Part shown: positions 1 through 64,000 of the stretch, one piece after another
How positions within the stretch are numbered: the stretch's first letter is position 1
Layout: the number at the start of each line of letters is the position of its first letter
Made by a program: the position numbers and the translations under genes
Assembly (NCBI GenBank): GCA_040954595.2
Contig: CM082582.2
Span: 6,432,303 to 6,496,302, forward strand
Source: Balanoglossus misakiensis
Taxonomy: Eukaryota; Animalia; Hemichordata
Reading direction: 5' to 3'
Length of the DNA: 64,000 nucleotides
Notes under the pieces: model-generated
Database searches by the model: none
What the model saw: the letters and a program-made list of their open reading frames with translations, nothing else
Told to the model about the DNA's origin: nothing

Positions 1-1753
1 CAGTCTGATAATTCTGTTATACACTTGGCTTTGTGTATTAATTGATGCATGCTTTTTGCTTAGCCTCCCCAAACCAGGTTTAATACAAATACTGGAGCAG
101 TCAAAACGTATATGAATGCAGATGTACGTGATCTTCACTTATGACAGCAGTTGTTGTTGCTTTGTCAAAATCTGTCAAAAAACGTATTTCATCGGATAGT
201 TTTAAAACTAAACTGTGTGCTTGATTATTACAAATTAGTGGAAAAAAGAGTTACCATTTTATACAATCCGAGAAGGGTTTGTTATTTTCGTTATTCAGCG
301 CGGAGTTTTACATCTGTTTTGTAATAGTGTTAAAAGAGTTGTTGTAGAGCTTTGGTAGACTGTTGGTATAAAAGGCGGTTGTGGAAAATAAGTTAGTCTG
401 GAACAATGGGCACAAAACGAGGAATGGTGAAGGGTCATTTGTATTATTTGACAGTTAACATTCGGTTGCCATTCCTCAAAATGTCATCGCACAATTTGGC
501 CTGCTTGTTACTCTACAGCCTGCTGATCATACAAGAAACACATTTATCATTGTATATGTACTCATGATTACAATGTACCCAGTTGCTGACTGAAAGGTAT
601 TTTTCTTAAGTGATATGTAAATAAGATAACAAGTCCCTGTCAAAATCTCATTTAAATACAATGGCAAGTGTGAGCTCTTTAAAATTGAGATTTTGTATGC
701 ATCATGATTAATACTAATAAAATACAACAATTCATCACACATATCAGCAATTTTCTTTGCATTTTAGTACGAAAAAAGCAAAGTATTTACGTGGTCATTA
801 AATGGTTTTCCTGTATTTCGTGGGTATATGTAACATCATTACATGGAACTACTTTCTGCCTGTACACTGGACGTGGCTGAATATTATGATTGGCGAAAAG
901 TGATCATTATTAAACATTTCGGTACGTTATTTCACTATCCGACCTACCCGTTATCAGGTGAATAATCAAAATGATCGTTTGCGTATAGAAATCTCCAAAT
1001 TTGCGACAATTGCTCGCGCTATTCAAAATGTTTCATATGTTACTAGTCTCGATGACCCAGTCCCTCTGCTGGAGATCACTACACTTCCGCCCTCTTCTAT
1101 TGCCGGAAGTGCAGCGACCCCAAGCAGAGGAGCTTAGTGTATTGTCTGTTCCCCTGCCCCATTCCCGCCACTGACTGCACTGCACATGCTGTAGCGCCAA
1201 CAGCTTGTGAAAGGGGGCATGGCATGGCACCAGACTACAACTTGTAAAATGTTTACATGTATATGCGATGCGATACCGCGATACGACCGGGCTACCTGAC
1301 CCTATGACCCTATGACCTTTACATAACAAAAGTAGTCCAATCAACGACCGTCTTCACTGCCGCATTACGGTGTTGAAAATCAAGACGCCACAGTCGAAAC
1401 TTCAATTTTCGCTATAATTGAGGGAACATATGCATAAAACAGACCTCCACGACCTATGTGCACATTCTCTACCGTAAAAAAATTATTTTCACACGTGATG
1501 TGGGTATTCTCTTTCACCCACTGTTATGAAGATTATTTGTAGGGCAATATTAGTATTTTGGAGAAATAAAGAACCCGGAAATGGACCCGGAAATTCATCA
1601 AAATACAGAGATGTAGGCCTAACGAGAAGAAGCTTACATTAAAAAGAAGAGTACCTCTAACCTTTGATGATTATTTCATTATTTTTGTTCAATTCAAAAA
1701 CTACTCACTAAAACATACCTAAATGCCAAGCGTTGAGCTTCTCAACAAAGTAT

Positions 1754-2451
1754 TGTTACGTAGGAGAAGTTTGCTTTTGTTTTGTGACCAGGTGTGTTTT
1801 CGCTTACTTTCGTAATTTGAATATTTACGTGACCAGGTGTGGTGCATTCATTATTTCCCCATATAAAAAGCCCGCACGTTGTGTTGCGGCGTAGCTACTA
1901 ATTTGGACTTGCCCGTGTGAGCTGTTCTATTCCTCGCCGGCTTGGAAGATGTGCCTTATTTCCTGATACCCTGGTCTGGAAACCGCGCCCAGAAGCTGTG
2001 CTGTATTTCATGCTGTCCTGGTCTGGAAACCGCGCCCAGAAGTCGTGCTACCTCATGGGGGAATACGTCTGAAAGCCGTGCCGTCTACCGGGGAATTGTG
2101 CCAGAACGCTACTCGGACTGAACGTCGCTGTTGGGACTGCCGTGGTGCTGGTCGCGTTCGTCGTGCGCTACGGAAGCTTGAACTTTAGTTTTTCATTTCC
2201 CACACCTGGTCACATTTAAGGTAGTCATTTATTTTACTGTGTTTTTTTCTCAGTGTACAGTCATTTTATATTTACCAATGTTTAGTTGTAGTAATTAAAA
2301 GTTGCCATAAGCAAGGAAATAACGTGTGGTGTGCCTATTGTTGACCGTCTTTGTTGCGTGCTGCGCTGGTTGGTTCACCAAAGCGAGCCATTCAGTAAGT
2401 CTATTTGCTCACTGCCCTGTTTCGGAACTGAACGGCCAGCGTGTCGTAACA
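1754..2451 (+). mobile_element. Solo LTR of an LTR retrotransposon (probably Ty3/gypsy class)
   Basis: Begins TGTTACG (1754) and ends CGTAACA (2451), a 7-bp terminal inverted repeat with TG...CA ends. Flanked by a 4-bp direct repeat GTAT (1750-1753 and 2452-2455). Contains TATAAAA at 1862, ATTAAA near 2294 and an internal 25-bp direct repeat CTGGTCTGGAAACCGCGCCCAGAAG (about 1971 and 2018). No gag/pol nearby. Confidence 0.85.
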
Positions 2452-2852
2452 GTATATGTAGGCTTGTAAAGTGCCATGTTATTGTTGGTATTTGAAATTT
2501 TAGTCCAGACTAAAATTCAGTTGTCAACAATAAAATTGCTTGTACTGCATATAAGGAATGTGGTGACAAATTGAATACTTGGCATATCAACATGTAGAGG
2601 GTAGAACAAGAAACTGTAAGTGATAGAACAAACTCTACATAAAATATTATCCAAATGTTACGGCAGGTGTGCCTTTTTAACAAATCCACTCATGTTGATT
2701 TTTATTTCACTAAACCTCATACATGGTTTTAAATATGTATGTAGTAATACTGATATAAAAGTGATACTGACATTGGTGTTGCTCATTCATTCGGGGGGGG
2801 GGGGGTGGTGGTTTCATAAATGCTCTCATGTCTACAAATACTGAACACTTCC

Positions 2853-2862
2853 GGGGATTTCC
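2853..2862 (+). promoter_or_regulatory. NF-kB (kappaB) consensus site upstream of kinase paralog A
   Basis: GGGGATTTCC fits GGGRNWYYCC and lies about 510 bp upstream of the ATG at 3376. Motif match only. Confidence 0.5.
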
Positions 2863-3111
2863 GCTGACATGTGTCACAGTGGTCCTACAGGCCGTAGTTT
2901 GTTAATGTTTAGTGGATCCTCGCGCAAACGAAAACAAATGGGGCGTTTCGCGTCCAATTCAAACAACTCTATTCCTGCCTGATCCTGTGCCGTGGTGCCG
3001 TACCCTGGTTCATGTCATTTGTTCAACGGTGTCCATATTTTGCACAACCAGATGTATACAATGGCTAAGTTTACCCCGGGAGTTTGCCAAATAATCTAAT
3101 TTTAGCTTTTG

Positions 3112-3122
3112 GGGGAATTCCC
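3112..3122 (+). promoter_or_regulatory. NF-kB (kappaB) site upstream of kinase paralog A
   Basis: GGGGAATTCCC about 255 bp upstream of the ATG. The same 11-mer, in the same orientation relative to the gene, lies about 235 bp upstream of paralog B's ATG. Confidence 0.6.
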
Positions 3123-3375
3123 GTGCATTACACCAATCCGGCCGCGTAACCACGCTTGCCTTGTAATACCTCTACAGACAAGCAGGACATAGGTGAAACC
3201 GACAGAGAGTAGGGGTATATTGCTCTAGGTTCCCCAAACGTTATATTTCAAGCATTATCTTTATTGCGAGCAAACACTCTGTCGTCAAAAACGGCAACAC
3301 AGAACTACTCTGTCTAACGAGGCCAAGCGCCTCGGTGTGATATACTTGATGACGCACTGTTCAGGTGTTTTCAAA

Positions 3376-6300
3376 ATGGCTACAGCAGAGGAAACTTGCG
3401 ATTCTATGCTCGGTTGGGGTGAGTACATTATATTGTGATTAAATTGCTTCGATGACACCGTGTGGCATTTAGGCCTATAGTTTGGACAGTGGTGTGAAGA
3501 TTTTCAAGATGGTTGGAGGGTAAGAAGACGCTGTTCTCCAGAGAACCTCGAGAAACATTCTTTGAGTGTTTATGGCTGCCACAGTGGCACAGCTTACAAA
3601 ACGAAAGGTCATTTGGGGGTTATTTGAAATAAAACTGATTATTCTGAAGGACCATATACAAAATAAATGGAGATAACCAATTTTAGTCTCGCAATTGATA
3701 CAGGCTTAAATGGGTGTAAAAGGAAAGAGGGATATGATGTGTAGACGTTCAATGGGCCCCAAAGTAGGCCTAGGTTTGAAGAATCAAGTAGGGACGGGAA
3801 ATTTCCAGATATAATTTTTTAGAACAGAGGTACTTTAAGAAACAATATATAATACAATTGATCTCCTCTGCCTTTACCAGATTTAAGGGAGCTTGGTCTA
3901 GGAAATGAACTTGTTCGGCAACTGGCATCTGTTCTGGACGACGATGACTCAAGGTGGCAGATGCTTGCTGAAAACCTCGGAATAGATGGGAAGACCAGCA
4001 AACGTATTGCGCAATGGAGCTTTGAGACGTGCACAAGCCCAACCGAAAATGTGATAACCGTCTACAAGAGCATGTCTCCAACTCCAACCTGGGGAGGGAT
4101 ATACCAAGCGCTTGAATGGATGGCTCAGGGTGGGGCGATGCGAGCGATGAAAGAACATGCCGACAAGCAGAGGTCAAAGTGCGGGGCTTCCACTGGCCAC
4201 CTGCAGGCGTATCACAATAAAACTCCGGGCAATCTGGGACGAAAATTGAAGAAGGGCATGTTGTCGGGGGAGTGCATGGACGCCCTGGGGAAGGTTCTCA
4301 ACCCCAGACACCCGCTTGGGTGCAACTGGAAGCTTCTCGCCCGCAAACTTGGCTACAGACAGGAAGTCATTCGAGATGCAGAAAGGCGGAAGTCCAACCC
4401 CACACTTCACATTCTGTTGCTATACCAATGCAAAACTAAAGCAACCCTGGGGATGCTGTACGAGATTTTACTCGGGATGGAGCGTAATGATGCCGTGTTG
4501 GTCCTGTGGGCCTACGATGAGCTTAAAGAGGGCGAGGAACCTTCACCGGACAGTGAGACTACATCTAAGCCAAAGGGGCACAGCTCAGAAACGGATGGTG
4601 CCAGTGGAAACACACTGTCAGATGATGAAGAGGAAGACGGTAGTGAGGACGATATGGACGATATGGATTTCAAGGACATGCTGTAAGCATGCATTTTTGC
4701 AGTGAATTCTGACTTGCACGAAACTGTCGCGAGAATATACTAGTATGTAGTAGTAAAACGTAGTGCAAGAAGTCAATAACTGTTGTCTGTTTTCCTTTCC
4801 AGTACACAAATGCTACAGATTCCCGAAATGAAAGAGCTTATGAAGGCTTTGGAACAGAGAGATGAAATGCTAAAGATGGGTCAGAATATGACCGGCATGT
4901 TAGGAAAAGCCATTGGTTGGCTTGGATGTCTGGCGGAGACTGCTGGTGAGTCAAGAAAAAAGTCACTGTGAATGGCTAGATGGTGTGGTGGAAAAATTTG
5001 ACCGTATGCCTTCAATGCAAGGTCTCTGGTACGAAATGTACTTGACAACTCTCGTTTCCTTGGACTATGCACGGACATGTATATATCCGCCATCAGAATT
5101 ATCCCTGTTTGATTACCGTAAGATCTGTACATGGATTGGATCTTACAGGTATGGATGTTGATCCCGAGGAAATAGGGTGCCCACTCGGTTCCCAGACGAA
5201 TGTGAACATTCATGGTGGCCAAGTACAATTCGGGCGTGTTAACCAAATAGTACAAGCTCTTCGTCAACTGGAGGGCAGCGCTGGACCAGGGCCTGCATTA
5301 ATCACGGGTCTACCCCATGAAGGTAAATTTGCACGACCTCGTAGACCGTTGTGCCAAATTTTAAAATATTGGTTTTATACTACATGTATGATATCTGGCT
5401 GATAAATACTATAGAACTCACGCCATCATGTTCTGAATATCGTAAATGAATCATGTACATCATACAGTCAGAACCTAGAAAACCTAGAGAACGAGACCCA
5501 ACAAATAGGCCGTTGTCCACAAATTCAAAAAATTAGTTCTTATGAATGTGAGAACAAACGCAAAGTGACCAACTACTCGATCTTTTGCTGTCGGTTTATG
5601 AATTTGCCCAAATTAACATATCCACATTACATCCTTCAAAGATTCACAATTTGCATTGCTTTCCACAGCCACCACGAGGACGAGGAAAATGGAAGGTGAG
5701 CTAGAGGAAATGGGTTTCCCCAAAGAGCATATAAAGAAGGTGTTGAAGCGGCATCCCAGGGTAGGTTTGTTTGTGCACTATAGGCCCCAGCTTAATTCTG
5801 TTGGCTCAAAACTGGCTGAATATATGTCATTTGCATGTGTGGATGTTTCAACGAAGATTCCTTTAGGTGAACAATCAGGCTTATCTCGTCATAGGTCTAA
5901 CAGTTCATAATTAGTGGGCACTAATTATGCCAAATTCTTAAATTGAAAGTCACATCTTCTTTTGTCTTGCAGGCAGACAAGGTTAAATTGATTCAATATC
6001 TTCTGAATATGAAAATGCGAGAACCAGACCGGGAAGTCAAAAGCGGGAAGCCCCGTAGGAGAAAATGGACCACAGAAGACAGTTCAGAGCTGCCTGGGGG
6101 CATGCACGACGAAGTCCCAAGGGGACCGAGAAAACCTGGGGATGGCGGCGAAGAAGAGCCACCGTTGCAACAGACCACTGTCGAAAAGGATGGCCCTGAG
6201 GCCGCAGATGAGCAGGCACGCGGACATCCGGTCCCTGAGGGGGATTCTCCGCCAGAGAGCCACGATCAAGAAAGCGTGGAGAGTTTGGGGGAGGGCGAGT

Positions 6301-8666
6301 TGGAAGATTCCTCTGATCAGCTGGCGAGCCAGTCACCTCTGAAGCATCCGGATAACACCGGAGGAGCTCAGGGAGAGATGCCCTGCAGTTTGGAGGCCAG
6401 TGGAGAACATGACGATTCCGCTGCCGTACAGGGGCAAATGTCCCCTGACAAGATTTCAAGTGGTGTGATTCAAGACCACCAGGAAATCAGTTCACTCGAT
6501 ATAGAACCATCGCACCAATCCAATGACAGTCCAACAGAACCTACGAGTGAATGTTCCGACATCTGTAGTGATGAGGAGTCAGTCCAGGCCGAAAATTCTG
6601 GGTGCAAACTCACCGAAAAAGAAACTACTGTAATGACGGTTGGTCCCGGCAGCCCAGACACAGCCACTGACCTCTCACTTACAGCTGACGCAGACAGCGG
6701 TATTTACTCTCTGTCCAGCGAACACATAACGGAAATTACAAGGAATCGCAGGACTATCATTTCTGACCAGGGTGCATATGGTCCAGTCTTTCAAGGTAAG
6801 TCTAAACTTATTCCAGTATTCGATTGTGATGCTGTTTTAAAAAGTGTGTGAATTTCATATCCTGGTAGTTAACAGTCATGCTAACGAACTGGTCTCTCGT
6901 TTGTCAGGGGTCTTTCCTTTCCAAGGTCCTCACATGGGAGCCAAGGTCGCTGTGAAAGTGCTGAGCGAGTCTGGAGACCACGGTGCAAAGGAATTTAGTA
7001 GGGTAGGGCGATACTACTGTTTATGCTCCATTATCTGTAACTTTTCGCCATATTTTTAGTATTCTTGCTTATGTATCTGCTGCAGTTCCTTGTTCAAATC
7101 AAGAAGCACAATGAAACGCCGGGCCCAATATCCAGCTTATGAACACATGCAACCACAACCTCAGTGGCAAGCACTACAGCCTCTCATGAGTTTTAAAATG
7201 TATACATCATCAGCGTGAGTTGATTGAATAGTGCTTGACAATTAAAAAACCAACATTAGCCAGCAGCGATTGTTTATTGACAGGAAAAAGATGTGGCTAC
7301 TGTCAAGCACCCCAATATCTTGCCAGTATATGGCGTATGTGATGAAGACAGGTATGTTTCTCGTATTATCAAAGTAACTCTTGTTCTTGTTATGCTGGTC
7401 TTCTGTTGATTGACTTTGAATGTTGGATTTGATTTAGCGAAACCCCGAGTATATTTATAAACACAATTCAGGTAAGTGGTATCATTTCATATACACTGGA
7501 ACTGTTTCGGATGAAGATAGGTATTTGTCTACAAATTCATGTATCATTTTAAATTGCTCCAAAAGTGGCTTGTTTCACGACATACTTATCAAGCTCTCAT
7601 CCAACCCCCCATTCTAACAGATGCATCCTGTATCCATACATGGAGAACAAAGATCTAGCCTGTCAGTTGAAAGTTGGGAATCCTGAACTAACATGGCGCA
7701 GGAGACTGGTCATAGCAATTGGCATTGCACGTGCGGTGTTGTGTCTGCATACACCCACCGAGCAGAGGTATCTAGCCTATATGCTCCAATTAGAATTTGC
7801 TGATGTTTCCTTTGAGTACTTAAAACAAAGGCTGTATTAGCGACTATAATGCCTGTTCGTGCATACGGCTACCAGATGGAAAATTTGTAATGCCTTGATT
7901 CTATTGGTTGGTCGCTCTATTAGCATTTGAGTTCCCCCACTCATGCCACATATCAAACGCTTTGATATGCTAAATACCTACGGCAACCAGATGGAAAATA
8001 GTAATGACTTCATTCTATTGGTTGGTCGCTCTATTAGCATTTGCATTCCCCCTCTGCTATTTCCGTGACACTTTTGCAAAAATCATAATGAGTAGTTCGT
8101 ACACATACGACGGTACGTCGTATACTCCCATGGGAGTCTCCACTAGACACTGCCAGTGATAACCATATAAGTAAGCCCGCTTATCCGTACATTTGTAGGC
8201 TTCTTAGAATTTTTCATCGCGATATCAAATCAGCTAACATCCTGCTGAATGGGTCGTGGTGGCCGTATTTAGGAGACACTGGGCTGACCAGAGAGATACC
8301 AGAGGAATGTGTGTACAAGTCGAGAACAGGTGGGGTACCTATGAGAACATTTGCATATTAAACACCATCTGGTCACTAAGAAAATCACTTGCACTGATTG
8401 TGATCACAATTCACAAATCATCCCAGGAAACGAATTTGCTGCACTCATGTGTTTCCATTTGACTTGTTTCTAAGGCACCAAATCCCATATCCCCGGCACA
8501 ATTGGATACAGCGATCCTTCATTGACAAACAAACCGGCGGGGTACTATGACGCAGCATGTGACGTGTACAGTTATGGCAAGGGTAAGAGATACTTAACAT
8601 TATTTTCAAATTAATTATAATGATATGCAATATATTGCAACAGACTTGAGTAGTTTCATAATGCCA

Positions 8667-8697
<31 letters not shown>

Positions 8698-8757
8698 CAT
8701 ACATACATACATACATACATACATACACTCACACTCACACTCACACTCACACACACA

Positions 8758-8820
<63 letters not shown>

Positions 8821-10227
8821 ACACATACATACATACATACATACATACATACATACATACATACATACATACATACATACATACATACATAGGACTACAT
8901 AAACAGAATTTTGCGTATAAAAATAATATAAAGTTTTCCCAAACACTTTTAGTCTTGTTAGAACTCTTCACTGGTACGCTGGCAAGTGCAACTGGCACAG
9001 ACGGTGATTTTGTTCACAACCAATGGGAGGACGATGGTCATTTTGAACAGGAAGATGAATTGGTGCAATTGGCTGATAACTCTAAATGTGTGGTGGGTAT
9101 CCAAAATACACACATTACTTTTCATGTACACTGATACAAGTTAATTGTCCACGCATAATGAGGTTCTTGGCCAACTCCATCATCTAACCTGCATAGCACT
9201 TTTCTTGCATTGCAGGGTTGGCCAGAAAGTGTAAAACAAGAAATTGCGAGAATCATCGTCTCGTGTTTGCTGAGGAAAAGAAGGGAGAGAGCAACATTTG
9301 ATGAAATTTGTGAAAAGTTGGAGGTAGGGCAGCGTTAACACTAACTTATAAAGAACCAGCACTGTTTCAGACGTGCACAATGTCCCTCTTTGTAGATGGC
9401 TTTTAGTACTCGAAGATTCGCTTGTGGCCCTGTTCTGGCAGAAACACATATTGTATATGAAGTATTCAAGTTCAGTATACAATCTAATCCCGTGTCACGG
9501 TCAATGCAACACTGAATTGACTTGAATTCATCCAATGTTATTGATGTTTCGAACTGAGAATGGACGTAAATGGCCACTGTGTCTTTCTCGCACTGAATAG
9601 GCATTGGCAGAGGACCACGGGGTGACACTTTTCGATGCTGCAAACTGCAGGAAGTGTTGCATGTGTCTCACAAACCCTGTCGGTAAGTTCAATCACCGGA
9701 AATGCATCAATCCGTCAACCAACAACTACTGCCTGTGATTGCACAATAGTATAGATTTGTCGCAGATTTTAGTTCATGGCACTGCAAGCCTTTGAATAGA
9801 TAGATACCCTTGGCCTGTCACGCAGTTATAGGGTTAGTTAGGGTATGGGGAATCTCTTGCAGATAATCAACTGCCTGCTCAACAACTTGCATTTGAACTT
9901 CTCGAACATGCACCAATTTTACTAGCATCATCAATACTCTTTCTTTCCCAACAGCTGATCAAGCTCTCCAGTGTGGATGTAAGGTTGTGTGTGCCGAGTG
10001 CATTCAGAATCGCAAATTTAACCACTTGGTTTGTCCGCAGCATGGACGTACACAACCAGCCAGTGGTAAGTTGTTGCACTGAAACATTCCATGACTGATA
10101 ATGTTCGTCTAAACCTGTACCATTTTATGTTCAATAGGAGTGTTGAAATACATCAATGATTAGGTCGCTTATCCACTCTTCCAATACTATTAAACGTTGA
10201 TTTCTTTCAGGTGAACAAAAATACTGA
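3376..10227 (+). CDS. Paralog A: tandem death domain - RHIM - UBA-like - acidic linker - IRAK/Pelle-like kinase - variant RING protein (about 1027 aa, 16 coding exons)
   Basis: Phase-consistent GT-AG exons: 3376-3418, 3881-4682, 4803-4945, 5149-5322, 5669-5760, 5973-6795, 6908-7002, 7284-7351, 7621-7767, 8199-8329, 8475-8582, 8953-9092, 9216-9323, 9601-9682, 9955-10065, 10211-10227 (last exon least certain). Death-domain motifs WQMLAENLG and NWKLLARKLGY..ERNDAV. RHIM NVNIHGGQVQFGRVNQI. UBA-like LEEMGFPKEHIKKVL. Kinase motifs GAYGPVFQG, VAVK, HPNIL, LTWRRRLVIAIGIARAVLCLH, HRDIKSANILL, GDTGL, GTIGYSDP, DVYSYG. C-terminal CCMC..CGC..CAEC..CPQH. Confidence 0.88.
5199..5249 (+). other. RHIM (RIP homotypic interaction motif) coding segment, paralog A
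   Basis: Translates NVNIHGGQVQFGRVNQI. The core tetrad VQFG resembles (I/V)Q(I/V/L)G, with the typical upstream aliphatic residue and downstream N at +3. Confidence 0.75.
7864..8043. repeat. Intronic imperfect direct duplication of about 65 bp
   Basis: TACGGC(T/A)ACCAGATGGAAAAT...ATTCTATTGGTTGGTCGCTCTATTAGCATTTG at 7864-7929 and 7979-8043. Confidence 0.8.
8668..8891. repeat. Compound microsatellite (ACAT)n-(AC)n-(ACAT)n
   Basis: Directly visible in an intron of paralog A. It accounts for the spurious HTYI and MYVC ORFs. Confidence 0.97.
9655..10043 (+). other. Variant RING-type zinc finger coding segment (split by one intron), paralog A
   Basis: Spliced translation CCMCLTNPVADQALQCGCKVVCAECIQNRKFNHLVCPQH has RING-like ligand spacing, with Cys at ligand 4 and His at ligand 8, and the CP of the last pair retained. 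Confidence 0.72.
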
Positions 10228-10700
10228 TGCTGAAAAATCAACAAACACCTGCAAACTATCATAAGACGTTTATCTTAAAAGCATGGAGATCTGATGCATG
10301 ACAATATATTACTCAGAAGACGCCGGCAGTACCAAGCAGTTTATAAGTGTCTGAAAAATGAATACCTACCCAAGAATGCTTAGGTTTCTATAGCTATGAA
10401 GTTGTTCCTATCTCACACATGTATTTCAAATTTCCCCATCCCATCTCAACTGGCGTATCCCTTTTTAGAGACTTGGGATTTTAAAAACAACGCTCATTTT
10501 TAGTTTATTAGTAAAACTTCTCGTATTTCAGTAGAGGCTTAACTGTAAGCTGTGATACATTTGCCTCAATTCGCTTTCAACTCATATGTCATTGGATTTG
10601 ATACCTTACCGATTCACCTAGCATGAATGTTGACACATAAGTAATAGAGCTCATGGTGTTAACAACAGTTGGGGCATATGACGGCAATCCCAAAATACAA

Positions 10701-10737
10701 AATAAAACATACACAAAAGTTAAAATTGACATTTATT
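10701..10737. terminator. Opposed polyadenylation signals of the convergent kinase paralogs
   Basis: AATAAA on + at 10701-10706 and on - at 10737-10732, between the two stop codons. Motif match only. Confidence 0.45.
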
Positions 10738-11703
10738 CAAAAGTGTTTTAAGGCGACAACCGCATAGTAATTAAAAATCATTATACAATGATAGATATCT
10801 TACATCTTATATCTGAAAAATACACATGGATTTAAAGTCATTACCGACTGTGGAAATTTTCCAAACATGGATTCATGTACATGTAATTGAAAGCTAAGGA
10901 GTCTCTAACTCACTGACTACGACACAATTCAATCTTTTTGCAGTTTTTCATAGTTGTTTTTTAATGGAAAAGATTTGATCATGTTATATCAAGCAAAAAC
11001 CTATTCCACATACTGTGATCACCAACTAATAATGTTTGATGACTTGAATTTAAAAAACTCAGCAAAAATAATTAAAGTAACTCATCTTGGCAGACACATT
11101 CCCCACTTATAACTTCAAAGTCTGAAGTACATGTAATAAAACATTATACTGGATCAACAGGAAAAATATGCAAGTGTATTATGAAGTGCTCAATGGTGAC
11201 AAGAACTGGTAGGCCTGCTGCAATTGGCTTCCATGCCAACATCCCAAATGTTGGATACTTTCTCTAAGCTTCTGTATCTTTCACTTGCTTGAGTGCACAC
11301 ACTCTTTGACCAGTTTCCACAGCCAAGCCTACAATTTGTCCGTGTATGGTAGAAATTCCACCCTTTAGATTTCCCTGTTTATAGACTCATTCCTGCAAAA
11401 TCAACATTAAAATGCAGATCAAGAACAAGATCATTTTCATATTCAAAATATGCATAACTGATTGATATGTGAAATTGGCATTTTCAGATATACGTACTGT
11501 TGCCATGATTACACCAAATCAGATATGCAAAGTTTACAAAATCTTCTTGGGTTACCCCCAGGAACATGCCTACCAAATTTCAAAGCAATTTGACAAGCTG
11601 TTTCAAAGAAAATGAAAGCACTAAAATTATTTATACCGAGATCTTTAAATCTCATTAAAACATATTAAATGAATATTCAACTCACCAGGAGAACACATCC
11701 TGT

Positions 11704-14700
11704 TTATTTGTCAACAGGAACAGTGATATTGTTCTTTTCAGCTAAGGCCTATTGAAAACAAAATAAGTAGGATTCAACTGCTGCACACTTAATTATAGAC
11801 ACTTCCTTCTATAACATTACACTGTGCTTTTTAAATGTTGATGCAATCTGTACCACACAACACAAGTATGCTAACCAATTATGATATTTGACTTAAGAGG
11901 TTTTTAAATAATCACAGAGACAAACTTATATACATCCAGAGTATATACAAGTATAAGCCCAATCATGCATTATGACCCCAGTAGTAGGGTGCTTTCTTCC
12001 AGAACATTGGGCCCAATTACACAACTATAGATTTTTGCTGTCCAAACAGTGCGCCAATTACTTGCAAACTAATTGTATTTCACACGACGAAAACAATATG
12101 GGACTTTTGATACAGAACAAACAATAATACAAAAATTATGTTCAACATCTGATTATACTTAGCAAAGATACCTCTAATTTCTTGCACGTGTCTTCTGTCG
12201 TGGATCGCTTCTTTCGTGCTGGATTCAAACATGAGATCACAATCTCTGCAAATTCTTTAGTTACAGCATTTTCTTGTGGATTAGGCCATCCCTGATTTTC
12301 AAGAGAACATGACAATTTTTCCAGTAATGTTTTTGTGGTAATAGTACTAAATCATGCATCATATGACATGTAAATTGCAAAAATTAACAAAATGAAGAGG
12401 ACAAGGCTAGACTGTATGTGGAGCCTAGCGAAATAACACTTAAGTCTTGATTCTAGACTATCATAAAATGAATTAAATCCAATTAACATACCACGGACGA
12501 TTCAACGGCCAATTCACACAGCATGTCAGGGTCAGAAAGACAACCATCATCAATCCATGTATTGTGCATGTAGTCTCCATCCTTTTTATCTTGGGCTAAC
12601 ACATTGGTTAAAAGTTCCATAAAAACTGTAAAATAGTCAAATAGTGCAGGTTTTATCACATCATACAAAGCAGGTTTCACACCCAGGCTGGAGTCACAAC
12701 CCCTTGCACAGAAATCAAACTTGAAAGTAAATATACCACACCAGGAACAGTTCTCCAGGTAAACTTAAGGATTAGACACCAAAGTAACATAAAAAATTCA
12801 CAAATGAAAATACTATTTCACGCACCTTTCCCCAGACTGTAAATATCGCAATAATCGTCATAGTAATTAGGGGGTTTTAAAATCAGTACATGGTCTTGAT
12901 ATCCACGTGTTCCACTGATACACAACTGAGAACCTAAACAGAGCAAAATAAAATGGTTCCATTAACATGTGTGCATGGTTTGGCGACATCATGTGGTTAA
13001 AATGGACAGTGCATTGGTAGATACTGGTATTTGCTTTCAGTCCATTCATCATTTTCAAGAAACTTAACAATGTTTGTTTGTAACAAATCATTGTCAATAG
13101 TCTCCAAACAGAGGATGAAGTTTATATGAAATGACCACAGGTATTATATAGGATCTGATCACTAAACAAATCACAAAAATATGTATAAATGTATGTACAT
13201 TATATAGAGTTGCATGCATATACTTGTACAAACATACATACAAACATACAAACATACATACATACATACATACATACATACATACATACATACATACATA
13301 CATACATACATACATACATACATACATACATACATACATACATACATACATACATACATACATAAATATGGACATGTACACATTAATCAATTTAACCTGT
13401 CATGGAGAGGTGTGATTTTTCCATAGCTGCTTCTCTAGTCAGTCCAGTGTCTCCTAAGTATGCCCTCCATAACGCATCAAGAAGTACATTAGCAGACTTG
13501 ATATCACGGTGATAGATCTTGAATTTCCTGTGGTACATTTATTCAGAAAAGAAAACAATGAATAGTGTCAAACTGCAACCTTCCAAACTCCAACTAACAA
13601 TATTCAGTACTTGATAAACTCTGCATATTTTTGCAGCAGAACTAAAGTTTAACATTTGGGAAATACAATTTCATGTTTCAATGAAATTCATCAGTGATAA
13701 TGTTGTAATGGTACTTTAGAAATTAGCAACTAAGTAAAATTTTCTCAGCAGTATCTGTAAGAAGTCACTCTGTGACATATCATTCCATGTCTTCACGTCA
13801 AAAATCAAAAACACACTGAAACTAAGCATAGCATAGTGTGTCTGGATATCATGTATGAATTATTGCATTACACCAGGGACCTCTACCTGTCTCCAGTTGG
13901 TGCAAGAAGGCAATGCAAAGCTCTGCACAGACAAATAGCGATCACCACTCTTCTCTGCCACGTCAATTCCGGATTTTTCTCTTTGATTTGATGAGCCAAG
14001 TCTCGATTCTTCATGTATGGATACACTATGCTCATAGGATATCTGTGAAAACATCAAAACAGGACAGTGTCTTAATTTTCACATGTTTGGTAGTGCTTAA
14101 AATTGGGTGTTTAATCATTGGTCATTAAGCTTAAATGCCATGATTTTCAAATTACTAGTATTACAATCCTACATATGCTTAGTATTGAACATTAAAAATA
14201 ATAACTTGTTTCAAATGACATTCCTAACTTAACTTTGAAAAAGTTGATAACAGCTAGTCAGCAGTGTGATGTAAATGTAGACCTCATCAAAAAGAACACA
14301 CTTCATGTAAATGACAAGAGAGTAATAAAGGAAATAATCGCAAGTCATTCACACCAAAGCACACATTGCAGGTAAACAAGAAACCCAGAACATTACCCTT
14401 CATCTTCACAAACCCCTAACACAGGCAAAATGTTTGCATGCTTAACACCAGCAACACTCTTCTCCTGAAATAAACAATTGGACAAATTATTTGTCTTAGT
14501 ATACACCATATCTCACAAATATCCGGTTATTGTATGATGTTCTGTAAGGTGACTACAAATCTTCACTTTTGAAATCTATGTAACCAACAGACAAACGTTT
14601 TTCAATCATCTGTAGGATAGCAGCCACTATTTTCAGAATGAAGAAAATGTCTCCTGACTATGATACTCTTCAAAAGACAGAGGGTATTGCAGAACTTGTC

Positions 14701-17700
14701 AAATAAAGAAAACTATTTGAAAATAATGGCATCTTTCTGTCCCTTTAATTGTTTATATACATGAACTCCGGCCAAAATGTCTCATTACCTGCAAGGGTAA
14801 AACAAAACAGAGCAGAACAATATCCATGTATCTACTTGTAAATCTATAGTTATCATTTCAACAAATAACTTGGCGAGTTGTTTCCACAAAACCTCCTACC
14901 CGTTTATACTCTCTTTCTCCATGAGTTCCACTGGTGTCAAGGATCTTCACGGCCACCTCCCTACCATTAAACACTCCTGTGACAAAGTAGAACAAGACCT
15001 TGTTAACTGTCACAACAGTGACGAGTACCATCCCTACTAAGTAACTAAAGTAAAGAATGGTAGCCACTCATTTCAGGCATAGGCATGTTTGAGTTATGGT
15101 TCTGGATACATAAAACTAAAATTGCTCAGACAAACCATGTACAAACTATTATTAAGTTATCCTTGTGCCACCTTTGAACACAAGACGATTAAGGTATTTA
15201 TCATTTAGAGCTTGGAACAAATGAACATGCAATGAAGGATTGCAAGACGGTGAAGGAGGAAGAAGATATACTCCTAGTATACAGCGTTTTTTCACCTTAA
15301 CCTAAGGCCAAGATACAGACAGTAGTAGGCAGGATACTTATAAATGAAACATGCCTTTATAAACTGGTCCAAATGCACCTTCAGAGGAAATAATTTGGTC
15401 TTCAGATCTGTTGTTGGTGATTTGTTGAATGTCCGCGGCATGCAAGACATATACACCAGTCTCTAATGTCTTCAGTGATGAGGGACTTTGGAGTTTTGAT
15501 GCCTCTCTCCCCTCTTCACCCTCACCCTCGATATTTAACTGGTGGCTTGTCAAGTTTGCTGAAGCACCTACAGCAGCAGCAATGTCACCTGGCTCTGGCA
15601 ACGTTCGTGCAACTGCATCTTCATTCGCGGCGCTAGGTTCCTGCAGCGATGGCATTCTGACATCCGGGATTGTATCTTCGGAAGGCGTCGCAGTGGGTGC
15701 ACCTGGCGTTGACATTGGTGACTCACTGCTTGCCATTTCAACAGGAGGCTCACTACCGACACTCCTTAACCTGAAATCCGTTTCATCTTCTGCTGCTGCC
15801 CTATCCATCTCTGAATCATTCCCTGGTTTTGATGGAGCCACGTCATCTTCTCTGTCCTGTCCTCTTGGTGGATTTCTATCAAAATCTGTCTGACCAGGAA
15901 CTCCATGGATGCCAACCTCTTGTGTTTCTTGAGGTGGATCATATGTACCTGTAGGCCAATCAGGGTTACCATCTATGCCACTTTGTGGTCGACCACCTCC
16001 TGGTGCCAGTAACTTATCAAATGACTCATCTTCAGGTGTTTCTTTCGCTTCTTCATGAACAATAGCAGAGTAGTTTGCTCCTGGCATTTGAGTGTGCTTC
16101 TTCAGTGACTTTGCCTCTGCAGCCCTTGTGTCATCTCGTCTTGGATCTGTCTGGGCCTGAATACCACGAGCTACCAGAGTATTATCTGAATCACTATTAT
16201 CTTCAGTCTGTGGCTGTAAGCTGGAATCAGGAACGACGTGTGTCACCTCTGATAAAGCTGCCGTTCTGAGACTGCCTGCCATCACCTCCTCCCCACCTCG
16301 TTGGGGAACTTCAGAGTCTTCAAATCTCACGCGTTGGTCTCTAGGAGTTGGCACTGTCGCTTCTGGAGCATTTTGCACTGAAGGCTGTGACGCATCACGA
16401 TGTGCTGCTGCGTGAGTGGGCACATCTCTGGGGACTGGTTCTATATCTTCTCTGGTACCTCCGCCAACAGTGTCCTGATTTGCGGCTCTGTGGTCAAGTT
16501 CTTCCGTTTGTTGAGGCCCAGGCCCTTCTGTTTGCGGCTGTGGGACATCTCTTCTGGTGAGTTGGTCTGCTGGTAGGTTCTGGGTTTGCAAGGAGGACCG
16601 TGGTACCTGTTGGTTGTTAGGGCTTGCAGACATGTCTATTCGTACAGGTGCTGTGCCTACACATGGCACAATGCCTACTGCTCCTTGCCGATCATCTGCG
16701 CCAGGTCCAGTAATATTTCTTGGTACCGGCCGTTGATCATCTTGACCAGGCGGTTGAATCTCTCTACCTTCCCCTCTATACCTTACTTCAGGGATTGGAC
16801 CATGGACAGTTTTACCAGGGGATCCCCTCTGATCTACATATTGAAGATCTGCTGGGAGTTGTTCGTCTACAGGCTGCTGCTGAGACAACTCTGCTTTTTC
16901 AAAGAACAGGTTTGCCAATTCATTTGCATCTGCCTATTGACAAATATAAAGGATAATACACGGTTAGCATAACTTACTATTATAAGCTGCAAGACAAGTT
17001 GGACAATTGTAAATTTGTATCATTGTACTTCTACATATCATGGTTGTAATCCTATCCTTGCATCTCATTATTTTCAGTGATTTAAAAACCAGTACAAGTC
17101 CAGTACCTGTGCTCTTTTTAGGAGTGGCTAACATCAGATGTTTACTGATCTTTATGTACTTTTACACAAAATAATTGTTCATTACACACAGACTTTTGCT
17201 TTATTTATCGTGCAGTTCATCAAAATAAAATTGATGGCATTCCCACCTCAGGATGCTTTTCAATCAACGTGTTAATTTCCTTTTCTGACAACCCAAGAGT
17301 TTTGAGGTGATCTTTCTTGATTGCAGTAGTCTCTTGCATTTGCATCAACAACCTGTCTGCTTGTGGAGCTTGTTCGCCTACACTGGGAGGAACAACTCTC
17401 GGTGCATCTATTGTCAATTGAAAAAATATATGAGTGAACATATTCAACATGACACTGAATTTGCAAGTTTGATTTTTTGACACAGTGTGTGTCGTAATCC
17501 AGTGACAAGAGAAATAGGTGTCGAGTATCTAACTTACTTGTTCTGGCGTCTCCTCCACCCTTCTTCTTACTCTTTTGTGGCTTTTTTGATGGTCTCTGAG
17601 TAGTTATGATTTGATTGTAATTTCCAATCTGTACATTGCCTCCAGTGATATTCATGACTGGAGGCGTGGACTGCAGAGGTGGCATTTGTACATCCATCCA

Positions 17701-20542
17701 GGATTCTTCAATAAAAATATGATATACAAAAATCCCTTTTGAATACCACAATATCAATTACAAGAAAACCTCTTGTACATGCACAAATGTATTATTCAAC
17801 CTCTGACTGTTACTGTACGTTAAAATGTAAACAGGTTAAATAATAAAGTGGTGCCGCACCCGTTTATTGAATCGGCCTCTAGTTGTAAGAGTACTATAAC
17901 ACAACTAAGCATGACATGCTCACATGCATATTCTAATTGTGACAAAATTCTAAATGGTGTGTTGTCTGTCAGCTAAGTTTGAGGAGAAATTTGAATTACA
18001 TTGTACATGTATTTGAGAATATGATAAAACTGGCAGCTCTTGGGGTTTTAAAAGGGATATTATATTCAACCAATGGACTATGTACATGAGCTGTTTATAA
18101 ATGGAAAAAAATCCAAAATTGCATGTCAATTTTACTTTATCATTAACGATTTATAAAACGAGAAAAATAATAGTTTAGTTCTACAATGGTATGAGACATT
18201 CCCACGTGAAAAAAAGAAATACAAATTTTGTCTTACCCATCTCTTCATCCTTATCAGATGCAAGGCTAAAGGCTCTATCAAACAAGTTATCCACGTCACT
18301 AATGTCTGTGAAAATACATAAAACTTGACAGCTCAGTCTTTTTCACCGATTTTCAAAGGTACAAACACCCCAACATCAATGAATAAACATCAAACATTTT
18401 ATGTGGCAAAACTAATGAGTGGTACTCACAACCACAATATGCAACATCATAATGTACCTACCACCTGTTCTACTTGCTTGCCTTGTAGCTCTCCTGGCTT
18501 TGTCATCTCTAATACCCAAACCTTCTAACTGTTCTACTACTGTTTTTATATCATCAGGTGTTGGATGCCATGATCTGTGAAAAAGATCAAATGATACATA
18601 AGTGTGTATCCTATAGTACATTAAATGTTACTGTGAAAATGTCTATCCTTTGGTGTGATGTATCCTCCACTGCTGAAACAGATTTAGTGCAAAAAAGTAC
18701 AGTACCCTCTCCATTGGTCCAAGGTTCAACTTTTTCACAATATTTTTCAAAAGCTATCAGTTGGACCAGTTGGGATGGGATACGTGAACCATTAAATGGA
18801 ATATACCTGGCTGTTCTTGGTCTCTGCTCAGACATTTGTCTTGCTGTTTGTCTCAGGACTGGTCGGTCACTGTAGGCAGTATAGGGCAAGCTTTTAGTTG
18901 CTGGTGGGCTCAGACTATCTCTGACGGATTCCTCTTCAGTCAATTCTCCGTTTTTCCACAACAGGTAGATGACATCAAACCTTGGCATGGCCGCCAAAGC
19001 ACTGCATAGTTCCCCGATTGTAGCGCCCAATTTGCACTGGAAATCCTGTAGCAATGCAAGGGCCTTGTTACTCTTTAGCTCAAACTGGGAAATGTGATTT
19101 GGATGGTACCTCAATCTATCGGCCAGCAGTTTCCAGTCTTTGCGCAGCGGGTGTGGCACATTGAGAAGCTTGCTCACTTCGCTCAAGCAGCTATGACCCA
19201 ATTGTTTAGCCCTCAGCGTGCGCTGGGGATTAGCTGGTCTGTCCCATCCAACCGGCAGGCTGTCTGAAGCACTCTCTGATGAAAGATTTAACTCCCGCAC
19301 ATGTACCACTAATCTTTCCTCTGCATCAGCCCTGTTCATCGTTCTCAATGCCTTGTGCAAGCCTTGCCATGTTGGCAGCTCACTTTGCGTTCGGTAAATT
19401 TTCAGCACGCACTCTGTTGGGGATTTTTCGAGTTCCAGGGTTGAAATTATGTGGGAATCATCGTATCCCAGATGCACGGCTAGCATTCTCCAGTCATTTC
19501 CCAGAGGGTTTTCGGGATCCAAGTACATGGACAAATCAATGATGCAGGAGTGGGGCAAAGGATGATCCCTCAAGTCTGAAAGATTGCAAGAGAACATACC
19601 ATATATTTTGGCATCAACTAAGTGGATTTGCTCAACCCTTACCGGTATTACTGAACACTTTGCAGGCAGACAGACAGACCGACAGACAGACAGACCAGCA
19701 AATCTTGACTCACTGACAGATTACCCACAACACAAACTATCAGAGGTCGCGCTTGGATTTTTGGCTGCGAGTATTTTTTGACGCGTCCATAGAAAATGAT
19801 GTGTCAAATTTTTCCTCCCCAACATTGTTGAGTTAATTTGCTTTTTGAGCTCTGTATTTTATGAAATGTTCTAACAGGGAAGGGGGACACCCCCTCCCAC
19901 ATCCACCCCCTTAACTTCTCTTGATTTACTATGTCTGCCAACTATCATAATGACTTGTATTTTCAGTTTATTCACGTCTTATTTTAATTATTTAAATTTA
20001 TTCAGATATGCAAATTGTCAGTTATTCATTCGCTAAGTTTTTGAAAGTTTGCATGGGGGGTCACCCACTTTTCAATTTCCAATGACGGGGGTGGGGATCA
20101 CCCCCTTTTTGATATAAAAAAATAGAATCCACCCCCAACCCCCGGCTAAAGAAACTGACCAGTCCCTTAATAGGGTCATGATAGGTTGCCAAAACAACTA
20201 GTAACTATGCGTATCATAGTAAATTTTTGTACTTGACACAAGTCCACTGCGCTGTTCACCAAGTTGTCCACGGGTGCTCGTATTATTAATGGAATAGTCT
20301 ATCGAGGGCGACGTGCGAGATTACGAGTTCGAGGCCGAAGGCCGATCGACCCTCTTCGGCCTTGATCGGCCTCACACTTACACTCTCGGACATCCGGGCC
20401 CTTGATCGATAAAGACTATCCAATCACGATCATTGTGTCGTTTATCCTTCTTGTCATGGCAGAAAGGAGACGCGTGAACATGAACTTGAATAGTTCTTCC
20501 TTACTTACCCCAAGCAGGAAGTAATGTTGCCATTTCTCCCAT
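11704..20542 (-). CDS. Paralog B: tandem death domain - UBA-like - RHIM - UBA-like - long acidic linker - IRAK/Pelle-like kinase, no RING (about 1243 aa, 15 coding exons)
   Basis: Phase-consistent exons (minus): 20542-20509, 19575-18807, 18574-18462, 18305-18237, 17705-17538, 17407-17247, 16933-15355 (GC donor), 14976-14900, 14464-14397, 14042-13887, 13527-13397, 12933-12826, 12625-12492, 12291-12172, 11748-11704. Motifs NDWRMLAVHLGY..MNRADA, DWKLLADRLRY, RHIM MNITGGNVQIGNYNQI, EGAFGPVYKG, VAVK, LTWQRRVVIAI, HRDIKSANVLL, GDTGL, GTRGYQD, DIYSLG. Kinase exons of 68, 131 and 108 nt equal those of paralog A. Confidence 0.88.
13232..13364. repeat. (ACAT)n microsatellite
   Basis: Directly visible in an intron of paralog B. 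Confidence 0.97.
17608..17658 (-). other. RHIM coding segment, paralog B
   Basis: Translates VMNITGGNVQIGNYNQI, with a canonical VQIG core close to the RIPK1 (IQIG) and RIPK3 (VQVG) tetrads. Confidence 0.85.
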
Positions 20543-20774
20543 TGTTTTCTGTGATACGTGGTCTGGTCTGATACGGCAGGTGAAGTTTTTAAAACTTCCC
20601 AATGTACTTCAGACTGTTCTTCACCTTTAACTGTAAATTATGTCTCGATCACTGTACTCTTCATGTATTTTGTGTGCACGAAAATATAGATTGTCAGTAG
20701 CTACCGGTTTTTCTTACGTGTGCTAAACATCTAACCACCAACTAACGATGGTACATATTCAATGATGATATATT

Positions 20775-20808
20775 GGGAATTCCCCGCAAAATTCCCGGAA
20801 AACCGGAA
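20775..20808 (-). promoter_or_regulatory. Clustered kappaB, STAT (GAS) and ETS-like motifs upstream of paralog B
   Basis: GGGAATTCCCC (20775-20785), TTCCCGGAA (20792-20800) and CCGGAA (20803-20808), 235-265 bp upstream of the ATG at 20542. Confidence 0.6.
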
Positions 20809-22077
20809 ATGACTTCTTGTATCGACAGAGGGCGGAAATTTTACGCATTAGGTCTATCGTCTCTCTCTTTCTCTCTCCCTCCCTCTATCTCTCTCCGTGC
20901 ACAGCTGCAAACCCACAAACAAAACACACTCCAGAAATCAATTTTCCAAGGTTTATTTTAGGCTATATTCAAGATATATGAAATAAAATACGAGTCAGCA
21001 AAAATGCGAAAACATGTGTTTACAAAATGTAGGAAGGCGGACTATCAATACTATCAGACGATGTTCTATAAAATACGTAAAATCGCCAATATACGTTCTT
21101 AATTTATACATTTATATTGAAGTGCAAAATCTCAGTTACATGGCACAGTACACAAAACTGTACGTTCTGAATATGTATAAGATCCTTTTATATATACCAT
21201 TGTTTCTGTTTCCGGAAAATGCTATGTCATGGACGGAACACCGCTTAAAGTACTTTTATTACACTTTACAAATACAAAACAACTAATTTACAAAATTTGT
21301 TCCCATAATGGTGTACATGAATGATAGTCTTAGATAGAGTTATTTTTGAATTATTATTTTTAATCTACAATATGATCGTCATGTCAACCTGCTATAGTAC
21401 TGAAAGTTTGAACTTTAATCTTACAAGCAGTCACCTGAAAAGCCCTACATATCGAACTTGGTTTAAATCAACTAAAGGTCGCATCTGTTCTCTACAAGAC
21501 ATCGAAGTTGCCATCAGAAAAATAAGAAAAAAATTTGGTTTTTGGAAATATCGCTTCTAAATACTGGATACTCTAATGGCGGGTAGGCCTACTCTGTGCA
21601 AACATTCAGTTTGCACTATAGCCAGAAAAAGAATATATTTCCAAGTTTTCACGACGAATGGCACTTTTCTAACATTTGAGTTCTTGGCTCAGCGCAAATC
21701 TGGGATTATTTGCATATTCACTTTTGTTAGTGCACTGTTTTATGGAGCGTGTGTATGAAAATTGTCAAACATGAGTCTGACATCATGTGCAAGCGAGCGG
21801 AATTATGCGATGCTGTACTGCAGCGGTGTCGGGCGAATGCGGTGTGGGTCCACAGTGCAACTGTTTCAACAAAGTCAGATCACGACGCATAAGATTGGTA
21901 GGTCTGTCCCTAGAAAATAAGACAAAGAGAGTAAATTTAGACCAAAATCGAAGTTTCTTACAATAATTATAATCACATCTTCTGGTGACATTTTACTGGT
22001 TACTGTTACGAGGAATTTATATGTTTGGGTAATTTGGTCTTCAATTTGTTTACAACAAAATTGATGCAACGATCACA

Positions 22078-24050
22078 CTAATCGGTATATTTCTTCACAT
22101 TATTATATCTGTATAACGGCCTCTTTCGTCGAAGAAGGAAAATTGTCATGTGCACGTGTTCTTGATGATCACAAAACGGCCTTATCATTTGCATTAGCAA
22201 ACTAAACCCGCCACTCACCATTAATCGAACTCTGAAATGAGAGTTCATGCCTTTCCGTCGTCTTCTGCCTGGCGGCGGTGTTCGGACGTCCCCTCTCTCG
22301 AAGACGCTAACGAAACGATTGGGATTGTGGACGGATTCAAACTGCATGTAATGTCCATCTACCAGTCTGTAGCGGAATCGACACTCGGGACCACCCTTTC
22401 CCTGAAATCCGATAACAATCATGATTATGTTTCGCTTAAAAAGGAAAGGTCGTGTGGAGTGACCGTGTTTGAACTGCACAAAATCTCATCGGAAGCTGAA
22501 GTATGGCATTGCTGAAAATTCGATATATCTGTACATGTATACACAGGCGGCCTGACCAATCTATGACAACACGATACTTCACCATTCTCTGGGTTAAAAT
22601 TGCTCAGAAAGCGTTTTTGTGCCGTCGTGACATGCCGAATAACCGGCAATACTAATACCTAGGAACTCCCGATAAAGTTTCTCTGCGTGTACACAAATGT
22701 TTCGTTACGGTTGAGAGTTCAATAAACGAACACAATTAAGCCATTGGTTTTAGGATACTGTCTTAATATCGAGCCAAACTCCTGGAATGCATATATCAAT
22801 AGCCGAGGAAGGCGGGATACAGTCACCATCCGAGGACGGGGTAACAATCAGGTTTATTGTCGCAACAACGAGAAAGTCTTCATCCCGACACAGGATATGC
22901 TATGCGCTTTATACGGTAATGGAGAGGGTATAGTGCCGCTCAACTGTTAATAGCTTAAATGAGGACGAAAAGCAGTCACTTACATTTGCCGAGAGGTCTC
23001 CGTCGCGAAGAATGAGAAAATTGACCGGGTTGGCCAGACATCTTAGAGTCACAATGTCATCGCCGTTGATATTAGTTACAATAAACATAGCTAGAACGAA
23101 AAGCACATACAACGTACTTTTAATATTAAATGGAGATTACATTTTACATAAAACGTGCTCTCTCTCTCTCTTTCTCTCTCTCTGTTACATGTAACACGAC
23201 AGCAAAAATATTAAGAAACGCCAATAAAATATTTACGGTTTTCTGATGGTAAAGAATTTCTTTGACGAGATCTCATGTCAGTGACCTGGATTTACTTACA
23301 TTGGACGCCGTTTGTACCCCCTCCATCAATCTGTCCTGTCCTGGCATGTACGCGGAGACACTTGCCGCTTGACCGAGACACAAACTGTATGACATTCCCC
23401 GTTGACAAATCGCGTACCTATAGTAATGGATGACACAAAGCTTGACGTTCGAACAATCAATATAACCACAATATCATATATTGTTTCAGTATCAGTAAAT
23501 ACAGACTCGGCTGGTTAGAATCGACGTACGCCGCACACCTTGTCTACAAAAATAGATCGCTTTTTGGTGGGAATGGCTCGGGACGTCAATCCTGGTCTAT
23601 CGTACAAGTCAATTCATACTAGAATGTCGTGGTTAAATTGTGTAGTCGGGAGACGAGCGGTGAGTGCTCGGGTGAAACACTAAAGTTGTCTGAGTGGGAC
23701 AATCGAAGGGGGAAATATTGAAAGTTATAATACAGTAACTTACGTACTATCAGTACATATAAATGAAAGCGTATACACTCACCGTAATTCCAACAGGGTG
23801 TTCCACGCCGTATAGACCAATACTTGAGTTATGGTACACTACTGTCTGTGACGTCAAATGAATTGAAGAAAAAAGATAAATGAACCATTAAAATGTACAT
23901 TAATTTTTGTCAGTGTTCCTGTTAATTCGTGCATATAGTATTAAAATTGGCTATTTGGCAAACAAGATACGCAGACTTTACCTTTTGAAGTTCACTTGAT
24001 CTCAGGGGAGCTCCATAACCATACGCACTGTAGGGCCTTGCAGCTGCCAT
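22078..24050 (-). CDS. Leaderless FGF-like beta-trefoil protein (about 194 aa)
   Basis: Exons 24050-23982, 23845-23783, 23417-23300, 23090-22984, 22401-22219, 22122-22078 splice in frame. Three beta-trefoil repeats: NVIQFVSRSSGKCLRVHARTGQIDG..F, DIVTLRCLANPVNFLILRDGDLSANGKGGPECRF and YMQFESVHNPNRFVSVFERGDV..HF. No hydrophobic signal peptide. The two 5' exons are less certain. Confidence 0.7.
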
Positions 24051-27000
24051 GGCCAATTGCAACCAGTGATATGCTATGCGTCAACTTGGCGTATCTGCGG
24101 GTGACCAAACGCACAACAATGAGAACGCTTCGAATGGGCGAGGCGTTTCGCTTTTATTGGGAGAGCGGTAACCTGGGATGGCCGAGACCACCACAAAAAT
24201 GTGTAGGAAAATGTTTGCGAGACAAACGCAGAAACTATTGTTGTTCAACCCTTTGTAAGTCACAGGTTGCCGATGTGATGTCTCAGAAATTAAACTGCGG
24301 CGTTCCCATTGATTTCCCCCCTGAGAACAATTCAGTCACATGCACGTGCAGATAGACAGACGGTTTGGTGGGTAGATCATAGTGAATGTAGTCTATGGGT
24401 GGATGGATGGTTGGCTACTAACATTACACCTCACGTGTTACACTTACACTTACAATATGCTCCTAACATATACAGATGTTGTAACCGCGTAAAGAGATTC
24501 TTCGGCCGTGGTGTGTTATTTAAAATAACAGTAAAACACGGCCCTACATGTAACTTTGACTCAATACATAGTAGTGAGATTTCTTGGCATACTGAGCTCG
24601 CATTTCATTTCAGGGACTTTCACATTTACCAACAACGCTACAGTAACATAAAAGACTTCGCCATTTCCATTGAACGGCGCAATAAACGTCTTCTCAAACC
24701 GTTTCGATCAATAAACCCTGTCGTCGGCTTATGTGCATGTTCTAGGCAACATTACGACTTTACAAACACGGCAGTGGCATGCACACCTATAAGCTTATAC
24801 ATTTTCATTTCAATTTTCCAATTTTCACCGCCATGATTGCTTTCGATGATTTGGTTTAGCCATGGGCCAGCTGGTGTTCTGTTTTCTTTTACTTTTTCAC
24901 ATTCGCGACTTTCAGTTTTATAGGCCCATCTCTGCTATTAAAACCCCGTATGCACGTCAGTTTTGACCCCTTTTCGTCGATATGTGCGTTTTTGTGTCGC
25001 TATCAAGGTTGGAAATTGTACCAAAACTTCCATTACTAGTAGTGCGTTCGTATAACAACCTGTACAATGACCTGAAAGGGTAGTTAATAAGGTACCTCCA
25101 CGATAACTCAGGCCATAGCACCCATTAATAATATGAGTACCTTTGACCCGTTTGTTGACATATTAGTCTGACAGTCGGCAGACTGGCTTGAACGACAACC
25201 CGGCTTCAAAACGTTAGTTCCGTTCCCGTGCATGTGGAGATCCGTAATTTCTCGAGCGTCGCGACGTCCATGATATATTATGCGCCGAGCGCCGCGAAAC
25301 TTAGTCACTGACAAGTACATAATAACAATAATGCGTTCAAGGTGACAAAACAATTACTATATAGTAAGTTGTGCGATTGCACATTCAAATGTTTACTATA
25401 GGGGAAATAGGGGAAATAAAACACCATGGACTTTTAACTGAGATAGGGTTGTCGAGGAACTAAAGACGGTAATAATGTCGACGGTTACCATGGTGATTAA
25501 CTAATTCACAGTTATACACAAGGTAAACCGACTTAATGCAGGCCGCCATATTGTCAATAATTCATTTGCTGTTGTGTTCCTACCTACGGTGAAATAACCA
25601 CAAAATTATGCCGTGGTCTTTATAAATATATTGGCCAGGAGAACGAACGAAGCTGCATGTATATACGTAGAACAGAGCAAATGCTCGACGTGTCGAGTGC
25701 AGCTCGGTGGCGTTAAGTGGTCTGTCTTGAAATACGATTGTGTATTATTACACTCCACTCACATAGTTTCACAGTGCCGCGGTCGTGAAGGCTGACCTAC
25801 AGCATAGACCCACTTGGCGCTAAATAATCGAATAAATATGACCGCCGGACCAGGTGGTTTATTGTTACATACCAGGCGTAGTTAGTAACGGGAAAGAAAA
25901 GACGTGTGTTGCTGGACGGACGGCAGTCAAGGCCAGCGCACGCGTACACGCCGGGTGACAACAGAAATAGACACGAGTAAACATAATTATTTTTTTCCAT
26001 AAATATGATGAAGTCGACATTCACGTACCTTCTTTTAATGGCAGGAAAACGCCTGTACGTCCAAACAAGATCTTCCTCAAGGTTCGGTGTGTTATAACTC
26101 CGATCTGATCGAGCGGACAATCACACTGTGTTTACCCAGGCGCGTCTACCTAGACTACACTGAGTGACCGTACACCAACAACGTAAATTGACATTTGAAA
26201 TTTACATAACAATGCGCACGCAATACCTGTGTGTAGAAATAGCCGTACCTGTATATTGATCAGTATTTTACACTGTACACGTTATCACTGTACTGTTGAG
26301 AGTCGTGGTCGCTCGATCGAAAGTTTCTTCCAAATATATTCGTTAACGATGATTTGAGAACATATGAATGCAGTGTAAGAGACAGCAAAGTATTCGCGTT
26401 TGGGAAGAAGAAAGCTTTGATATCGAAACATAATCCACGAAAACCCAGAAATCTCAGGCCAAGAACAGTTCCGTGCCCCTACCAATTCATCTCTTGTGCT
26501 AAAAGTCAAAACTGTATCATTTACTTACTTTCCAACTTCAGACTATATAATGATATACCAACTTGGGTAGATTGATGGAACTAGGTTCACTGCACTTTAA
26601 TAGTCGGGCTCTGGGCTAGATGATTTTTAGATTATTATATCAGGCCTTGTAATCAATTTGCTATTATCATTTTTAAGTGGGCATAGGCCAAAACCGCACG
26701 ACATTGTCACTTTCAGGATTACCTTGACGAATTTTGAAATAGTGCAAAACTAGTTTGTGCTCCACAAAAATGATTAGGAATGTATGAAAATGTTCCTGAG
26801 AAATACACGGGCGATATAACTAATAGAAGTACAACTTGTGAGTCGGTGTCCGTCCGCGTACTTTGTAACTCGACAAAATCTTTGGTTAATCCTCTTTACA
26901 CAGTGTAATTATGAGGATGATGTATGTAGAAAATGTCTATTGGACAAGTTATGATGACCAGGTGTTTAGTGTTACTGAATGCACTGTGATGATTTTTCAT

Positions 27001-27233
27001 TTGGCTGGGTGGTCTTTTAAATGGGTATTTTCGACTAACCTAGTGGGTAAAAGGATCATGGGAAAATAATATATATTTCCTTGGTAACACAATTTTTTAA
27101 CCATTTGAAACGTCATTTAATTAAATACAGTTGCATTGTATTAGCTGTTTTGGTAAAATTACAAGTTTTAATGGGTTGTAGAATCGATTATTTTGTTACT
27201 AGATTGAGTTTCGATTCCACAAAGATCTCACTC

Positions 27234-27241
27234 TGACGTCA
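27234..27241. promoter_or_regulatory. Full CRE palindrome just upstream of the DNAJA2 start codon
   Basis: TGACGTCA about 25 bp upstream of the ATG. Motif match only. Confidence 0.4.
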
Positions 27242-27265
27242 TTCACTGTAGGTCACGACGGTAAC

Positions 27266-30200
27266 ATGGCGGACGTTGAGCTTTATGAAGTCCTTGGCGT
27301 TAACAAAAACGCAACTGACGCCGAAATTAAGAAGGTATGCTGGTTTTATCCTCACGTGTCTTGTTCTGCGAATATGTGTTCGAAAATTTGTCCATGAATC
27401 GTCTGATTTGATGTCCACGCCGCTGTGAAACGTGGTAGAAATGCGAATACCAATTTACGAAGATCATTGTGCGTATTGTTCATTTCGCCGGTATGATACT
27501 ACATCGAGTGCGTGCCATAAGCGGAAATGACCTAGCGCATCATGTCTTCACGTGCTCTCGCTCAAATCCACCGCAAGCCAATGTCAGTCACCCTGAATAT
27601 CGCTATGTTCACTTTATAATCCACTACCCGTCACAAGTATTTCCATATTGAGTTTCCCTAATGTTTTACGCCATTAAATTTGGCACAAGATCTAGATCAC
27701 TTTACGACTACGGTAGACATAATGTCATTTCTTTAGGCAAGAATCCCCCCCCCCCCCGCACCGGGATTAATTCACCCATGACAATGAAGGGTGAAGTTGT
27801 TGAGAAAGTATGTTTATTCTAAATGCATGATTTTAGCGTGGAAAAGGGAAAGGGAAATGTGAGATTATTTCATTGCCTGTTGTGAGTTCATCGTCGACTC
27901 TGACTCCAACCTTGGCCATGGACAAACTCTTTTTGTATAATCTACGCTCATAGGTTCAAGTATGCATTGCTGTGTGTGGTTTTCATGTTTCTGTATATTA
28001 TTTTTTTTTTGCAGGCATACAGAAAATTAGCCAAGGAATTTCATCCAGACAAGAACCCTCAACATGGAGAGAAGGTATAAAAGCACTATAATTTTGTTGC
28101 AGATAACAGCATTTCTGACCTTATTTTAATAAGAAAAATTCTCCTCTTTGAGAAAGCCATAAAATGAACATCGGAATATGATGTGCTCATTTGTTTGTGA
28201 TTGAGGTATTTTTAGCTGCCAGTAAACACCTATATATAGCAGTGGATTTTTACCAAATTGGTTGTATATGTATGTACTGACCGTTACGTATGTATGCATG
28301 TACATACATTTGTCTATCCATCTGGTGACTACAAAAATTTCTCAACCACTGGATGGCATCACTTCAAAAGTTAACAAATACATATAATTATATTTATGGT
28401 ATAAACTAATTGATATTATTCCCTTTATTAACAGTTCAAGGAAATAAGTTTTGCTTATGAAGTTCTTTCAAACCCTGAAAAGCGTGAAACATATGATCAG
28501 TATGGCATGGAAGGAATTCGAGGTGAAACAGGACCTGATATGTTTGGTGAGTACACGTAAAACATGCAACGTGTGATTATTTAACCCTTTCACCACCATG
28601 GTGTGGTCCAAATCCATTGTTTTCTTCTTACTTCTTAACATGTACTTGATATGATATACTGTGAGTTTAAATTTTCGATTCTATGCTTAAGTGTTTTATA
28701 ATTATTTCTTTTTTGTTACCACAGGTGGTGAAGACATTTTCTCTCATCTATTTGGGGGTGGTATGTTTGGTGGAATGTCTGGTTTTGGCGGTGGCGGGAG
28801 ACGAAGGAAACAAAGGGGGGAAGACACAGTTCATCCACTAAGGTAATAATAAGTGAGAGTGGGTTTTCTGACAAGTCATGTATTTGCTCTCCTTATAGTT
28901 AGCAGCAGGATTGTCACTGAGTTAATGATGAGGCCTTCAGTTATGGTTAAATATACAAATATACAAACTGTAGCATGCACATATTGTGTACCAAAAAAAA
29001 TTGGCTGAAGAGAATTTTTGTTGACTGACAGAAACCATGTAAATAGTACTTTTATTTTCTTTCCTTTGCGAGTCTGACAGTGTTTCTTAGTGTTTTGGGC
29101 GCTGCAGTATTTGTACCAATCCCGACCTTATTCTTGCATTTTGTTTAGGGTAACATTGGAAGACCTGTATAATGGCAAAACGGCCAAGTTACAATTGAGC
29201 AAGAATATTATATGTCGTATCTGCAACGGGTAAGTCAGTCTTGCTGAATAGATACATATGAACATCAATAAGACATGGAAATGACCATCAGTTCAACCTG
29301 TATCCCATCCGTCCATCCACCCATCCATTAACTGTATTTTTGATGTGTCACAGGCAAGGCGGCAAGCAGGGTGCAATGCAGACTTGCAGGGTGTGTCACG
29401 GCCGTGGTGTCAAGGTCACAATCCGGCAACTCGGCCCCGGCATGGTGCAGCAGATGCAGTCGGTGTGTCCCGAGTGCCACGGCGAAGGTAAGGCTCAGAT
29501 CTCTCCTCGCTGAAAGATAGCATGCAGACGAGTTTAACTCTGTCACTCCATATGGTGTGAAGACAGACAGAGAGCACTGTGTTGACTATCTGTGAAGCAG
29601 CAGTAATCTTTCTCTCACTCTATCGACCAGTGATGTGATAATGTACCCTGTTCACTTCACAGGCGAAACAATTAATGAAAAAGACAGGTGTAAAACTTGT
29701 CATGGTAAGAAAGTGGTGAAAGAGTCGAAAATACTACAAGTGCACGTGGAAAAGGGCATGAAGGATGGGCAGAAAATTACATTCCGCTGGGAAGGTGACC
29801 AAACGGTAAGTGATATCCTGTCTTGTCCGTACATGCATTTTTTTACTGTGCAGATTCTGATGTGTCTGCAGGCTGCCGTGGGTGGGACTGTGTATTCTTG
29901 ATATCACAAAAAAGGTCTAGAAGGACGGCTTTGTCCCTTTAAGCCTTTCACCCATCAGTTCCGTCTTCAGAGGTCTAACCTTACCTTAGAAAACAATGGG
30001 TTTGGACTGAACCATGGTGGTTAAAGGAGTTAACAGACTGCTTGAGAGGGGAAGCGATGAAGAGCCCAGTCTGTTCAGAAGCAGGGCAGCGTAGTCAAAA
30101 CCTGGTCAACACGAAACTTACCCGACGCAGTCCACTGGTACTTGTCGGACGTGAACACCAAATCAGCTGCTTTCCCTCAGCCTGAGCGCCGAGCCTAACT

Positions 30201-31442
30201 CAACTTACCGTTCCATTTCTGCTTCCACAGCCCGGTCTTGAACCTGGAGATGTAATCATAGTTTTACAGCAGAGAGAGCACGATGTTTTTCAACGTAGCG
30301 GCGTCGACCTCTACATGACACACTCCCTGGGCATAACAGAGGCACTATGCGGATTTCAGTTCCTTTTCAAACATTTAGATAGCAGGGAAATATGCGTTCG
30401 ATATCCTCCAGGGAATGTCATTTCCCCAGGTGAGTTAGGCCTATTCTATATATGTTTGTACCATTATGCATTTATAGCAGTAACTAGGTAAGAAATAAAC
30501 TTGAAAAAAAAAATTTGTTTGGTGGTATAAGTGAAATGAAAATTAGAATAACACTACATATTTTTTTCCAAAATAAATGTATGTTGCTTCAATTGGAAGA
30601 AAGATGCAGGATTTCAGAGTGGTTTCCGTTTCCCAATATTTATGGATACTGATTACTGTATATACTGTATAAAATCCTTTTTGCAGGATGCACACGCTGT
30701 GTTGTTGGTGAAGGAATGCCGGTGTATAAGAATCCATTCGAGAAGGGAAATCTATACATCAAATTTGACATTCAGTTCCCCGACAATAACTTCCAAGATG
30801 AAAGCAAGCTGAAGGTAATTATCGGCAGTCAAAATACATTGTGAGCTTGGCTTATAGAAGTGTTTAGGTTTCTTCATTGTACCTTTACTCTTTCAAAGTC
30901 AAGACCAAAAAAAAAAACATCAACAACAGAGATTTTAGTGATTGGCAAACTTCTAAGTGGCTTCCAATATTTACAAATGCATAATGGTCACAACTCTCTA
31001 AGTTTTGAATCACCAGCATTTGTGATAGGATAGTGGAAGCTTTGCAACCATTTCGTTTTTGTGTTGGAAGCTAAGAAAGTACAGCATAGAAAGAATCATT
31101 TGAAGGACTTTATTCTCTTTACAAAAATATTCCTGTGTTACGGTCTGCCTTTCGGTGCGCCTATTTGCCTCTCAGTTCACTGTCAGTTGTAGCATATTGT
31201 CCAATACACCTTGCCTGGGTTCCGCCTGAGGGGTAACTGTCTGGTTCTTTTTGCAGTTGCTGGAAAAGCTGCTGCCACCTCGGCCAAAACAAGTCGTCCC
31301 GGAAGGCGCGGAGCCAGAGGATGTGGACTTGATGGAGTACGACCCCAGACATTCGTCGAGTAACTCGCGACGCGAAGCATATCACGACGAAGACGACGAG
31401 GACATGCATCAAGGTCACGGAATGCAGTGCGCTCACCAATAA
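27266..31442 (+). CDS. DNAJA2: DnaJ homolog subfamily A member 2 (Hsp40), about 10 exons
   Basis: [13 protein letters not shown]-domain FHPDKNP, G/F-rich region, four zinc-finger repeats ([32 protein letters not shown]), [17 protein letters not shown], and C-terminal CaaX CAHQ as in vertebrate DNAJA2. Confidence 0.95.
28581..28625. mobile_element. Truncated copy of the TTAA-flanked mini-MITE
   Basis: TTAACCCTTTCACCACCATGGTGTGGTCCAAATCCATTG matches the left half of the element at 40822. Confidence 0.65.
29939..30033. mobile_element. Diverged inverted copy of the TTAA-flanked mini-MITE
   Basis: TTAAGCCTTTCACC...CAATGGGTTTGGACTGAACCATGGTGGTTAAAGGAGTTAA is the reverse-complement homolog of 40822-40914. 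Confidence 0.7.
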
Positions 31443-34400
31443 CCCCACAAAAAACCCGTCACTAGCATTCTCATAGTAGCCGACGTCTAAGCTCTGTGAT
31501 TCCGTCTCTGACCTTTGGGGAGAGCCAACACCTTAATTAAAAAAAAATCAGACCAAGTTTTATTAATATTACCGTACGAGCACTTCAAATTTGACTTGTA
31601 ATTCTTAAAAGAAATGTGGTGGTGGCTTTAATGGCATAAGGCGATTTCTGAAGGTAACTTCTTTTCTTCGAAAGTTGTCGGAAATAAATGGCAGGTAATA
31701 TTTACACTGTCGGGGATTGCCCAAGCAGTGAAATGTCTTGTGAGGAATGGCTAGCCACCTATCAGTTAAACCCAGATCTGAGTTTCCTGTTGTATCAATG
31801 TCATTCGCGCGCAAATCAATCTTTCCTCATTGAGATCTCCACACTCTGTTGAGAGACTCTGCTTATTGACGTCCCATTACTCCAAATTTTGTTGTTCAAG
31901 TTTGTAATATCACCTCATTTCATTCAAGAAAACGTGTTTTTGTGTTCCCGAGCCATCAGCAGAAACGTGTAATTATAATTCAATGTCACGCTTCGTGATA
32001 GTACCAGTATTAGTAACCAGACGTGAACCTTGCATGTGTATTGTTTCAAGTTCAAGGTAGACCCATTTCAACTTATTGCAGTCTGGCCCAGTGTTTGCCA
32101 CAAGGGAACCTAATCTTATGCTGGCAATGGGGTAGGGGGTTGAAATTGACTCAATATTATAAGAACTTCACTCATGATATATGAAATTAAATAAGTGAAT
32201 AACACGTCACCTAATCAATACGTTTCACACAGTTCAAATATTCACAACAAACTTTTCAGTACCGAGGAATTCACTTCTAGAATGCGAAAAACACGGAGCT
32301 GGTAAATTTGATGAATAATAACCTTTGGAAACGAAACAGCTCAGGAAATATTAATAACTTACCACACTTTATCATATGAAAATTTGTCAGTGGTGAAAGA
32401 ATTTGGATGCGTTCCAAAGGAAACAATTGATATTTTAGATGCTAGAAAATATTGTCAATCCCTCTTTTTTTTTTCATGTTGATTTTAATCATTATGTGTG
32501 TTACATGGAGAAGCCCCTTGAATTTACTAGGTATTTTTTTGTTATTATTTAGAAAGTGTGGAAGGTATATTAGTCTTTGACATGGAAGATGGGATTGAAT
32601 GAAAACCTCTTCATAACGGCCAATCAGGGAACAGTCGATGATAAAAACTGTGACCGTCATACAGTGGTTGCTTTGGCGACGCTATGATGATAACTTTGAG
32701 GAAATTTGTACAGATTCTAAATGTACTAACATGCTGGGATGACCGCCTCAATTCTCACGAAGTTCTAGACAGAACATTATGCGATATGATTTTTTTTTTG
32801 TATTATTTTTTCGGGTGTATTTTTCTTCATCCAGAGCTTCTACAATGGAGGCTTTTCAATTCAGACTACTTTTTACTATGTGTACATGTTTATGTGTAAA
32901 GTGGTGTCATGTTGGTTAGCTGTCTTTATAGGGAGAAAACTCAGTGGAAAAGTGGTGTTTAGGCCCTTCTTGATGCCAATGGTGTTTTTATAGTTCTCTC
33001 GATCCGGTGAATACGAGTGCAGGCATTTGTCCATCAGCCTGAGGAGCGAATGGCTGCTTTTGTCTGAAACTGTCGCAGGCTTATTACAAAATACACATCA
33101 ACTGCAAGAAACTGTTCTCTTGATGAAACCGTATTTTAGATGAGACATACAACCAGTCCCTGGTTGATTCTGACAAGAGCTTATTACAGAAATGCTTGTG
33201 TACATTCAAAGTCTGGACTTTGTGAAATGACGTTCCCCCTGATTGAATATACAGTGTTTGGTGTATCACGTTAATCTTTAATCACAGTCATTTCATAGTC
33301 AAATTATTGTTACCATCTCCAAATTTGTTTTCTAACTATAAAAAAAACTCAGACCTTGTGTTAGGGTGTGTGTGTGTTTGGCATACTGGCTGAACTGACT
33401 GAATGACGTTCTGCAAAGAAAATTATCAGCTTTGGCAGCAAAGTAAAAGAAACTTACTGCAGTTCACAATTTCGTGACTTGTTACATACATTGAGCATCT
33501 TACGATTCCTGTTCATGGCACATTGGCATACATTGTTGGAAAGACTGCACGCTTTGGAGATTTCAAAAACGTAGGCTATAGGGATTCTAAGGGAAGGTGC
33601 ACACACATTACCATCGCTTGCTACTTTGCTTACTTAAGATCAATGTTCCTTTTGACAAAAATAACGGATTGAAACTCTCTGTATTTATATACTGACTGTG
33701 TGGTTGCAATGGAAATGCCTTTTTCAAAAGATGATAATTGTAAACAGTGACTCAGCATGTCTTGACAAAATGCATTTTCGCGAACAGCGCCCCCATGTGA
33801 CCCAGTAAGCCCACGTGTGACCCCCACCACCCTGGACATAAGTTTTTAATAGTGCATATCTCTCGTGGAGATGTGACTTTTAATTTTTGTTTCACAACTT
33901 TGCTCTTCTGGCCAAAGTGTTGTTTGTGTTAACGGCGACATGCGACAATATTTATTGGTGGCAACTGGCAACCCAGAGAATGTATTATTGAACGAAATAT
34001 GCCAATAAAATATTTCTTTTAAACAATTCAATCATCAAGGTGTCGCGCAGTTTTGCCGAGTTTTTTTTTCTTTGATCAAAATGGATAGCATCGTGCAGTC
34101 TTTCATGAAGTTTGGAAATAAAACCAAAACATCCACTGTTGATATACCATCTCATCATGTAAAGGAACCAGCAAATGTAAAGATCAAGCCATCTCTACTC
34201 TACATGTAATTTTTAGCTCACGTGTGTACAGGTAGTAATTTGAATATTTTACAAATTAGTGCAATTATTGTTATAAATCAGAACCATTTTTATGAAATTT
34301 ACTAGAGATGGATCAGATCAATGAGATTAGTTGCATTGAATGAAGTTGAATTTGGTAAGTCATTGCTGAAATTTGCACATTTTCAGTCTTCATCATACTG

Positions 34401-37010
34401 TACAAGCGGGCATATTCAGTTCATATCTGGTTGTCAGATGTCGCTGTGTGAAAAGCATCAAACACAAAAAGCAAAAGCACAGAGACCGTCTTTCTTTGTA
34501 TAAAATTAATTTATTGTCACGCCACCACCAAACAAATACTGCCACCAGCTCTGATGACTACACATCACAAATTATTAGACAAACCACCGTTTTTGTGTCC
34601 ATTACAAAATGGTACATCTATACACACATACAAAGCCACTGCCTACAATCCAGAAAAATAAAAGATTACAGATAAAAACTTCCAGGAACTCTACTGAGCT
34701 GTTCAATTCGTGTACGGATTTTTTTTTATACAAAGTGTGCAGTAAATGTCAAAGTGTATCCACAAAGAGAATCGGTAAAGAGATTTGAAAAATTCCACGA
34801 CTGGATCCCAGCGATGCTAGGCAGTTGATTACAAAAAATGCATGACATTGCTGAGCTAAAGAAAATAGTACTTTAAAAATGCCACACAGCCAAGTTTATA
34901 AAATATTCAGAGTATAAATCTGTGCATATTACTTTATCAATTGAAACCAGTTTATGTCGATTGGTATGTGTGTATAAACATACATGTCAGTGGTGGTCAA
35001 ATTTTTTAAAACTGCAAACTTGGGACAGAGTACCAAATTTTTTTTTTCTTGTTATAATTCTACAACAGCAGCTATATTTGATGAGACACAGCAAAAAATT
35101 CCACAGAAACGTGTACGCATGGCAATTTGACTGCATTTTGTGGAAATTTGTCCCAATATAGTGAATACTATTTAGATCATCTACAGATAATTACAAGTCA
35201 TTAGTGTTACATCAATCCCTGCCAAAGCAGATTCCTTCATTCAGACCTGCAGATGACCTTTTATGTCTGGAAGTCTAAACAATTCTTTTTTAGAAATTTG
35301 AACCAACTGATTGTTTGTGATTGTTGACGTCAACATAGAATTTGTACAGTAAATAAATGCTGTCTGCAGAGAGCAGACATGCACACACACACACACATAA
35401 AAAGTTTTTATACAATATGCAATGTTACTACACTGGAAAAGTCTTGGGTATTCTGAAAGAAAAATCAGATCCATGGAATTGGGTTCATAAAGCTGGAGAC
35501 ATTAGACTGACTAAACACCGCTAAGTTGTAGGGTCTATCCTGATCAAATTCCCAGTAAGTTGAAGGGTCACTGAACTACATGCTGTGGGGTCCTGGTTGT
35601 AACAGACAACTTGAGGGGTCCATCCCAACATGAGAGTCACATGCATGCTGTTTTTCTGTCGTTTTTTTCAAAAGTGGCACTCAGTATGTGACATAAAATT
35701 ACAGAAACACAGAAATAATCCAACTTATAAAAGATAGTGATGGCGAACAGGAAAGCCAATCAGCTGTAAAACATTTAAAAGTGCCTGGATTTTAGGGGTG
35801 GATACAGATTTTAAACCCAAATAGACACAAACTGATAAAACACATTTTCTACGAGAAATGACATTTCATAATCAAATAAAACTGAGTTGTTATTATTATA
35901 TTCACACCAATGGGCAGACGTTCAGCTCTCATAAAAATCAGTCACACCAACTACACTACCATCGTCCAAAAATGAGTTCATGTAACTTTTTTTTAGCTTT
36001 GGCTAAAACACAAACCTGCAAAATTGTAGTCCATCATCAGATGTGACAGCAGAAGGTACTAATGTCAACCTCCAGGTTATTTTTGTTTTTTTCACAAATG
36101 ATTGTGCACACACCTTAGGTAATCAAACATTGGTCCAATCACAAAAGTCCAGTTTTTTTAATTAAAAGCAACGAAAAGCATGGCTTCATAATTCATAATT
36201 GTCATTTTTATATTTAATGGCCTTCTAAACATTGTATTAAAGGCAACCATTTCAGAACTGATTACCAGCTAAAAGGAACAATTGGGTTGGGGTAAAAACA
36301 GTCATGAAGAGGGGGTAAAACTATAACAGAACCAAAACATTGCGATACGTGGCAATAAATTGTTGACAATAAAAACCCAGTCATTTATACACTTATGTTG
36401 CACATAACGGATAAAAGATAACCCTTTCACTTGCGCATGATTTTCTTTTAAAAATAACAATTTACGTTGTACAGGTATCTAAGTGTGGGGGGAAATTTGG
36501 GGAAATCACGGAACGTGAACTGAAACGTTTATTATTGTCTGTCTTGTGATAGTTCATGATTTCTAATTGAGTTAAGCAAATTTCATGGCAAATTATCTAC
36601 AGGCTATCTCTACACAATCTGCCCCAATCTGCCGGGCATTCTCTCTCGATCTCCGTGACGGCACAGTTAGTTTCACACCAAAAACCAGTCCTCGAAAGTC
36701 GTCAGTGATACACTAACAACAGCCAAAGTGACGTTAATTCAAGACAAGGTAGCAAAGAGGGAAAAGAACTCTGCAGGTCATGATAGACAAAACACAGCAA
36801 CACGGTACACCCAATCTCTCGGTGTCCACTGCCCTGACTATCATACGAATGTCTGTAATCCACTCGAGCAATGTCAATGTTTTGTCCCACAAGAAAAAAT
36901 CCGCTACCATCCACCCCTATTTTGGCAACTGGTGGATTATTCCACCGACTGATTGTGTAATGGCGCATGGGTGATTCCACAGGTAATGCTGAGTGGGGCT
37001 TTGCTTGATT

Positions 37011-40000
37011 TCAATCTTCCCTGTACGATATCCCGGCTGATGTGAGATAGTGGGCCACCGTGAGTTCGTTGCTGGGGTCGTCTTCAAGGAGTTCCGCCAC
37101 GGTCTTCTTCCAGATGTCAAAACTGATGCAGGAACTCTGCGAGGAAGAAAGCACAGCAGGCAGTCAGTACACATACACATGTATCCTTTCATAAACCTAG
37201 ATGACAGACTGTGCATTGGATGAATCGTAAAGCAAAGTTTTAATTTGTTGAGTGTTACCAGTTTTGATGATGCATAGGCTACTGTTCTTGTCAGAACTTA
37301 CCTTTTCCAATGCAGTGCAGTCTTTGTCTTTGTGTAGGTAGTGATCCTGCCAGAAAATAAGCAGTTGCCTGAAAATGAAGCAGAGAACAACATAAATCAA
37401 CTACCCTGTTGAAAGACTCCATTATTAAGTGGAAAAATGCACCCCAATCCGACCATCCTTGCTATTGTGACCTCTGACCCGAAAAGGTCTAAAGTTGAAA
37501 GGTCACCTTTGCAGTCTGAGAAAATATCCCACTTCAAAGGAGAATTTGACATGGATCTCCCAATCACTGACCTGAAGTTACCGACAAGCAGTCCCGGGTG
37601 GCACTCCCTCTGCTCTTCGTTGCGCAGCGCTTGTAAATAGTCCGCTAGCTGTCCCTTCTGCCTGGCAAACATCAGAAACACCAGCGTCGTGTTGAGGCAA
37701 CTCACGTTCTCCTGCAAGAATGAAACCACGATGCGTCAGCACTGTTTCCAGCTCTCATACGAGGATGACAGGGGCGGATGCTACATGCCCAAGCCAGACA
37801 TGGCCAAATAGTAAACCTCATACGAACAAAATTCCTGGATGCAAAGGTCCCACATCATCACGCAAGTGGCCCATTGCAGTTATGTATGGGGGCCTGATGT
37901 TTTGGTTTGGAGAATTTCCGGAAACATGAATTCCTTGTGGTGAAGATTTGTTGAGAAACCTACCTGCGTAAGACTGGCTACTTTGATGATGTTGATGAGC
38001 TTGAACAAGAAATCAAACCGCACTTTCTTCTCTTGGATGAACTGCAGGAGACGACACTTGGTCCTCACATACTCTACAAACACACAAACAAATAAATTAA
38101 TTCAATACACAATACACCAGGAGCAATGAACACAAAGACATCATAATCTATTACATGGACATTCATCTTTGGTTTCTTTGCACATGGCAAGCATCTCTCT
38201 ATGTCATGCTTCAGACGGCATTGCCTATGGTTTCAGAATATTCAATACGCGTACTTTACAGACTTTGGTAAACGGAATTATGAGGCAGAAATCCAAAAGC
38301 CCAGATCACACACTTACCTTTGTGTTCGGTCTGTTCGGTTTCAAAGTGCTCAAGTGATAGTATCAGACAACGGATGAACATGTTGGAGTCAACAATGTTG
38401 TCCTTGATCAACTTGATGAAGTTGTAGAACTGTGGGAGGTTTGAAGAGAGACAAATAAAAAAGTCAATGCTATGAGTAGTCACAGTGGCACTTTAGTATC
38501 AGCGATAGAGGTCCATGGTGAGGCTGTGACTTTCTACCACAGTCTCAATACAAAGTCAGTGTCCATGTTCAAGGTTTATGTCCGTCAACATTGTGAGAAA
38601 GCAACTTGGTAGGATACTTTTGGTGGATCTATTGTCTGACTTGAAAAATACCAGCCCTACACACCACAGTTGCTACTTACATCGACATCACTGGTGATGC
38701 TCTTGCTAAACCTCTTGAAAGCATTGATGTTGAACTTCATCAGTTCCCCCAGCAGATCAAAGCTGCTCTGTAGGATCTCTTTGGACTTGATGTCGTTGTC
38801 AACCATGTGCCTCACTATGTGCTGCAATGTAGAAAGAGAAACATTTAGACAAAGAAAATTGTTATAATCTTTATTTCTACTAAAAGTAGACAGCTTCACT
38901 TGTTCTGCGTCTGAAATGTGTCATTTGTAGTGATTCCGACAAATGTCTGTTGCAAACAGTCTGTCCACCATATGGGCTTACCTCTAGAAGTCCCCTTCGG
39001 AGTAGAAACGTCTGGTCTGAAAATGATGTTGCTCCCCTAAGATAACTCTCTATAGCTCGACCCAACCAAAACCTGTACATGATACCATTGGGAGAGATTC
39101 AGAAGTCAATTATGACATCATGACAAGGTAAATCAAGCCAACACTCATAGCATAGGATACCGACTGCCAATTTTACTTATTTGGAAATGACTATTAACAA
39201 ACACAGCAGGTATCTGTAAGGTATGCAATAGGAAAACTGACATCAGATTTTTTTTACCAGAATGACAAGGTCATTCACTGCCTGTCCATGAACATTTACA
39301 AGGAATACTTTGATTCATTTTTTACCTGAACGGTGACTCCACAGGTTCCCGTTTGGTGGCTTCTACTATTTTGGAGAGTAGACCTTTTGGCCCATTGCAC
39401 AGTAGTTGTCTGAAGAAAGAAAAACAAAACGCATTACTTCTCTCTAGACACAAGCCCAGTCAGTCCTTTAGATTTTCCTATATGTTTTTCAGAACTAGGT
39501 TTTCAAGACACTATGTACTGACCTGTTGACGTTCTTCACTGAATCAAGTACTGGTATCCTTGCACTTGACGCTATTCTGTTGAGTTCGTTGACCTCGCTG
39601 CGGGTCAGAAGTAAAACTTTGTTTCTGTTGGCGAAAAAACAATGCACAGGTCAGTGTGACTGGAACAAACTCTCCGTTGACGATGCCTTTATTCAAATAA
39701 CGAAAACTGATTCAGTGTAAATAAAAATCTTCCAGTCAAAAGTTGGACTTACGGATGGTGGTCACAAAAACTATGTATAAGGCGGAGAAACTGGATCTTG
39801 AGCGCAATCTCCGGACTGCATTCACAATTTTCATCGTGTCCCGGGAAGGGGCGACTCCTCAGGTTGCACTTGAAGATGATCTTTTCAAATATTTCATTCA
39901 GTGCCGGTATCAGCCTGGTTTCTGCCAACATCTCTTGCACCTGGAAATATGGGTGGAGAAACATTGACTGTTGTTGTACACTAGCATCACCAAAATTCAG

Positions 40001-43000
40001 TGAATTGAGTTGAGCTGTATGACTTGAGCAAATCAAATGGCCACTTTTCTTGGAGGCACTAACTAGCCATGCATAAAGTTTGACAACTGCCAAAAAAGGA
40101 ATTATTCACAGCATACGCTTGCACACAAGGTGTGGTTCAGCCACCTGAGTATAATTCAGCATCACTTCGGCAATCATGGTAAAACAACATCAGCCAAGGC
40201 AATATCTAACGTCTGGTGCTGAGATTCCATCTGACATGCTGAGAAAAACATACCCTGTTCCTCTGTTTGCCAGTCAACAGCAGACACAGCACGTAGAGGA
40301 CCTCCACCTTGTACATGACCTCGTGCATGATCCGCATGGACTGCGGCAGGATGGGCGACGGCGACTCGCCGGACGACGACGCCCCGTCCCCGGACGCCAG
40401 GTCCAGCGGATCCAGCGGAATGGTGAGGAACACCTCGTCGTTCTGCGCCACCTCCATCAGCGCGTCGAAGGCCAGCGAGCTGTCCAGCCAGTTCACCCAG
40501 CTCTCGATCTCGCTGAACAGCGAGGGTATCGACGACTCGGCGCGGGGCAGCGCTCGGCCGGCCACCTCCACTAGTCTCTTGATGAAGTCTGGCAAATCCA
40601 CCAGGATACCTGCACAACGTAAAATACGACCAACTTTTATTGCACTGTAACATTTCCCGTACACAAACAAACACTACATTATGAGAATACGACTACTGCT
40701 TCAATGTTAGGTTCTATACCTACATTTTACAAGAGTACATCTGCAAAGGCCACAAGAAGACTTTCTAAACGTAGTTTAACCCACAGAATCATCTGAATCT
40801 GTTAGTTCTGTATTTTTAGCCTTAACCCTTTCACCACCATGGTTCAGTCCAAACCCATTGATTACTATGGTAAAGATGGACCTCTACAGAGTGAACTGGG
40901 GGTGAAAGGGTTAAAAGTTGAATGAATTGGGCATCGGCACTTCCAATTAATTACAGTAAATACCATTATACTCACCCTGGTTGATTTCCGACACAGGAAT
41001 ATTATTTTGTTTTTTGGACGCTTCGTCTTGAGCAATCAACGTTAGCCTGTCTTCAGACGACTCTAAGTCACTGACAGCGATTGACAGCACTCGACAGAAA
41101 TTGGCCAGTTGCTGCTGATCGAAGCTGTCAATAAGTGTTTGCAGATTTGCTGCAATGAGAACAACAAGCAAACAAACTCAGACAACAAGGTCGACCATAA
41201 CAGACATGATCATCATTACGTGGATTAAATTTTATTGGACGCTCAGTAAAGACTGTGCGAGGTCTCGGACCGTGTGCTCGAGCATAATACTTACAGATTT
41301 CATCTAATCGAAACATTTGCTGCCTTGATGTCAACAGGTCTTCCATCAACGTGGCAGCATTCAGGAAGCACCTCTTCTCACCCATCAATGTAAATAAATA
41401 AAGCATCAGATCATCCCGTTCAGACAGCTGGACAGACACTTTGTTTTGCTGCAAAATGTGAAGATGATAATCAAGATAAATTAGCATGTATTTGACAGGT
41501 GGACAAGGAAGAAAAATGATTATCATACAATGTAACACATTACCACTTGTGTTCCAGGAATAATGCCTCAAGATTGGGGTTTCTATAGATGATCACACTT
41601 TCCTCAATATGCACAGGTTTTGAAAAGGCATTTTGGAGAGGTCTGAACTGGGATACAATCTCTTAGCGAACAGAACTTCTGAGTGCATTGTCTTTTTTGT
41701 CTTTTACATTGGTACTTACGTTCAAGCATATATGGTGTAACACATCAAGACAGGCACAGGCCACCATCTGCAACTGTTCATGCTCTGGAACGAAATGAAA
41801 GATTGTTAGAATGGCATTTCATGGGATGAATGGACCAAAACTTTTATCAGCTCATACAGCACAGGTACGACTGAGAAAATGCATTCACACTTGCAGGTAC
41901 ATGTAGCTGTGAAGATGAACCCTCACCTTTTGATCCCTTTTTTGTTTCTATTGGATATAAGGTCGGCCTCAAAAGTATTTGTAGCGTCAACTGTAGAGGA
42001 AATACAAAATTCATTATTTGACACATATCAATGCAGAAATTTTTTCATTAAAACACCACAATCCAACTTCAAAATTTTCAAATATGGCTGTATTCAAGAT
42101 AAAAACTTGGTACTTCTTGATTCGTGAATGACTGTCACTTACTTCAATTCCCCCAAATAAGTTAAATATATCTGAGTTGACTATCCTGGTCTCTCTCCTC
42201 ACTCCGCTTCCAGGTGGATATTCGCTGGACCCTTCATGGTTCAACAGTTGGGCCACTTCCTGCCAACAAAACAGTAAACACAACACAATGAATGAATTGG
42301 CATTTTCCCTTGTGTACATGTATTGTCTCCTGAAATGCGACAATTTTTCAGGGTACAAGTCTCTCTGACTTTTGTCAACTGTGAAAGAAAATAAACACTT
42401 GTCACATTTCACATCTGGATGTTCATTGATTCAATGACTCCTAAAAGTGATCATATGTAATGCGTGAAATCAATGCACCATTCACCTTGTTCACACATTT
42501 TAAATGTCAGTTTTGATGGCAGATCTGAATCTGAAACGGTGGTAATGGACAGTCTATAAGCGTACGACGTTGACTAGACGGACTGGGTTAAGGAAAAAAA
42601 ATATCAACTAGATGCATAAATAAACTTTGAGTACTACTGAGTGAAACACGAGGTCGTTTTGAGTAAACATCGACTGTTGCATGCTGTTTATGCTAGTAAT
42701 AATCGCGCCCACGAGAAATCCCAAAGCAAGTACATGGAATATGTCGACGCACTCCTTCCATGGTACGACTTGTTGTCAATACTTGCCTTCAGTGACGATA
42801 TAGTTGACGAATAGTGAACTGTACCCGTTCCTCCTCCGGAATAGTTGGCGATTTCTTGGATTATTTGAGGTATACGAAATTGATTACTATCAAAACCCAT
42901 TCGACTTTCGGCGCTTGCTATCAACTCTTCTGGCAGCTGTAAGACGAAAGAGTAACGAAAAGAAAAGAACGTTATACAACAATCCTCAAGTGACCAATGC

Positions 43001-43188
43001 AATCAAATAACCAGAGTTCAGTGAAACAAGCCTGTTACCTTTCTTGCGGAGGTCAATCCTCGGCCAGAAGTCTGGGTTTCGAAGAACCGCTTGACAACGT
43101 TGGTCCTGCTGCTGAGCCTCGACGAATGCCCATGACGATTTTTGGTGATGTGGGATTTTTTCATCACTTTGCCGGTTAAGGTGCTCAT
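37011..43188 (-). CDS. TRPC4AP: Short transient receptor potential channel 4-associated protein (TRUSS), multi-exon
   Basis: Motifs recognised from the human protein: NLFGGIE, QLANFCRVLSIAVSD, IMHEVMYKVEVLYVLCLLLTGKQR, HDENCECSPEIALKIQFLRLIHSFCDHH, FRFWLGRAIESYLRG, LQSSFDLLGELMKFN, QENVSCLNTTLVFLMFA, FWQDHYLHKDKDCTALEKSSCISF. Start could be 43188 or the in-frame ATG at 43164. Confidence 0.95.
40822..40914. mobile_element. 85-bp MITE with TTAA target-site duplication (piggyBac-type ends)
   Basis: TTAA-CCCTTTCACC ... GGTGAAAGGG-TTAA, in a TRPC4AP intron. Two related copies lie in DNAJA2 introns. Confidence 0.8.
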
Positions 43189-44976
43189 TTTCACGACAAC
43201 TAGCGGTCAGCGGACAACTAGGCTACCTCTATCGCAGCTTCAAATGGCACATGAGCCCGTAATTGTGGTGTTATTGGGGCAGATTCGAAGAGAAGCTTGT
43301 TCCCACTTCCCCGTACAAAACAAAGATGGCTACGACCTGCGCGGTTGTACGCAACCAGCCAATCAAATCGCTTCCTTTAACCATGTGATTAGCAGACCAC
43401 TTCCGTGCTGGAAATTAGGTCATATACCGGTTATACGCACAGAAATGCCATCTAAAATAAAAAGTAAAGATATTTTAAAACGATTCTCCACACTTTCAAA
43501 CCGGGAAAAATGAGAGGGAGAATATTTCACGTGCTCATGAAAAACAATGACTGTATGGTAATTTTATATTAAAATGTAGCAGCAGATCTTTTGCATGCAA
43601 TCATCTGAATTTAAGTTTTAATCATAATTTTCATATGGAGAATTGAACACGTTTCCATATTTTTTTAACACAAGTAACGATCAGTTATTTACTGGCTCAT
43701 TTAACACTTAATTTGAGAATGTACACGACTGACATCACATACGTCATATACAGTATCACAGAGAAAAACTGTGGAGTTGCTTATGCCGTCTCACTATCGA
43801 GGGCGCTGTTTTTGACCAAGTGCTTTTCCAGCATTGCATAGGCATGCTTTTTTCTGAATATATTCAGCACATTTTTTTTCAGAAATTGCTTCATATTTTT
43901 GTAAAATGACAAAGTGAATATTTTGCCAATCAAAAACCCAGTTTATCTACCACTACTTTGGTAAAGAAAATAAACCAAGACCATCATTCAACTGACAATG
44001 GGGATGACAACTCAGTTATAATTTGACCAACTTCACACATATACAAAAGGGAGACCACAAGGTGATAATGAATGACAGGAAGTGTGCCAGATTTTTTTCA
44101 GATGGTTTTCAGTCTCAAGAAAGCTGTCGTGTAATTTTTGGGCCCATTTTTTTTTTTTAGAAAGAGAACAGTTTGTTTTAGACTATTGGGTTTGACAGAT
44201 TTCTTTCACCTCAGTATTTACAGTAAACATCTGTATCAAGGATGAATTCTCATGCAATGTTGGTGTATTTGGTTGATTCAACTGTGAAAAGAAATTTGGT
44301 TTCCACGAAAGTGCTTGTGTGAAGTTTCAACAGGGAAATGAAAAACACATCCACTTTGTTTGCTTGGTAAAAATAATACTTTATTTCTTTTTGTGAACAG
44401 AATAACAGTGGTTGGATAGCTTTCCAACAGGAGATAATACAGCTACATGATAGGAACGAAAAATTCCCACACCCAAACTGCAATATGACAACCAATGCTT
44501 GTTTTCCGTGGCTTTTTATTTGACGTTATGATGACTGGTGTGAAAACATATTTTCCACTTCAACAGGCACAAAAATGACAGCTCTTTATGCAAGTCACTG
44601 CCTGCAAATGTCAAGTACCAATCCTGGCGAGCCTACTTTGTATTTCTTGACTGCTGCCATGGTAACTGCTGGTACTACTGCCCACAGTCTAGCTAGGGGA
44701 GAAATGTCCAGATGGTCTTCAAGGTGCCATTTGGTACATCAGAAAAGACGTCGCTGATAATGAAATGACTCTCCCACACCACACCACCCCACCTGAGCAT
44801 GTGAGCTTCAAAATGGCAGAACAAAAAGCCCCACTGTGAGTTGTTTCACAACACAACTATCTCAGCTGAACATTTCCCTTATATCTTTTCACGTCCCTGC
44901 AACATTCCCTTCCCCCCAAAGTCATAGCAGATTCCATCAGTGTTCATTTGTCTGATTAACTGTCCCGTATCTGGGT

Positions 44977-47900
44977 TTAGTCACAAACTATCAGGTCCTC
45001 CTCCTCCTCTTCTTGCGGATTGTTGGCTCGTCGTTTCTTAGCAACGGGAGTGGTAGTGTCCTCATCCGATGGTCTCCTCTTTTTGCTGGTAGTGGTTTGA
45101 TCCTCCATCTCTTCATCTTCCTCCAGCACGACCAAATCATCTTCATCATCAACGACAATATCACCATTATCTTAAAATACAAATACACAAGAATTTGTAC
45201 ATCATCTGTACACATAATTCCCATCAACGCTGCAAATATTCTTCTCTCTCTGTCGATCAACCTATATGTCTATCTCACACACACACACCTAGAAATGATG
45301 TATTTACCTGTCACTGATGGTCCTGGCTGAGGCTCTTCCTCCTTCTTGTCATTGGTCGTGTTCATGGCAACATCCTCACTGGGTTTGGGCAAATCAGCGC
45401 TGTCACCCACTATTTCGAATTCTTTGTCGTCATCCAGTTTTTCATCACTGAAGTATAAAAGAAGACCAACATTTCCAGGATGTATCAATGTTTGACCCTT
45501 TTCCACACAAAAAACGTTTGTTTTCAATGGTGTTGTTGAACCCACAGACTGGGAAATGGGGGTGTGCATGTCAAACCGTTGTGAGTGGTACAAGCTGTTG
45601 CCATTGTTTCTTACATACTGTTAAACTGACACAAATCCATACCTCAGTTGTTGTTTTTAAGCAGAGATTTTTCTGGGAAAAGCAAGTACACATCATTAAC
45701 GTAAACATTTCCACTGCTAGGATACTCACGTGTGAATAACATTGACAACCAGTGTGTAATTCTGCAAAAAGTCATCTGCTATGAACCGGGATCCGTGGCC
45801 TATGATAAAGTCACTCAAAACTTTATCGTTGTTATCTGCAAACAGAAATAGCAATCGTCATCAGTAGGCAAATCCACCTCTCGCCTTGCTATCAATTTCA
45901 CTCGCACGAATCGCGGGATTATTTTTTTCCAACGTGCTTTCACCGATGGTTGTAAAATATTTGACTCCAAAAGGTCAATCCTCCCTCACCTTCAGTTTCC
46001 CCTTCTTCACTCGATATGAGTATTGTACCTTTGCCATCATCTATCTCCACATCTGGCGCTACCATGCCAAGGCGAGCCTTCAATATCTATAAAATGCAAA
46101 CAAAGTGACGTCTCTCATTCGCTCGAATCAATCTCCTGCAACACACATATCACTGACTGGCACCAGTCGAGTGGTCCTAATAATGTTAGAGGCCCACTAC
46201 ATGTGGAGAACTGCGGTGCATTTTCACAGGAATCTACATGTGTCTTCTAGAACTTTGACTGACTGGCTACTCTAATCTTTGCAGCAAAGAATGTCTTGGT
46301 GTTCTGCAATTTCTTATGCGTAATAATAATTAACAATACCTTGTCTTCCAAGTCTTTCACAGTAATTTGTTTGGTGTTGCATCTCACTGACACCTGTCAC
46401 AGACAAAAGCAAAGCATCATATTAACTTGTGAACTGAGATGGACATCAATACATGATATCAATATGTGAAGGCTGTCCATCTTCACATCAACTACATGTT
46501 TATGCTATTTTCCAAAACCACATGTTAATTGCTAATAACAATCACTGATAATTTCACCACATTTCAACCTACCTCTGGCTTTGGAGAACAAACATAACAC
46601 TTGGGATTGGGCTCAACAAGGCTGCACGGATTGAGTAACTTCTTGCGGGCATTCGGAGCTCTACTCAGATACACCTGCAACATTGGAAACACGATGACAA
46701 TATGACGACTGTATAATCAATTCAACACTGCATCTTAGGCATTCAGAAGATGATTTATTTTGTAGAGAGTACCATCCCATTCAAAGTCTCGCAAAAAATG
46801 TCAACTTACAGTTTTACATTTGTCGATGTTTCCGGCGAGAAGTTTCAAGGCTTCCAGGACGATGAGTCCGGCAATGATGGCATTGGTCGTAGCTATTGCA
46901 GGGATGATGTTGCCAGCCATGGACTTGACATCGAAACGACTCTTGGTAACGATGCCAAAGATGTGGGCTCGGATGTTGGCTGCGCTGGTGACAAAATCCA
47001 TGGACGGTGGATCATCCTGTTGGTTGTGAGTACAAAAGGGTGAGGTCTCTGAGACAGTGTGTGCTTGGGTTGTTTTATGACAGCATAAACTTGCAAAGAT
47101 TGATGGGAAGTTCAGTATCATCAGTATACTTAGTCAGTTTTCTTGATTTATATTTAGGCATTAAGATTGAGACTAGAGAGACCAAGACCGAGAGATCAAG
47201 ATCGAGATAGACAGACCAGTGAATCAGAAAAAAAAAGAGATAGAACTGACAGAACACAAATTTCTATCTCAAACTGTTCCAGCCATACCTTGTCCCAGAC
47301 AAGTTCTCCTTTCTCTTTATGCTCCTCTTTTAATTTGCCAATGGACTCCTTGAAAACCTCAGCACATTCTTGAATACTCCAGACTCGCTGGTCTTTCATT
47401 TGCCCTGGGCTATTGGTTGCACCTGCAAAAGAAGACGACATAGAATTTTTTTCACGCAATGAACCGGTATTCAATCACATGGTATAGGTCATTCTGAACA
47501 CACACAAAAAACACAGTAAAGATGATTTGCAGAATTGCAGTTTCAATATTGAGAATATAGAATACAATGTACACAGGGATGAAATCACACAACTTCAAGA
47601 GAACAATTCTGTCAAAAACAGGACACTAACTTACAGCAGTTCTCATTCTGAGGACTAATATGACTGTAAAAAGGGCGGTACAGACTGACAATAACTTGGC
47701 ATACCTTGTGTTTGTTCTTGTGTCTGTGGGATATTGTGAGCATTGTGCCAGTTGACAGGGTTTGGTGGTCTTCTTTTCTGCCACAGCTTGTCCATTGACA
47801 ACAAGTATTTTATATCATCGCAGAACAGCTGCCAATTAGGATACAATACACAGAAGTGTGAGACATAAAAATTACAAATTATAGAAATGTATTCTTTCTG

Positions 47901-50468
47901 TACAATGTCATTACATAGCACTGGAACAAGGTTGAATAAATTTCCTATGGTAGTATACTAGTTGCAGGTTCCAAAAGAGGTTGTACTGAAATATTATTTT
48001 AGGATTTTTAATTAACACTATTTGATGTTTAAACAACTGTTCCTTTGAACTCAAAGCGAGGCCAATGGGGAAATCCCCTTGATGTGATTGGTCAACTTTC
48101 CCTATTGGCCTCGCTTTGAGTTAAAAATTCAAGATGGCTATGTGAGGCTGCTTGACTTATGAAAAGGGTGTGGTGATACTCTACCTTTTGGAATATTTTG
48201 ATGGCATCGTAACCTGTACTTTCTGCCCACCCTCTTGTAGACACCCTTTGAATTCCGCCCACTACATTATCGTCAGCTTTGGATTCCAGCGCTGACCTGC
48301 CGGCATCACCGGCTGCCTCAGGATCTGCCGTGTCTGGAGAGACGTCTTGGTCCGGGTCTTCCTCACCGAATAACTGACTAAGAATCAATCAATCCAAATA
48401 TACCAGAGGTTACAGAAACTAGTTGCAGCTGACTCACTGAAATGCGAGTCTAAACACTCTTTGGTGTATTTGAGATTGATACATTTTCTATGGTATTGCT
48501 CCTTGAGATAAACATGGCAGAGTTAATTACTTACTTGAAAAGATGTTTCGCCCACACTATACAATGTATTGGTTCTGATGGTGTGTTTCGTATGGTGCAA
48601 CTTTGATAACTTTTCTGCGGTGGTTTTGGTTGGCATTCGTAGCACTCTGTGACTTGCTGTAAAAGAGCAACAATTTTTAGAAATATTATTTTCAGTTTTT
48701 CGTGTTTCTATCCAAGAATTATTGAAAAACCTCTTAGACCAGTAATAAATTAGAAGGCTACTACTGTGAAGTGACGCCTCCATTTTGTAAAATATGTTAT
48801 CCATCTAGCTACCTTTTTGATAACTGTAACCTGTCCCAGGTACCCAGCTGTTCCGCTCTCGATGAGGGGCCTGTTGGCTGCCAAACACATACGGTTGACA
48901 TGGTTACGTGCAGCTGTAAATAAAAATGCAGACCAGTATCAAAGAGTGCAATGGTAAAATTCAAATGGTCTTATGTAATCAGTTTGGCTTTTTATGTACA
49001 ACTAGGGGCTGTGGATAATTAGTATAGAGCACATGCAGGACAAACTCGTTTTATTGTGTTTTAAACTACAAAGCAATTCTATACAGTATAGTTCATTATT
49101 TGGGAAATTTCCTTACCTCTGTTGTCAAGAGCATTCATCACAACAGTAAACTGCTTAAAAAATTCTGTTCCATATTCAGGCCTGGAAATGAAAAAAAATG
49201 CAACACCAATAGCATTATAAATAAAACAGATTTTATGACAAATATATAGATATTTTTAAAACAGGCATAATCAACCACGAATTCAATCTTTTCTATTAGC
49301 TGTGTAGAATAACTGGTAGATCTACAGCATTTGCTTTGGACTCAAATTTCACCACTATTCTCAAAACCAGACTTACTTCATAATGCTGTCATGATAAGCT
49401 GTAATATCTGCATCTGGATTGAAACGTAAGGCACTCTCTTTAGCAACCTGAAAGCAAACACAGGATTGATCAGATGATTCACTGTTGATGCCACAATACA
49501 TCATGTGGATTCAAAATATTGAAAGGCATTTGAAATTTACACTTTATATGAACAACTCTGTTCAGATGATATATGGATAACCAATCTTACCACTACCAGG
49601 ACCTAAAAGTTGACTTTCTTTAAAAAAAAAATATCTACACAAGGTTATTAGGAAAGATTTGGCAGAGAAGAGTTTGTTTGGCATTCACGGCTTAGTTTGT
49701 ACATCAGTGAATGTACAATTGTAGTACTGTCTTCTTACCTGTGCCTTTGACTTGCCCACATGCTTCTTATGAAATAGAAACTGTCTGTTCAGATTGCTTA
49801 CATCAATGGTATCAAGATCAATCTACAGAATAAACAAGAGAATAAATTTTATATAGTCACTTTCTACCTATTGCAGCTCAACAAGGTGTGAATTCTCCCT
49901 TCTAGATGTAGTACATGAAGTACATGTATCATCTAGAAGGGGTCCACACCCCGTTGACAGGGTGAGAATGATGATGCTAGTGCAGACAGTTATGTGAATG
50001 TTGACGCTTGTAGTACTCAGAGTACATCATACAACATGATACACAATATAGAAAGGAGACATGTCACACAGTGACACTAGAAGTATGGTATTGGGAAACT
50101 CTTTGTGTTGCTGTCTATGCACACACGGAAAGGAGGTACCGGGACTACTATGCACGCACTCATCAGATTCAATGGAGCCGTATGCTGGGTATGAGTATTG
50201 ATCTGTTTTCATTTAGCACTGGAAAACAGCATGCGTGCGGTGTGTGTCACTTTGTTGTGTGTACACTACAGTCCATTGCCGATTTTGAATGATGTGACAA
50301 TGTCAATGTTAAAAGAAAACTCACTAGATGTATGCACTTGAATCCCGTGAGAACTAGATTCTTGATAAGCTCACAGCCTATCCCACCAGCCCCAACAACA
50401 AGAACTTTGCTATCTGACACGTTTTCTTGGAGCTCTCCGGACAAAACCTCACTTACGCCGGTCGCCAT
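44977..50468 (-). CDS. UBA2: SUMO-activating enzyme subunit 2, multi-exon
   Basis: [73 protein letters not shown] (catalytic Cys), [29 protein letters not shown], and an acidic tail with a bipartite NLS (KKRR..KKRR). Confidence 0.96.
48048..48122. repeat. Intronic inverted repeat / hairpin of about 75 nt
   Basis: AACTCAAAGCGAGGCCAAT(G)GGGAAA ... TTTCCC(T)ATTGGCCTCGCTTTGAGTT gives a 26-bp stem with one mismatch, in a UBA2 intron. Confidence 0.8.
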
Positions 50469-50708
50469 ATTTGCGTCTGTAAAGGCTCGGTTCGGATGAT
50501 AATTAATACATAAAGCTGAAGTCAAATTAACATAAAATTTCAGACAAATTATGATTTGGGACACATTTAAAATATATATACATAAAAAACTTTCTTAAAA
50601 TATAAAAATTAACAAAATATAAGTAAAGATAAGGATTGCAATGCACTACGCTCGGGAAAGAGGGTGCTAAATCTTGTTGCATGACGGGATACCGCGGTAA
50701 AATTCAAC
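50469..50708. promoter_or_regulatory. Compact bidirectional promoter of UBA2 and HAUS4
   Basis: Only 240 bp separate the two divergent start codons. Confidence 0.75.
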
Positions 50709-53700
50709 ATGGCGTCTGAAGTGAGAAGTTCATCGGACTTGGCCGGAAAAGGTATGAGCATACACAACGACTGCATCAAAATATCTCCGATTTCCATCAT
50801 TTTACTACTTCAGGTCCCCAGTGTCGTAAGAAAACGACTTCTAGCTTTCTTTGATGACGCCATCATCAAAATACTTGCCATGCACTAATCAAAACATTGC
50901 GCACACGAAGCTACCGCCTCCATTCTACCTGTTTTGATACGGTATGGTACAACCCGCAAGTACCCACGCGATTTCGTTTCCACGGCAACGTAGGCAGAAT
51001 CCAGGTGGCAAATTAAAATATTATCACCTTTGACTCACTTTAAACGCCAAGATGGTGGGGGTTTACGTCACAGTTGTGACATTGTCGTTCACGCGACGGT
51101 GCACACTGCAGTGCTGTAGTTGAAAGTGACAAGTCAACCCGGGGCAACGTACCACAGCACATGAAATCGGCAAGTTTTTTTTTTAAATTTCAGTCTACAG
51201 ATCTTCACAGACATTGAGAAAGTCATCAGAACAAGTGCGTGGCCTTATGTTGTTCATTATCTCATTTAATTACGGATTTCTTTGCGCTTTGCAGTCAACA
51301 TGAGTCTACCGACTCATGTATCAGGTCATGATGTTGACAGCAATCCAGAATTTGTCAAGTTACTCACTTCACTGTCACAACACCTGACTGATACTGGTAT
51401 GAGTAGGGAAGAAGAAAGAGATCTAAGACAGGTAATGTGAATGTTACTTTGAATTTTTGGTAGTGGTAAAGCTTCTTGCGATAAAATTATATCCAGTGAC
51501 ACCTGATTAGGCCTACTAAAAATGATTGGAATGGTGCACTTTGTTGCACAGGGTATGAACCACTGTTGGCAACAACAGCCATGGAAATACATGTATATTG
51601 CAATTTTTATGACTTGTTATGTGTATACATTATTTCTTCACAGGCCGAGGAAAGTCTAAAGCAAGAGAAACTAGCATTTCTCCAGCTGCATCTATTGCAT
51701 CTGGAATTACAAGAATTCATATTAGATTATGAAATCCAATGTCAGGACACTGCACCAAGTACAGAAACCAAACAGGTCAGTGGGTGAAATCACGCAAGTT
51801 TTACAACACTCAAATTTCTCTGAATTTCTGTTATTAATCAAAAGTCCTACATGTATCAATTTTACAATACAGTACTCCAATTCAATTTAGCCAATTTTAT
51901 TTCCTATGCAGTTTTATGAAGCTGTCAAGCACTGTTTGTACTCAGCTGAGGTGTGTGATTACTTGGAGTGTAATCTTGCATCAACTGAAGATAAACCGAC
52001 CACAACTTTACTGGGACTAACAAAAGAAGATATCAATAGGAACAATCCACATAGAAAGGTAACACAAATGGAATATCGTATTATGGGACTTCTCTGTCAC
52101 CCACATGCTCAGTCAGTGGATCTCTGGATTTTTAGTGTAAAGTGAGTCATATTACGCGTGTGACATTATTGATATGACTTTGTAATTCACAGAGACTGCA
52201 CTCTATAGAGCAACAACTGATCCCCAAGATAGAGGAAAGACTACGGAAGAAGTGTGAAACCTTGGTCACTTACCACCAACCACAGAAAGACACAAGTAAG
52301 ATCACATTATGATTATGATTGGCTTGTCTGACATACAGAGTCAATGTTGCTAAAAGCTAGGAACAGTAGTGTTGAACGTGATCTAAAATGTTTCCATTCT
52401 AAAGAGAGAGAGAGAGAGAGAGAGATCTCATATCATTCTAAGCAGTATTGTGTAAAGGTTAAATGATATTGAACTGCATATGTTTTTTTAAACACTCAGG
52501 CAGCAGTGAGCTATCATTTGCCAAAGCAACACAACTCCCATCGGTACTTGAAAGAGAGTGTAACGTTCTGAAAGAAGAAAAGAAACAACTAAGACACGAT
52601 AAAGCCAAGAGAGATAAGAAATTTTGGCAGTACTACAAGGTGAGGAAACAAGTTGTCTTTATTTGTTGAAACTTGCATTACAAAGAATTCCTGTCAGTGG
52701 AGTTATGAATAGATATCATATGGTCCTTTTTTTTAAAGTCAGTACATGTTCTATAGATATGCACAACTAAATCTTGTTGTAGAAATGCCATGCTGTCTCC
52801 ATTTTGAAACCTGTTTATACTTTTCTATACAGGCATTGACAGAGTGGGCCAGCCTTCTCTCAGAAGTGATGGCAGAACTCAAATCCAAGGCACATGAAGA
52901 CAGCATAACAACTGATTGGTTGAGTGCCAGGTGTCAGGCCACTTGTCTCAAAATTAGGTGTGTACTGTAGTTACATACGCATGAAACAACATGGTGTCCA
53001 TTTTGATGCATTCATTTCGATTGGTTCAAGCCAGGTGGATAACTGTAACCTGCGTAGATCAGTTTTCCTCCATTAGTTCATGTTGGTATTGAATATTTAT
53101 AAGGTGCAAGGCCTTTGTTTTCCATTGTAAGCTGTGTCAAGTGAAGTTATGTCAAGCTGATAATGAAGGTGTGCCTTTAACACTGTTGAGTTTGAATTCT
53201 TTGACAGGTGTGTGGAGGCTGATGTTATGTGCGACACGTACAACAAGGAATCTGTAGAAGCTCTGAAGCAGATCAAGTGAGTACTATCACATGTGACGGT
53301 ATAATAAATTGTGGTACAAGGTGACTTACTGACTAGTATTGCTATATTAGTGGTAACGGTATTAGTCATAGAAAGTCATCAAGCGTCAATCATGATTTCT
53401 GGATGGCAACTTAGTACATGTTGGTATTCATGCCTCCAGTATTCATCCTGCATCAAAGGCTCTGGTTGTGCTTTCATTTGCAACCCCTTCGCAAATTATA
53501 TTTATATCGGGTATGGTAATGTTACTTTTTGCCTTTTGGTTTGTTGGGGAAATATTATTTAAATTTGTGTGTAGAGTATGTAAAGATGTACACAAGATTT
53601 ATTGCTAACTTGAAAGGATGGCTGAAATGCTATAGCATCATTTTTGGATAGCTATTTTTATTTCTTCATTTGCGTCAATATCTGATTCTATATTTCAGAC

Positions 53701-53906
53701 ATCACTTAAATTACACGATCCACGACTGCGAGGCGGAACTTGGGAGGTTGACCCAAGCGCTGCAAGCGTACGAGTCGCTCGGTATGGGATTCGAAGACGT
53801 CGTCAAAGAGTACGGCCATCTACAACAAGAAATTGAAAACAAGAAATGGGCGTTGACCGAATTGGAGCCGACAACGGACCAAGACGAGGACTGGAGAGTT
53901 AAATGA
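50709..53906 (+). CDS. HAUS4: HAUS augmin-like complex subunit 4, multi-exon
   Basis: NPEFVKLLTSLSQHLTDTGMS, LIPKIEERLRKKCETLVTYHQP, DTYNKESVEALKQIR and YESLGMGFEDVVKEYGHLQQEIENKKWAL match recalled HAUS4 segments. Confidence 0.9.
50976..50989. promoter_or_regulatory. RFX X-box-like motif in HAUS4 intron 1
   Basis: GTTTCCACGGCAAC resembles GTTNCCATGGNAAC. Motif match only. Confidence 0.35.
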
Positions 53907-55137
53907 GTTGCAGCTGTCTCTGGTGTGGTGGAAATTACAGGTATTTTGTAGCATAGGACCGCCAAGAAAAACTTGCCCCCAACCACTCCACAAACTACAC
54001 CCATTGTTTGCAAGACACACCCACCGTTCGTTTATTTTTGAGCCAGATGGAGGTCTTCTTTTGTGCCATTGAAACAACATTGTGGAACTTACGGATGTGA
54101 ATCGTATTACAGCCATTTTGTAACCATGGCATTTTGTAATGATGACACAGTAAATATACCGGTACACAAGAGATGAACTTTGCCTTCCAACTTCAGCAGG
54201 ATATCTCCCATGAATGAAAAGACAACACACCTGAAAGTAACCGTTTCACAAGCTGGTTCAACTGACTACTTTGGAGAATTTTACACCATTTTCAGATTTC
54301 TTTTCTATGATAAAGACATTCTACAGGTTTCAGAATTAGGAAGTTACCACATTTTTGTTGAATGAGAAAATTAGAGCCACTTGGTTTAAAAGTTACCACA
54401 AATGCAAACACACTTCCATTTATGAGTTCACACTGTACATTTTATTCGAAAGGTAGATTTTTGTTTACAAAGTATAAATACATATTCACATATTTAACCA
54501 TTTTCTAATGTATCCACCGTTGTAATTATCTTACATATTTCAAAAGGATACAAACCACATTTGGCAAAATTACCAAGATACGTGTATTTTTCCACTTATC
54601 AAGATATATAAAAAATATTGCTGCAATTTACAGATATTGAAATCTTCATAAAAGACTTTCAACGGCCCATTTCAGGATTCTTAAGAATTGAATTTACACT
54701 TTCTGTTGGAAAAATTGTTTGACTTTTAAAACATGACTGTACAAAAGTAAAAATATATTTTTACATCCCATCCAGTAAGCCCTCTTTTTTCTTCTTCTTG
54801 AGCATGTATAGCTTGGTTGCTTTTGTAACATCAGTCAGTCCCTGAATGAGTTCAACACTGGCATTCAACTCTTGTCGTTTGAATGTTAAAGGCTCAGTTA
54901 GTGTAATTCAACTCAAGGTATTTTTTTTTTTTTTGAGAAGAAAGTCAAATGGACCAGCTTGCAGACTTTAGTTTTTGTGATGGTAACAAATAATCTTTCC
55001 TTCATCTCTGCACATATCTGTTGCAGTAATGTGCTCAGTCCAGAAGGGAAATTTCTTGTGCAAAGATGTGTGGAATTTCAACAATACACAATGCCACACA
55101 ACAGCGGGTAAGAAACGCTCTATCCGGTATGTTGTTC

Positions 55138-58100
55138 TCATTGTGACCACTTCCCATAACCAGGTCGGATTCCTTTGGCGTTGATGACGTCGATGACCAC
55201 ACTGTGTTTGAACTGGTTCCACTGTCTCTTCAGTTCCTGGTCCACGTATTCGTCGTGGATGACCTGACTGTTCAGGTTGCCGAACGTCGGCGTGTTGGAC
55301 TGTTCCAGCAGTGACATGGTCGTTTCATCCAGATCTGTAATGCGAAATTGAGAAGACGCCATCAATCAACATGAAGCAGTGTTTCATCCAGGGGGTGGGG
55401 ATGATGGGGATTCCCCCTCTTAACCTGTTGGTACCCCCCTAGCAATTGGCCAAGGGGCGACTGGTGCCCCCTGAAAATAATGTCAATCATGGTAACTGTT
55501 TTAATTCTCACCTTGGAGTCTTCCCGGAGTGATAGCTCCTATTTCTATATTGTTGGCAGTCACAATCGAACAGGTGATGGGCTCCTGTTTGAGAACACTA
55601 ATTTCGCCAAATGATTCTGATGTTTTCAGTTTGCCCATCACAACCTGTTTCTTTCTTTTCACCTGAAAGGAAAAATGGAATCATTATATACATTATTTAC
55701 TTACCAGCAACTGCACTATGACTGCACTATTTCTCCAACCAGTGTATACACAAATTTATCTATTTAGAATTTTATACTGCAGCATGACGTTATTGATCAT
55801 CAATAGTTTTATACAGAGAATGGTCAAATCTACCCACAGTGACATATTCAACCATATCAGTGAGGCACATCACTGCCTGGCCCAGGTGTGAATTCAACTC
55901 AAGGCACTGTTGGCCATGGCTAACTGTGCTGAGCATTTACCTGTTGACCGTTTGGAAGTTTTTCCATCACTTCAACTTGTCTGAGGACATGGCATTCGCC
56001 GGATCTGATGAAACCAATGAATGGTGATTTGTAACCTTCACTGACGAGTACTGTCGAGGAAAAAAAAAATCAAACGATGAGTTTGATTTTTTAGTCTTTT
56101 AAAAATCTGGATGACTCAAGAGTTACCATTGTGTGAACAGTCAATCATCCTATAATTGTTAACATTACTAACATTTGATCAGTTCTGTGCTTGTAATTTG
56201 TGATGGACAGAGTTAACCATGATCACTGATGGAATTCAAAAAGCGAGATGACATTACTATGTGTATGCCATACCTGTATTTGCTGGGAAAGTCATCCATT
56301 CTATCAGCACTGCTAATTTCTGAAGAGACTGCCTTGGCCATAAGTTGTATGATGGACAAGACTGAATTAAATCAACTTTTTCTGACGTCTCACGGATGCG
56401 AATTTGCTGAAGGAAATAATATTACAACAAATATGTTTGTTAAATTCAGGAGGAAATCAAAAACCTTAATATTCAGAAATCAATGTATGGTCAATACGTA
56501 GAAACACAAGGTTTTTACATTAATTGCAACCTTATTACAAAACCAAACACGCATCTTACAAACTCAAATGATTTAAAGCTGAACTTACTTCCGTAATTCT
56601 CTTGTAGTCACTACATGATATCCTGAGAAACTCGCAAGGTACTTGCTTTGTCAAAACTGTCAAAATCCTGAAAATGAATGGATGCAGACATCAATGCAAA
56701 TGGATGTCAGTAACATAACTGTTGCTGTGCTACTGAAACTACCAAAAATGAATGATGTGGCATGCTTATGTTCCAGTACATACTTGGTTATGATTTTGAC
56801 AGTCAGTTTCCCAGAGTACTGTACAGTACTTACTTGCTATTGGGTTCTCTGCCATCAACTCTCAGTAATGTACCAAAACAATCCCCGACCAGCAACTGGA
56901 AAGACAAATCGGACACTGATTAATATAAAAGCCAGAATTGTACTACTTTTAATAGGAATCCATATGGCCCTACTCCTTACAAATTTTTATCTTCAGAATA
57001 TTTTGTTCAAGTAATTACGTTGGGACTGCAGATGACTTTCATTGGCGAAAAAAAATAGTGCAATAGTGCCCTTGAATGGAGACAAGAGTGGAACTTTACA
57101 AACAAGTGTTACATTGAACAGCATGTTCGCATTAACACTGCCTACCTCTGGTACTTTCATATCTTGTGTGTTTGATGTCGATGTGAGGATAGGTGTTGGC
57201 GATCGGAATATACCCCTGTCGCTCTTTGTCCTCAACCACGGCCTACTTTGGGGTACAACGGTGCCACGCAAAATCAAATGAAAGCCTTGATTTCCAAACA
57301 CTGTAAAATAAATAGACATCTCGGTAAGGCCATTTCCCCAAGAAACAGTTGATGATAGTGATGTGTACATTTACATTTGATGTAGTGTGATCCTAACGGA
57401 GTGCACCTACAAGTTTTATAATTAGAGTGGCTAGTAAGTAAACAATTTATGATGGTACACAATTTTGGCAGATCTCTCCTGAACACTGAGGTAGTTGTCT
57501 TTAGAAACTGTTGTTTTTGCAGCTCATTCATTTGGCAAGCACATTTGTGATGAAATATGATCACTAAATCATGGCTAGCCACAGTAACTGTTACAATTTA
57601 GAATCACAGAGAAACCCACTGACCAGTGAAATCTTCATCTTTCCATATCTCCAGCTGGACTACCGTTGCCATTTCCTTCAATTCCTTTTCATCGAGTTGA
57701 TCGGCCAGTTCAGGGAATGATTTCAGATGGGTGCATACTAATTCGTTTTCGGCTGCTGTTCTCTCAAATGGCCTGGTGAAATAAAGCCAGTATCAGTCAA
57801 CCAAGGGCCACCTTTTCCTGAATTCCAGTTTTTTTCAACAATTTGAAACAATTCGCTATTTGCAGTATCAGTTGAAATCAGCGTTGCAGTGATATTAACA
57901 TATGCTAATAAATTGATATATGGGAAAAGGATAACCTGCAGCAAAAATGACTTTCAGTTTCACCTACTTTTTCCTCAGTATCCGCCTGAGATCCTTGATC
58001 CTGTTGGCTTGTATAACAACGGGATCAACTTCCTCCCGTTCTTTGTGTAGCGATGCCATGTGGTCTTTGATGTCGTGGCTGATGTGGTCTGACAGTTCCT

Positions 58101-59225
58101 CGGCCGAGAAGTGTTTCTTAGAACAAACGCCTAAACTCACGTGGCCTGTAAAGTTTGAAAATTAAATGATTTCAAGTATGTGAAATTGAGTGGCTTTACA
58201 GGAAATCACAAATTTCATATTCACAAGGGTTTGTACATACAATATACCAATGTACATTGTACCTCTGAGCAGAATGTAACGTAATCTTCACCAGATGATA
58301 TTACTTACCTGTTGATACTGCTGATGTGCTCTTATGTGAACCAAATTCGTTTTTAGCTTTTGGCACGAGTGGCAATGATTTGGGACTGATAACCATTTTG
58401 TGGTAGTTTTCCATGAAATGTCTATGGGCATCTTCTGATGTTTCTGGATTGGTTCTGAAATGGCAACGGAAGTCGTCGTAAAGAATATGATGTCTGAAGT
58501 AGTGGTTCGATCATTACAGAATATGTTGTCTACGCGATGTTAAATTAATATTTGGTGTGTGTGTTTGTGTCCAGGTAATTGGGGGTCATGGCTATTTTGT
58601 CAAATGTTTGCCGCTACATCATTCATGCAGCTGACCTGAAGCAGTCTTGCAAGGCAGTACATATATGATTCTTAATTTCTTTGTTGGCCCTATCTGTGAA
58701 TGAAATGCAACAAGTGCATAAAAATAACATGTGCTGTGGGTCACCCCATTCATCATGTACAAGCCAATAAAGGGTGTATGTAGAGGGAGAATTTCACTTG
58801 TTGATTCTACATGTACTCAATTTAACTAGTACAGTACACAGCAGTGTCAAGTCAATTTTCTGTCTCTTACCTGTCCCTCAGTCCCTCTATACTGTTTATT
58901 TCTTTGAGTCTTTCATAGTCTATAATAGCTTTCTCCGCATCCTTTGGAACTAGAAGGAAAAACATGTCACCATTGATATCTGGTTATCACCATGTACGAT
59001 CAGTGACCTGTTAAAGTATGTTGCAAATACGTCTTTGCTTGGAAACGGATGGAAAGTGAGTTGGTTGGTCATAGGGACGTATTAACACCATGTACCGGTA
59101 TTGTAAGTTGCAAGGTGCTTTGAGTGCGAGACCCGTTCACACTTACCCCTATGTCTTGTGCTGTGTCTGTCGCGACCACTCCACGTCTTATCGACCCGGC
59201 GGTCTCCCGCGCTGACCAAAGCCAT
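55138..59225 (-). CDS. CNBD1: Cyclic nucleotide-binding domain-containing protein 1-like, multi-exon
   Basis: IDYERLKEINSIEG, EDAHRHFMENY, VFGNQGFHLILRG, WPRQSLQKLAVLIEWMTFP and VVMGKLKTSESFGEISVLKQEPITCSIVT parallel recalled human CNBD1 segments. The first exon 59225-59147 is inferred. Confidence 0.8.
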
Positions 59226-59337
59226 AACTCTGGCAACGGAACCGGTAAAGACTGTAAAATAATGAAAGGAAATGGGAGAGTCACGAAGGGCTCGTCAAGA
59301 CGCAGGTGTACGGAAAGTCTAATGTACCACTGTCAGG

Positions 59338-59345
59338 TGACGTCA
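59338..59345. promoter_or_regulatory. CRE palindrome in the divergent promoter between CNBD1 and the next gene
   Basis: TGACGTCA lies between the CNBD1 start (59225) and the first + strand exon (about 59558). Motif match only. Confidence 0.45.
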
Positions 59346-59557
59346 CGTCGTTAACCAAAACAAATGGTGGTCACGCAAGACACGTGATTTGGCGAGACAT
59401 TGCGAGAGAAGAATCCCTGAGTTGTTGGAATGTCCCATTCGGCAATAGTGGTGGGCGGCCTGATAAATGATGTACCCGTATCATATCTGCAAAAAGGTTG
59501 AATGAACCCCTATAAACGCTCTCCTAGACCGGGAACAAGCTAAAACAGCCAGACAAC

Positions 59558-60646
59558 ATGTATTTTAATCAAATGTCATCAGTATTTCGACGGAGAAGTT
59601 CTATTACAGACAGTTTTACAGAAAAACAGATTCCCGAGAAGGTAAGTATTGATAGCGAGGCTCATTATCGGAGTAATATAATATTAATATATTATCTCAA
59701 TATGGCGATGCGATAGAGCAGTCATCGGATGTGATTTTATTGATGTTTTTTCATCGACATCGGATAATGTTGTGGTGTCTGTCGATCGACGCACAATTAA
59801 CCCGTTGAATAGTAACATTCACAGGCGAAAAACAATTCCAAGAAGGTAAGAAAACGTTCTTAAATTTCCTTGAATTTCATCAATTACCGAGAGAAATCCA
59901 TTTATTTTTACCTGAGTGATCCGGGTATTCCTCAGTTCCGCTTTCATAATGGCGATCAATACGAGAATAAATCGATGTTAATATCGCTTGTGTCAGTTAT
60001 GGATTTAGTAAACTTGAATCAGACTGACTGGTTTCTGATTTTTCATCCTCCACCTCCTCCTCCTCCTCCGCATCATCACACGTTTGTGATGTGTATCATT
60101 TTTACTTGAGCGTTTGAGGGTTAGACGTTTGTGATGACACACCGTTGCCATATCATATCCCCCAGTAAACAAAAGTGATAGACTCCGTGACGACACCATT
60201 TTCTCATCACTGCAAACATCAATCGGTATCACGGAATCTGAAGTAACCTGCATCAATGGTTTCCAGGTTTACATTGTTGCAACAAACGAAATGAATTTGT
60301 TGGAAACGTACAAATTGACATATTTTGCAAACACACAAGAACATATTTCTTTAGGTTGTATTGTAAATACAGTAGAGTGTATGAATAAATTGAGATTTTT
60401 AATCGCAGTAACTTACCATTTCAATAGTTTATTTATGAAAGTAATCTATTTGCATACTATTATATTTTGTGCATTTTTGTCTTGACTGTAAATACATGTA
60501 CATGTATTTGAATTGGTCTTTCTAGTGGTCCTTCTTACTCAAAGCTTAATTTGAATATTGTTATTGAAAAAGACTTAAACATTCATTTTGACAATTTCAT
60601 AAACATTTTTTGAACATTTTATCAGCAGGAATGCAATAACAGCTGA
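59558..60646 (+). other. Putative spliced upstream ORF (about 40 aa) in frame with the downstream CDS
   Basis: 59558-59641 (AAG/GTAAGT donor), a 21-nt exon 59825-59845 (CAG/...AAG/GTAAG) and 60629-60646 give MYFNQMSSVFRRRSSITDSFTEKQIPEKAKNNSKKECNNS-TGA, followed by AAA ATG. Confidence 0.45.
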
Positions 60647-60649
60647 AAA

Positions 60650-63271
60650 ATGCCTAAGAAGCCAGAAAATCTTGAGTTGGAGAATCTCAGTTTAGTTCAG
60701 AACGAGAGAGATGCGACTACGCCAACCATTCGACTCACCCTTCCGAACGTAGATTCCAACATTGTCACCGACTCCAATGGCATCACAAACCCTGTATTTA
60801 GATTTGATGATGAAGATATCAAAAGGGCAAAAGGTAAGAAGTTTATAAATGCATCATTTTTGACGAAGAAAAGTAAATATAACACTACTATAAGTGAATG
60901 TCCACAATATAAGTTTGTACTTTAATTAATAAATATTAAAACTTGTCTTGAAGGATATTATTATCTATTGTTTGCTTGCCTTATGTAAGTATATGCCAAT
61001 AATTACAGAGACATATACATGTAGTAAAATATTTTTCCCCATCAACAGTCTTGATGGATTTACATAAATAATGAGTAATGACCCTGGGCAGTATTTTTCG
61101 ATTAGTATTCTGTAAATTACTTGAGTTGTACATGTATTTATCAATCATGATGATTATCAAAAATGCCAGTACGAATAAATTGGCCTTTGTCTATTTCAAA
61201 GGTTACCATGGCAACACTCTTTTAAGGTAGTGTAGTACTGTGTCGTCTTACAAAATGATTTGAAAAATATTTCTAGCCTTTCTTTGTTAGCTCTATGACC
61301 TTTATATGTAATGTGAATTATTTTCTTGCATCATTAGTGATTTTGGTGCGTCATTGGTCCAGAGTATGCTTGGGTTGTGTAATTTCAAAAGTTCAAGTGT
61401 CTGTATGTCAGCTTGGTTTTGCATCATATCATTACAGACAGCGTATCTGTGAACATCCCAGTCTCCCCCGACGCATCATTGGTAGTTCCGTCTCCGGGCA
61501 ACAAGACCAGCCAATTGGGATCCAGCGTCAGTCTGACCGGCTCCCTCGACATCAATGGATTGCTGTCACCTCTGCCCAATGGTTACTCATCGCCAGTCAA
61601 TGGACATGTCTCACCAACTCTGAAACACAGAACCAGGTAGGGAATTAAAGCCTCTAGAGCTGCCACTTTTTGCAATATTTTCATGATTTTATTTTCCAAC
61701 TTAAACTGGTTCATCCAAATAAGCTTACTGATTATAGGTATACATGAACACCTTATCAATGCCTGATTGTGACTGGATGCTGCAATTTGAACACGCTATG
61801 TATTAAAATGGTGCCACACCAATTTAATCAGCCTCCATACAAACAGTACGCAGCTATAGGGATATATTGATGTTTTTTACTGTGGAAAAAATATGTGAAA
61901 TTTGCGTATTTTTCAGGTGTAATACTCTGGCCGTGACCGACACCCTTGGTCCGCCGTCTCTGGCTCACATATTGGCCGTCAAGCGTCACAGTCTGCCCGT
62001 ACCCGGTAAAGTTGATTACCTAACCCCGACATCATCTCTGCTGGCACCGACGCTGTCCAATGGCAGCGTGTCGCTGTCCAACGGAGACATCCCCAACGGT
62101 CACAAGTCCAAGTCGCAGCCCAGCTCGCCGGTGCGGTCCAGATCGCCGTGGGACCGGCTGTTTGGCGGCAGAAAGCAGAGGAAGTCGTCGGCCATCAGCA
62201 GCGTCAGTGGATTGAGTGACTTCAGCGCTAGCGGAAGGTAGGTTTTCCCAGTTTTCCGACAAGGATTTTCAGATTGGCGGTAAATTGAAATTTTTTAGTT
62301 TTTTGTGTTGATCATCTGTTCAGGGAAGAAAAAGGAAAATGATGGTATATGATAAATGTGATGCCAGCAAAGAGAGTTGCTGGTTGATTTGGTTAAATAA
62401 ATCAGATTCAACTCATGAGGGCGCAGTCACAGACAGGAGAAAGGATCATGAGGATCAATCCGGTGCAGTGTAGTGTCTGCATAGGGACTTTTCAGAAGGA
62501 CTATGGGGGCGCTATCACATCTTATGTTGGTTTCTGACGAGCTGAATGTAACCGTGATATACTGTAAAACAAGAGAGAGGCCACTGTTACGCGAGTATTA
62601 ATTTTCGCGTTTTCACACATTGTTCTTTCACAACATTATGTACGCGAGTCTTTATTTTCGCGTTTTCTTTTGGCTATCGCGTATTTAGCGTAAATTTAAT
62701 GCTCGCGAAAATAAAGTGTTTTACAGTAGCCATGCGTACATAGACATTACAGGGTGATCACCCATGAAAACAGATCAGATGCTTTGTTTTCAGCTCATTT
62801 CCTGTTCTTTGGTTTGTTTGAAAGGGCATAATCCTCCAGAGAAATCCAATTATCGAAAAATAATTGCAGGATCGATTTGTTTGGAGGGTGAAAGTGAGAC
62901 ACCTGATCTATACAAGAGTGTTGCGTTACACCGAGTTTGGATTTGAGAAAGGTGAACAGTGCAATACAATACAACGCTCTGCCTCTCTCCTTCATGCATC
63001 TGTCTCTTTGACCTTCAGTGTTTTAAATTCCCATGTTAAGCTCTGTAACATACCGTACTACATACCACTTTTGTAAACTGAATATCTGTGTTTGTTTTCT
63101 GCTTGATGTCGTCTTTCAGTTGTGATGGAGATCACGCCAGTCTTAACTCCCCCGCCAGCACCCGACTGCGAGACTTGGTCAAGTCGGTCACTGAACACGC
63201 CAAGAAGATCGGCAAAAACGACGTGCTGCCAGTGGCCACACCAGAACCATCCACACTTGCACCACCACTGC
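60650..63271 (+). CDS. 5' partial gene (continues past window) with a disordered S/P-rich N-terminus, probably a cyclic nucleotide-gated channel beta subunit
   Basis: Phase-consistent exons at about 60650-60833, 61438-61636, 61918-62237 and 63120-63271. The segment STRLRDLVKSVTEHAKKI resembles the recalled CNGB1 segment NDRLQELVKLFKERTEKV, and the gene is head-to-head with CNBD1. No transmembrane or CNB domain lies inside the window, so the identity is tentative. Confidence 0.5.
61202..61215. promoter_or_regulatory. RFX X-box
   Basis: GTTACCATGGCAAC matches the X-box consensus, in an early intron of the + strand partial gene. Confidence 0.55.
62560..62728. mobile_element. MITE of about 165 bp with TA-flanked terminal inverted repeats
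   Basis: TA-CTGTAAAAC ... GTTTTACAG-TA with internal repeated and inverted ATTTTCGCG / CGCGAAAAT motifs. Confidence 0.7.
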
Positions 63272-64000
63272 GTAAGTTACATAATTAAGTTACTCATCGT
63301 GTTGTCGCGAGTGAAAAGAATTATTTCAATTCAAGTGATCAACGTTTATGAAGATACATGGGCACGTGATACAACGAATGAGTTAGGGATTTGTTTAACT
63401 TGATCGTACCGGATTAGGTTGCTTAATTTAATCGCGGGTTGTCTATAGCCCAAGCTTCAGGAAACCTGTAACCTTTCAAGTAAAGATTGAACCTTGTTAG
63501 AAGAGACAGCAAATTTAAGTGCAGTTACAGGTCACGGATGTTGGAAAGCCTCAGTGCATTGTGATAGCTTTTTTGTTCTGAAACTTTCCAATGAGGTTGA
63601 GATTTATATACCGCTCTCACTTTTTATTAAAAAAGTTTAATAGGGCAGAGTAAAAATGTGAAGGTACAAGATCGAAAATATGAAGGAATGTGTCAAAAAC
63701 AAAATAACGATGACATGCTAGGTGTCAAAATACACGGGCATATTTAAAACTATTGGCTGTTTGAACACCGCAATGTTCAGATCTGAAATTTGCAATTTTT
63801 GTCTGAAAAGTGTAATGTATTACTGTGGCATAAGTTGTGCTGCTCGAGTCGACATAACTGATTAAGGTAATTTTAATGAAAAAAATTAAATAAAATATCT
63901 TCTGGCCAATTGATTTGCTTTGACCACTCACGAAAATACCAAATGACATCAAAAGATTCATTTGTATTGCAAAAGGTCCGTGTTGCTGCGTGTTGATTCA

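Follow-up and report, generated by a model that had tools for sequence, protein, structure and literature searches.

The window, the whole 64-kb stretch of Balanoglossus misakiensis DNA that was analyzed, contains two neighboring, convergent paralogues, A and B, whose features are listed below. Exon models built from the coordinates translate as open chains with zero internal stops, and all introns are of the GT-AG type except for one with a GC donor after position 15355 in B. The tail-to-tail pair of intact multi-exon genes proposed in the initial annotation is thus borne out, and the proposed span, 3376 to 20542, includes the whole of A and covers B.

2853..2862, plus strand: second kappaB-consensus site upstream of A (consensus search)
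3112..3122, plus strand: 11-bp kappaB palindrome GGGGAATTCCC, 254-264 bp upstream of A's ATG
3376..10227, plus strand: gene A, 16 coding exons, 1027 aa, order DD-DD-RHIM-like-UBA-like-linker-kinase-RING
Gene A exons: 3376-3418, 3881-4682, 4803-4945, 5149-5322, 5669-5760, 5973-6795, 6908-7002, 7284-7351, 7621-7767, 8199-8329, 8475-8582, 8953-9092, 9216-9323, 9601-9682, 9955-10065, 10211-10227
3881..4682, plus strand: exon 2 of A, two death domains (DDs) and an acidic tail (two Pfam Death stretches, E 2.2e-18)
5223..5234, plus strand: RHIM-like core VQFG in exon 4 of A (family alignment, pattern search)
5669..6015, plus strand: UBA-like three-helix unit of A, running from exon 5 into the beginning of exon 6, with an MGF loop (Pfam UBA E 0.0028)
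6700..9323, plus strand: kinase domain of A, with VAVK, alphaC Glu, Tyr gatekeeper, HRDIKSAN, DTG and GTIGYSDP, the G-loop lacking its first Gly
9601..10065, plus strand: RING-like finger of A in two exons, C-x2-C-x11-C-x-C-x3-C-x2-C-x10-C-x2-H (Pfam zf-C3HC4_3 E 0.031, second RING exon)
11704..20542, minus strand: gene B, 15 coding exons, 1243 aa, order DD-DD-UBA-like-RHIM-like-UBA-like-linker-kinase, without a RING
Gene B exons: 20542-20509, 19575-18807, 18574-18462, 18305-18237, 17705-17538, 17407-17247, 16933-15355, 14976-14900, 14464-14397, 14042-13887, 13527-13397, 12933-12826, 12625-12492, 12291-12172, 11748-11704
11704..11748, minus strand: last exon of B, in which 14 codons left over from the first RING exon are followed by a stop
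12172..15460, minus strand: kinase domain of B, features as in A, with DTG and GTRGYQDH
16900..17407, minus strand: UBA-like repeat 2 of B, spanning exon 6 and the beginning of exon 7, degenerate loop LGL (alignment)
17623..17634, minus strand: RHIM-like core VQIG in exon 5 of B (family alignment, pattern search)
18237..18574, minus strand: UBA-like repeat 1 of B, spanning exons 3-4, degenerate loop LGI (Pfam UBA_7 E 0.029; alignment)
18807..19575, minus strand: exon 2 of B, two DDs (two Pfam Death stretches, E 1.5e-20)
20775..20785, minus strand: identical kappaB palindrome GGGGAATTCCC, 233-243 bp upstream of B's ATG

Seven kinase exons can be compared between the two genes. Their phases are identical throughout, as initially described, but their sizes agree in only three (68, 131 and 108 nt) and differ in the other four (95/77, 147/156, 140/134 and 108/120 nt in A/B).

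It is highly improbable that the models are mis-joined and that the DD/RHIM exons are transcribed separately from the kinase exons. In Ptychodera flava, two isoforms of half length (XP_070576015.1, N-half; XP_070576016.1, C-half) are annotated for the orthologue of B, and the Saccoglossus gene model ends after the UBA exon, both of which would suit such a reading. However, the P. flava break falls inside what is a single open 1579-nt exon in the window and is therefore most simply a frame break in the record, and full-length chains are annotated for P. flava A, G. talaboti (B orthologue XP_077983102.1) and amphioxus. P. flava XP_070576017.1 (1007 aa), an independent NCBI model, matches A exon by exon with DD-DD to RING in one chain, in keeping with the single chain initially proposed; in a shorter isoform, exon 1 is followed directly by the RHIM exon, and the chain likewise continues to the RING.

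Amino-terminal modules

Each gene contains a pair of Pfam Death stretches, which confirms the two N-terminal DDs first suggested, and the death-domain exons of A and B are 35% identical. The nearest PDB match of the second DD (DD2) of A is the DD of MyD88 (E 4.8e-08), which is closer than that of IRAK. A DD-DD profile run against 1.84 billion representatives gave only four matches at E <= 1e-30, all hemichordate (two from P. flava and one each from S. kowalevskii and G. talaboti). The amphioxus relative, XP_078608206.1, has one Pfam Death stretch with no clear kinship to either hemichordate DD; it scores only 25-56 against them, and the docking partner may therefore differ between the phyla. 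By these comparisons, the tandem DDs are a hemichordate-only trait and not the conserved core of the family.

The initial annotation also placed a RHIM in each protein, and here the core motif stands while the Pfam scores fall below threshold. With a flanking N and hydrophobic residues, the VQIG of B conforms to the tetrad consensus (V/I)Q(V/I/L/C)G (PMC9444067), and the VQFG of A is a natural, functional variant of the RIPK3 tetrad according to a passage in PMC12119088. The core occupies an equivalent position in 10/10 family proteins aligned, with diverged flanks; the P. flava orthologue of A has VQMG and a four-DD P. flava paralogue VIIG. Across 306 other proteins (145,731 residues) a strict RHIM pattern has a single occurrence, and it turns up in 6/2000 shuffles for A and 7/2000 for B. 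Pfam RHIM (PF12721) gave zero matches in the A and B segments, and the two of ten family segments that it did match (best E 0.013) come from neither. A family RHIM profile aligns in register with the RIPK3 RHIM chain 6jpd, weakly (E 0.16), and three tofu-6 chains score above RIPK3. The term "necrosome-type" assembly was an overstatement, since the presence of a RHIM is no proof of necroptosis; according to PMC12119088, non-mammalian RIPK1 requires its RHIM to activate NF-kappaB.

For the UBA-like repeats, the predicted model of the P. flava A orthologue upholds a three-helix fold (helices 84-96, 101-110 and 116-131; pLDDT 81-93), but the best Pfam UBA score (17.9 bits, for A) is below the 22.4-bit cut-off. 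The MGF loop retained in A is missing from both repeats of B, the second of which has zero Pfam UBA matches.

Kinase and RING finger

A long acidic linker precedes the kinase in both proteins. The two kinases, which are 54% identical, carry the LTWxRRxxIA, HRDIKSAN and GTxGY motifs originally noted, and the PDB matches agree with this IRAK/Pelle signature: the best 60 of 1017 are all plant RLK/Pelle or IRAK1/3/4, and RIPK is absent among these 60. The VAVK-type Lys, the alphaC Glu, the HRD Asp and Asn of HRDIKSAN and the DxG Asp are retained in 6/6 full kinases aligned, as are the RD motif and an activation-loop S-x-[ST]-G. All six also have a Tyr gatekeeper (I/L-V/L-Y-x-Y segment) in register with the RLK hinge, a trait that a section of PMC3498205 assigns to IRAK/Pelle kinases. 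The predicted kinase model matches IRAK1 (Z 30.8, with a plant RLCK less than 1 away) and IRAK4 (29.5) above RIPK3 (24.7) and RIPK2 (23.0), values to be read with the makeup of the model's alignment in mind, as its mostly RLK-type kinases may bias it toward an IRAK/RLK match. The kinase is of the IRAK/RLK-Pelle type, not the RIPK type.

Three departures are found in 6/6 aligned kinases: the first Gly of the G-loop and the Glu after GYxDP are missing, and DFG is replaced by DTG, DAG or DPG. Because these non-canonical positions occur in every family member, kinase activity may be low. The DTG in both window kinases had gone unnoticed initially. IRAK1/2/M-type proteins carry a C-terminal TRAF6-binding motif, PxExx(aromatic/acidic). 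Matches of this type number two in A, one in B and zero in the P. flava B halves or amphioxus; none lies after the kinase and none is conserved.

The family RINGs use seven Cys and one His, with eight ligands in 5/5 and the His shifted from position 4 to position 8; their predicted structure has pLDDT 79-83. In RING E3 ligases a linchpin Arg/Lys follows the last ligand. This position is Gly or His in 5/5 family RINGs and Arg in 4/4 aligned protist-type kinase-RINGs. Ligase activity is doubtful because the ligands are swapped and the linchpin Arg is missing, and the RING is missing altogether from B and two other family gene models, so the "ubiquitin ligation" first ascribed to these proteins was also overstated. 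Nor is the RING a one-copy gain. No second RING exon was detected in gene B, but the P. flava orthologue of B retains a RING (Pfam zf-C3HC4_3 E 0.0011), and on this comparison the RING is ancestral to both copies and was lost in B through an early stop. The remnant exon of B (11748-11704) was not in the initial annotation. RING, RHIM and UBA scores are all under the Pfam cut-offs.

A deuterostome family and its possible role

The family is conserved in four genera, with relatives in Ptychodera, Glandiceps, Saccoglossus and amphioxus; the closest relatives of A and B are all enteropneust hemichordate proteins. Amphioxus XP_078608206.1 combines its DD with UBA-like helices, two VQIG motifs, a linker, a kinase (38% identity), the same RING variant and a C-terminal Peptidase_C14 domain (E 5.7e-11). 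In a kinase tree of 47 rows, the seven family rows form one group (support 100/100) separate from three arthropod Tube-type kinases. We found no published description of the family in the literature searched, in agreement with the initial statement that no characterized protein with this architecture was known.

It is likely that the family is an extra IRAK-related lineage of invertebrate deuterostomes. We consider it quite unlikely that its members are simply fast-evolving Pelle/IRAK1 orthologues with added modules and no separate lineage. Such orthology would fit IRAK1 as top structural match and the report, in PMC11087794, of just two amphioxus IRAK lineages, Pelle and IRAK4, and the tree rows contained no Pelle or vertebrate IRAK. 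Against it, plant RLKs and IRAK4 outscore IRAK1 by sequence, the tree sets the family apart from the Tube-type kinases, NCBI names no member "Pelle" or "IRAK", and a distinct IRAK4 with one DD (598 aa) is listed for S. kowalevskii in Table S1 of PMC3498205. Moreover, it is with protist-type kinases that the family shares its order of kinase then RING, its DTG/DAG and its G-loop variant.

Upstream of both start codons, at about 250 bp, lies the same kappaB palindrome. Eight of the 11 merged kappaB sites of the whole 64 kb fall within 2853-20785, a kappaB-type site occurs in 9% of the window's 600-bp stretches, and 130/2000 and 38/2000 promoter shuffles contain one, all by a single consensus picked after the sites had been seen. 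With roughly even confidence, we favor a model in which A and B are intact paralogues of an acorn-worm/amphioxus IRAK/Pelle-type family acting as NF-kappaB-inducible scaffold kinases that amplify innate immune signaling. We infer induction by NF-kappaB from the kappaB sites before both genes, and because DD2 is closest to the DD of MyD88, the DDs are predicted to dock on MyD88-type assemblies. The RHIM-like motif, by its presence, would likely polymerize by amyloid stacking, and the UBA-like helices would likely hold ubiquitin chains. Clustering could then allow trans-phosphorylation of the activation-loop S-x-[ST]-G, switching on the RD kinase, and the output would be NF-kappaB, not lysis. 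The RING is an ancestral, detachable appendix, and may be either a weak or partner-dependent ligase or a docking finger only. DD assembly, amyloid assembly, ubiquitin binding and ubiquitin ligation are all activities that we infer.

A somewhat unlikely alternative is an inducible, IRAK-M-like feedback brake, in which NF-kappaB-induced proteins, their kinase crippled, take up places on DD, RHIM and ubiquitin platforms and damp signaling. The kappaB sites would serve this function too, as would the three non-canonical kinase features, including DPG in amphioxus. DPG replaces DFG in JAK pseudokinase domains. A P. flava paralogue without a kinase (XP_070576019.1; four DDs, a RHIM-like motif and three UBA-like repeats) points the same way, as does the mild suppression of MyD88 signaling by amphioxus Pelle and IRAK4 described in part of PMC11087794. 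However, the catalytic residues, RD motif and activation-loop Ser/Thr persist in 6/6 kinases from two phyla, and the kinase is the best conserved part of A (68% identity to P. flava, compared with 47% for the DDs).

It is unlikely that DD and RHIM instead form a necrosome- or PIDDosome-like fibre that activates an effector of lysis or proteolysis, one that amphioxus would carry in the same chain and acorn worms as a separate protein. The caspase-like Peptidase_C14 domain of the amphioxus relative, with His and Cys motifs intact, would be such an effector, and RHIM/HET-s amyloids cause death in mammals and fungi, as stated in a passage of PMC4262963. Yet none of the hemichordate members analyzed has an effector domain, the amphioxus caspase-like part matches zero PDB chains at E <= 1, an amphioxus isoform terminates ahead of RING and protease, and the kinase is not RIPK-type.

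Comparison with known signaling proteins

Like IRAK1-4, Pelle and Tube-like kinases, the family has an N-terminal DD and a low-complexity linker, and its kinase carries HRDIKSAN, the LTW helix and a gatekeeper Tyr. The family differs in its two DDs (in hemichordates), RHIM-like motif, UBA-like repeats and C-terminal RING, in having DTG/DAG/DPG, and in lacking the first G-loop Gly and conserved C-terminal TRAF6 motifs. RIPK1 likewise unites DD, RHIM and kinase in one chain, and the RHIM-dependent signaling of RIPK1/RIPK3 and insect Imd can be likened to that predicted for the family, but the domain order is reversed (kinase-RHIM-DD in RIPK1, as given in a passage of PMC12119088) and the kinase class is different. 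Among Branchiostoma RHIM proteins, Kajava et al. 2014 (PMC4262963) found an invertebrate deuterostome RHIM beside death domains and read it as innate-immune; the portions of text and supplement available mention neither an IRAK-type kinase nor a UBA or RING member, and Figure 1 could include an amphioxus member of the family.

Protist-type kinase-RING proteins (Triparma and a haptophyte-rich Atlas cluster), with which we group plant kinase-U-box proteins as a likeness, have an RLK/IRAK-like kinase followed directly by an IAP/MIB-type RING. Some have DTG/DAG and others the family's G-loop variant, and support for kinship with the family is 45/92, but their RING is a canonical C3HC4 with the linchpin Arg and they lack DD, RHIM and UBA. 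cIAP1/2 are UBA and RING proteins of NF-kappaB and death signaling. The family resembles them in carrying a UBA and a RING of IAP-type spacing on one signaling protein, and differs from them in lacking BIR and CARD, in its swapped RING ligands and in the presence of a kinase.

Two convergent genes and their surroundings

By reading both strands and fixing splice sites by coordinates, we obtained open models for the paralogues A and B, which lie tail to tail with their ends ~1.5 kb apart. These and the neighbouring genes are as follows.

3376-10227, + strand: gene A, 16 exons, 1027 aa, open
20542-11704, - strand: gene B, 15 exons, 1243 aa, open
22078-24000, - strand: FGF-like gene adjoining the B upstream region (Pfam FGF E 0.0078, one exon)
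29596-30491, + strand: DnaJ C-terminal exons, a housekeeping neighbour
36900-43000, - strand: DUF3689 gene, a housekeeping neighbour, presumably TRPC4AP-like
45000-50600, - strand: ThiF/E1 gene, a housekeeping neighbour, which we take to be UBA2/SAE2-like

The two intact multi-exon paralogues of the initial annotation are thus borne out, and all of their introns are GT-AG with the exception of one GC donor, in B. The kinase exons had been said to share sizes and phases; we found every phase equal across the seven, and sizes equal in only three. Identity is 54% between the kinases and 36% between the death domain (DD) pairs, and in the catalytic exon codon positions 1, 2 and 3 agree at 70, 74 and 44%, respectively, as expected for coding sequence under selection. 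Two Pfam Death stretches are found in the second exon of A and B alike, in agreement with the two N-terminal DDs proposed for each. A short isoform of Ptychodera flava splices exon 1 to the RHIM exon and drops both DDs, and an equivalent skip would keep gene A in frame (3376-3418 to 5149-5322; both phase 1). Kinase introns of A and B contain long (ATAC)n/(AC)n microsatellites, at 8668-8892 and 13226-13363. At 1783-2214 is an element of ~430 bp, likely a small mobile element, with perfect 14-nt inverted repeats of the GTGACCAGGTGTG type at its ends, an internal direct repeat of 47 nt and a TATA-like box.

With GGGRNWYYCC as the kappaB consensus, the window holds 21 strand matches against 2.9 expected, and 8 of the 11 merged sites fall within 2853-20785. 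The palindrome GGGGAATTCCC lies ~250 bp before the ATG of both A and B and is the top local match between their upstream 600 bp. A kappaB site occurs in 9% of 600-bp window stretches and in 130 and 38 of 2000 shuffled promoters. As consensus matches, these sites point to candidate NF-kappaB control of both genes.

Relatives and the conserved core

A word-index search with the DD-DD exon of A among longer proteins yielded none from 1629 candidates, and a full HMMER scan then recovered the family. A profile of both DD-DD exons had 226 matches among 1.84 billion representatives. Four reached E <= 1e-30 (P. flava XP_070576019.1 and XP_070576015.1, Saccoglossus kowalevskii XP_077869118.1, Glandiceps talaboti XP_077983102.1), and the next scored 5.3e-15. 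The catalytic exons added P. flava XP_070576016.1 and XP_070576018.1, and the cluster of the latter includes XP_070576017.1 (1007 aa), which carries the whole architecture of A in one protein; mis-joined gene models are a very improbable explanation of that architecture. These relatives probably place the window in an enteropneust hemichordate. The annotation of P. flava splits its orthologue of B in two, at a point inside what is a single open exon in the window. The five P. flava accessions are numbered consecutively and their contigs agree in length, which suggests that in P. flava, too, the genes are neighbours. XP_070576019.1, a paralogue, lacks the kinase; it has four DDs (the DD-DD block is duplicated), a single RHIM-like motif, three UBA-like repeats and a tail rich in Gly and Asp, and no counterpart of it was found in the window. 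Small DD-DD-RING proteins lacking a kinase (three unnamed records) also occur among the death-domain matches. All family members in the databases are titled 'uncharacterized' or 'hypothetical'.

The kinase and RING together gave 225 matches, and the 120 listed (404-1288 aa) added two amphioxus proteins. One of these, XP_078608206.1, has the order DD, UBA-like helices, two VQIG motifs, linker, kinase, RING and Peptidase_C14, and its DD has no clear kinship to either hemichordate DD. Comparison of the amphioxus and hemichordate architectures gives a core of RHIM-like motif, UBA-like unit, linker, kinase and RING; on the sequences at hand, the tandem DDs are a hemichordate state outside it. Among those 120 matches and the 19 to the catalytic exons, members from echinoderms, tunicates, vertebrates or protostomes did not appear, which is weak evidence that the family is absent from these groups. 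A metagenome scan gave 38 pattern matches, none of them confirmed.

RHIM-like motif, UBA-like unit, RING and kinase

The consensus of ten aligned family segments is N-I-x-G-G-x-V-Q-(I/F/M)-G-x-x-N, in which Val and Gly are invariant. The VQIG of B matches the RHIM core as published (PMC9444067), and the pattern around it resembles the chicken RIP1 line in Figure S1 of Kajava (PMC4262963); VQFG, the core of A, is described in PMC12119088 as a natural RIPK3 variant with demonstrated function. In controls the strict pattern occurred once in 145,731 residues and in 6 and 7 of 2000 shuffles. Pfam RHIM matches two of the ten segments (best E 0.013), and a family profile reaches RIPK3 chain 6jpd at E 0.16, with three tofu-6 chains scoring better. 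The RHIM of the initial annotation therefore stands as a core motif conserved across the family, but falls below the Pfam cut-off in A and B. Its conservation makes a real RHIM probable, with a predicted amyloid property.

The UBA assignment is likewise upheld in part. In a model of the P. flava orthologue the unit following the RHIM forms three helices (pLDDT 81-93), and A retains the MGF loop, but the score is under the Pfam cut-off and the loops of B's two repeats are degenerate (LGI and LGL). In spacing the RING is of the IAP/MIB kind, but its ligands are seven Cys and, in last place, one His in 5/5 family members, across both phyla; in A it, too, scores under the Pfam cut-off. The residue after the last ligand is Gly or His in the family and Arg in protist-type relatives; this Arg has a role in RING ligases, and any ligase activity in the family is putative.

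A RING had been noted in one copy only. A does carry one, but B represents a loss, as P. flava B keeps its RING (Pfam E 0.0011). In the window, the beginning of the first RING exon survives in B, cut off by a stop. The second was found at neither the protein nor the DNA level; of 300 shuffles, 56 and 272 equalled the best DNA scores. For the end of B, a read-through past exon 14 was rejected in favour of a spliced exon at 11748, on account of its strong acceptor and 7/13 identity to the start of the P. flava RING exon; neither version has a RING. The G. talaboti model and one amphioxus isoform also stop at the intron following the kinase. By this comparison the RING is ancestral and detachable.

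In PDB sequence searches, plant RLK/Pelle kinases and IRAK4 rank first, followed by IRAK1 and IRAK3. RIPKs are missing from the best 60 of 1017 matches to the P. flava protein, and likewise from the best 60 of 116 to the amphioxus protein, a list that already takes in EGFR and PLK4. The model of the shorter P. flava isoform drew on an alignment of 69 sequences (mean pLDDT 63.9 overall, mostly 80-98 in the kinase); a prediction for the P. flava orthologue from its sequence alone was discarded (mean pLDDT 37). Compared over its kinase part, the model gave Z scores of 30.8 for IRAK1, 29.5 for IRAK4, 24.7 for RIPK3 and 23.0 for RIPK2, although its mostly RLK-type alignment may bias it toward an IRAK/RLK match; Foldseek was concordant. 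The proposed IRAK/Pelle kinase type is thus supported by sequence rank and, with that bias, by fold.

All six aligned kinases keep the Lys, the αC Glu, a Tyr gatekeeper, HRDIKSAN, the DxG Asp and an activation-loop S-x-[ST]-G. All six have lost the first G-loop Gly (GAYG in A), the DFG Phe (DTG, DAG, DPG) and the Glu after GYxDP. With residues both kept and lost, a role as an IRAK-M-like brake is conceivable, if doubtful. The kinases compared comprise 130 DFG, 8 DTG, 12 DAG, 4 DPG and 1 DLG, and those without DFG outside the family are almost all protist-type, mostly with a RING behind.

The kinase tree covered 47 domains, of which 7 belong to the family, 7 are protist-type, 3 are arthropod Tube-type and 30 are plant domains picked by hand, with one Artemia domain omitted and B. 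belcheri trimmed by hand. In this sampling, without vertebrate IRAK, Pelle or RIPK, the family is supported at 100/100, hemichordates at 100/99, B with its P. flava orthologue at 100/97 and A with its own at 94/69; the Triparma-type kinase-RINGs as sister group reach only 45/92. The closest Atlas cluster to kinase plus RING, a lead only, is a haptophyte-rich kinase + zf-C3HC4_3 cluster (0.99). That these are divergent Pelle orthologues appears quite unlikely. The IRAK4 of S. kowalevskii is a separate protein with a single DD (PMC3498205), and amphioxus is said, in PMC11087794, to retain two IRAK lineages, Pelle and IRAK4.

Proposed function and relation to known systems

We give an even chance to an NF-kappaB-induced amplifier. 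A challenge would act through NF-kappaB to induce A and B. DD2, the second of the tandem DDs, which is closest to the DD of MyD88 (E 4.8e-08), would enter a DD adaptor assembly, the RHIM-like motif would stack the kinases and the UBA-like unit would hold ubiquitin chains. Assemblies of DDs and of RHIMs take the form of filaments. Such clustering would lead to activation-loop phosphorylation and increased NF-kappaB output.

Behind the RING of Branchiostoma XP_078608206.1, residues about 1030-1279 match Peptidase_C14 (Pfam E 5.7e-11) with His and Cys motifs. These, SGHG and DACHS, we take to be metacaspase-like rather than caspase-like, and the domain has no match at E <= 1 among PDB sequences. 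The protease fusion suggests a cell-death platform, a reading we judge unlikely. Output through NF-kappaB rather than lysis is favoured by analogy with lizard, lamprey and mussel RIPK1, which activate NF-kappaB RHIM-dependently according to PMC12119088.

In the text of the literature searched, we found no description of a DD-RHIM-UBA-IRAK-kinase-RING protein, though a figure may show a member. The family is real and conserved, a variant of the IRAK/Pelle kind that is apparently undescribed. Domain shuffling is frequent in acorn worm and amphioxus immune genes, which, with every function inferred, reduces the surprise. Two features offer natural test cases: the replacement of DFG by DTG, DAG or DPG in an RD kinase, and a RING whose ligands are seven Cys and one terminal His.

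Described IRAKs are single-DD kinases and form two lineages, and RHIMs are known from RIPK1/3, TRIF, ZBP1 and insect Imd-pathway proteins. One conserved protein that combines an IRAK-type kinase with RHIM, UBA-like repeats and RING would tie the Toll/MyD88 arm to the RHIM/amyloid arm, and would hint at early deuterostome wiring of both. Protist-type kinase-RINGs (six unnamed and Triparma records) also place a C3HC4 RING behind an RLK/IRAK-like kinase; the G-loop variant of the family recurs in one group of them, and DAG/DTG instead of DFG in the other. Tentatively, the family may be a third, unrecognised IRAK-related lineage, present in the deuterostome ancestor and absent from vertebrates, that built on an old kinase-RING unit which protists still have and joined Myddosome-type DD assembly, RHIM amyloid assembly and ubiquitin reading and writing (plus, in amphioxus, a caspase-like protease). 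If so, it would be a one-protein counterpart of the MyD88-IRAK-TRAF6 and RIPK-cIAP-caspase complexes.

What the first reader, a model, noticed from the sequence alone, without database searches (positions are those of the whole stretch)
5199..5249. RHIM with atypical VQFG core in paralog A
Seen: NVNIHGGQVQFGRVNQI aligns with paralog B's MNITGGNVQIGNYNQI although the rest of this phase-1/phase-1 exon has diverged, so the motif appears selectively conserved. Established: the RHIM tetrad drives amyloid assembly and position 3 is usually I, V, L or C. Inference: Phe could change partner specificity, favour A/B hetero-amyloids or modulate fibril growth.
Basis: partly seen in the sequence, partly recalled or inferred. 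Interest (0 to 1): 0.72.

Follow-up and report, generated by a model that had tools for sequence, protein, structure and literature searches.

The report
RHIM motif in acorn-worm IRAK-like kinase
The peptide is real and conserved, and is likely an amyloid-type signalling motif (RHIM) inside an undescribed acorn-worm immune kinase; its supposedly odd phenylalanine is a known working variant, and the orthologue has methionine there instead.

Summary
Observation confirmed. The VQFG peptide lies in a phase-1/phase-1 exon (5149-5322) of a 16-exon, 1027-aa gene model A: two death domains, RHIM-like motif, UBA-like domain, Pelle/IRAK-type kinase, RING-like finger. A tail-to-tail paralog B carries VQIG. 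The 16-residue motif is 11/16 identical both to B and to the Ptychodera flava orthologue, against 12-33% in the exon flanks. 
The emphasis on Phe fails. The orthologue reads VQMG, so the motif is kept and the Phe is not. VQFG is also a published natural RIPK3 tetrad (7 vertebrate species). In human RIPK3 it gave about 57% of wild-type NF-kB activity and wild-type-like ZBP1-dependent death (PMC12119088). A itself has no Pfam RHIM hit; 2 of 7 family motifs hit weakly, below the cut-off. Fibril formation and A/B co-assembly are untested. 
What is new is the host protein: a hemichordate/amphioxus/Lingula kinase family of the RLK/Pelle/IRAK clade, not RIPK, several members of which carry a RHIM-like motif. 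I found no description of it in the paper searches. Verdict: new variant of a known kind; the Phe is ordinary.

The parts
5202..5249 (+). RHIM-like motif of gene A (aa 348-363); tetrad VQFG at 5223-5234
5149..5322 (+). Gene A exon 4, phase 1/1, carrying the motif; the P. flava short isoform resumes at the homologous exon start
3376..10227 (+). Gene A model: 16 exons, 1027 aa, DD-DD-RHIM-like-UBA-like-kinase-RING-like; 42% identical to P. flava XP_070576017
3881..4682 (+). Gene A exon 2: two death domains (Pfam Death E 2e-18, 2 stretches) and an acidic tail
5669..5760 (+). Gene A exon 5: start of a UBA-like domain (Pfam UBA E 0.003, below cut-off); confident three-helix bundle in the orthologue model
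6693..9323 (+). Gene A kinase domain over eight exons; RLK/Pelle/IRAK clade; VAVK lysine, alphaC Glu and HRD present, DTG in place of DFG
9601..10065 (+). Gene A RING-like finger over two exons (zf-C3HC4_3 E 0.03, below cut-off; 27/46 identical to the orthologue)
11704..20542 (-). Paralog B model: 15 exons, 1243 aa (needs one GC-AG intron at 15354); tail-to-tail with A, 1476 bp apart; ends at a stop before the RING
17608..17655 (-). RHIM-like motif of paralog B, tetrad VQIG; the exon's only PDB hit at E<=10 is the RIPK3 RHIM fibril chain 6jpd (E 0.29)

Best explanation
The peptide is a conserved motif in a spliced death-domain kinase gene, and it likely acts as a RHIM that would stack gene A molecules into a cross-beta signalling polymer, with Phe3 likely a tolerated hydrophobic variant rather than a specificity switch. 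Shown: the motif, its exon, its conservation in paralog and orthologue, Met at position 3 in the orthologue, and the domain order DD-DD-motif-UBA-like-kinase-RING-like. Inferred: the tandem death domains recruit the kinase to a MyD88/p75-type death-domain scaffold; local crowding nucleates RHIM stacking with itself or with another RHIM protein such as B; and clustering of kinase, UBA and RING domains drives ubiquitin-dependent NF-kB-type signalling. By analogy with RIPK3, Phe may lower output modestly but would not abolish it.
For: Conservation. Family motifs at the same position (before the UBA-like or linker region, upstream of the kinase) in 6 of 14 family proteins scanned: A, B, P0004, P0002, P0006, P0035. 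Tetrads are VQFG, VQMG and four VQIG; the strict pattern hit 0 of 138 non-family proteins and the relaxed one 4 of 138. Pfam RHIM PF12721 is the only family hit among 7 aligned motifs (P0006 15.7 bits, E 0.011; P0002 12.4 bits, E 0.12). B's exon hits the RIPK3 RHIM structure. A profile built from VQIG motifs alone ranks the A-type motifs first among the non-training hits in 162 proteins; 0 of 2000 shuffles of A reach A's 7.3 bits (B was in the training set, so this shows kinship, not independent RHIM status). The motif has no proline and one charge in 18 residues, and carries the N-x-hydrophobe last strand described for RHIMs. The orthologue model shows no fold over the motif (pLDDT about 25; weak evidence with only 8 aligned rows). 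VQFG works in RIPK3.
Against: A, B and the A orthologue have no Pfam RHIM hit at all, and the two family hits are below the 20-bit cut-off. A's exon hits no RHIM structure; its one PDB hit is an unrelated lipid-transfer protein (E 0.98). Profiles of the motifs hit an aspartyl protease, TOFU-6 and an acyltransferase (E 0.2-2.2) and no RHIM entry; P0006's motif hit nothing. The first strand sits one residue closer to the tetrad than in RIPK3 (gap). Eight of 14 family proteins lack the pattern (some are partial models). The kinase has DTG for DFG, so activity is uncertain. No partner, pathway or fibril was tested.
Confidence: 0.6

Rival explanations
1. The A lineage has its own RHIM subtype (H-G-G loop, bulky unbranched residue at position 3, V-N-Q after the glycine) that sets partner choice: either it is orthogonal to B-type VQIG motifs or it prefers A/B heteropolymers.
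For: A and its orthologue both replace the beta-branched Ile by Phe or Met and share H at -4 and V before the Asn, where B has Tyr. VQFG lowered NF-kB but not death in RIPK3, which the authors suggest may reflect hetero- versus homo-amyloid differences. The A/B duplication predates the split from P. flava.
Against: It rests on two sequences. Phe itself is not kept. Tetrad position 3 varies widely among natural RIPK3s. No binding data.
Confidence: 0.17
2. In the A lineage the motif is no longer amyloid-forming: it is a RHIM-derived short linear motif (hairpin plus following amphipathic helix) that binds a folded partner or the protein's own domains.
For: No Pfam or PDB RHIM hit for A-type motifs. 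The residues after the motif have higher helix than strand propensity in A (1.12 against 1.00; recalled Chou-Fasman values), and the L-R pair after the motif is shared with the orthologue. A similar string occurs in a folded TOFU-6 domain.
Against: All RHIM-type positions (two hydrophobes, Q, G, N-x-hydrophobe) are kept in A, B and the orthologue. The helix excess is not seen in the orthologue (0.91 against 0.88). The model shows no fold there.
Confidence: 0.18
3. The motif is a functionless relic of the duplication, or the exon is not used.
For: No expression evidence was obtained for this species.
Against: Synonymous-biased conservation, conservation across species, an intact frame over 16 exons, and the exon is present in both annotated P. 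flava isoforms.
Confidence: 0.05

Closest known systems
Vertebrate RIPK3 with the natural VQFG tetrad (Fay et al., eLife, PMC12119088)
   Same: Identical tetrad; listed for 7 species (fish, reptile, rodent, bat, eulipotyphlan) and functional in human RIPK3.
   Different: RIPK3 has an N-terminal RIPK kinase, a C-terminal RHIM and no death domain. Here the motif lies between death domains and a C-terminal Pelle/IRAK-type kinase.
RIPK1 (kinase-RHIM-death domain), including lancelet, mussel and Lingula RIPK1-like proteins
   Same: Kinase, RHIM and death domain in one chain.
   Different: Reverse domain order, two death domains, extra UBA-like and RING-like domains. All 59 PDB hits of the orthologue at E<=1e-12 are plant RLK/RLCK-type or IRAK1/3/4 kinases; none is named RIPK1 or RIPK3.
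IRAK4 / IRAK1 / Pelle
   Same: N-terminal death domain, C-terminal kinase of the RLK/Pelle/IRAK clade; Tyr at the gatekeeper position (IRAK hallmark, recalled); top fold matches include IRAK4.
   Different: Known IRAKs have one death domain and no RHIM, UBA or RING (recalled). Identity to IRAK4 structures is about 25%, plant kinases score higher, and DTG replaces DFG. Orthology to any IRAK was not tested.
Branchiostoma RHIM proteins (Kajava et al. 2014, PMC4262963) and insect cRHIM proteins (Imd, PGRP)
   Same: RHIM-like motifs shuffled into varied invertebrate immune architectures, with relaxed tetrads (cRHIM VxxG).
   Different: The text read names no IRAK-type kinase and no hemichordate (0 hits for IRAK or Saccoglossus). 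Its Fig. 1 architectures are an image I could not see.

Membership tests
RHIM | Core tetrad (V/I)-Q-(V/I/L/C)-G as in reviews | tested here: not met
   A has F at position 3; consensus. Natural functional RHIMs also break it, VQFG included.
RHIM | Pfam PF12721 at or above 20 bits | tested here: not met
   A no hit; best family member 15.7 bits.
RHIM | Upstream hydrophobic strand, conserved Gly, downstream N-x-hydrophobe | tested here: met
   feature described. The loop is one residue shorter than in RIPK3.
RHIM | Located in an unstructured linker of an immune signalling protein | tested here: inconclusive
   Lies between death domains and a UBA-like domain; pLDDT about 25 in the orthologue model, which had a shallow alignment.
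RHIM | Selective conservation across homologues | tested here: met
   11/16 against paralog and orthologue; flanks 12-33%.
RHIM | Forms cross-beta amyloid and mediates tetrad-dependent homotypic binding | not testable with these tools
   Needs bench assays.
RIPK1/RIPK3 kinases | N-terminal RIPK-type kinase followed by the RHIM | tested here: not met
   The kinase is C-terminal and matches RLK/IRAK structures.
RLK/Pelle/IRAK kinase clade | Kinase domain closest to IRAK and plant RLK kinases | tested here: met
IRAK1-4 / Pelle orthologue | Groups with a known IRAK or Pelle in a tree | not tested
   The tree held no known animal IRAK or Pelle. Its 12 outgroup rows were multi-kinase proteins, several with plant-type domains.
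IRAK1-4 / Pelle orthologue | Canonical catalytic motifs (VAVK, alphaC Glu, HRD, DFG) | tested here: inconclusive
   K, E and HRD present; DTG for DFG; the first Gly of the G-loop and the APE Glu are absent.

The most novel reading that the evidence does not exclude
Invertebrate deuterostomes have an undescribed family of Pelle/IRAK-type kinases that signal through a RHIM amyloid, joining death-domain (myddosome-like), amyloid (necrosome-like), ubiquitin (UBA, RING) and, in amphioxus and Saccoglossus relatives, caspase-like modules in one chain. The A paralog evolved a distinct VQ[F/M]G subtype that sets which paralog it polymerises with.
Probability: 0.25. Interest if true: 0.72.

Novelty: new variant of a known kind. 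Interest (0 to 1): 0.4.

Why it matters
The Phe does not matter much: it is a published, working RHIM variant and is not kept in the orthologue. If the motif proves to be a true RHIM, the host protein would extend amyloid signalling to Ambulacraria, where a recent survey reported RIPK1-like proteins without RHIM (PMC11507063). It would also place a RHIM on the IRAK/Pelle branch of the kinome rather than on RIPK. The A/B pair, with natural F, M and I at position 3, is a ready-made test of whether tetrad position 3 sets RHIM partner choice.

Tried and rejected
Homologue searches with the death-domain exon, alone and as an A/B profile, found nothing. One kinase exon as a profile found the two P. 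flava proteins (2 of 123 candidates). No RNA holder was listed for the locus; this is no evidence either way. No whole genome is held for this window, so other RHIM proteins of this animal, MLKL included, could not be sought. ESM Atlas gave only low-score unnamed clusters for the exon and no usable hit for the orthologue's N-terminal 400 aa. PDB profile searches with the motifs returned chance hits. Two structure papers were not held, so the orientation of tetrad position 3 in the fibril is not documented here beyond the passages. A search for the Imd core string LHFG (recalled) found 0 occurrences in the listed papers, so I do not use it. Rejected: RIPK1/3 identity (domain order, kinase matches); a chance tetrad (shuffles); Phe as a conserved innovation (orthologue has Met). 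Earlier scan notes held nothing on this locus or family; the 8 listed of 74 RHIM notes concern other genes.

Full report
OBSERVATION. Window 5199-5249 (+) encodes the quoted peptide, with the tetrad VQFG at 5223-5234. Splice sites give a 16-exon model A, 3376-10227, of 1027 aa with no internal stop; the motif is in exon 4 (5149-5322), phase 1 at both ends. A paralog B lies tail-to-tail on the minus strand (20542-11704; 15 exons, 1243 aa, needing one GC-AG intron), with VQIG in a phase-1/1 exon. Both are my predictions from sequence; neither has transcript support here.

IS IT MORE THAN CHANCE? Yes. The two exons align with local score 56, reached by 0 of 20000 shuffles. The motif has 10/16 identities ungapped (11/16 gapped), against 1/39 ungapped (5/18 and 5/24 gapped) in the rest of the exon. 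Seven of the 10 identical residues use different codons, and it is the only 16-aa window outside the kinase with 11 identities. The window was chosen after seeing the match, so the contrast is descriptive; the synonymous bias (6/3/10 differences by codon position) and the cross-species result below are the firmer evidence. A bare tetrad arises in about 16% of shuffled proteins; the full spaced pattern in 0-1 of 20000.

THE HOST PROTEIN. Exon 2 holds two death domains (Pfam E 2e-18; best PDB matches MyD88 and p75NTR). After the motif come a UBA-like domain (below cut-off; a confident three-helix bundle in the orthologue model), an acidic linker, a kinase and a RING-like finger (below cut-off). 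The kinase belongs to the RLK/Pelle/IRAK clade: all 59 PDB hits of the orthologue at E<=1e-12 are plant receptor-like or IRAK1/3/4 kinases, and the listed fold matches are plant receptor-like kinases and IRAK4. It keeps VAVK, the alphaC Glu and HRD but has DTG for DFG. It is therefore not a RIPK1/RIPK3.

HOMOLOGUES. A kinase-exon profile found two Ptychodera flava proteins. P0004 (XP_070576017, 1007 aa) is colinear with A at 42% identity. A full HMMER search with it (best 150 listed, mostly multi-kinase proteins) added ten relatives that I picked by score and alignment span; these are named from P. flava, Glandiceps, Saccoglossus, three Branchiostoma species and Lingula. In a 25-row kinase tree, A pairs with P0004 (98/99) and B with P. 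flava P0007 (100/99), inside a hemichordate clade (99/97). The 13 family rows stand apart from 12 outgroup rows (100/100); isoforms and P0100 were left out, and no known animal IRAK or Pelle was included. The window is therefore most likely an acorn worm (inference), and the A/B split predates the split from P. flava.

THE PHE. The orthologue's motif is 11/16 identical to A's (flanks 6/18 and 3/24), but its tetrad is VQMG. Six of 14 family proteins scanned carry the pattern: VQFG (A), VQMG (P0004) and VQIG (B, P0002, P0006, P0035). P0031 has a looser VIIG version that the pattern missed. In print, Fay et al. (PMC12119088; I read passages, section 8 and supplementary files 13 and 30) list VQFG in RIPK3 of 7 species and other xQFG tetrads in 17 more, with IQFG in RIPK1 of 5. 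Placed in human RIPK3, VQFG gave mean NF-kB 18.5 against 32.2 for wild type and 2.5 for AAAA, and ZBP1-dependent death 7.5 against 7.0 and 1.3 (means computed). Phe is off the textbook consensus (V/I)-Q-(V/I/L/C)-G (passages of PMC13506858 and PMC9444067) but is a known working variant with at most a modest tuning effect.

IS IT A RHIM? For: Pfam RHIM is the only family hit among seven aligned motifs (P0006 15.7 bits, P0002 12.4); B's exon has the RIPK3 RHIM fibril chain as its only PDB hit (E 0.29); a VQIG-only profile picks the A-type motifs first among non-training hits (0 of 2000 shuffles); the motif has the N-x-hydrophobe last strand (passages of PMC11325021), no Pro and one charge; and the context is an immune-type death-domain kinase. 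Against: A, B and P0004 have no Pfam hit, and the two hits are under the 20-bit cut-off; A's exon and the motif profiles find only chance PDB hits; the loop is one residue shorter than in RIPK3. By the formal tests A is RHIM-like, not a proven member; by function it most likely works like one.

MECHANISM (inferred). The death domains would dock the kinase on an upstream death-domain scaffold; crowding would nucleate stacking of the motif, with A itself or with a VQIG partner such as B; and the polymer would cluster kinase, UBA and RING for ubiquitin-dependent NF-kB-type output. An annotated P. flava isoform drops residues 16-286 (both death domains) and resumes at the motif exon; the same skip keeps the frame in A (945 nt) and B (951 nt). 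That would make a RHIM-first kinase recruited by the motif alone. These are NCBI predicted models whose transcript support I did not check. I give this reading 0.6, an A-specific subtype that sets partner choice 0.17, a non-amyloid linear motif 0.18, and a relic 0.05.

NOVELTY. The tetrad is known. RHIMs in varied invertebrate architectures are known (Kajava et al., PMC4262963; parts 1-3 of 4 of the text read; Fig. 1 and supplement not seen, and they could show such a protein). A RHIM-like motif in a Pelle/IRAK-type kinase with tandem death domains, UBA and RING was not seen in the listings of the paper searches; 'RHIM' with 'hemichordate' returned one paper, on sea cucumber RIPK/MLKL (passages read). 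Passages of PMC9573974 and PMC2575513 did not describe it. The library lacks most subscription journals. Verdict: new variant of a known kind, interest 0.40; the finding as titled (atypical Phe) would alone rate about 0.2.

Noticed in passing
window 11748-11686 (-): Paralog B has an in-frame TAA at 11706-11704 just before the RING. No RING remnant was found downstream, while its P. flava orthologue P0007 keeps the RING: a lineage-specific loss of the finger.
   Followed up: partly
P0003 vs P0004; window 3419-5148 (+) and 20508-17706 (-): A P. flava isoform skips both death domains and starts almost directly with the RHIM-like exon; the same skip is in frame in A and B.
   Followed up: partly
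P0033, P0034, P0035, P0041, P0100/P0158, P0140, P0119: Relatives of the kinase carry a C-terminal caspase-like domain (Branchiostoma, Saccoglossus, Glandiceps) or a trypsin-like domain (Lingula), and swap the N-terminal death fold among DD, DED and CARD. Amphioxus members have HCD for HRD.
   Followed up: partly
P0031 (P. flava XP_070576019): Kinase-less relative with four death domains, a VIIG RHIM-like motif and several UBA-like repeats; its accession is next to those of the A and B orthologues. Candidate adaptor or decoy.
   Followed up: no
P0035 (B. lanceolatum) aa about 115-145, 250-290: Several RHIM-like strings in one protein: one full VQIG motif, a second partial VQIG, and an N/G-rich strand repeat after the death domain.
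   Followed up: no
window 18574-18237 (-): B has a second UBA-like element before the motif (UBA_7 E 0.03), so its motif is flanked by two.
   Followed up: no
window 15354 (-): B's open frame requires a GC-AG intron.
   Followed up: partly
window 22081-22485 (-), 29596-30488 (+), 39752-41592 (-), 45000-50594 (-): Neighbours: FGF-like exon (E 0.008), DnaJ, a DUF3689 protein and a ThiF/E1-type activating enzyme. Housekeeping context, no further immune cluster seen.
   Followed up: no

Follow-up and report, generated by a model that had tools for sequence, protein, structure and literature searches.

A conserved RING-like finger variant at the C-terminal end of a predicted IRAK/Pelle-type kinase of the acorn worm Balanoglossus misakiensis

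Background

Does a kinase gene of the hemichordate Balanoglossus misakiensis also encode a RING finger, and could its product then act as a ubiquitin ligase as well as a kinase? The question is raised by a stretch of 64,000 nucleotides (GenBank assembly GCA_040954595.2, contig CM082582.2, positions 6,432,303 to 6,496,302 of the forward strand), referred to here as the window, in which an earlier note had described two small exons following a kinase and encoding a RING finger of unusual ligand set. The surrounding DNA is intron-rich and of animal type. ORF fragments at 29596-31500, 37400-45600 and 46700-50600 resemble what we take to be DnaJ (DNAJA-type), TRPC4AP-like and UBA2/SAE2-like genes respectively.

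Results and discussion

Exon organisation of gene A

The model of the gene, referred to as gene A, was built by hand from splice signals, and its joins rest on these signals and on orthologous proteins. All 15 introns are of GT-AG type and the exons form a single frame without an internal stop. The features of gene A and of its neighbour, paralog B, are given below with their positions in the window.

3376..10227, + strand: predicted coding span of gene A, 16 exons, 1027 amino acids
3881..4682, + strand: exon 2, with a pair of death domains and an acidic region; PF00531 in two stretches, E 2e-18
5149..5322, + strand: RHIM-like motif with core VQFG (exon 4), from comparison with the consensus
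5669..6010, + strand: exon 5 and the first part of exon 6, UBA-like domain with an MGF loop; PF00627
6714..9323, + strand: kinase of IRAK/Pelle/RLK type, reaching from the end of exon 6 through exon 13; alignment and profile matches
9216-9323, + strand: exon 13, the last kinase exon, joining in frame to exon 14
9601..9682, + strand: exon 14, post-kinase linker with Cys1 (9655) and Cys2 (9664); splice model, aligned to the Ptychodera flava orthologue
9955..10065, + strand: exon 15, Cys3 to Cys7 and His8 (9972-10043) and tail; splice model, PF13920 and tblastn
10211..10227, + strand: predicted final exon of the coding region, contributing five residues and the stop (10225-10227); splice signals alone
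11686..19575, - strand: paralog B, with the domains of A and an intact kinase, start exon not located, tail-to-tail with A

Exon 14 is entered in phase 0 and is followed by a GTAAGT donor at 9683, while exon 15 has a strong pyrimidine tract ahead of its acceptor and a second GTAAGT donor at 10066; the splice sites of both exons are near consensus. A tblastn comparison of exon 15 with the protein P0021 gives an E-value of 3e-11. The orthologue of gene A in P. flava (RefSeq XP_070576017), which shares 42% identity over 1068 columns, aligns without gaps through both junctions, and the Ptychodera RefSeq models join the same exons as our model. The in-frame splicing of two small exons behind the kinase, as proposed in the earlier note, is thus supported by the GT-AG model and by the Ptychodera joins, and these exons add a RING-like finger to the C-terminal end of the predicted gene A kinase. 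The gene as modelled ends at about the point where a caspase-like domain starts in its relatives. When the exon of the death domains was used to look for homologues, none of 3022 candidates matched at an E-value of 0.001, although orthologues exist.

Domains preceding the finger

The predicted protein comprises two death domains, a RHIM-like motif, a UBA-like domain, an acidic linker, an IRAK/Pelle-type kinase and the finger, in that order. The core of the RHIM-like motif reads VQFG in gene A, VQMG in the P. flava orthologue and VQIG in five relatives as well as in paralog B. The consensus of this core is (V/I)Q(V/I/L/C)G in the part of PMC9444067 that we draw on; gene A departs from it at the third position and its RHIM is putative. 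The UBA-like domain (residues 394-430), which lies about 550 residues ahead of the finger, is matched by PF00627 on exon 5 alone with an E-value of 0.0028, under the Pfam cut-off. The linker between this domain and the kinase is acidic and poorly conserved.

The kinase retains the lysine of the VAVK motif, the glutamate of helix alpha-C and the aspartate of HRD, and DFG is replaced by DTG with the aspartate kept. Identity with the P. flava orthologue extends to 202 of 294 kinase residues, and among solved structures the kinase is best matched by those of plant RLK/RLCK kinases and of IRAK4 (E 1e-29 to 5e-20). The earlier reading is supported to the extent that the finger is fused to a kinase with its catalytic residues kept, in a chain with a UBA-like domain. 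The RHIM-like motif and the protease-linked family context were not remarked upon in the earlier note.

Ligand set and conservation of the finger

Residues 977-1015 of gene A conform to C-x2-C-x11-C-x-C-x3-C-x2-C-x10-C-x2-H, the cysteine codons starting at 9655, 9664, 9972, 9978, 9990, 9999 and 10032 and the histidine codon at 10041. The spliced translation agrees with the spacing first proposed (x11, CGC, x3, CAEC, x10, CPQH). Shuffling of the 69-residue tail produced any eight-ligand RING-like spacing in 2 of 20,000 trials.

A profile of 60 positions, combining four collected fingers with the two exons of the window, was run against 1,835,955,588 representative sequences at E-values up to 0.001. 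It matched 11 proteins (three query sources and eight new ones), all encoded by hemichordates or lancelets of the genera Ptychodera, Saccoglossus, Glandiceps and Branchiostoma. As a short profile would miss distant copies, the absence of the finger from other animals holds at the tested sensitivity only. These 11 proteins together with gene A and P0025 constitute the family considered here, with 14 finger copies in 13 proteins, isoforms excluded.

All eight ligands are kept in each of the 12 complete copies, the remaining two being truncated models without the first ligand pair. Ligand 4 is cysteine in 14/14 copies, where the C3HC4 fingers of the RING-HC type have histidine, and ligand 8 is histidine instead of cysteine, also in 14/14, in a tally whose pattern required this histidine and from which no profile match differed. 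The pairing of Cys at ligand 4 with His at ligand 8, first noticed in gene A alone, is therefore constant across the family. Between gene A and XP_070576017, 23 of the 39 finger residues are identical. Leaving the ligands aside, the shared residues number 15/31 in the finger as against 101/214 in the death domains and 58/230 in the linker; the finger is thus conserved about as well as the death domains and about twice as well as the linker.

The extra cysteines at the start of the finger, which had been put forward as additional ligands, do not fare so well. The cysteine of NCRK is serine in the orthologue and the second cysteine of CCMC is kept in 3 of the 12 complete copies, so that neither is a conserved ligand. 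A third zinc site formed by these unconserved residues was considered and rejected.

Evidence for a RING fold

The eight Cys/His ligands stand at the spacing of the RING superfamily, which equals, column for column, that of aligned C3HC4 fingers. Exon 15 alone matches positions 18-40 of PF13920 (E 0.031), and positions 1-41 are matched by P0003 (E 0.0011) and P0140 (E 0.0054), below the cut-off of 27 bits; PF13920 is the sole RING family matched. A whole-protein Pfam scan of the P. flava orthologue gave no RING match. Since the finger scores under the Pfam cut-off, all proteins of the family are unannotated for it. Comparison of the finger profile with the sequences of solved structures yielded 11 sequences, all of RING proteins (best E 0.18), and an atlas search with exon 15 gave leads under 0.9, mostly to RING clusters.

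An AlphaFold2 model of the P. flava finger, built from family rows only, has a pLDDT of 65.7. Searched with Foldseek, this model gave 136 matches, none at an E-value up to 0.001; the best 41 of the 136 are all RING-bearing, with IDOL and cIAP1 in the lead (E 0.12-0.17). VIA-align over 48,161 chains ranked MEX3C first (Z 4.2, rmsd 2.4, 47 aligned residues) and the best 24 of 50 chains are RING-bearing, a B-box appearing at rank 25 with Z 2.8. The nearest folds are thus those of IDOL, cIAP, MDM2, MEX3C and MUL1, with no single match significant for this model of pLDDT 65.7. In a second structure model the protease is resolved and the fingers are poor, with pLDDT under 50 over most of the finger.

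In a cross-brace RING, ligands 3, 4, 7 and 8 bind the second zinc ion. Ligands 4 and 8 share this site, so the displacement of the histidine from 4 to 8 leaves a Cys3His site and need not change the fold. The finger is likely to adopt a RING fold and to take up two zinc ions. We regard the finger of gene A as a real and conserved RING-like variant on a new architecture. Its ligand set offers a natural test of how freely the RING fold can move a histidine within one zinc site.

Features bearing on ligase activity

The positions by which RING E3s contact their E2 are taken in part from PMC3166285. Gene A has Met two residues after ligand 1, Leu directly after ligand 2 and Pro directly after ligand 7, the hydrophobic residues of loop 1 and the proline of loop 2 being thereby present. 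At the helix contact, four residues after ligand 6, the usual Trp or aliphatic residue is replaced by Arg; over the 14 copies this position is His (6), Arg (2), Tyr (2), Gln (2), Asp (1) or Asn (1) and never Trp, Leu or Ile. The linchpin position following ligand 8, at which Arg is a usual and not a universal feature of RING E3s, is Gly in gene A and His (6), Gly (5), Arg (2) or Leu (1) over all 14 copies. The tail after the gene A finger is polar and unconserved, with no conserved hydrophobic residues.

The cost of a changed linchpin is illustrated by RNF38, in which Gly or His weakens binding of E2~Ub 36-fold or 22-fold respectively (Table 1 of PMC12326332), and the same source, as far as drawn upon here, names XIAP (Tyr) and Doa10 (His) as active E3s without the linchpin Arg. 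On these sequence features the E3 activity of gene A is doubtful; a strong IAP-like ligase appears unlikely and a weak one, dependent on clustering, possible.

The finger-protease family

In 9 of the 13 family proteins a caspase-like domain (PF00656, above cut-off) follows straight after the finger, and a tenth, P0029, ends just inside the protease domain. The SGH and DxC motifs of a His-Cys dyad are present in all 8 of the proteases examined. The ninth, P0141 of B. belcheri, has a caspase of QACRG type instead of the metacaspase-like one; either the protease has been swapped or the gene model is fused. The fold of the modelled Saccoglossus protease finds matches in Geobacter GSU0716 (E 4.8e-7), in the yeast metacaspase Yca1 (1.4e-6), and in legumain and MALT1, at E-values of 5e-7 to 1e-5 and 10-17% identity; P0146 gave no informative solved-structure match by sequence.

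P0144 and P0147 carry the finger and the protease on ROC-COR-CARD scaffolds without a kinase, indicating that the finger travels with the protease. In P0140 of Saccoglossus, residues 141-229 form two tandem fingers ahead of the protease, the second with a linchpin Arg. Among the Glandiceps proteins, the end of P0022 coincides with that of the last kinase exon, while P0146 starts within the finger and runs into the protease; the contigs that carry them are equal in length, and the two may be parts of one split gene model. A lancelet subclade (P0141, P0142, P0143 and P0145) has HCD for HRD and DPG for DFG.

In a kinase tree of 22 rows the window kinases group with those of P. flava and other acorn worms, and the protease occurs in the lancelet clade and also in that of the hemichordates. 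From this distribution the three-part kinase-finger-protease module is probably ancestral, and gene A has probably lost its protease. No caspase-like remnant has been found in the 64-kb window (best E 0.3 by tblastn and 1.2 by profile). In a tree of 30 rows drawn from the collected kinases, without vertebrate IRAKs, the family forms its own clade (support 100/99); grouping with three arthropod Pelle domains is not rejected (p-AU 0.35), and orthology to Pelle is neither established nor refuted by it. The best tree joins the family with kinase-C3HC4 proteins of microbial eukaryotes, with support of 82/85 to 90/82, unstarred, which neither establishes nor rejects an origin from such proteins. In the corresponding position, five such Pelle-like kinases of microbial-eukaryote or environmental origin (P0033, P0017, P0048, P0067 and P0118) have a canonical C3HC4 finger, and P0033 shares the glycine loop S-x-G-A-F-G-P-V with the gene A family. 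The kinase-linked canonical fingers of microbial eukaryotes end in CPICR in 5/5.

Paralog B

The exon of paralog B that is homologous to exon 14 of A (11748-11686, - strand; 0/500 shuffles as good) has a stop ahead of the codon for ligand Cys1, the stop codon lying inside an AATAAA. B itself thus stops before the finger that its P. flava orthologue, P0003, keeps. No remnant of exon 15 has been found downstream of B; a candidate for such a decayed exon was rejected, as 204/500 DNA shuffles and 88/300 protein shuffles were as good. The 1579-base exon of B is followed by a GC donor at 15354 (- strand), the matching intron of A having GT. A second UBA-like segment before the RHIM appears to be present in B (18574-18237, - strand) and in P0022 of Glandiceps (PF22562, E 0.055 in P0022). 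TACA/CA microsatellites at 8675-8892 and 13200-13370 lie in kinase introns of the two paralogues, one intron apart.

Possible function of the finger and alternative explanations

The best explanation, for which we consider the evidence evenly balanced, is that the finger would be a conserved zinc adaptor in a family combining kinase, finger and protease, and would have at most weak E3 activity. Its usual position directly ahead of a caspase-like protease points to a regulatory zinc module and not to a strong ligase of IAP type. The ancestral protein may have been a one-chain switch of immune or death signalling, in which the death domains and the RHIM would cluster the protein on an activated receptor platform, the UBA would read ubiquitin there, the kinase would trans-phosphorylate, and the finger would serve as a zinc interaction module through which the kinase is coupled to the switching on of the protease that follows. 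Gene A, having lost the protease and kept the finger, would then act as a protease-less signalling partner of the protease-bearing paralogues or as a brake on them. Several observations count against an adaptor: no single fold match is significant, the finger is conserved without the protease, residues of the E2 face are kept, and active E3s without a linchpin Arg exist.

Another reading, which we regard as possible though somewhat short of even, is that the finger is a working, conditional RING E3 and that gene A combines kinase and ligase. Clustered by way of its death domains and RHIM, and with an E2 that does not depend on the linchpin, the protein would be able to ubiquitinate itself or its partners, and the UBA would bind the product. 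The RING spacing, the nearest folds (IDOL, cIAP, MDM2, MEX3C and MUL1), the retained Met, Leu and Pro of gene A and the UBA-like domain in the same chain speak for such a ligase, as do the precedents of KEG and MEKK1 and the canonical C3HC4 fingers with linchpin Arg at the same position in related kinases of microbial eukaryotes. Conservation of the finger in A without an attached protease likewise suggests a role independent of that protease, which could be ligase activity. The linchpin Gly, the Arg at the helix contact and the want of a conserved hydrophobic tail argue against it; moreover, the position two residues after ligand 1 is Tyr, His or Cys in lancelet copies, and the E2 face is therefore not constrained throughout the family. 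It is improbable that the gene A finger is a remnant left after deletion of the protease and on its way to being lost as in paralog B. Such decay would account for the termination of B just before ligand 1 while P0003 keeps the finger, and for the end of A at about the start of the protease in relatives; the eight ligands and 15/31 other residues held in common with the P. flava orthologue and the near-consensus splice sites oppose it. Less credible still is a superficial likeness to RING, in which the eight residues would bind zinc in a sequential topology of LIM or B-box kind: the low confidence of the model, the low fold scores, the B-box at VIA rank 25 (Z 2.8) and the Pfam scans of the A orthologue without a RING match would fit, but RING ranks first by sequence, by profile and in both fold searches, and the spacing is identical to that of column-aligned C3HC4 fingers.

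Returning to the zinc adaptor, a wider proposal is made tentatively, at rather less than even confidence: a switch of immune or death signalling, undescribed so far and contained in one chain, may be common to acorn worms and lancelets. Its parts would be a death domain, a UBA, a RHIM, an IRAK-like kinase, the His-swapped RING and a protease that resembles metacaspases and is unlike the caspases of animals. The finger would be the element that couples to protease activation and would have been shuffled with the protease onto ROC-COR-CARD scaffolds, both window genes would be protease-less regulators, and the switch would date back to the deuterostome ancestor, with a loss in vertebrates. One chain would thereby bring together what vertebrates spread over IRAK, RIPK, cIAP and caspase-8 or MALT1, namely a kinase, a motif of amyloid-forming type, a reader of ubiquitin, a finger resembling RING and a protease resembling caspases. 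If true, this would inform on immune and death signalling before the vertebrates and would add a metacaspase-like protease to the deuterostomes.

Comparison with known systems

Many RHIM proteins of Branchiostoma have been reported in PMC4262963, the consulted text of which mentions neither RING nor IRAK and the architecture figure of which could include the family. As far as drawn upon here, PMC9573974, PMC8195603 and PMC5978004 do not describe the family, and their supplements may bear on its novelty. A literature search with most subscription papers outside its scope found no paper on the family or on the ligand set. A survey of the amphioxus immune repertoire from 2008 could list these architectures.

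The finger resembles the RING-HC fingers of PF13920 (cIAP, IDOL, MEX3C, MUL1) and that of MDM2 in its spacing (x2/x11/x1/x3/x2) and in the Pro after ligand 7, and differs from PF13920 RING-HC fingers in Cys4, His8, the linchpin Gly, the lack of a hydrophobic tail and scores under 27 bits. The SHI/STY proteins are transcription factors. Their finger in Arabidopsis (FHC05) has His at ligand 8, and Cys at ligand 4 is known in C4C4 fingers (RING-C2, CNOT4); the combination of Cys4 with His8 is absent from the finger types described in the portions of PMC3166285 and PMC6118397 on which these statements rest. The gap between ligands 4 and 5 is 4-5 residues in plant RING-C2, and it is 3-4 in the family fingers.

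Gene A shares with IRAK4 and Pelle an N-terminal death domain and an IRAK/RLK-type kinase, and is set apart from them by its two death domains, RHIM-like and UBA-like regions, DTG for DFG, C-terminal finger and separate clade. The proteases of its relatives are akin to the metacaspases and paracaspases of clan CD (folds of GSU0716, Yca1, legumain and MALT1, with a His-Cys dyad), and differ in their low identity of 10-17% to these matches and in their fusion to a kinase and a finger; none is encoded in the window.

In the IAPs the UBA is adjacent to the RING and the C-terminal tail is hydrophobic. Like the UBA-RING IAP proteins, gene A has a UBA-like domain, its loop reading MGF, and its RING-like finger is C-terminal. 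The analogy to these proteins, proposed when the exons were first described, weakens on closer comparison: gene A has no BIR, its UBA-like domain is about 550 residues away from the finger, and the linchpin Gly, the helix Arg and the missing hydrophobic tail depart from the IAP features. The P. flava orthologue and ten window exons were scanned with Pfam for a BIR, and none was found.

That gene A is a new kinase-E3 hybrid is possible, and the idea of such a hybrid has precedent. Kinase and RING E3 are combined in one chain in KEG of Arabidopsis and in MEKK1, according to the passages of PMC5385374 and PMC12728233 respectively that we cite. The fingers of KEG and MEKK1 are N-terminal and active, and are joined to kinases of other families without a death domain, RHIM or protease, whereas that of gene A is C-terminal.
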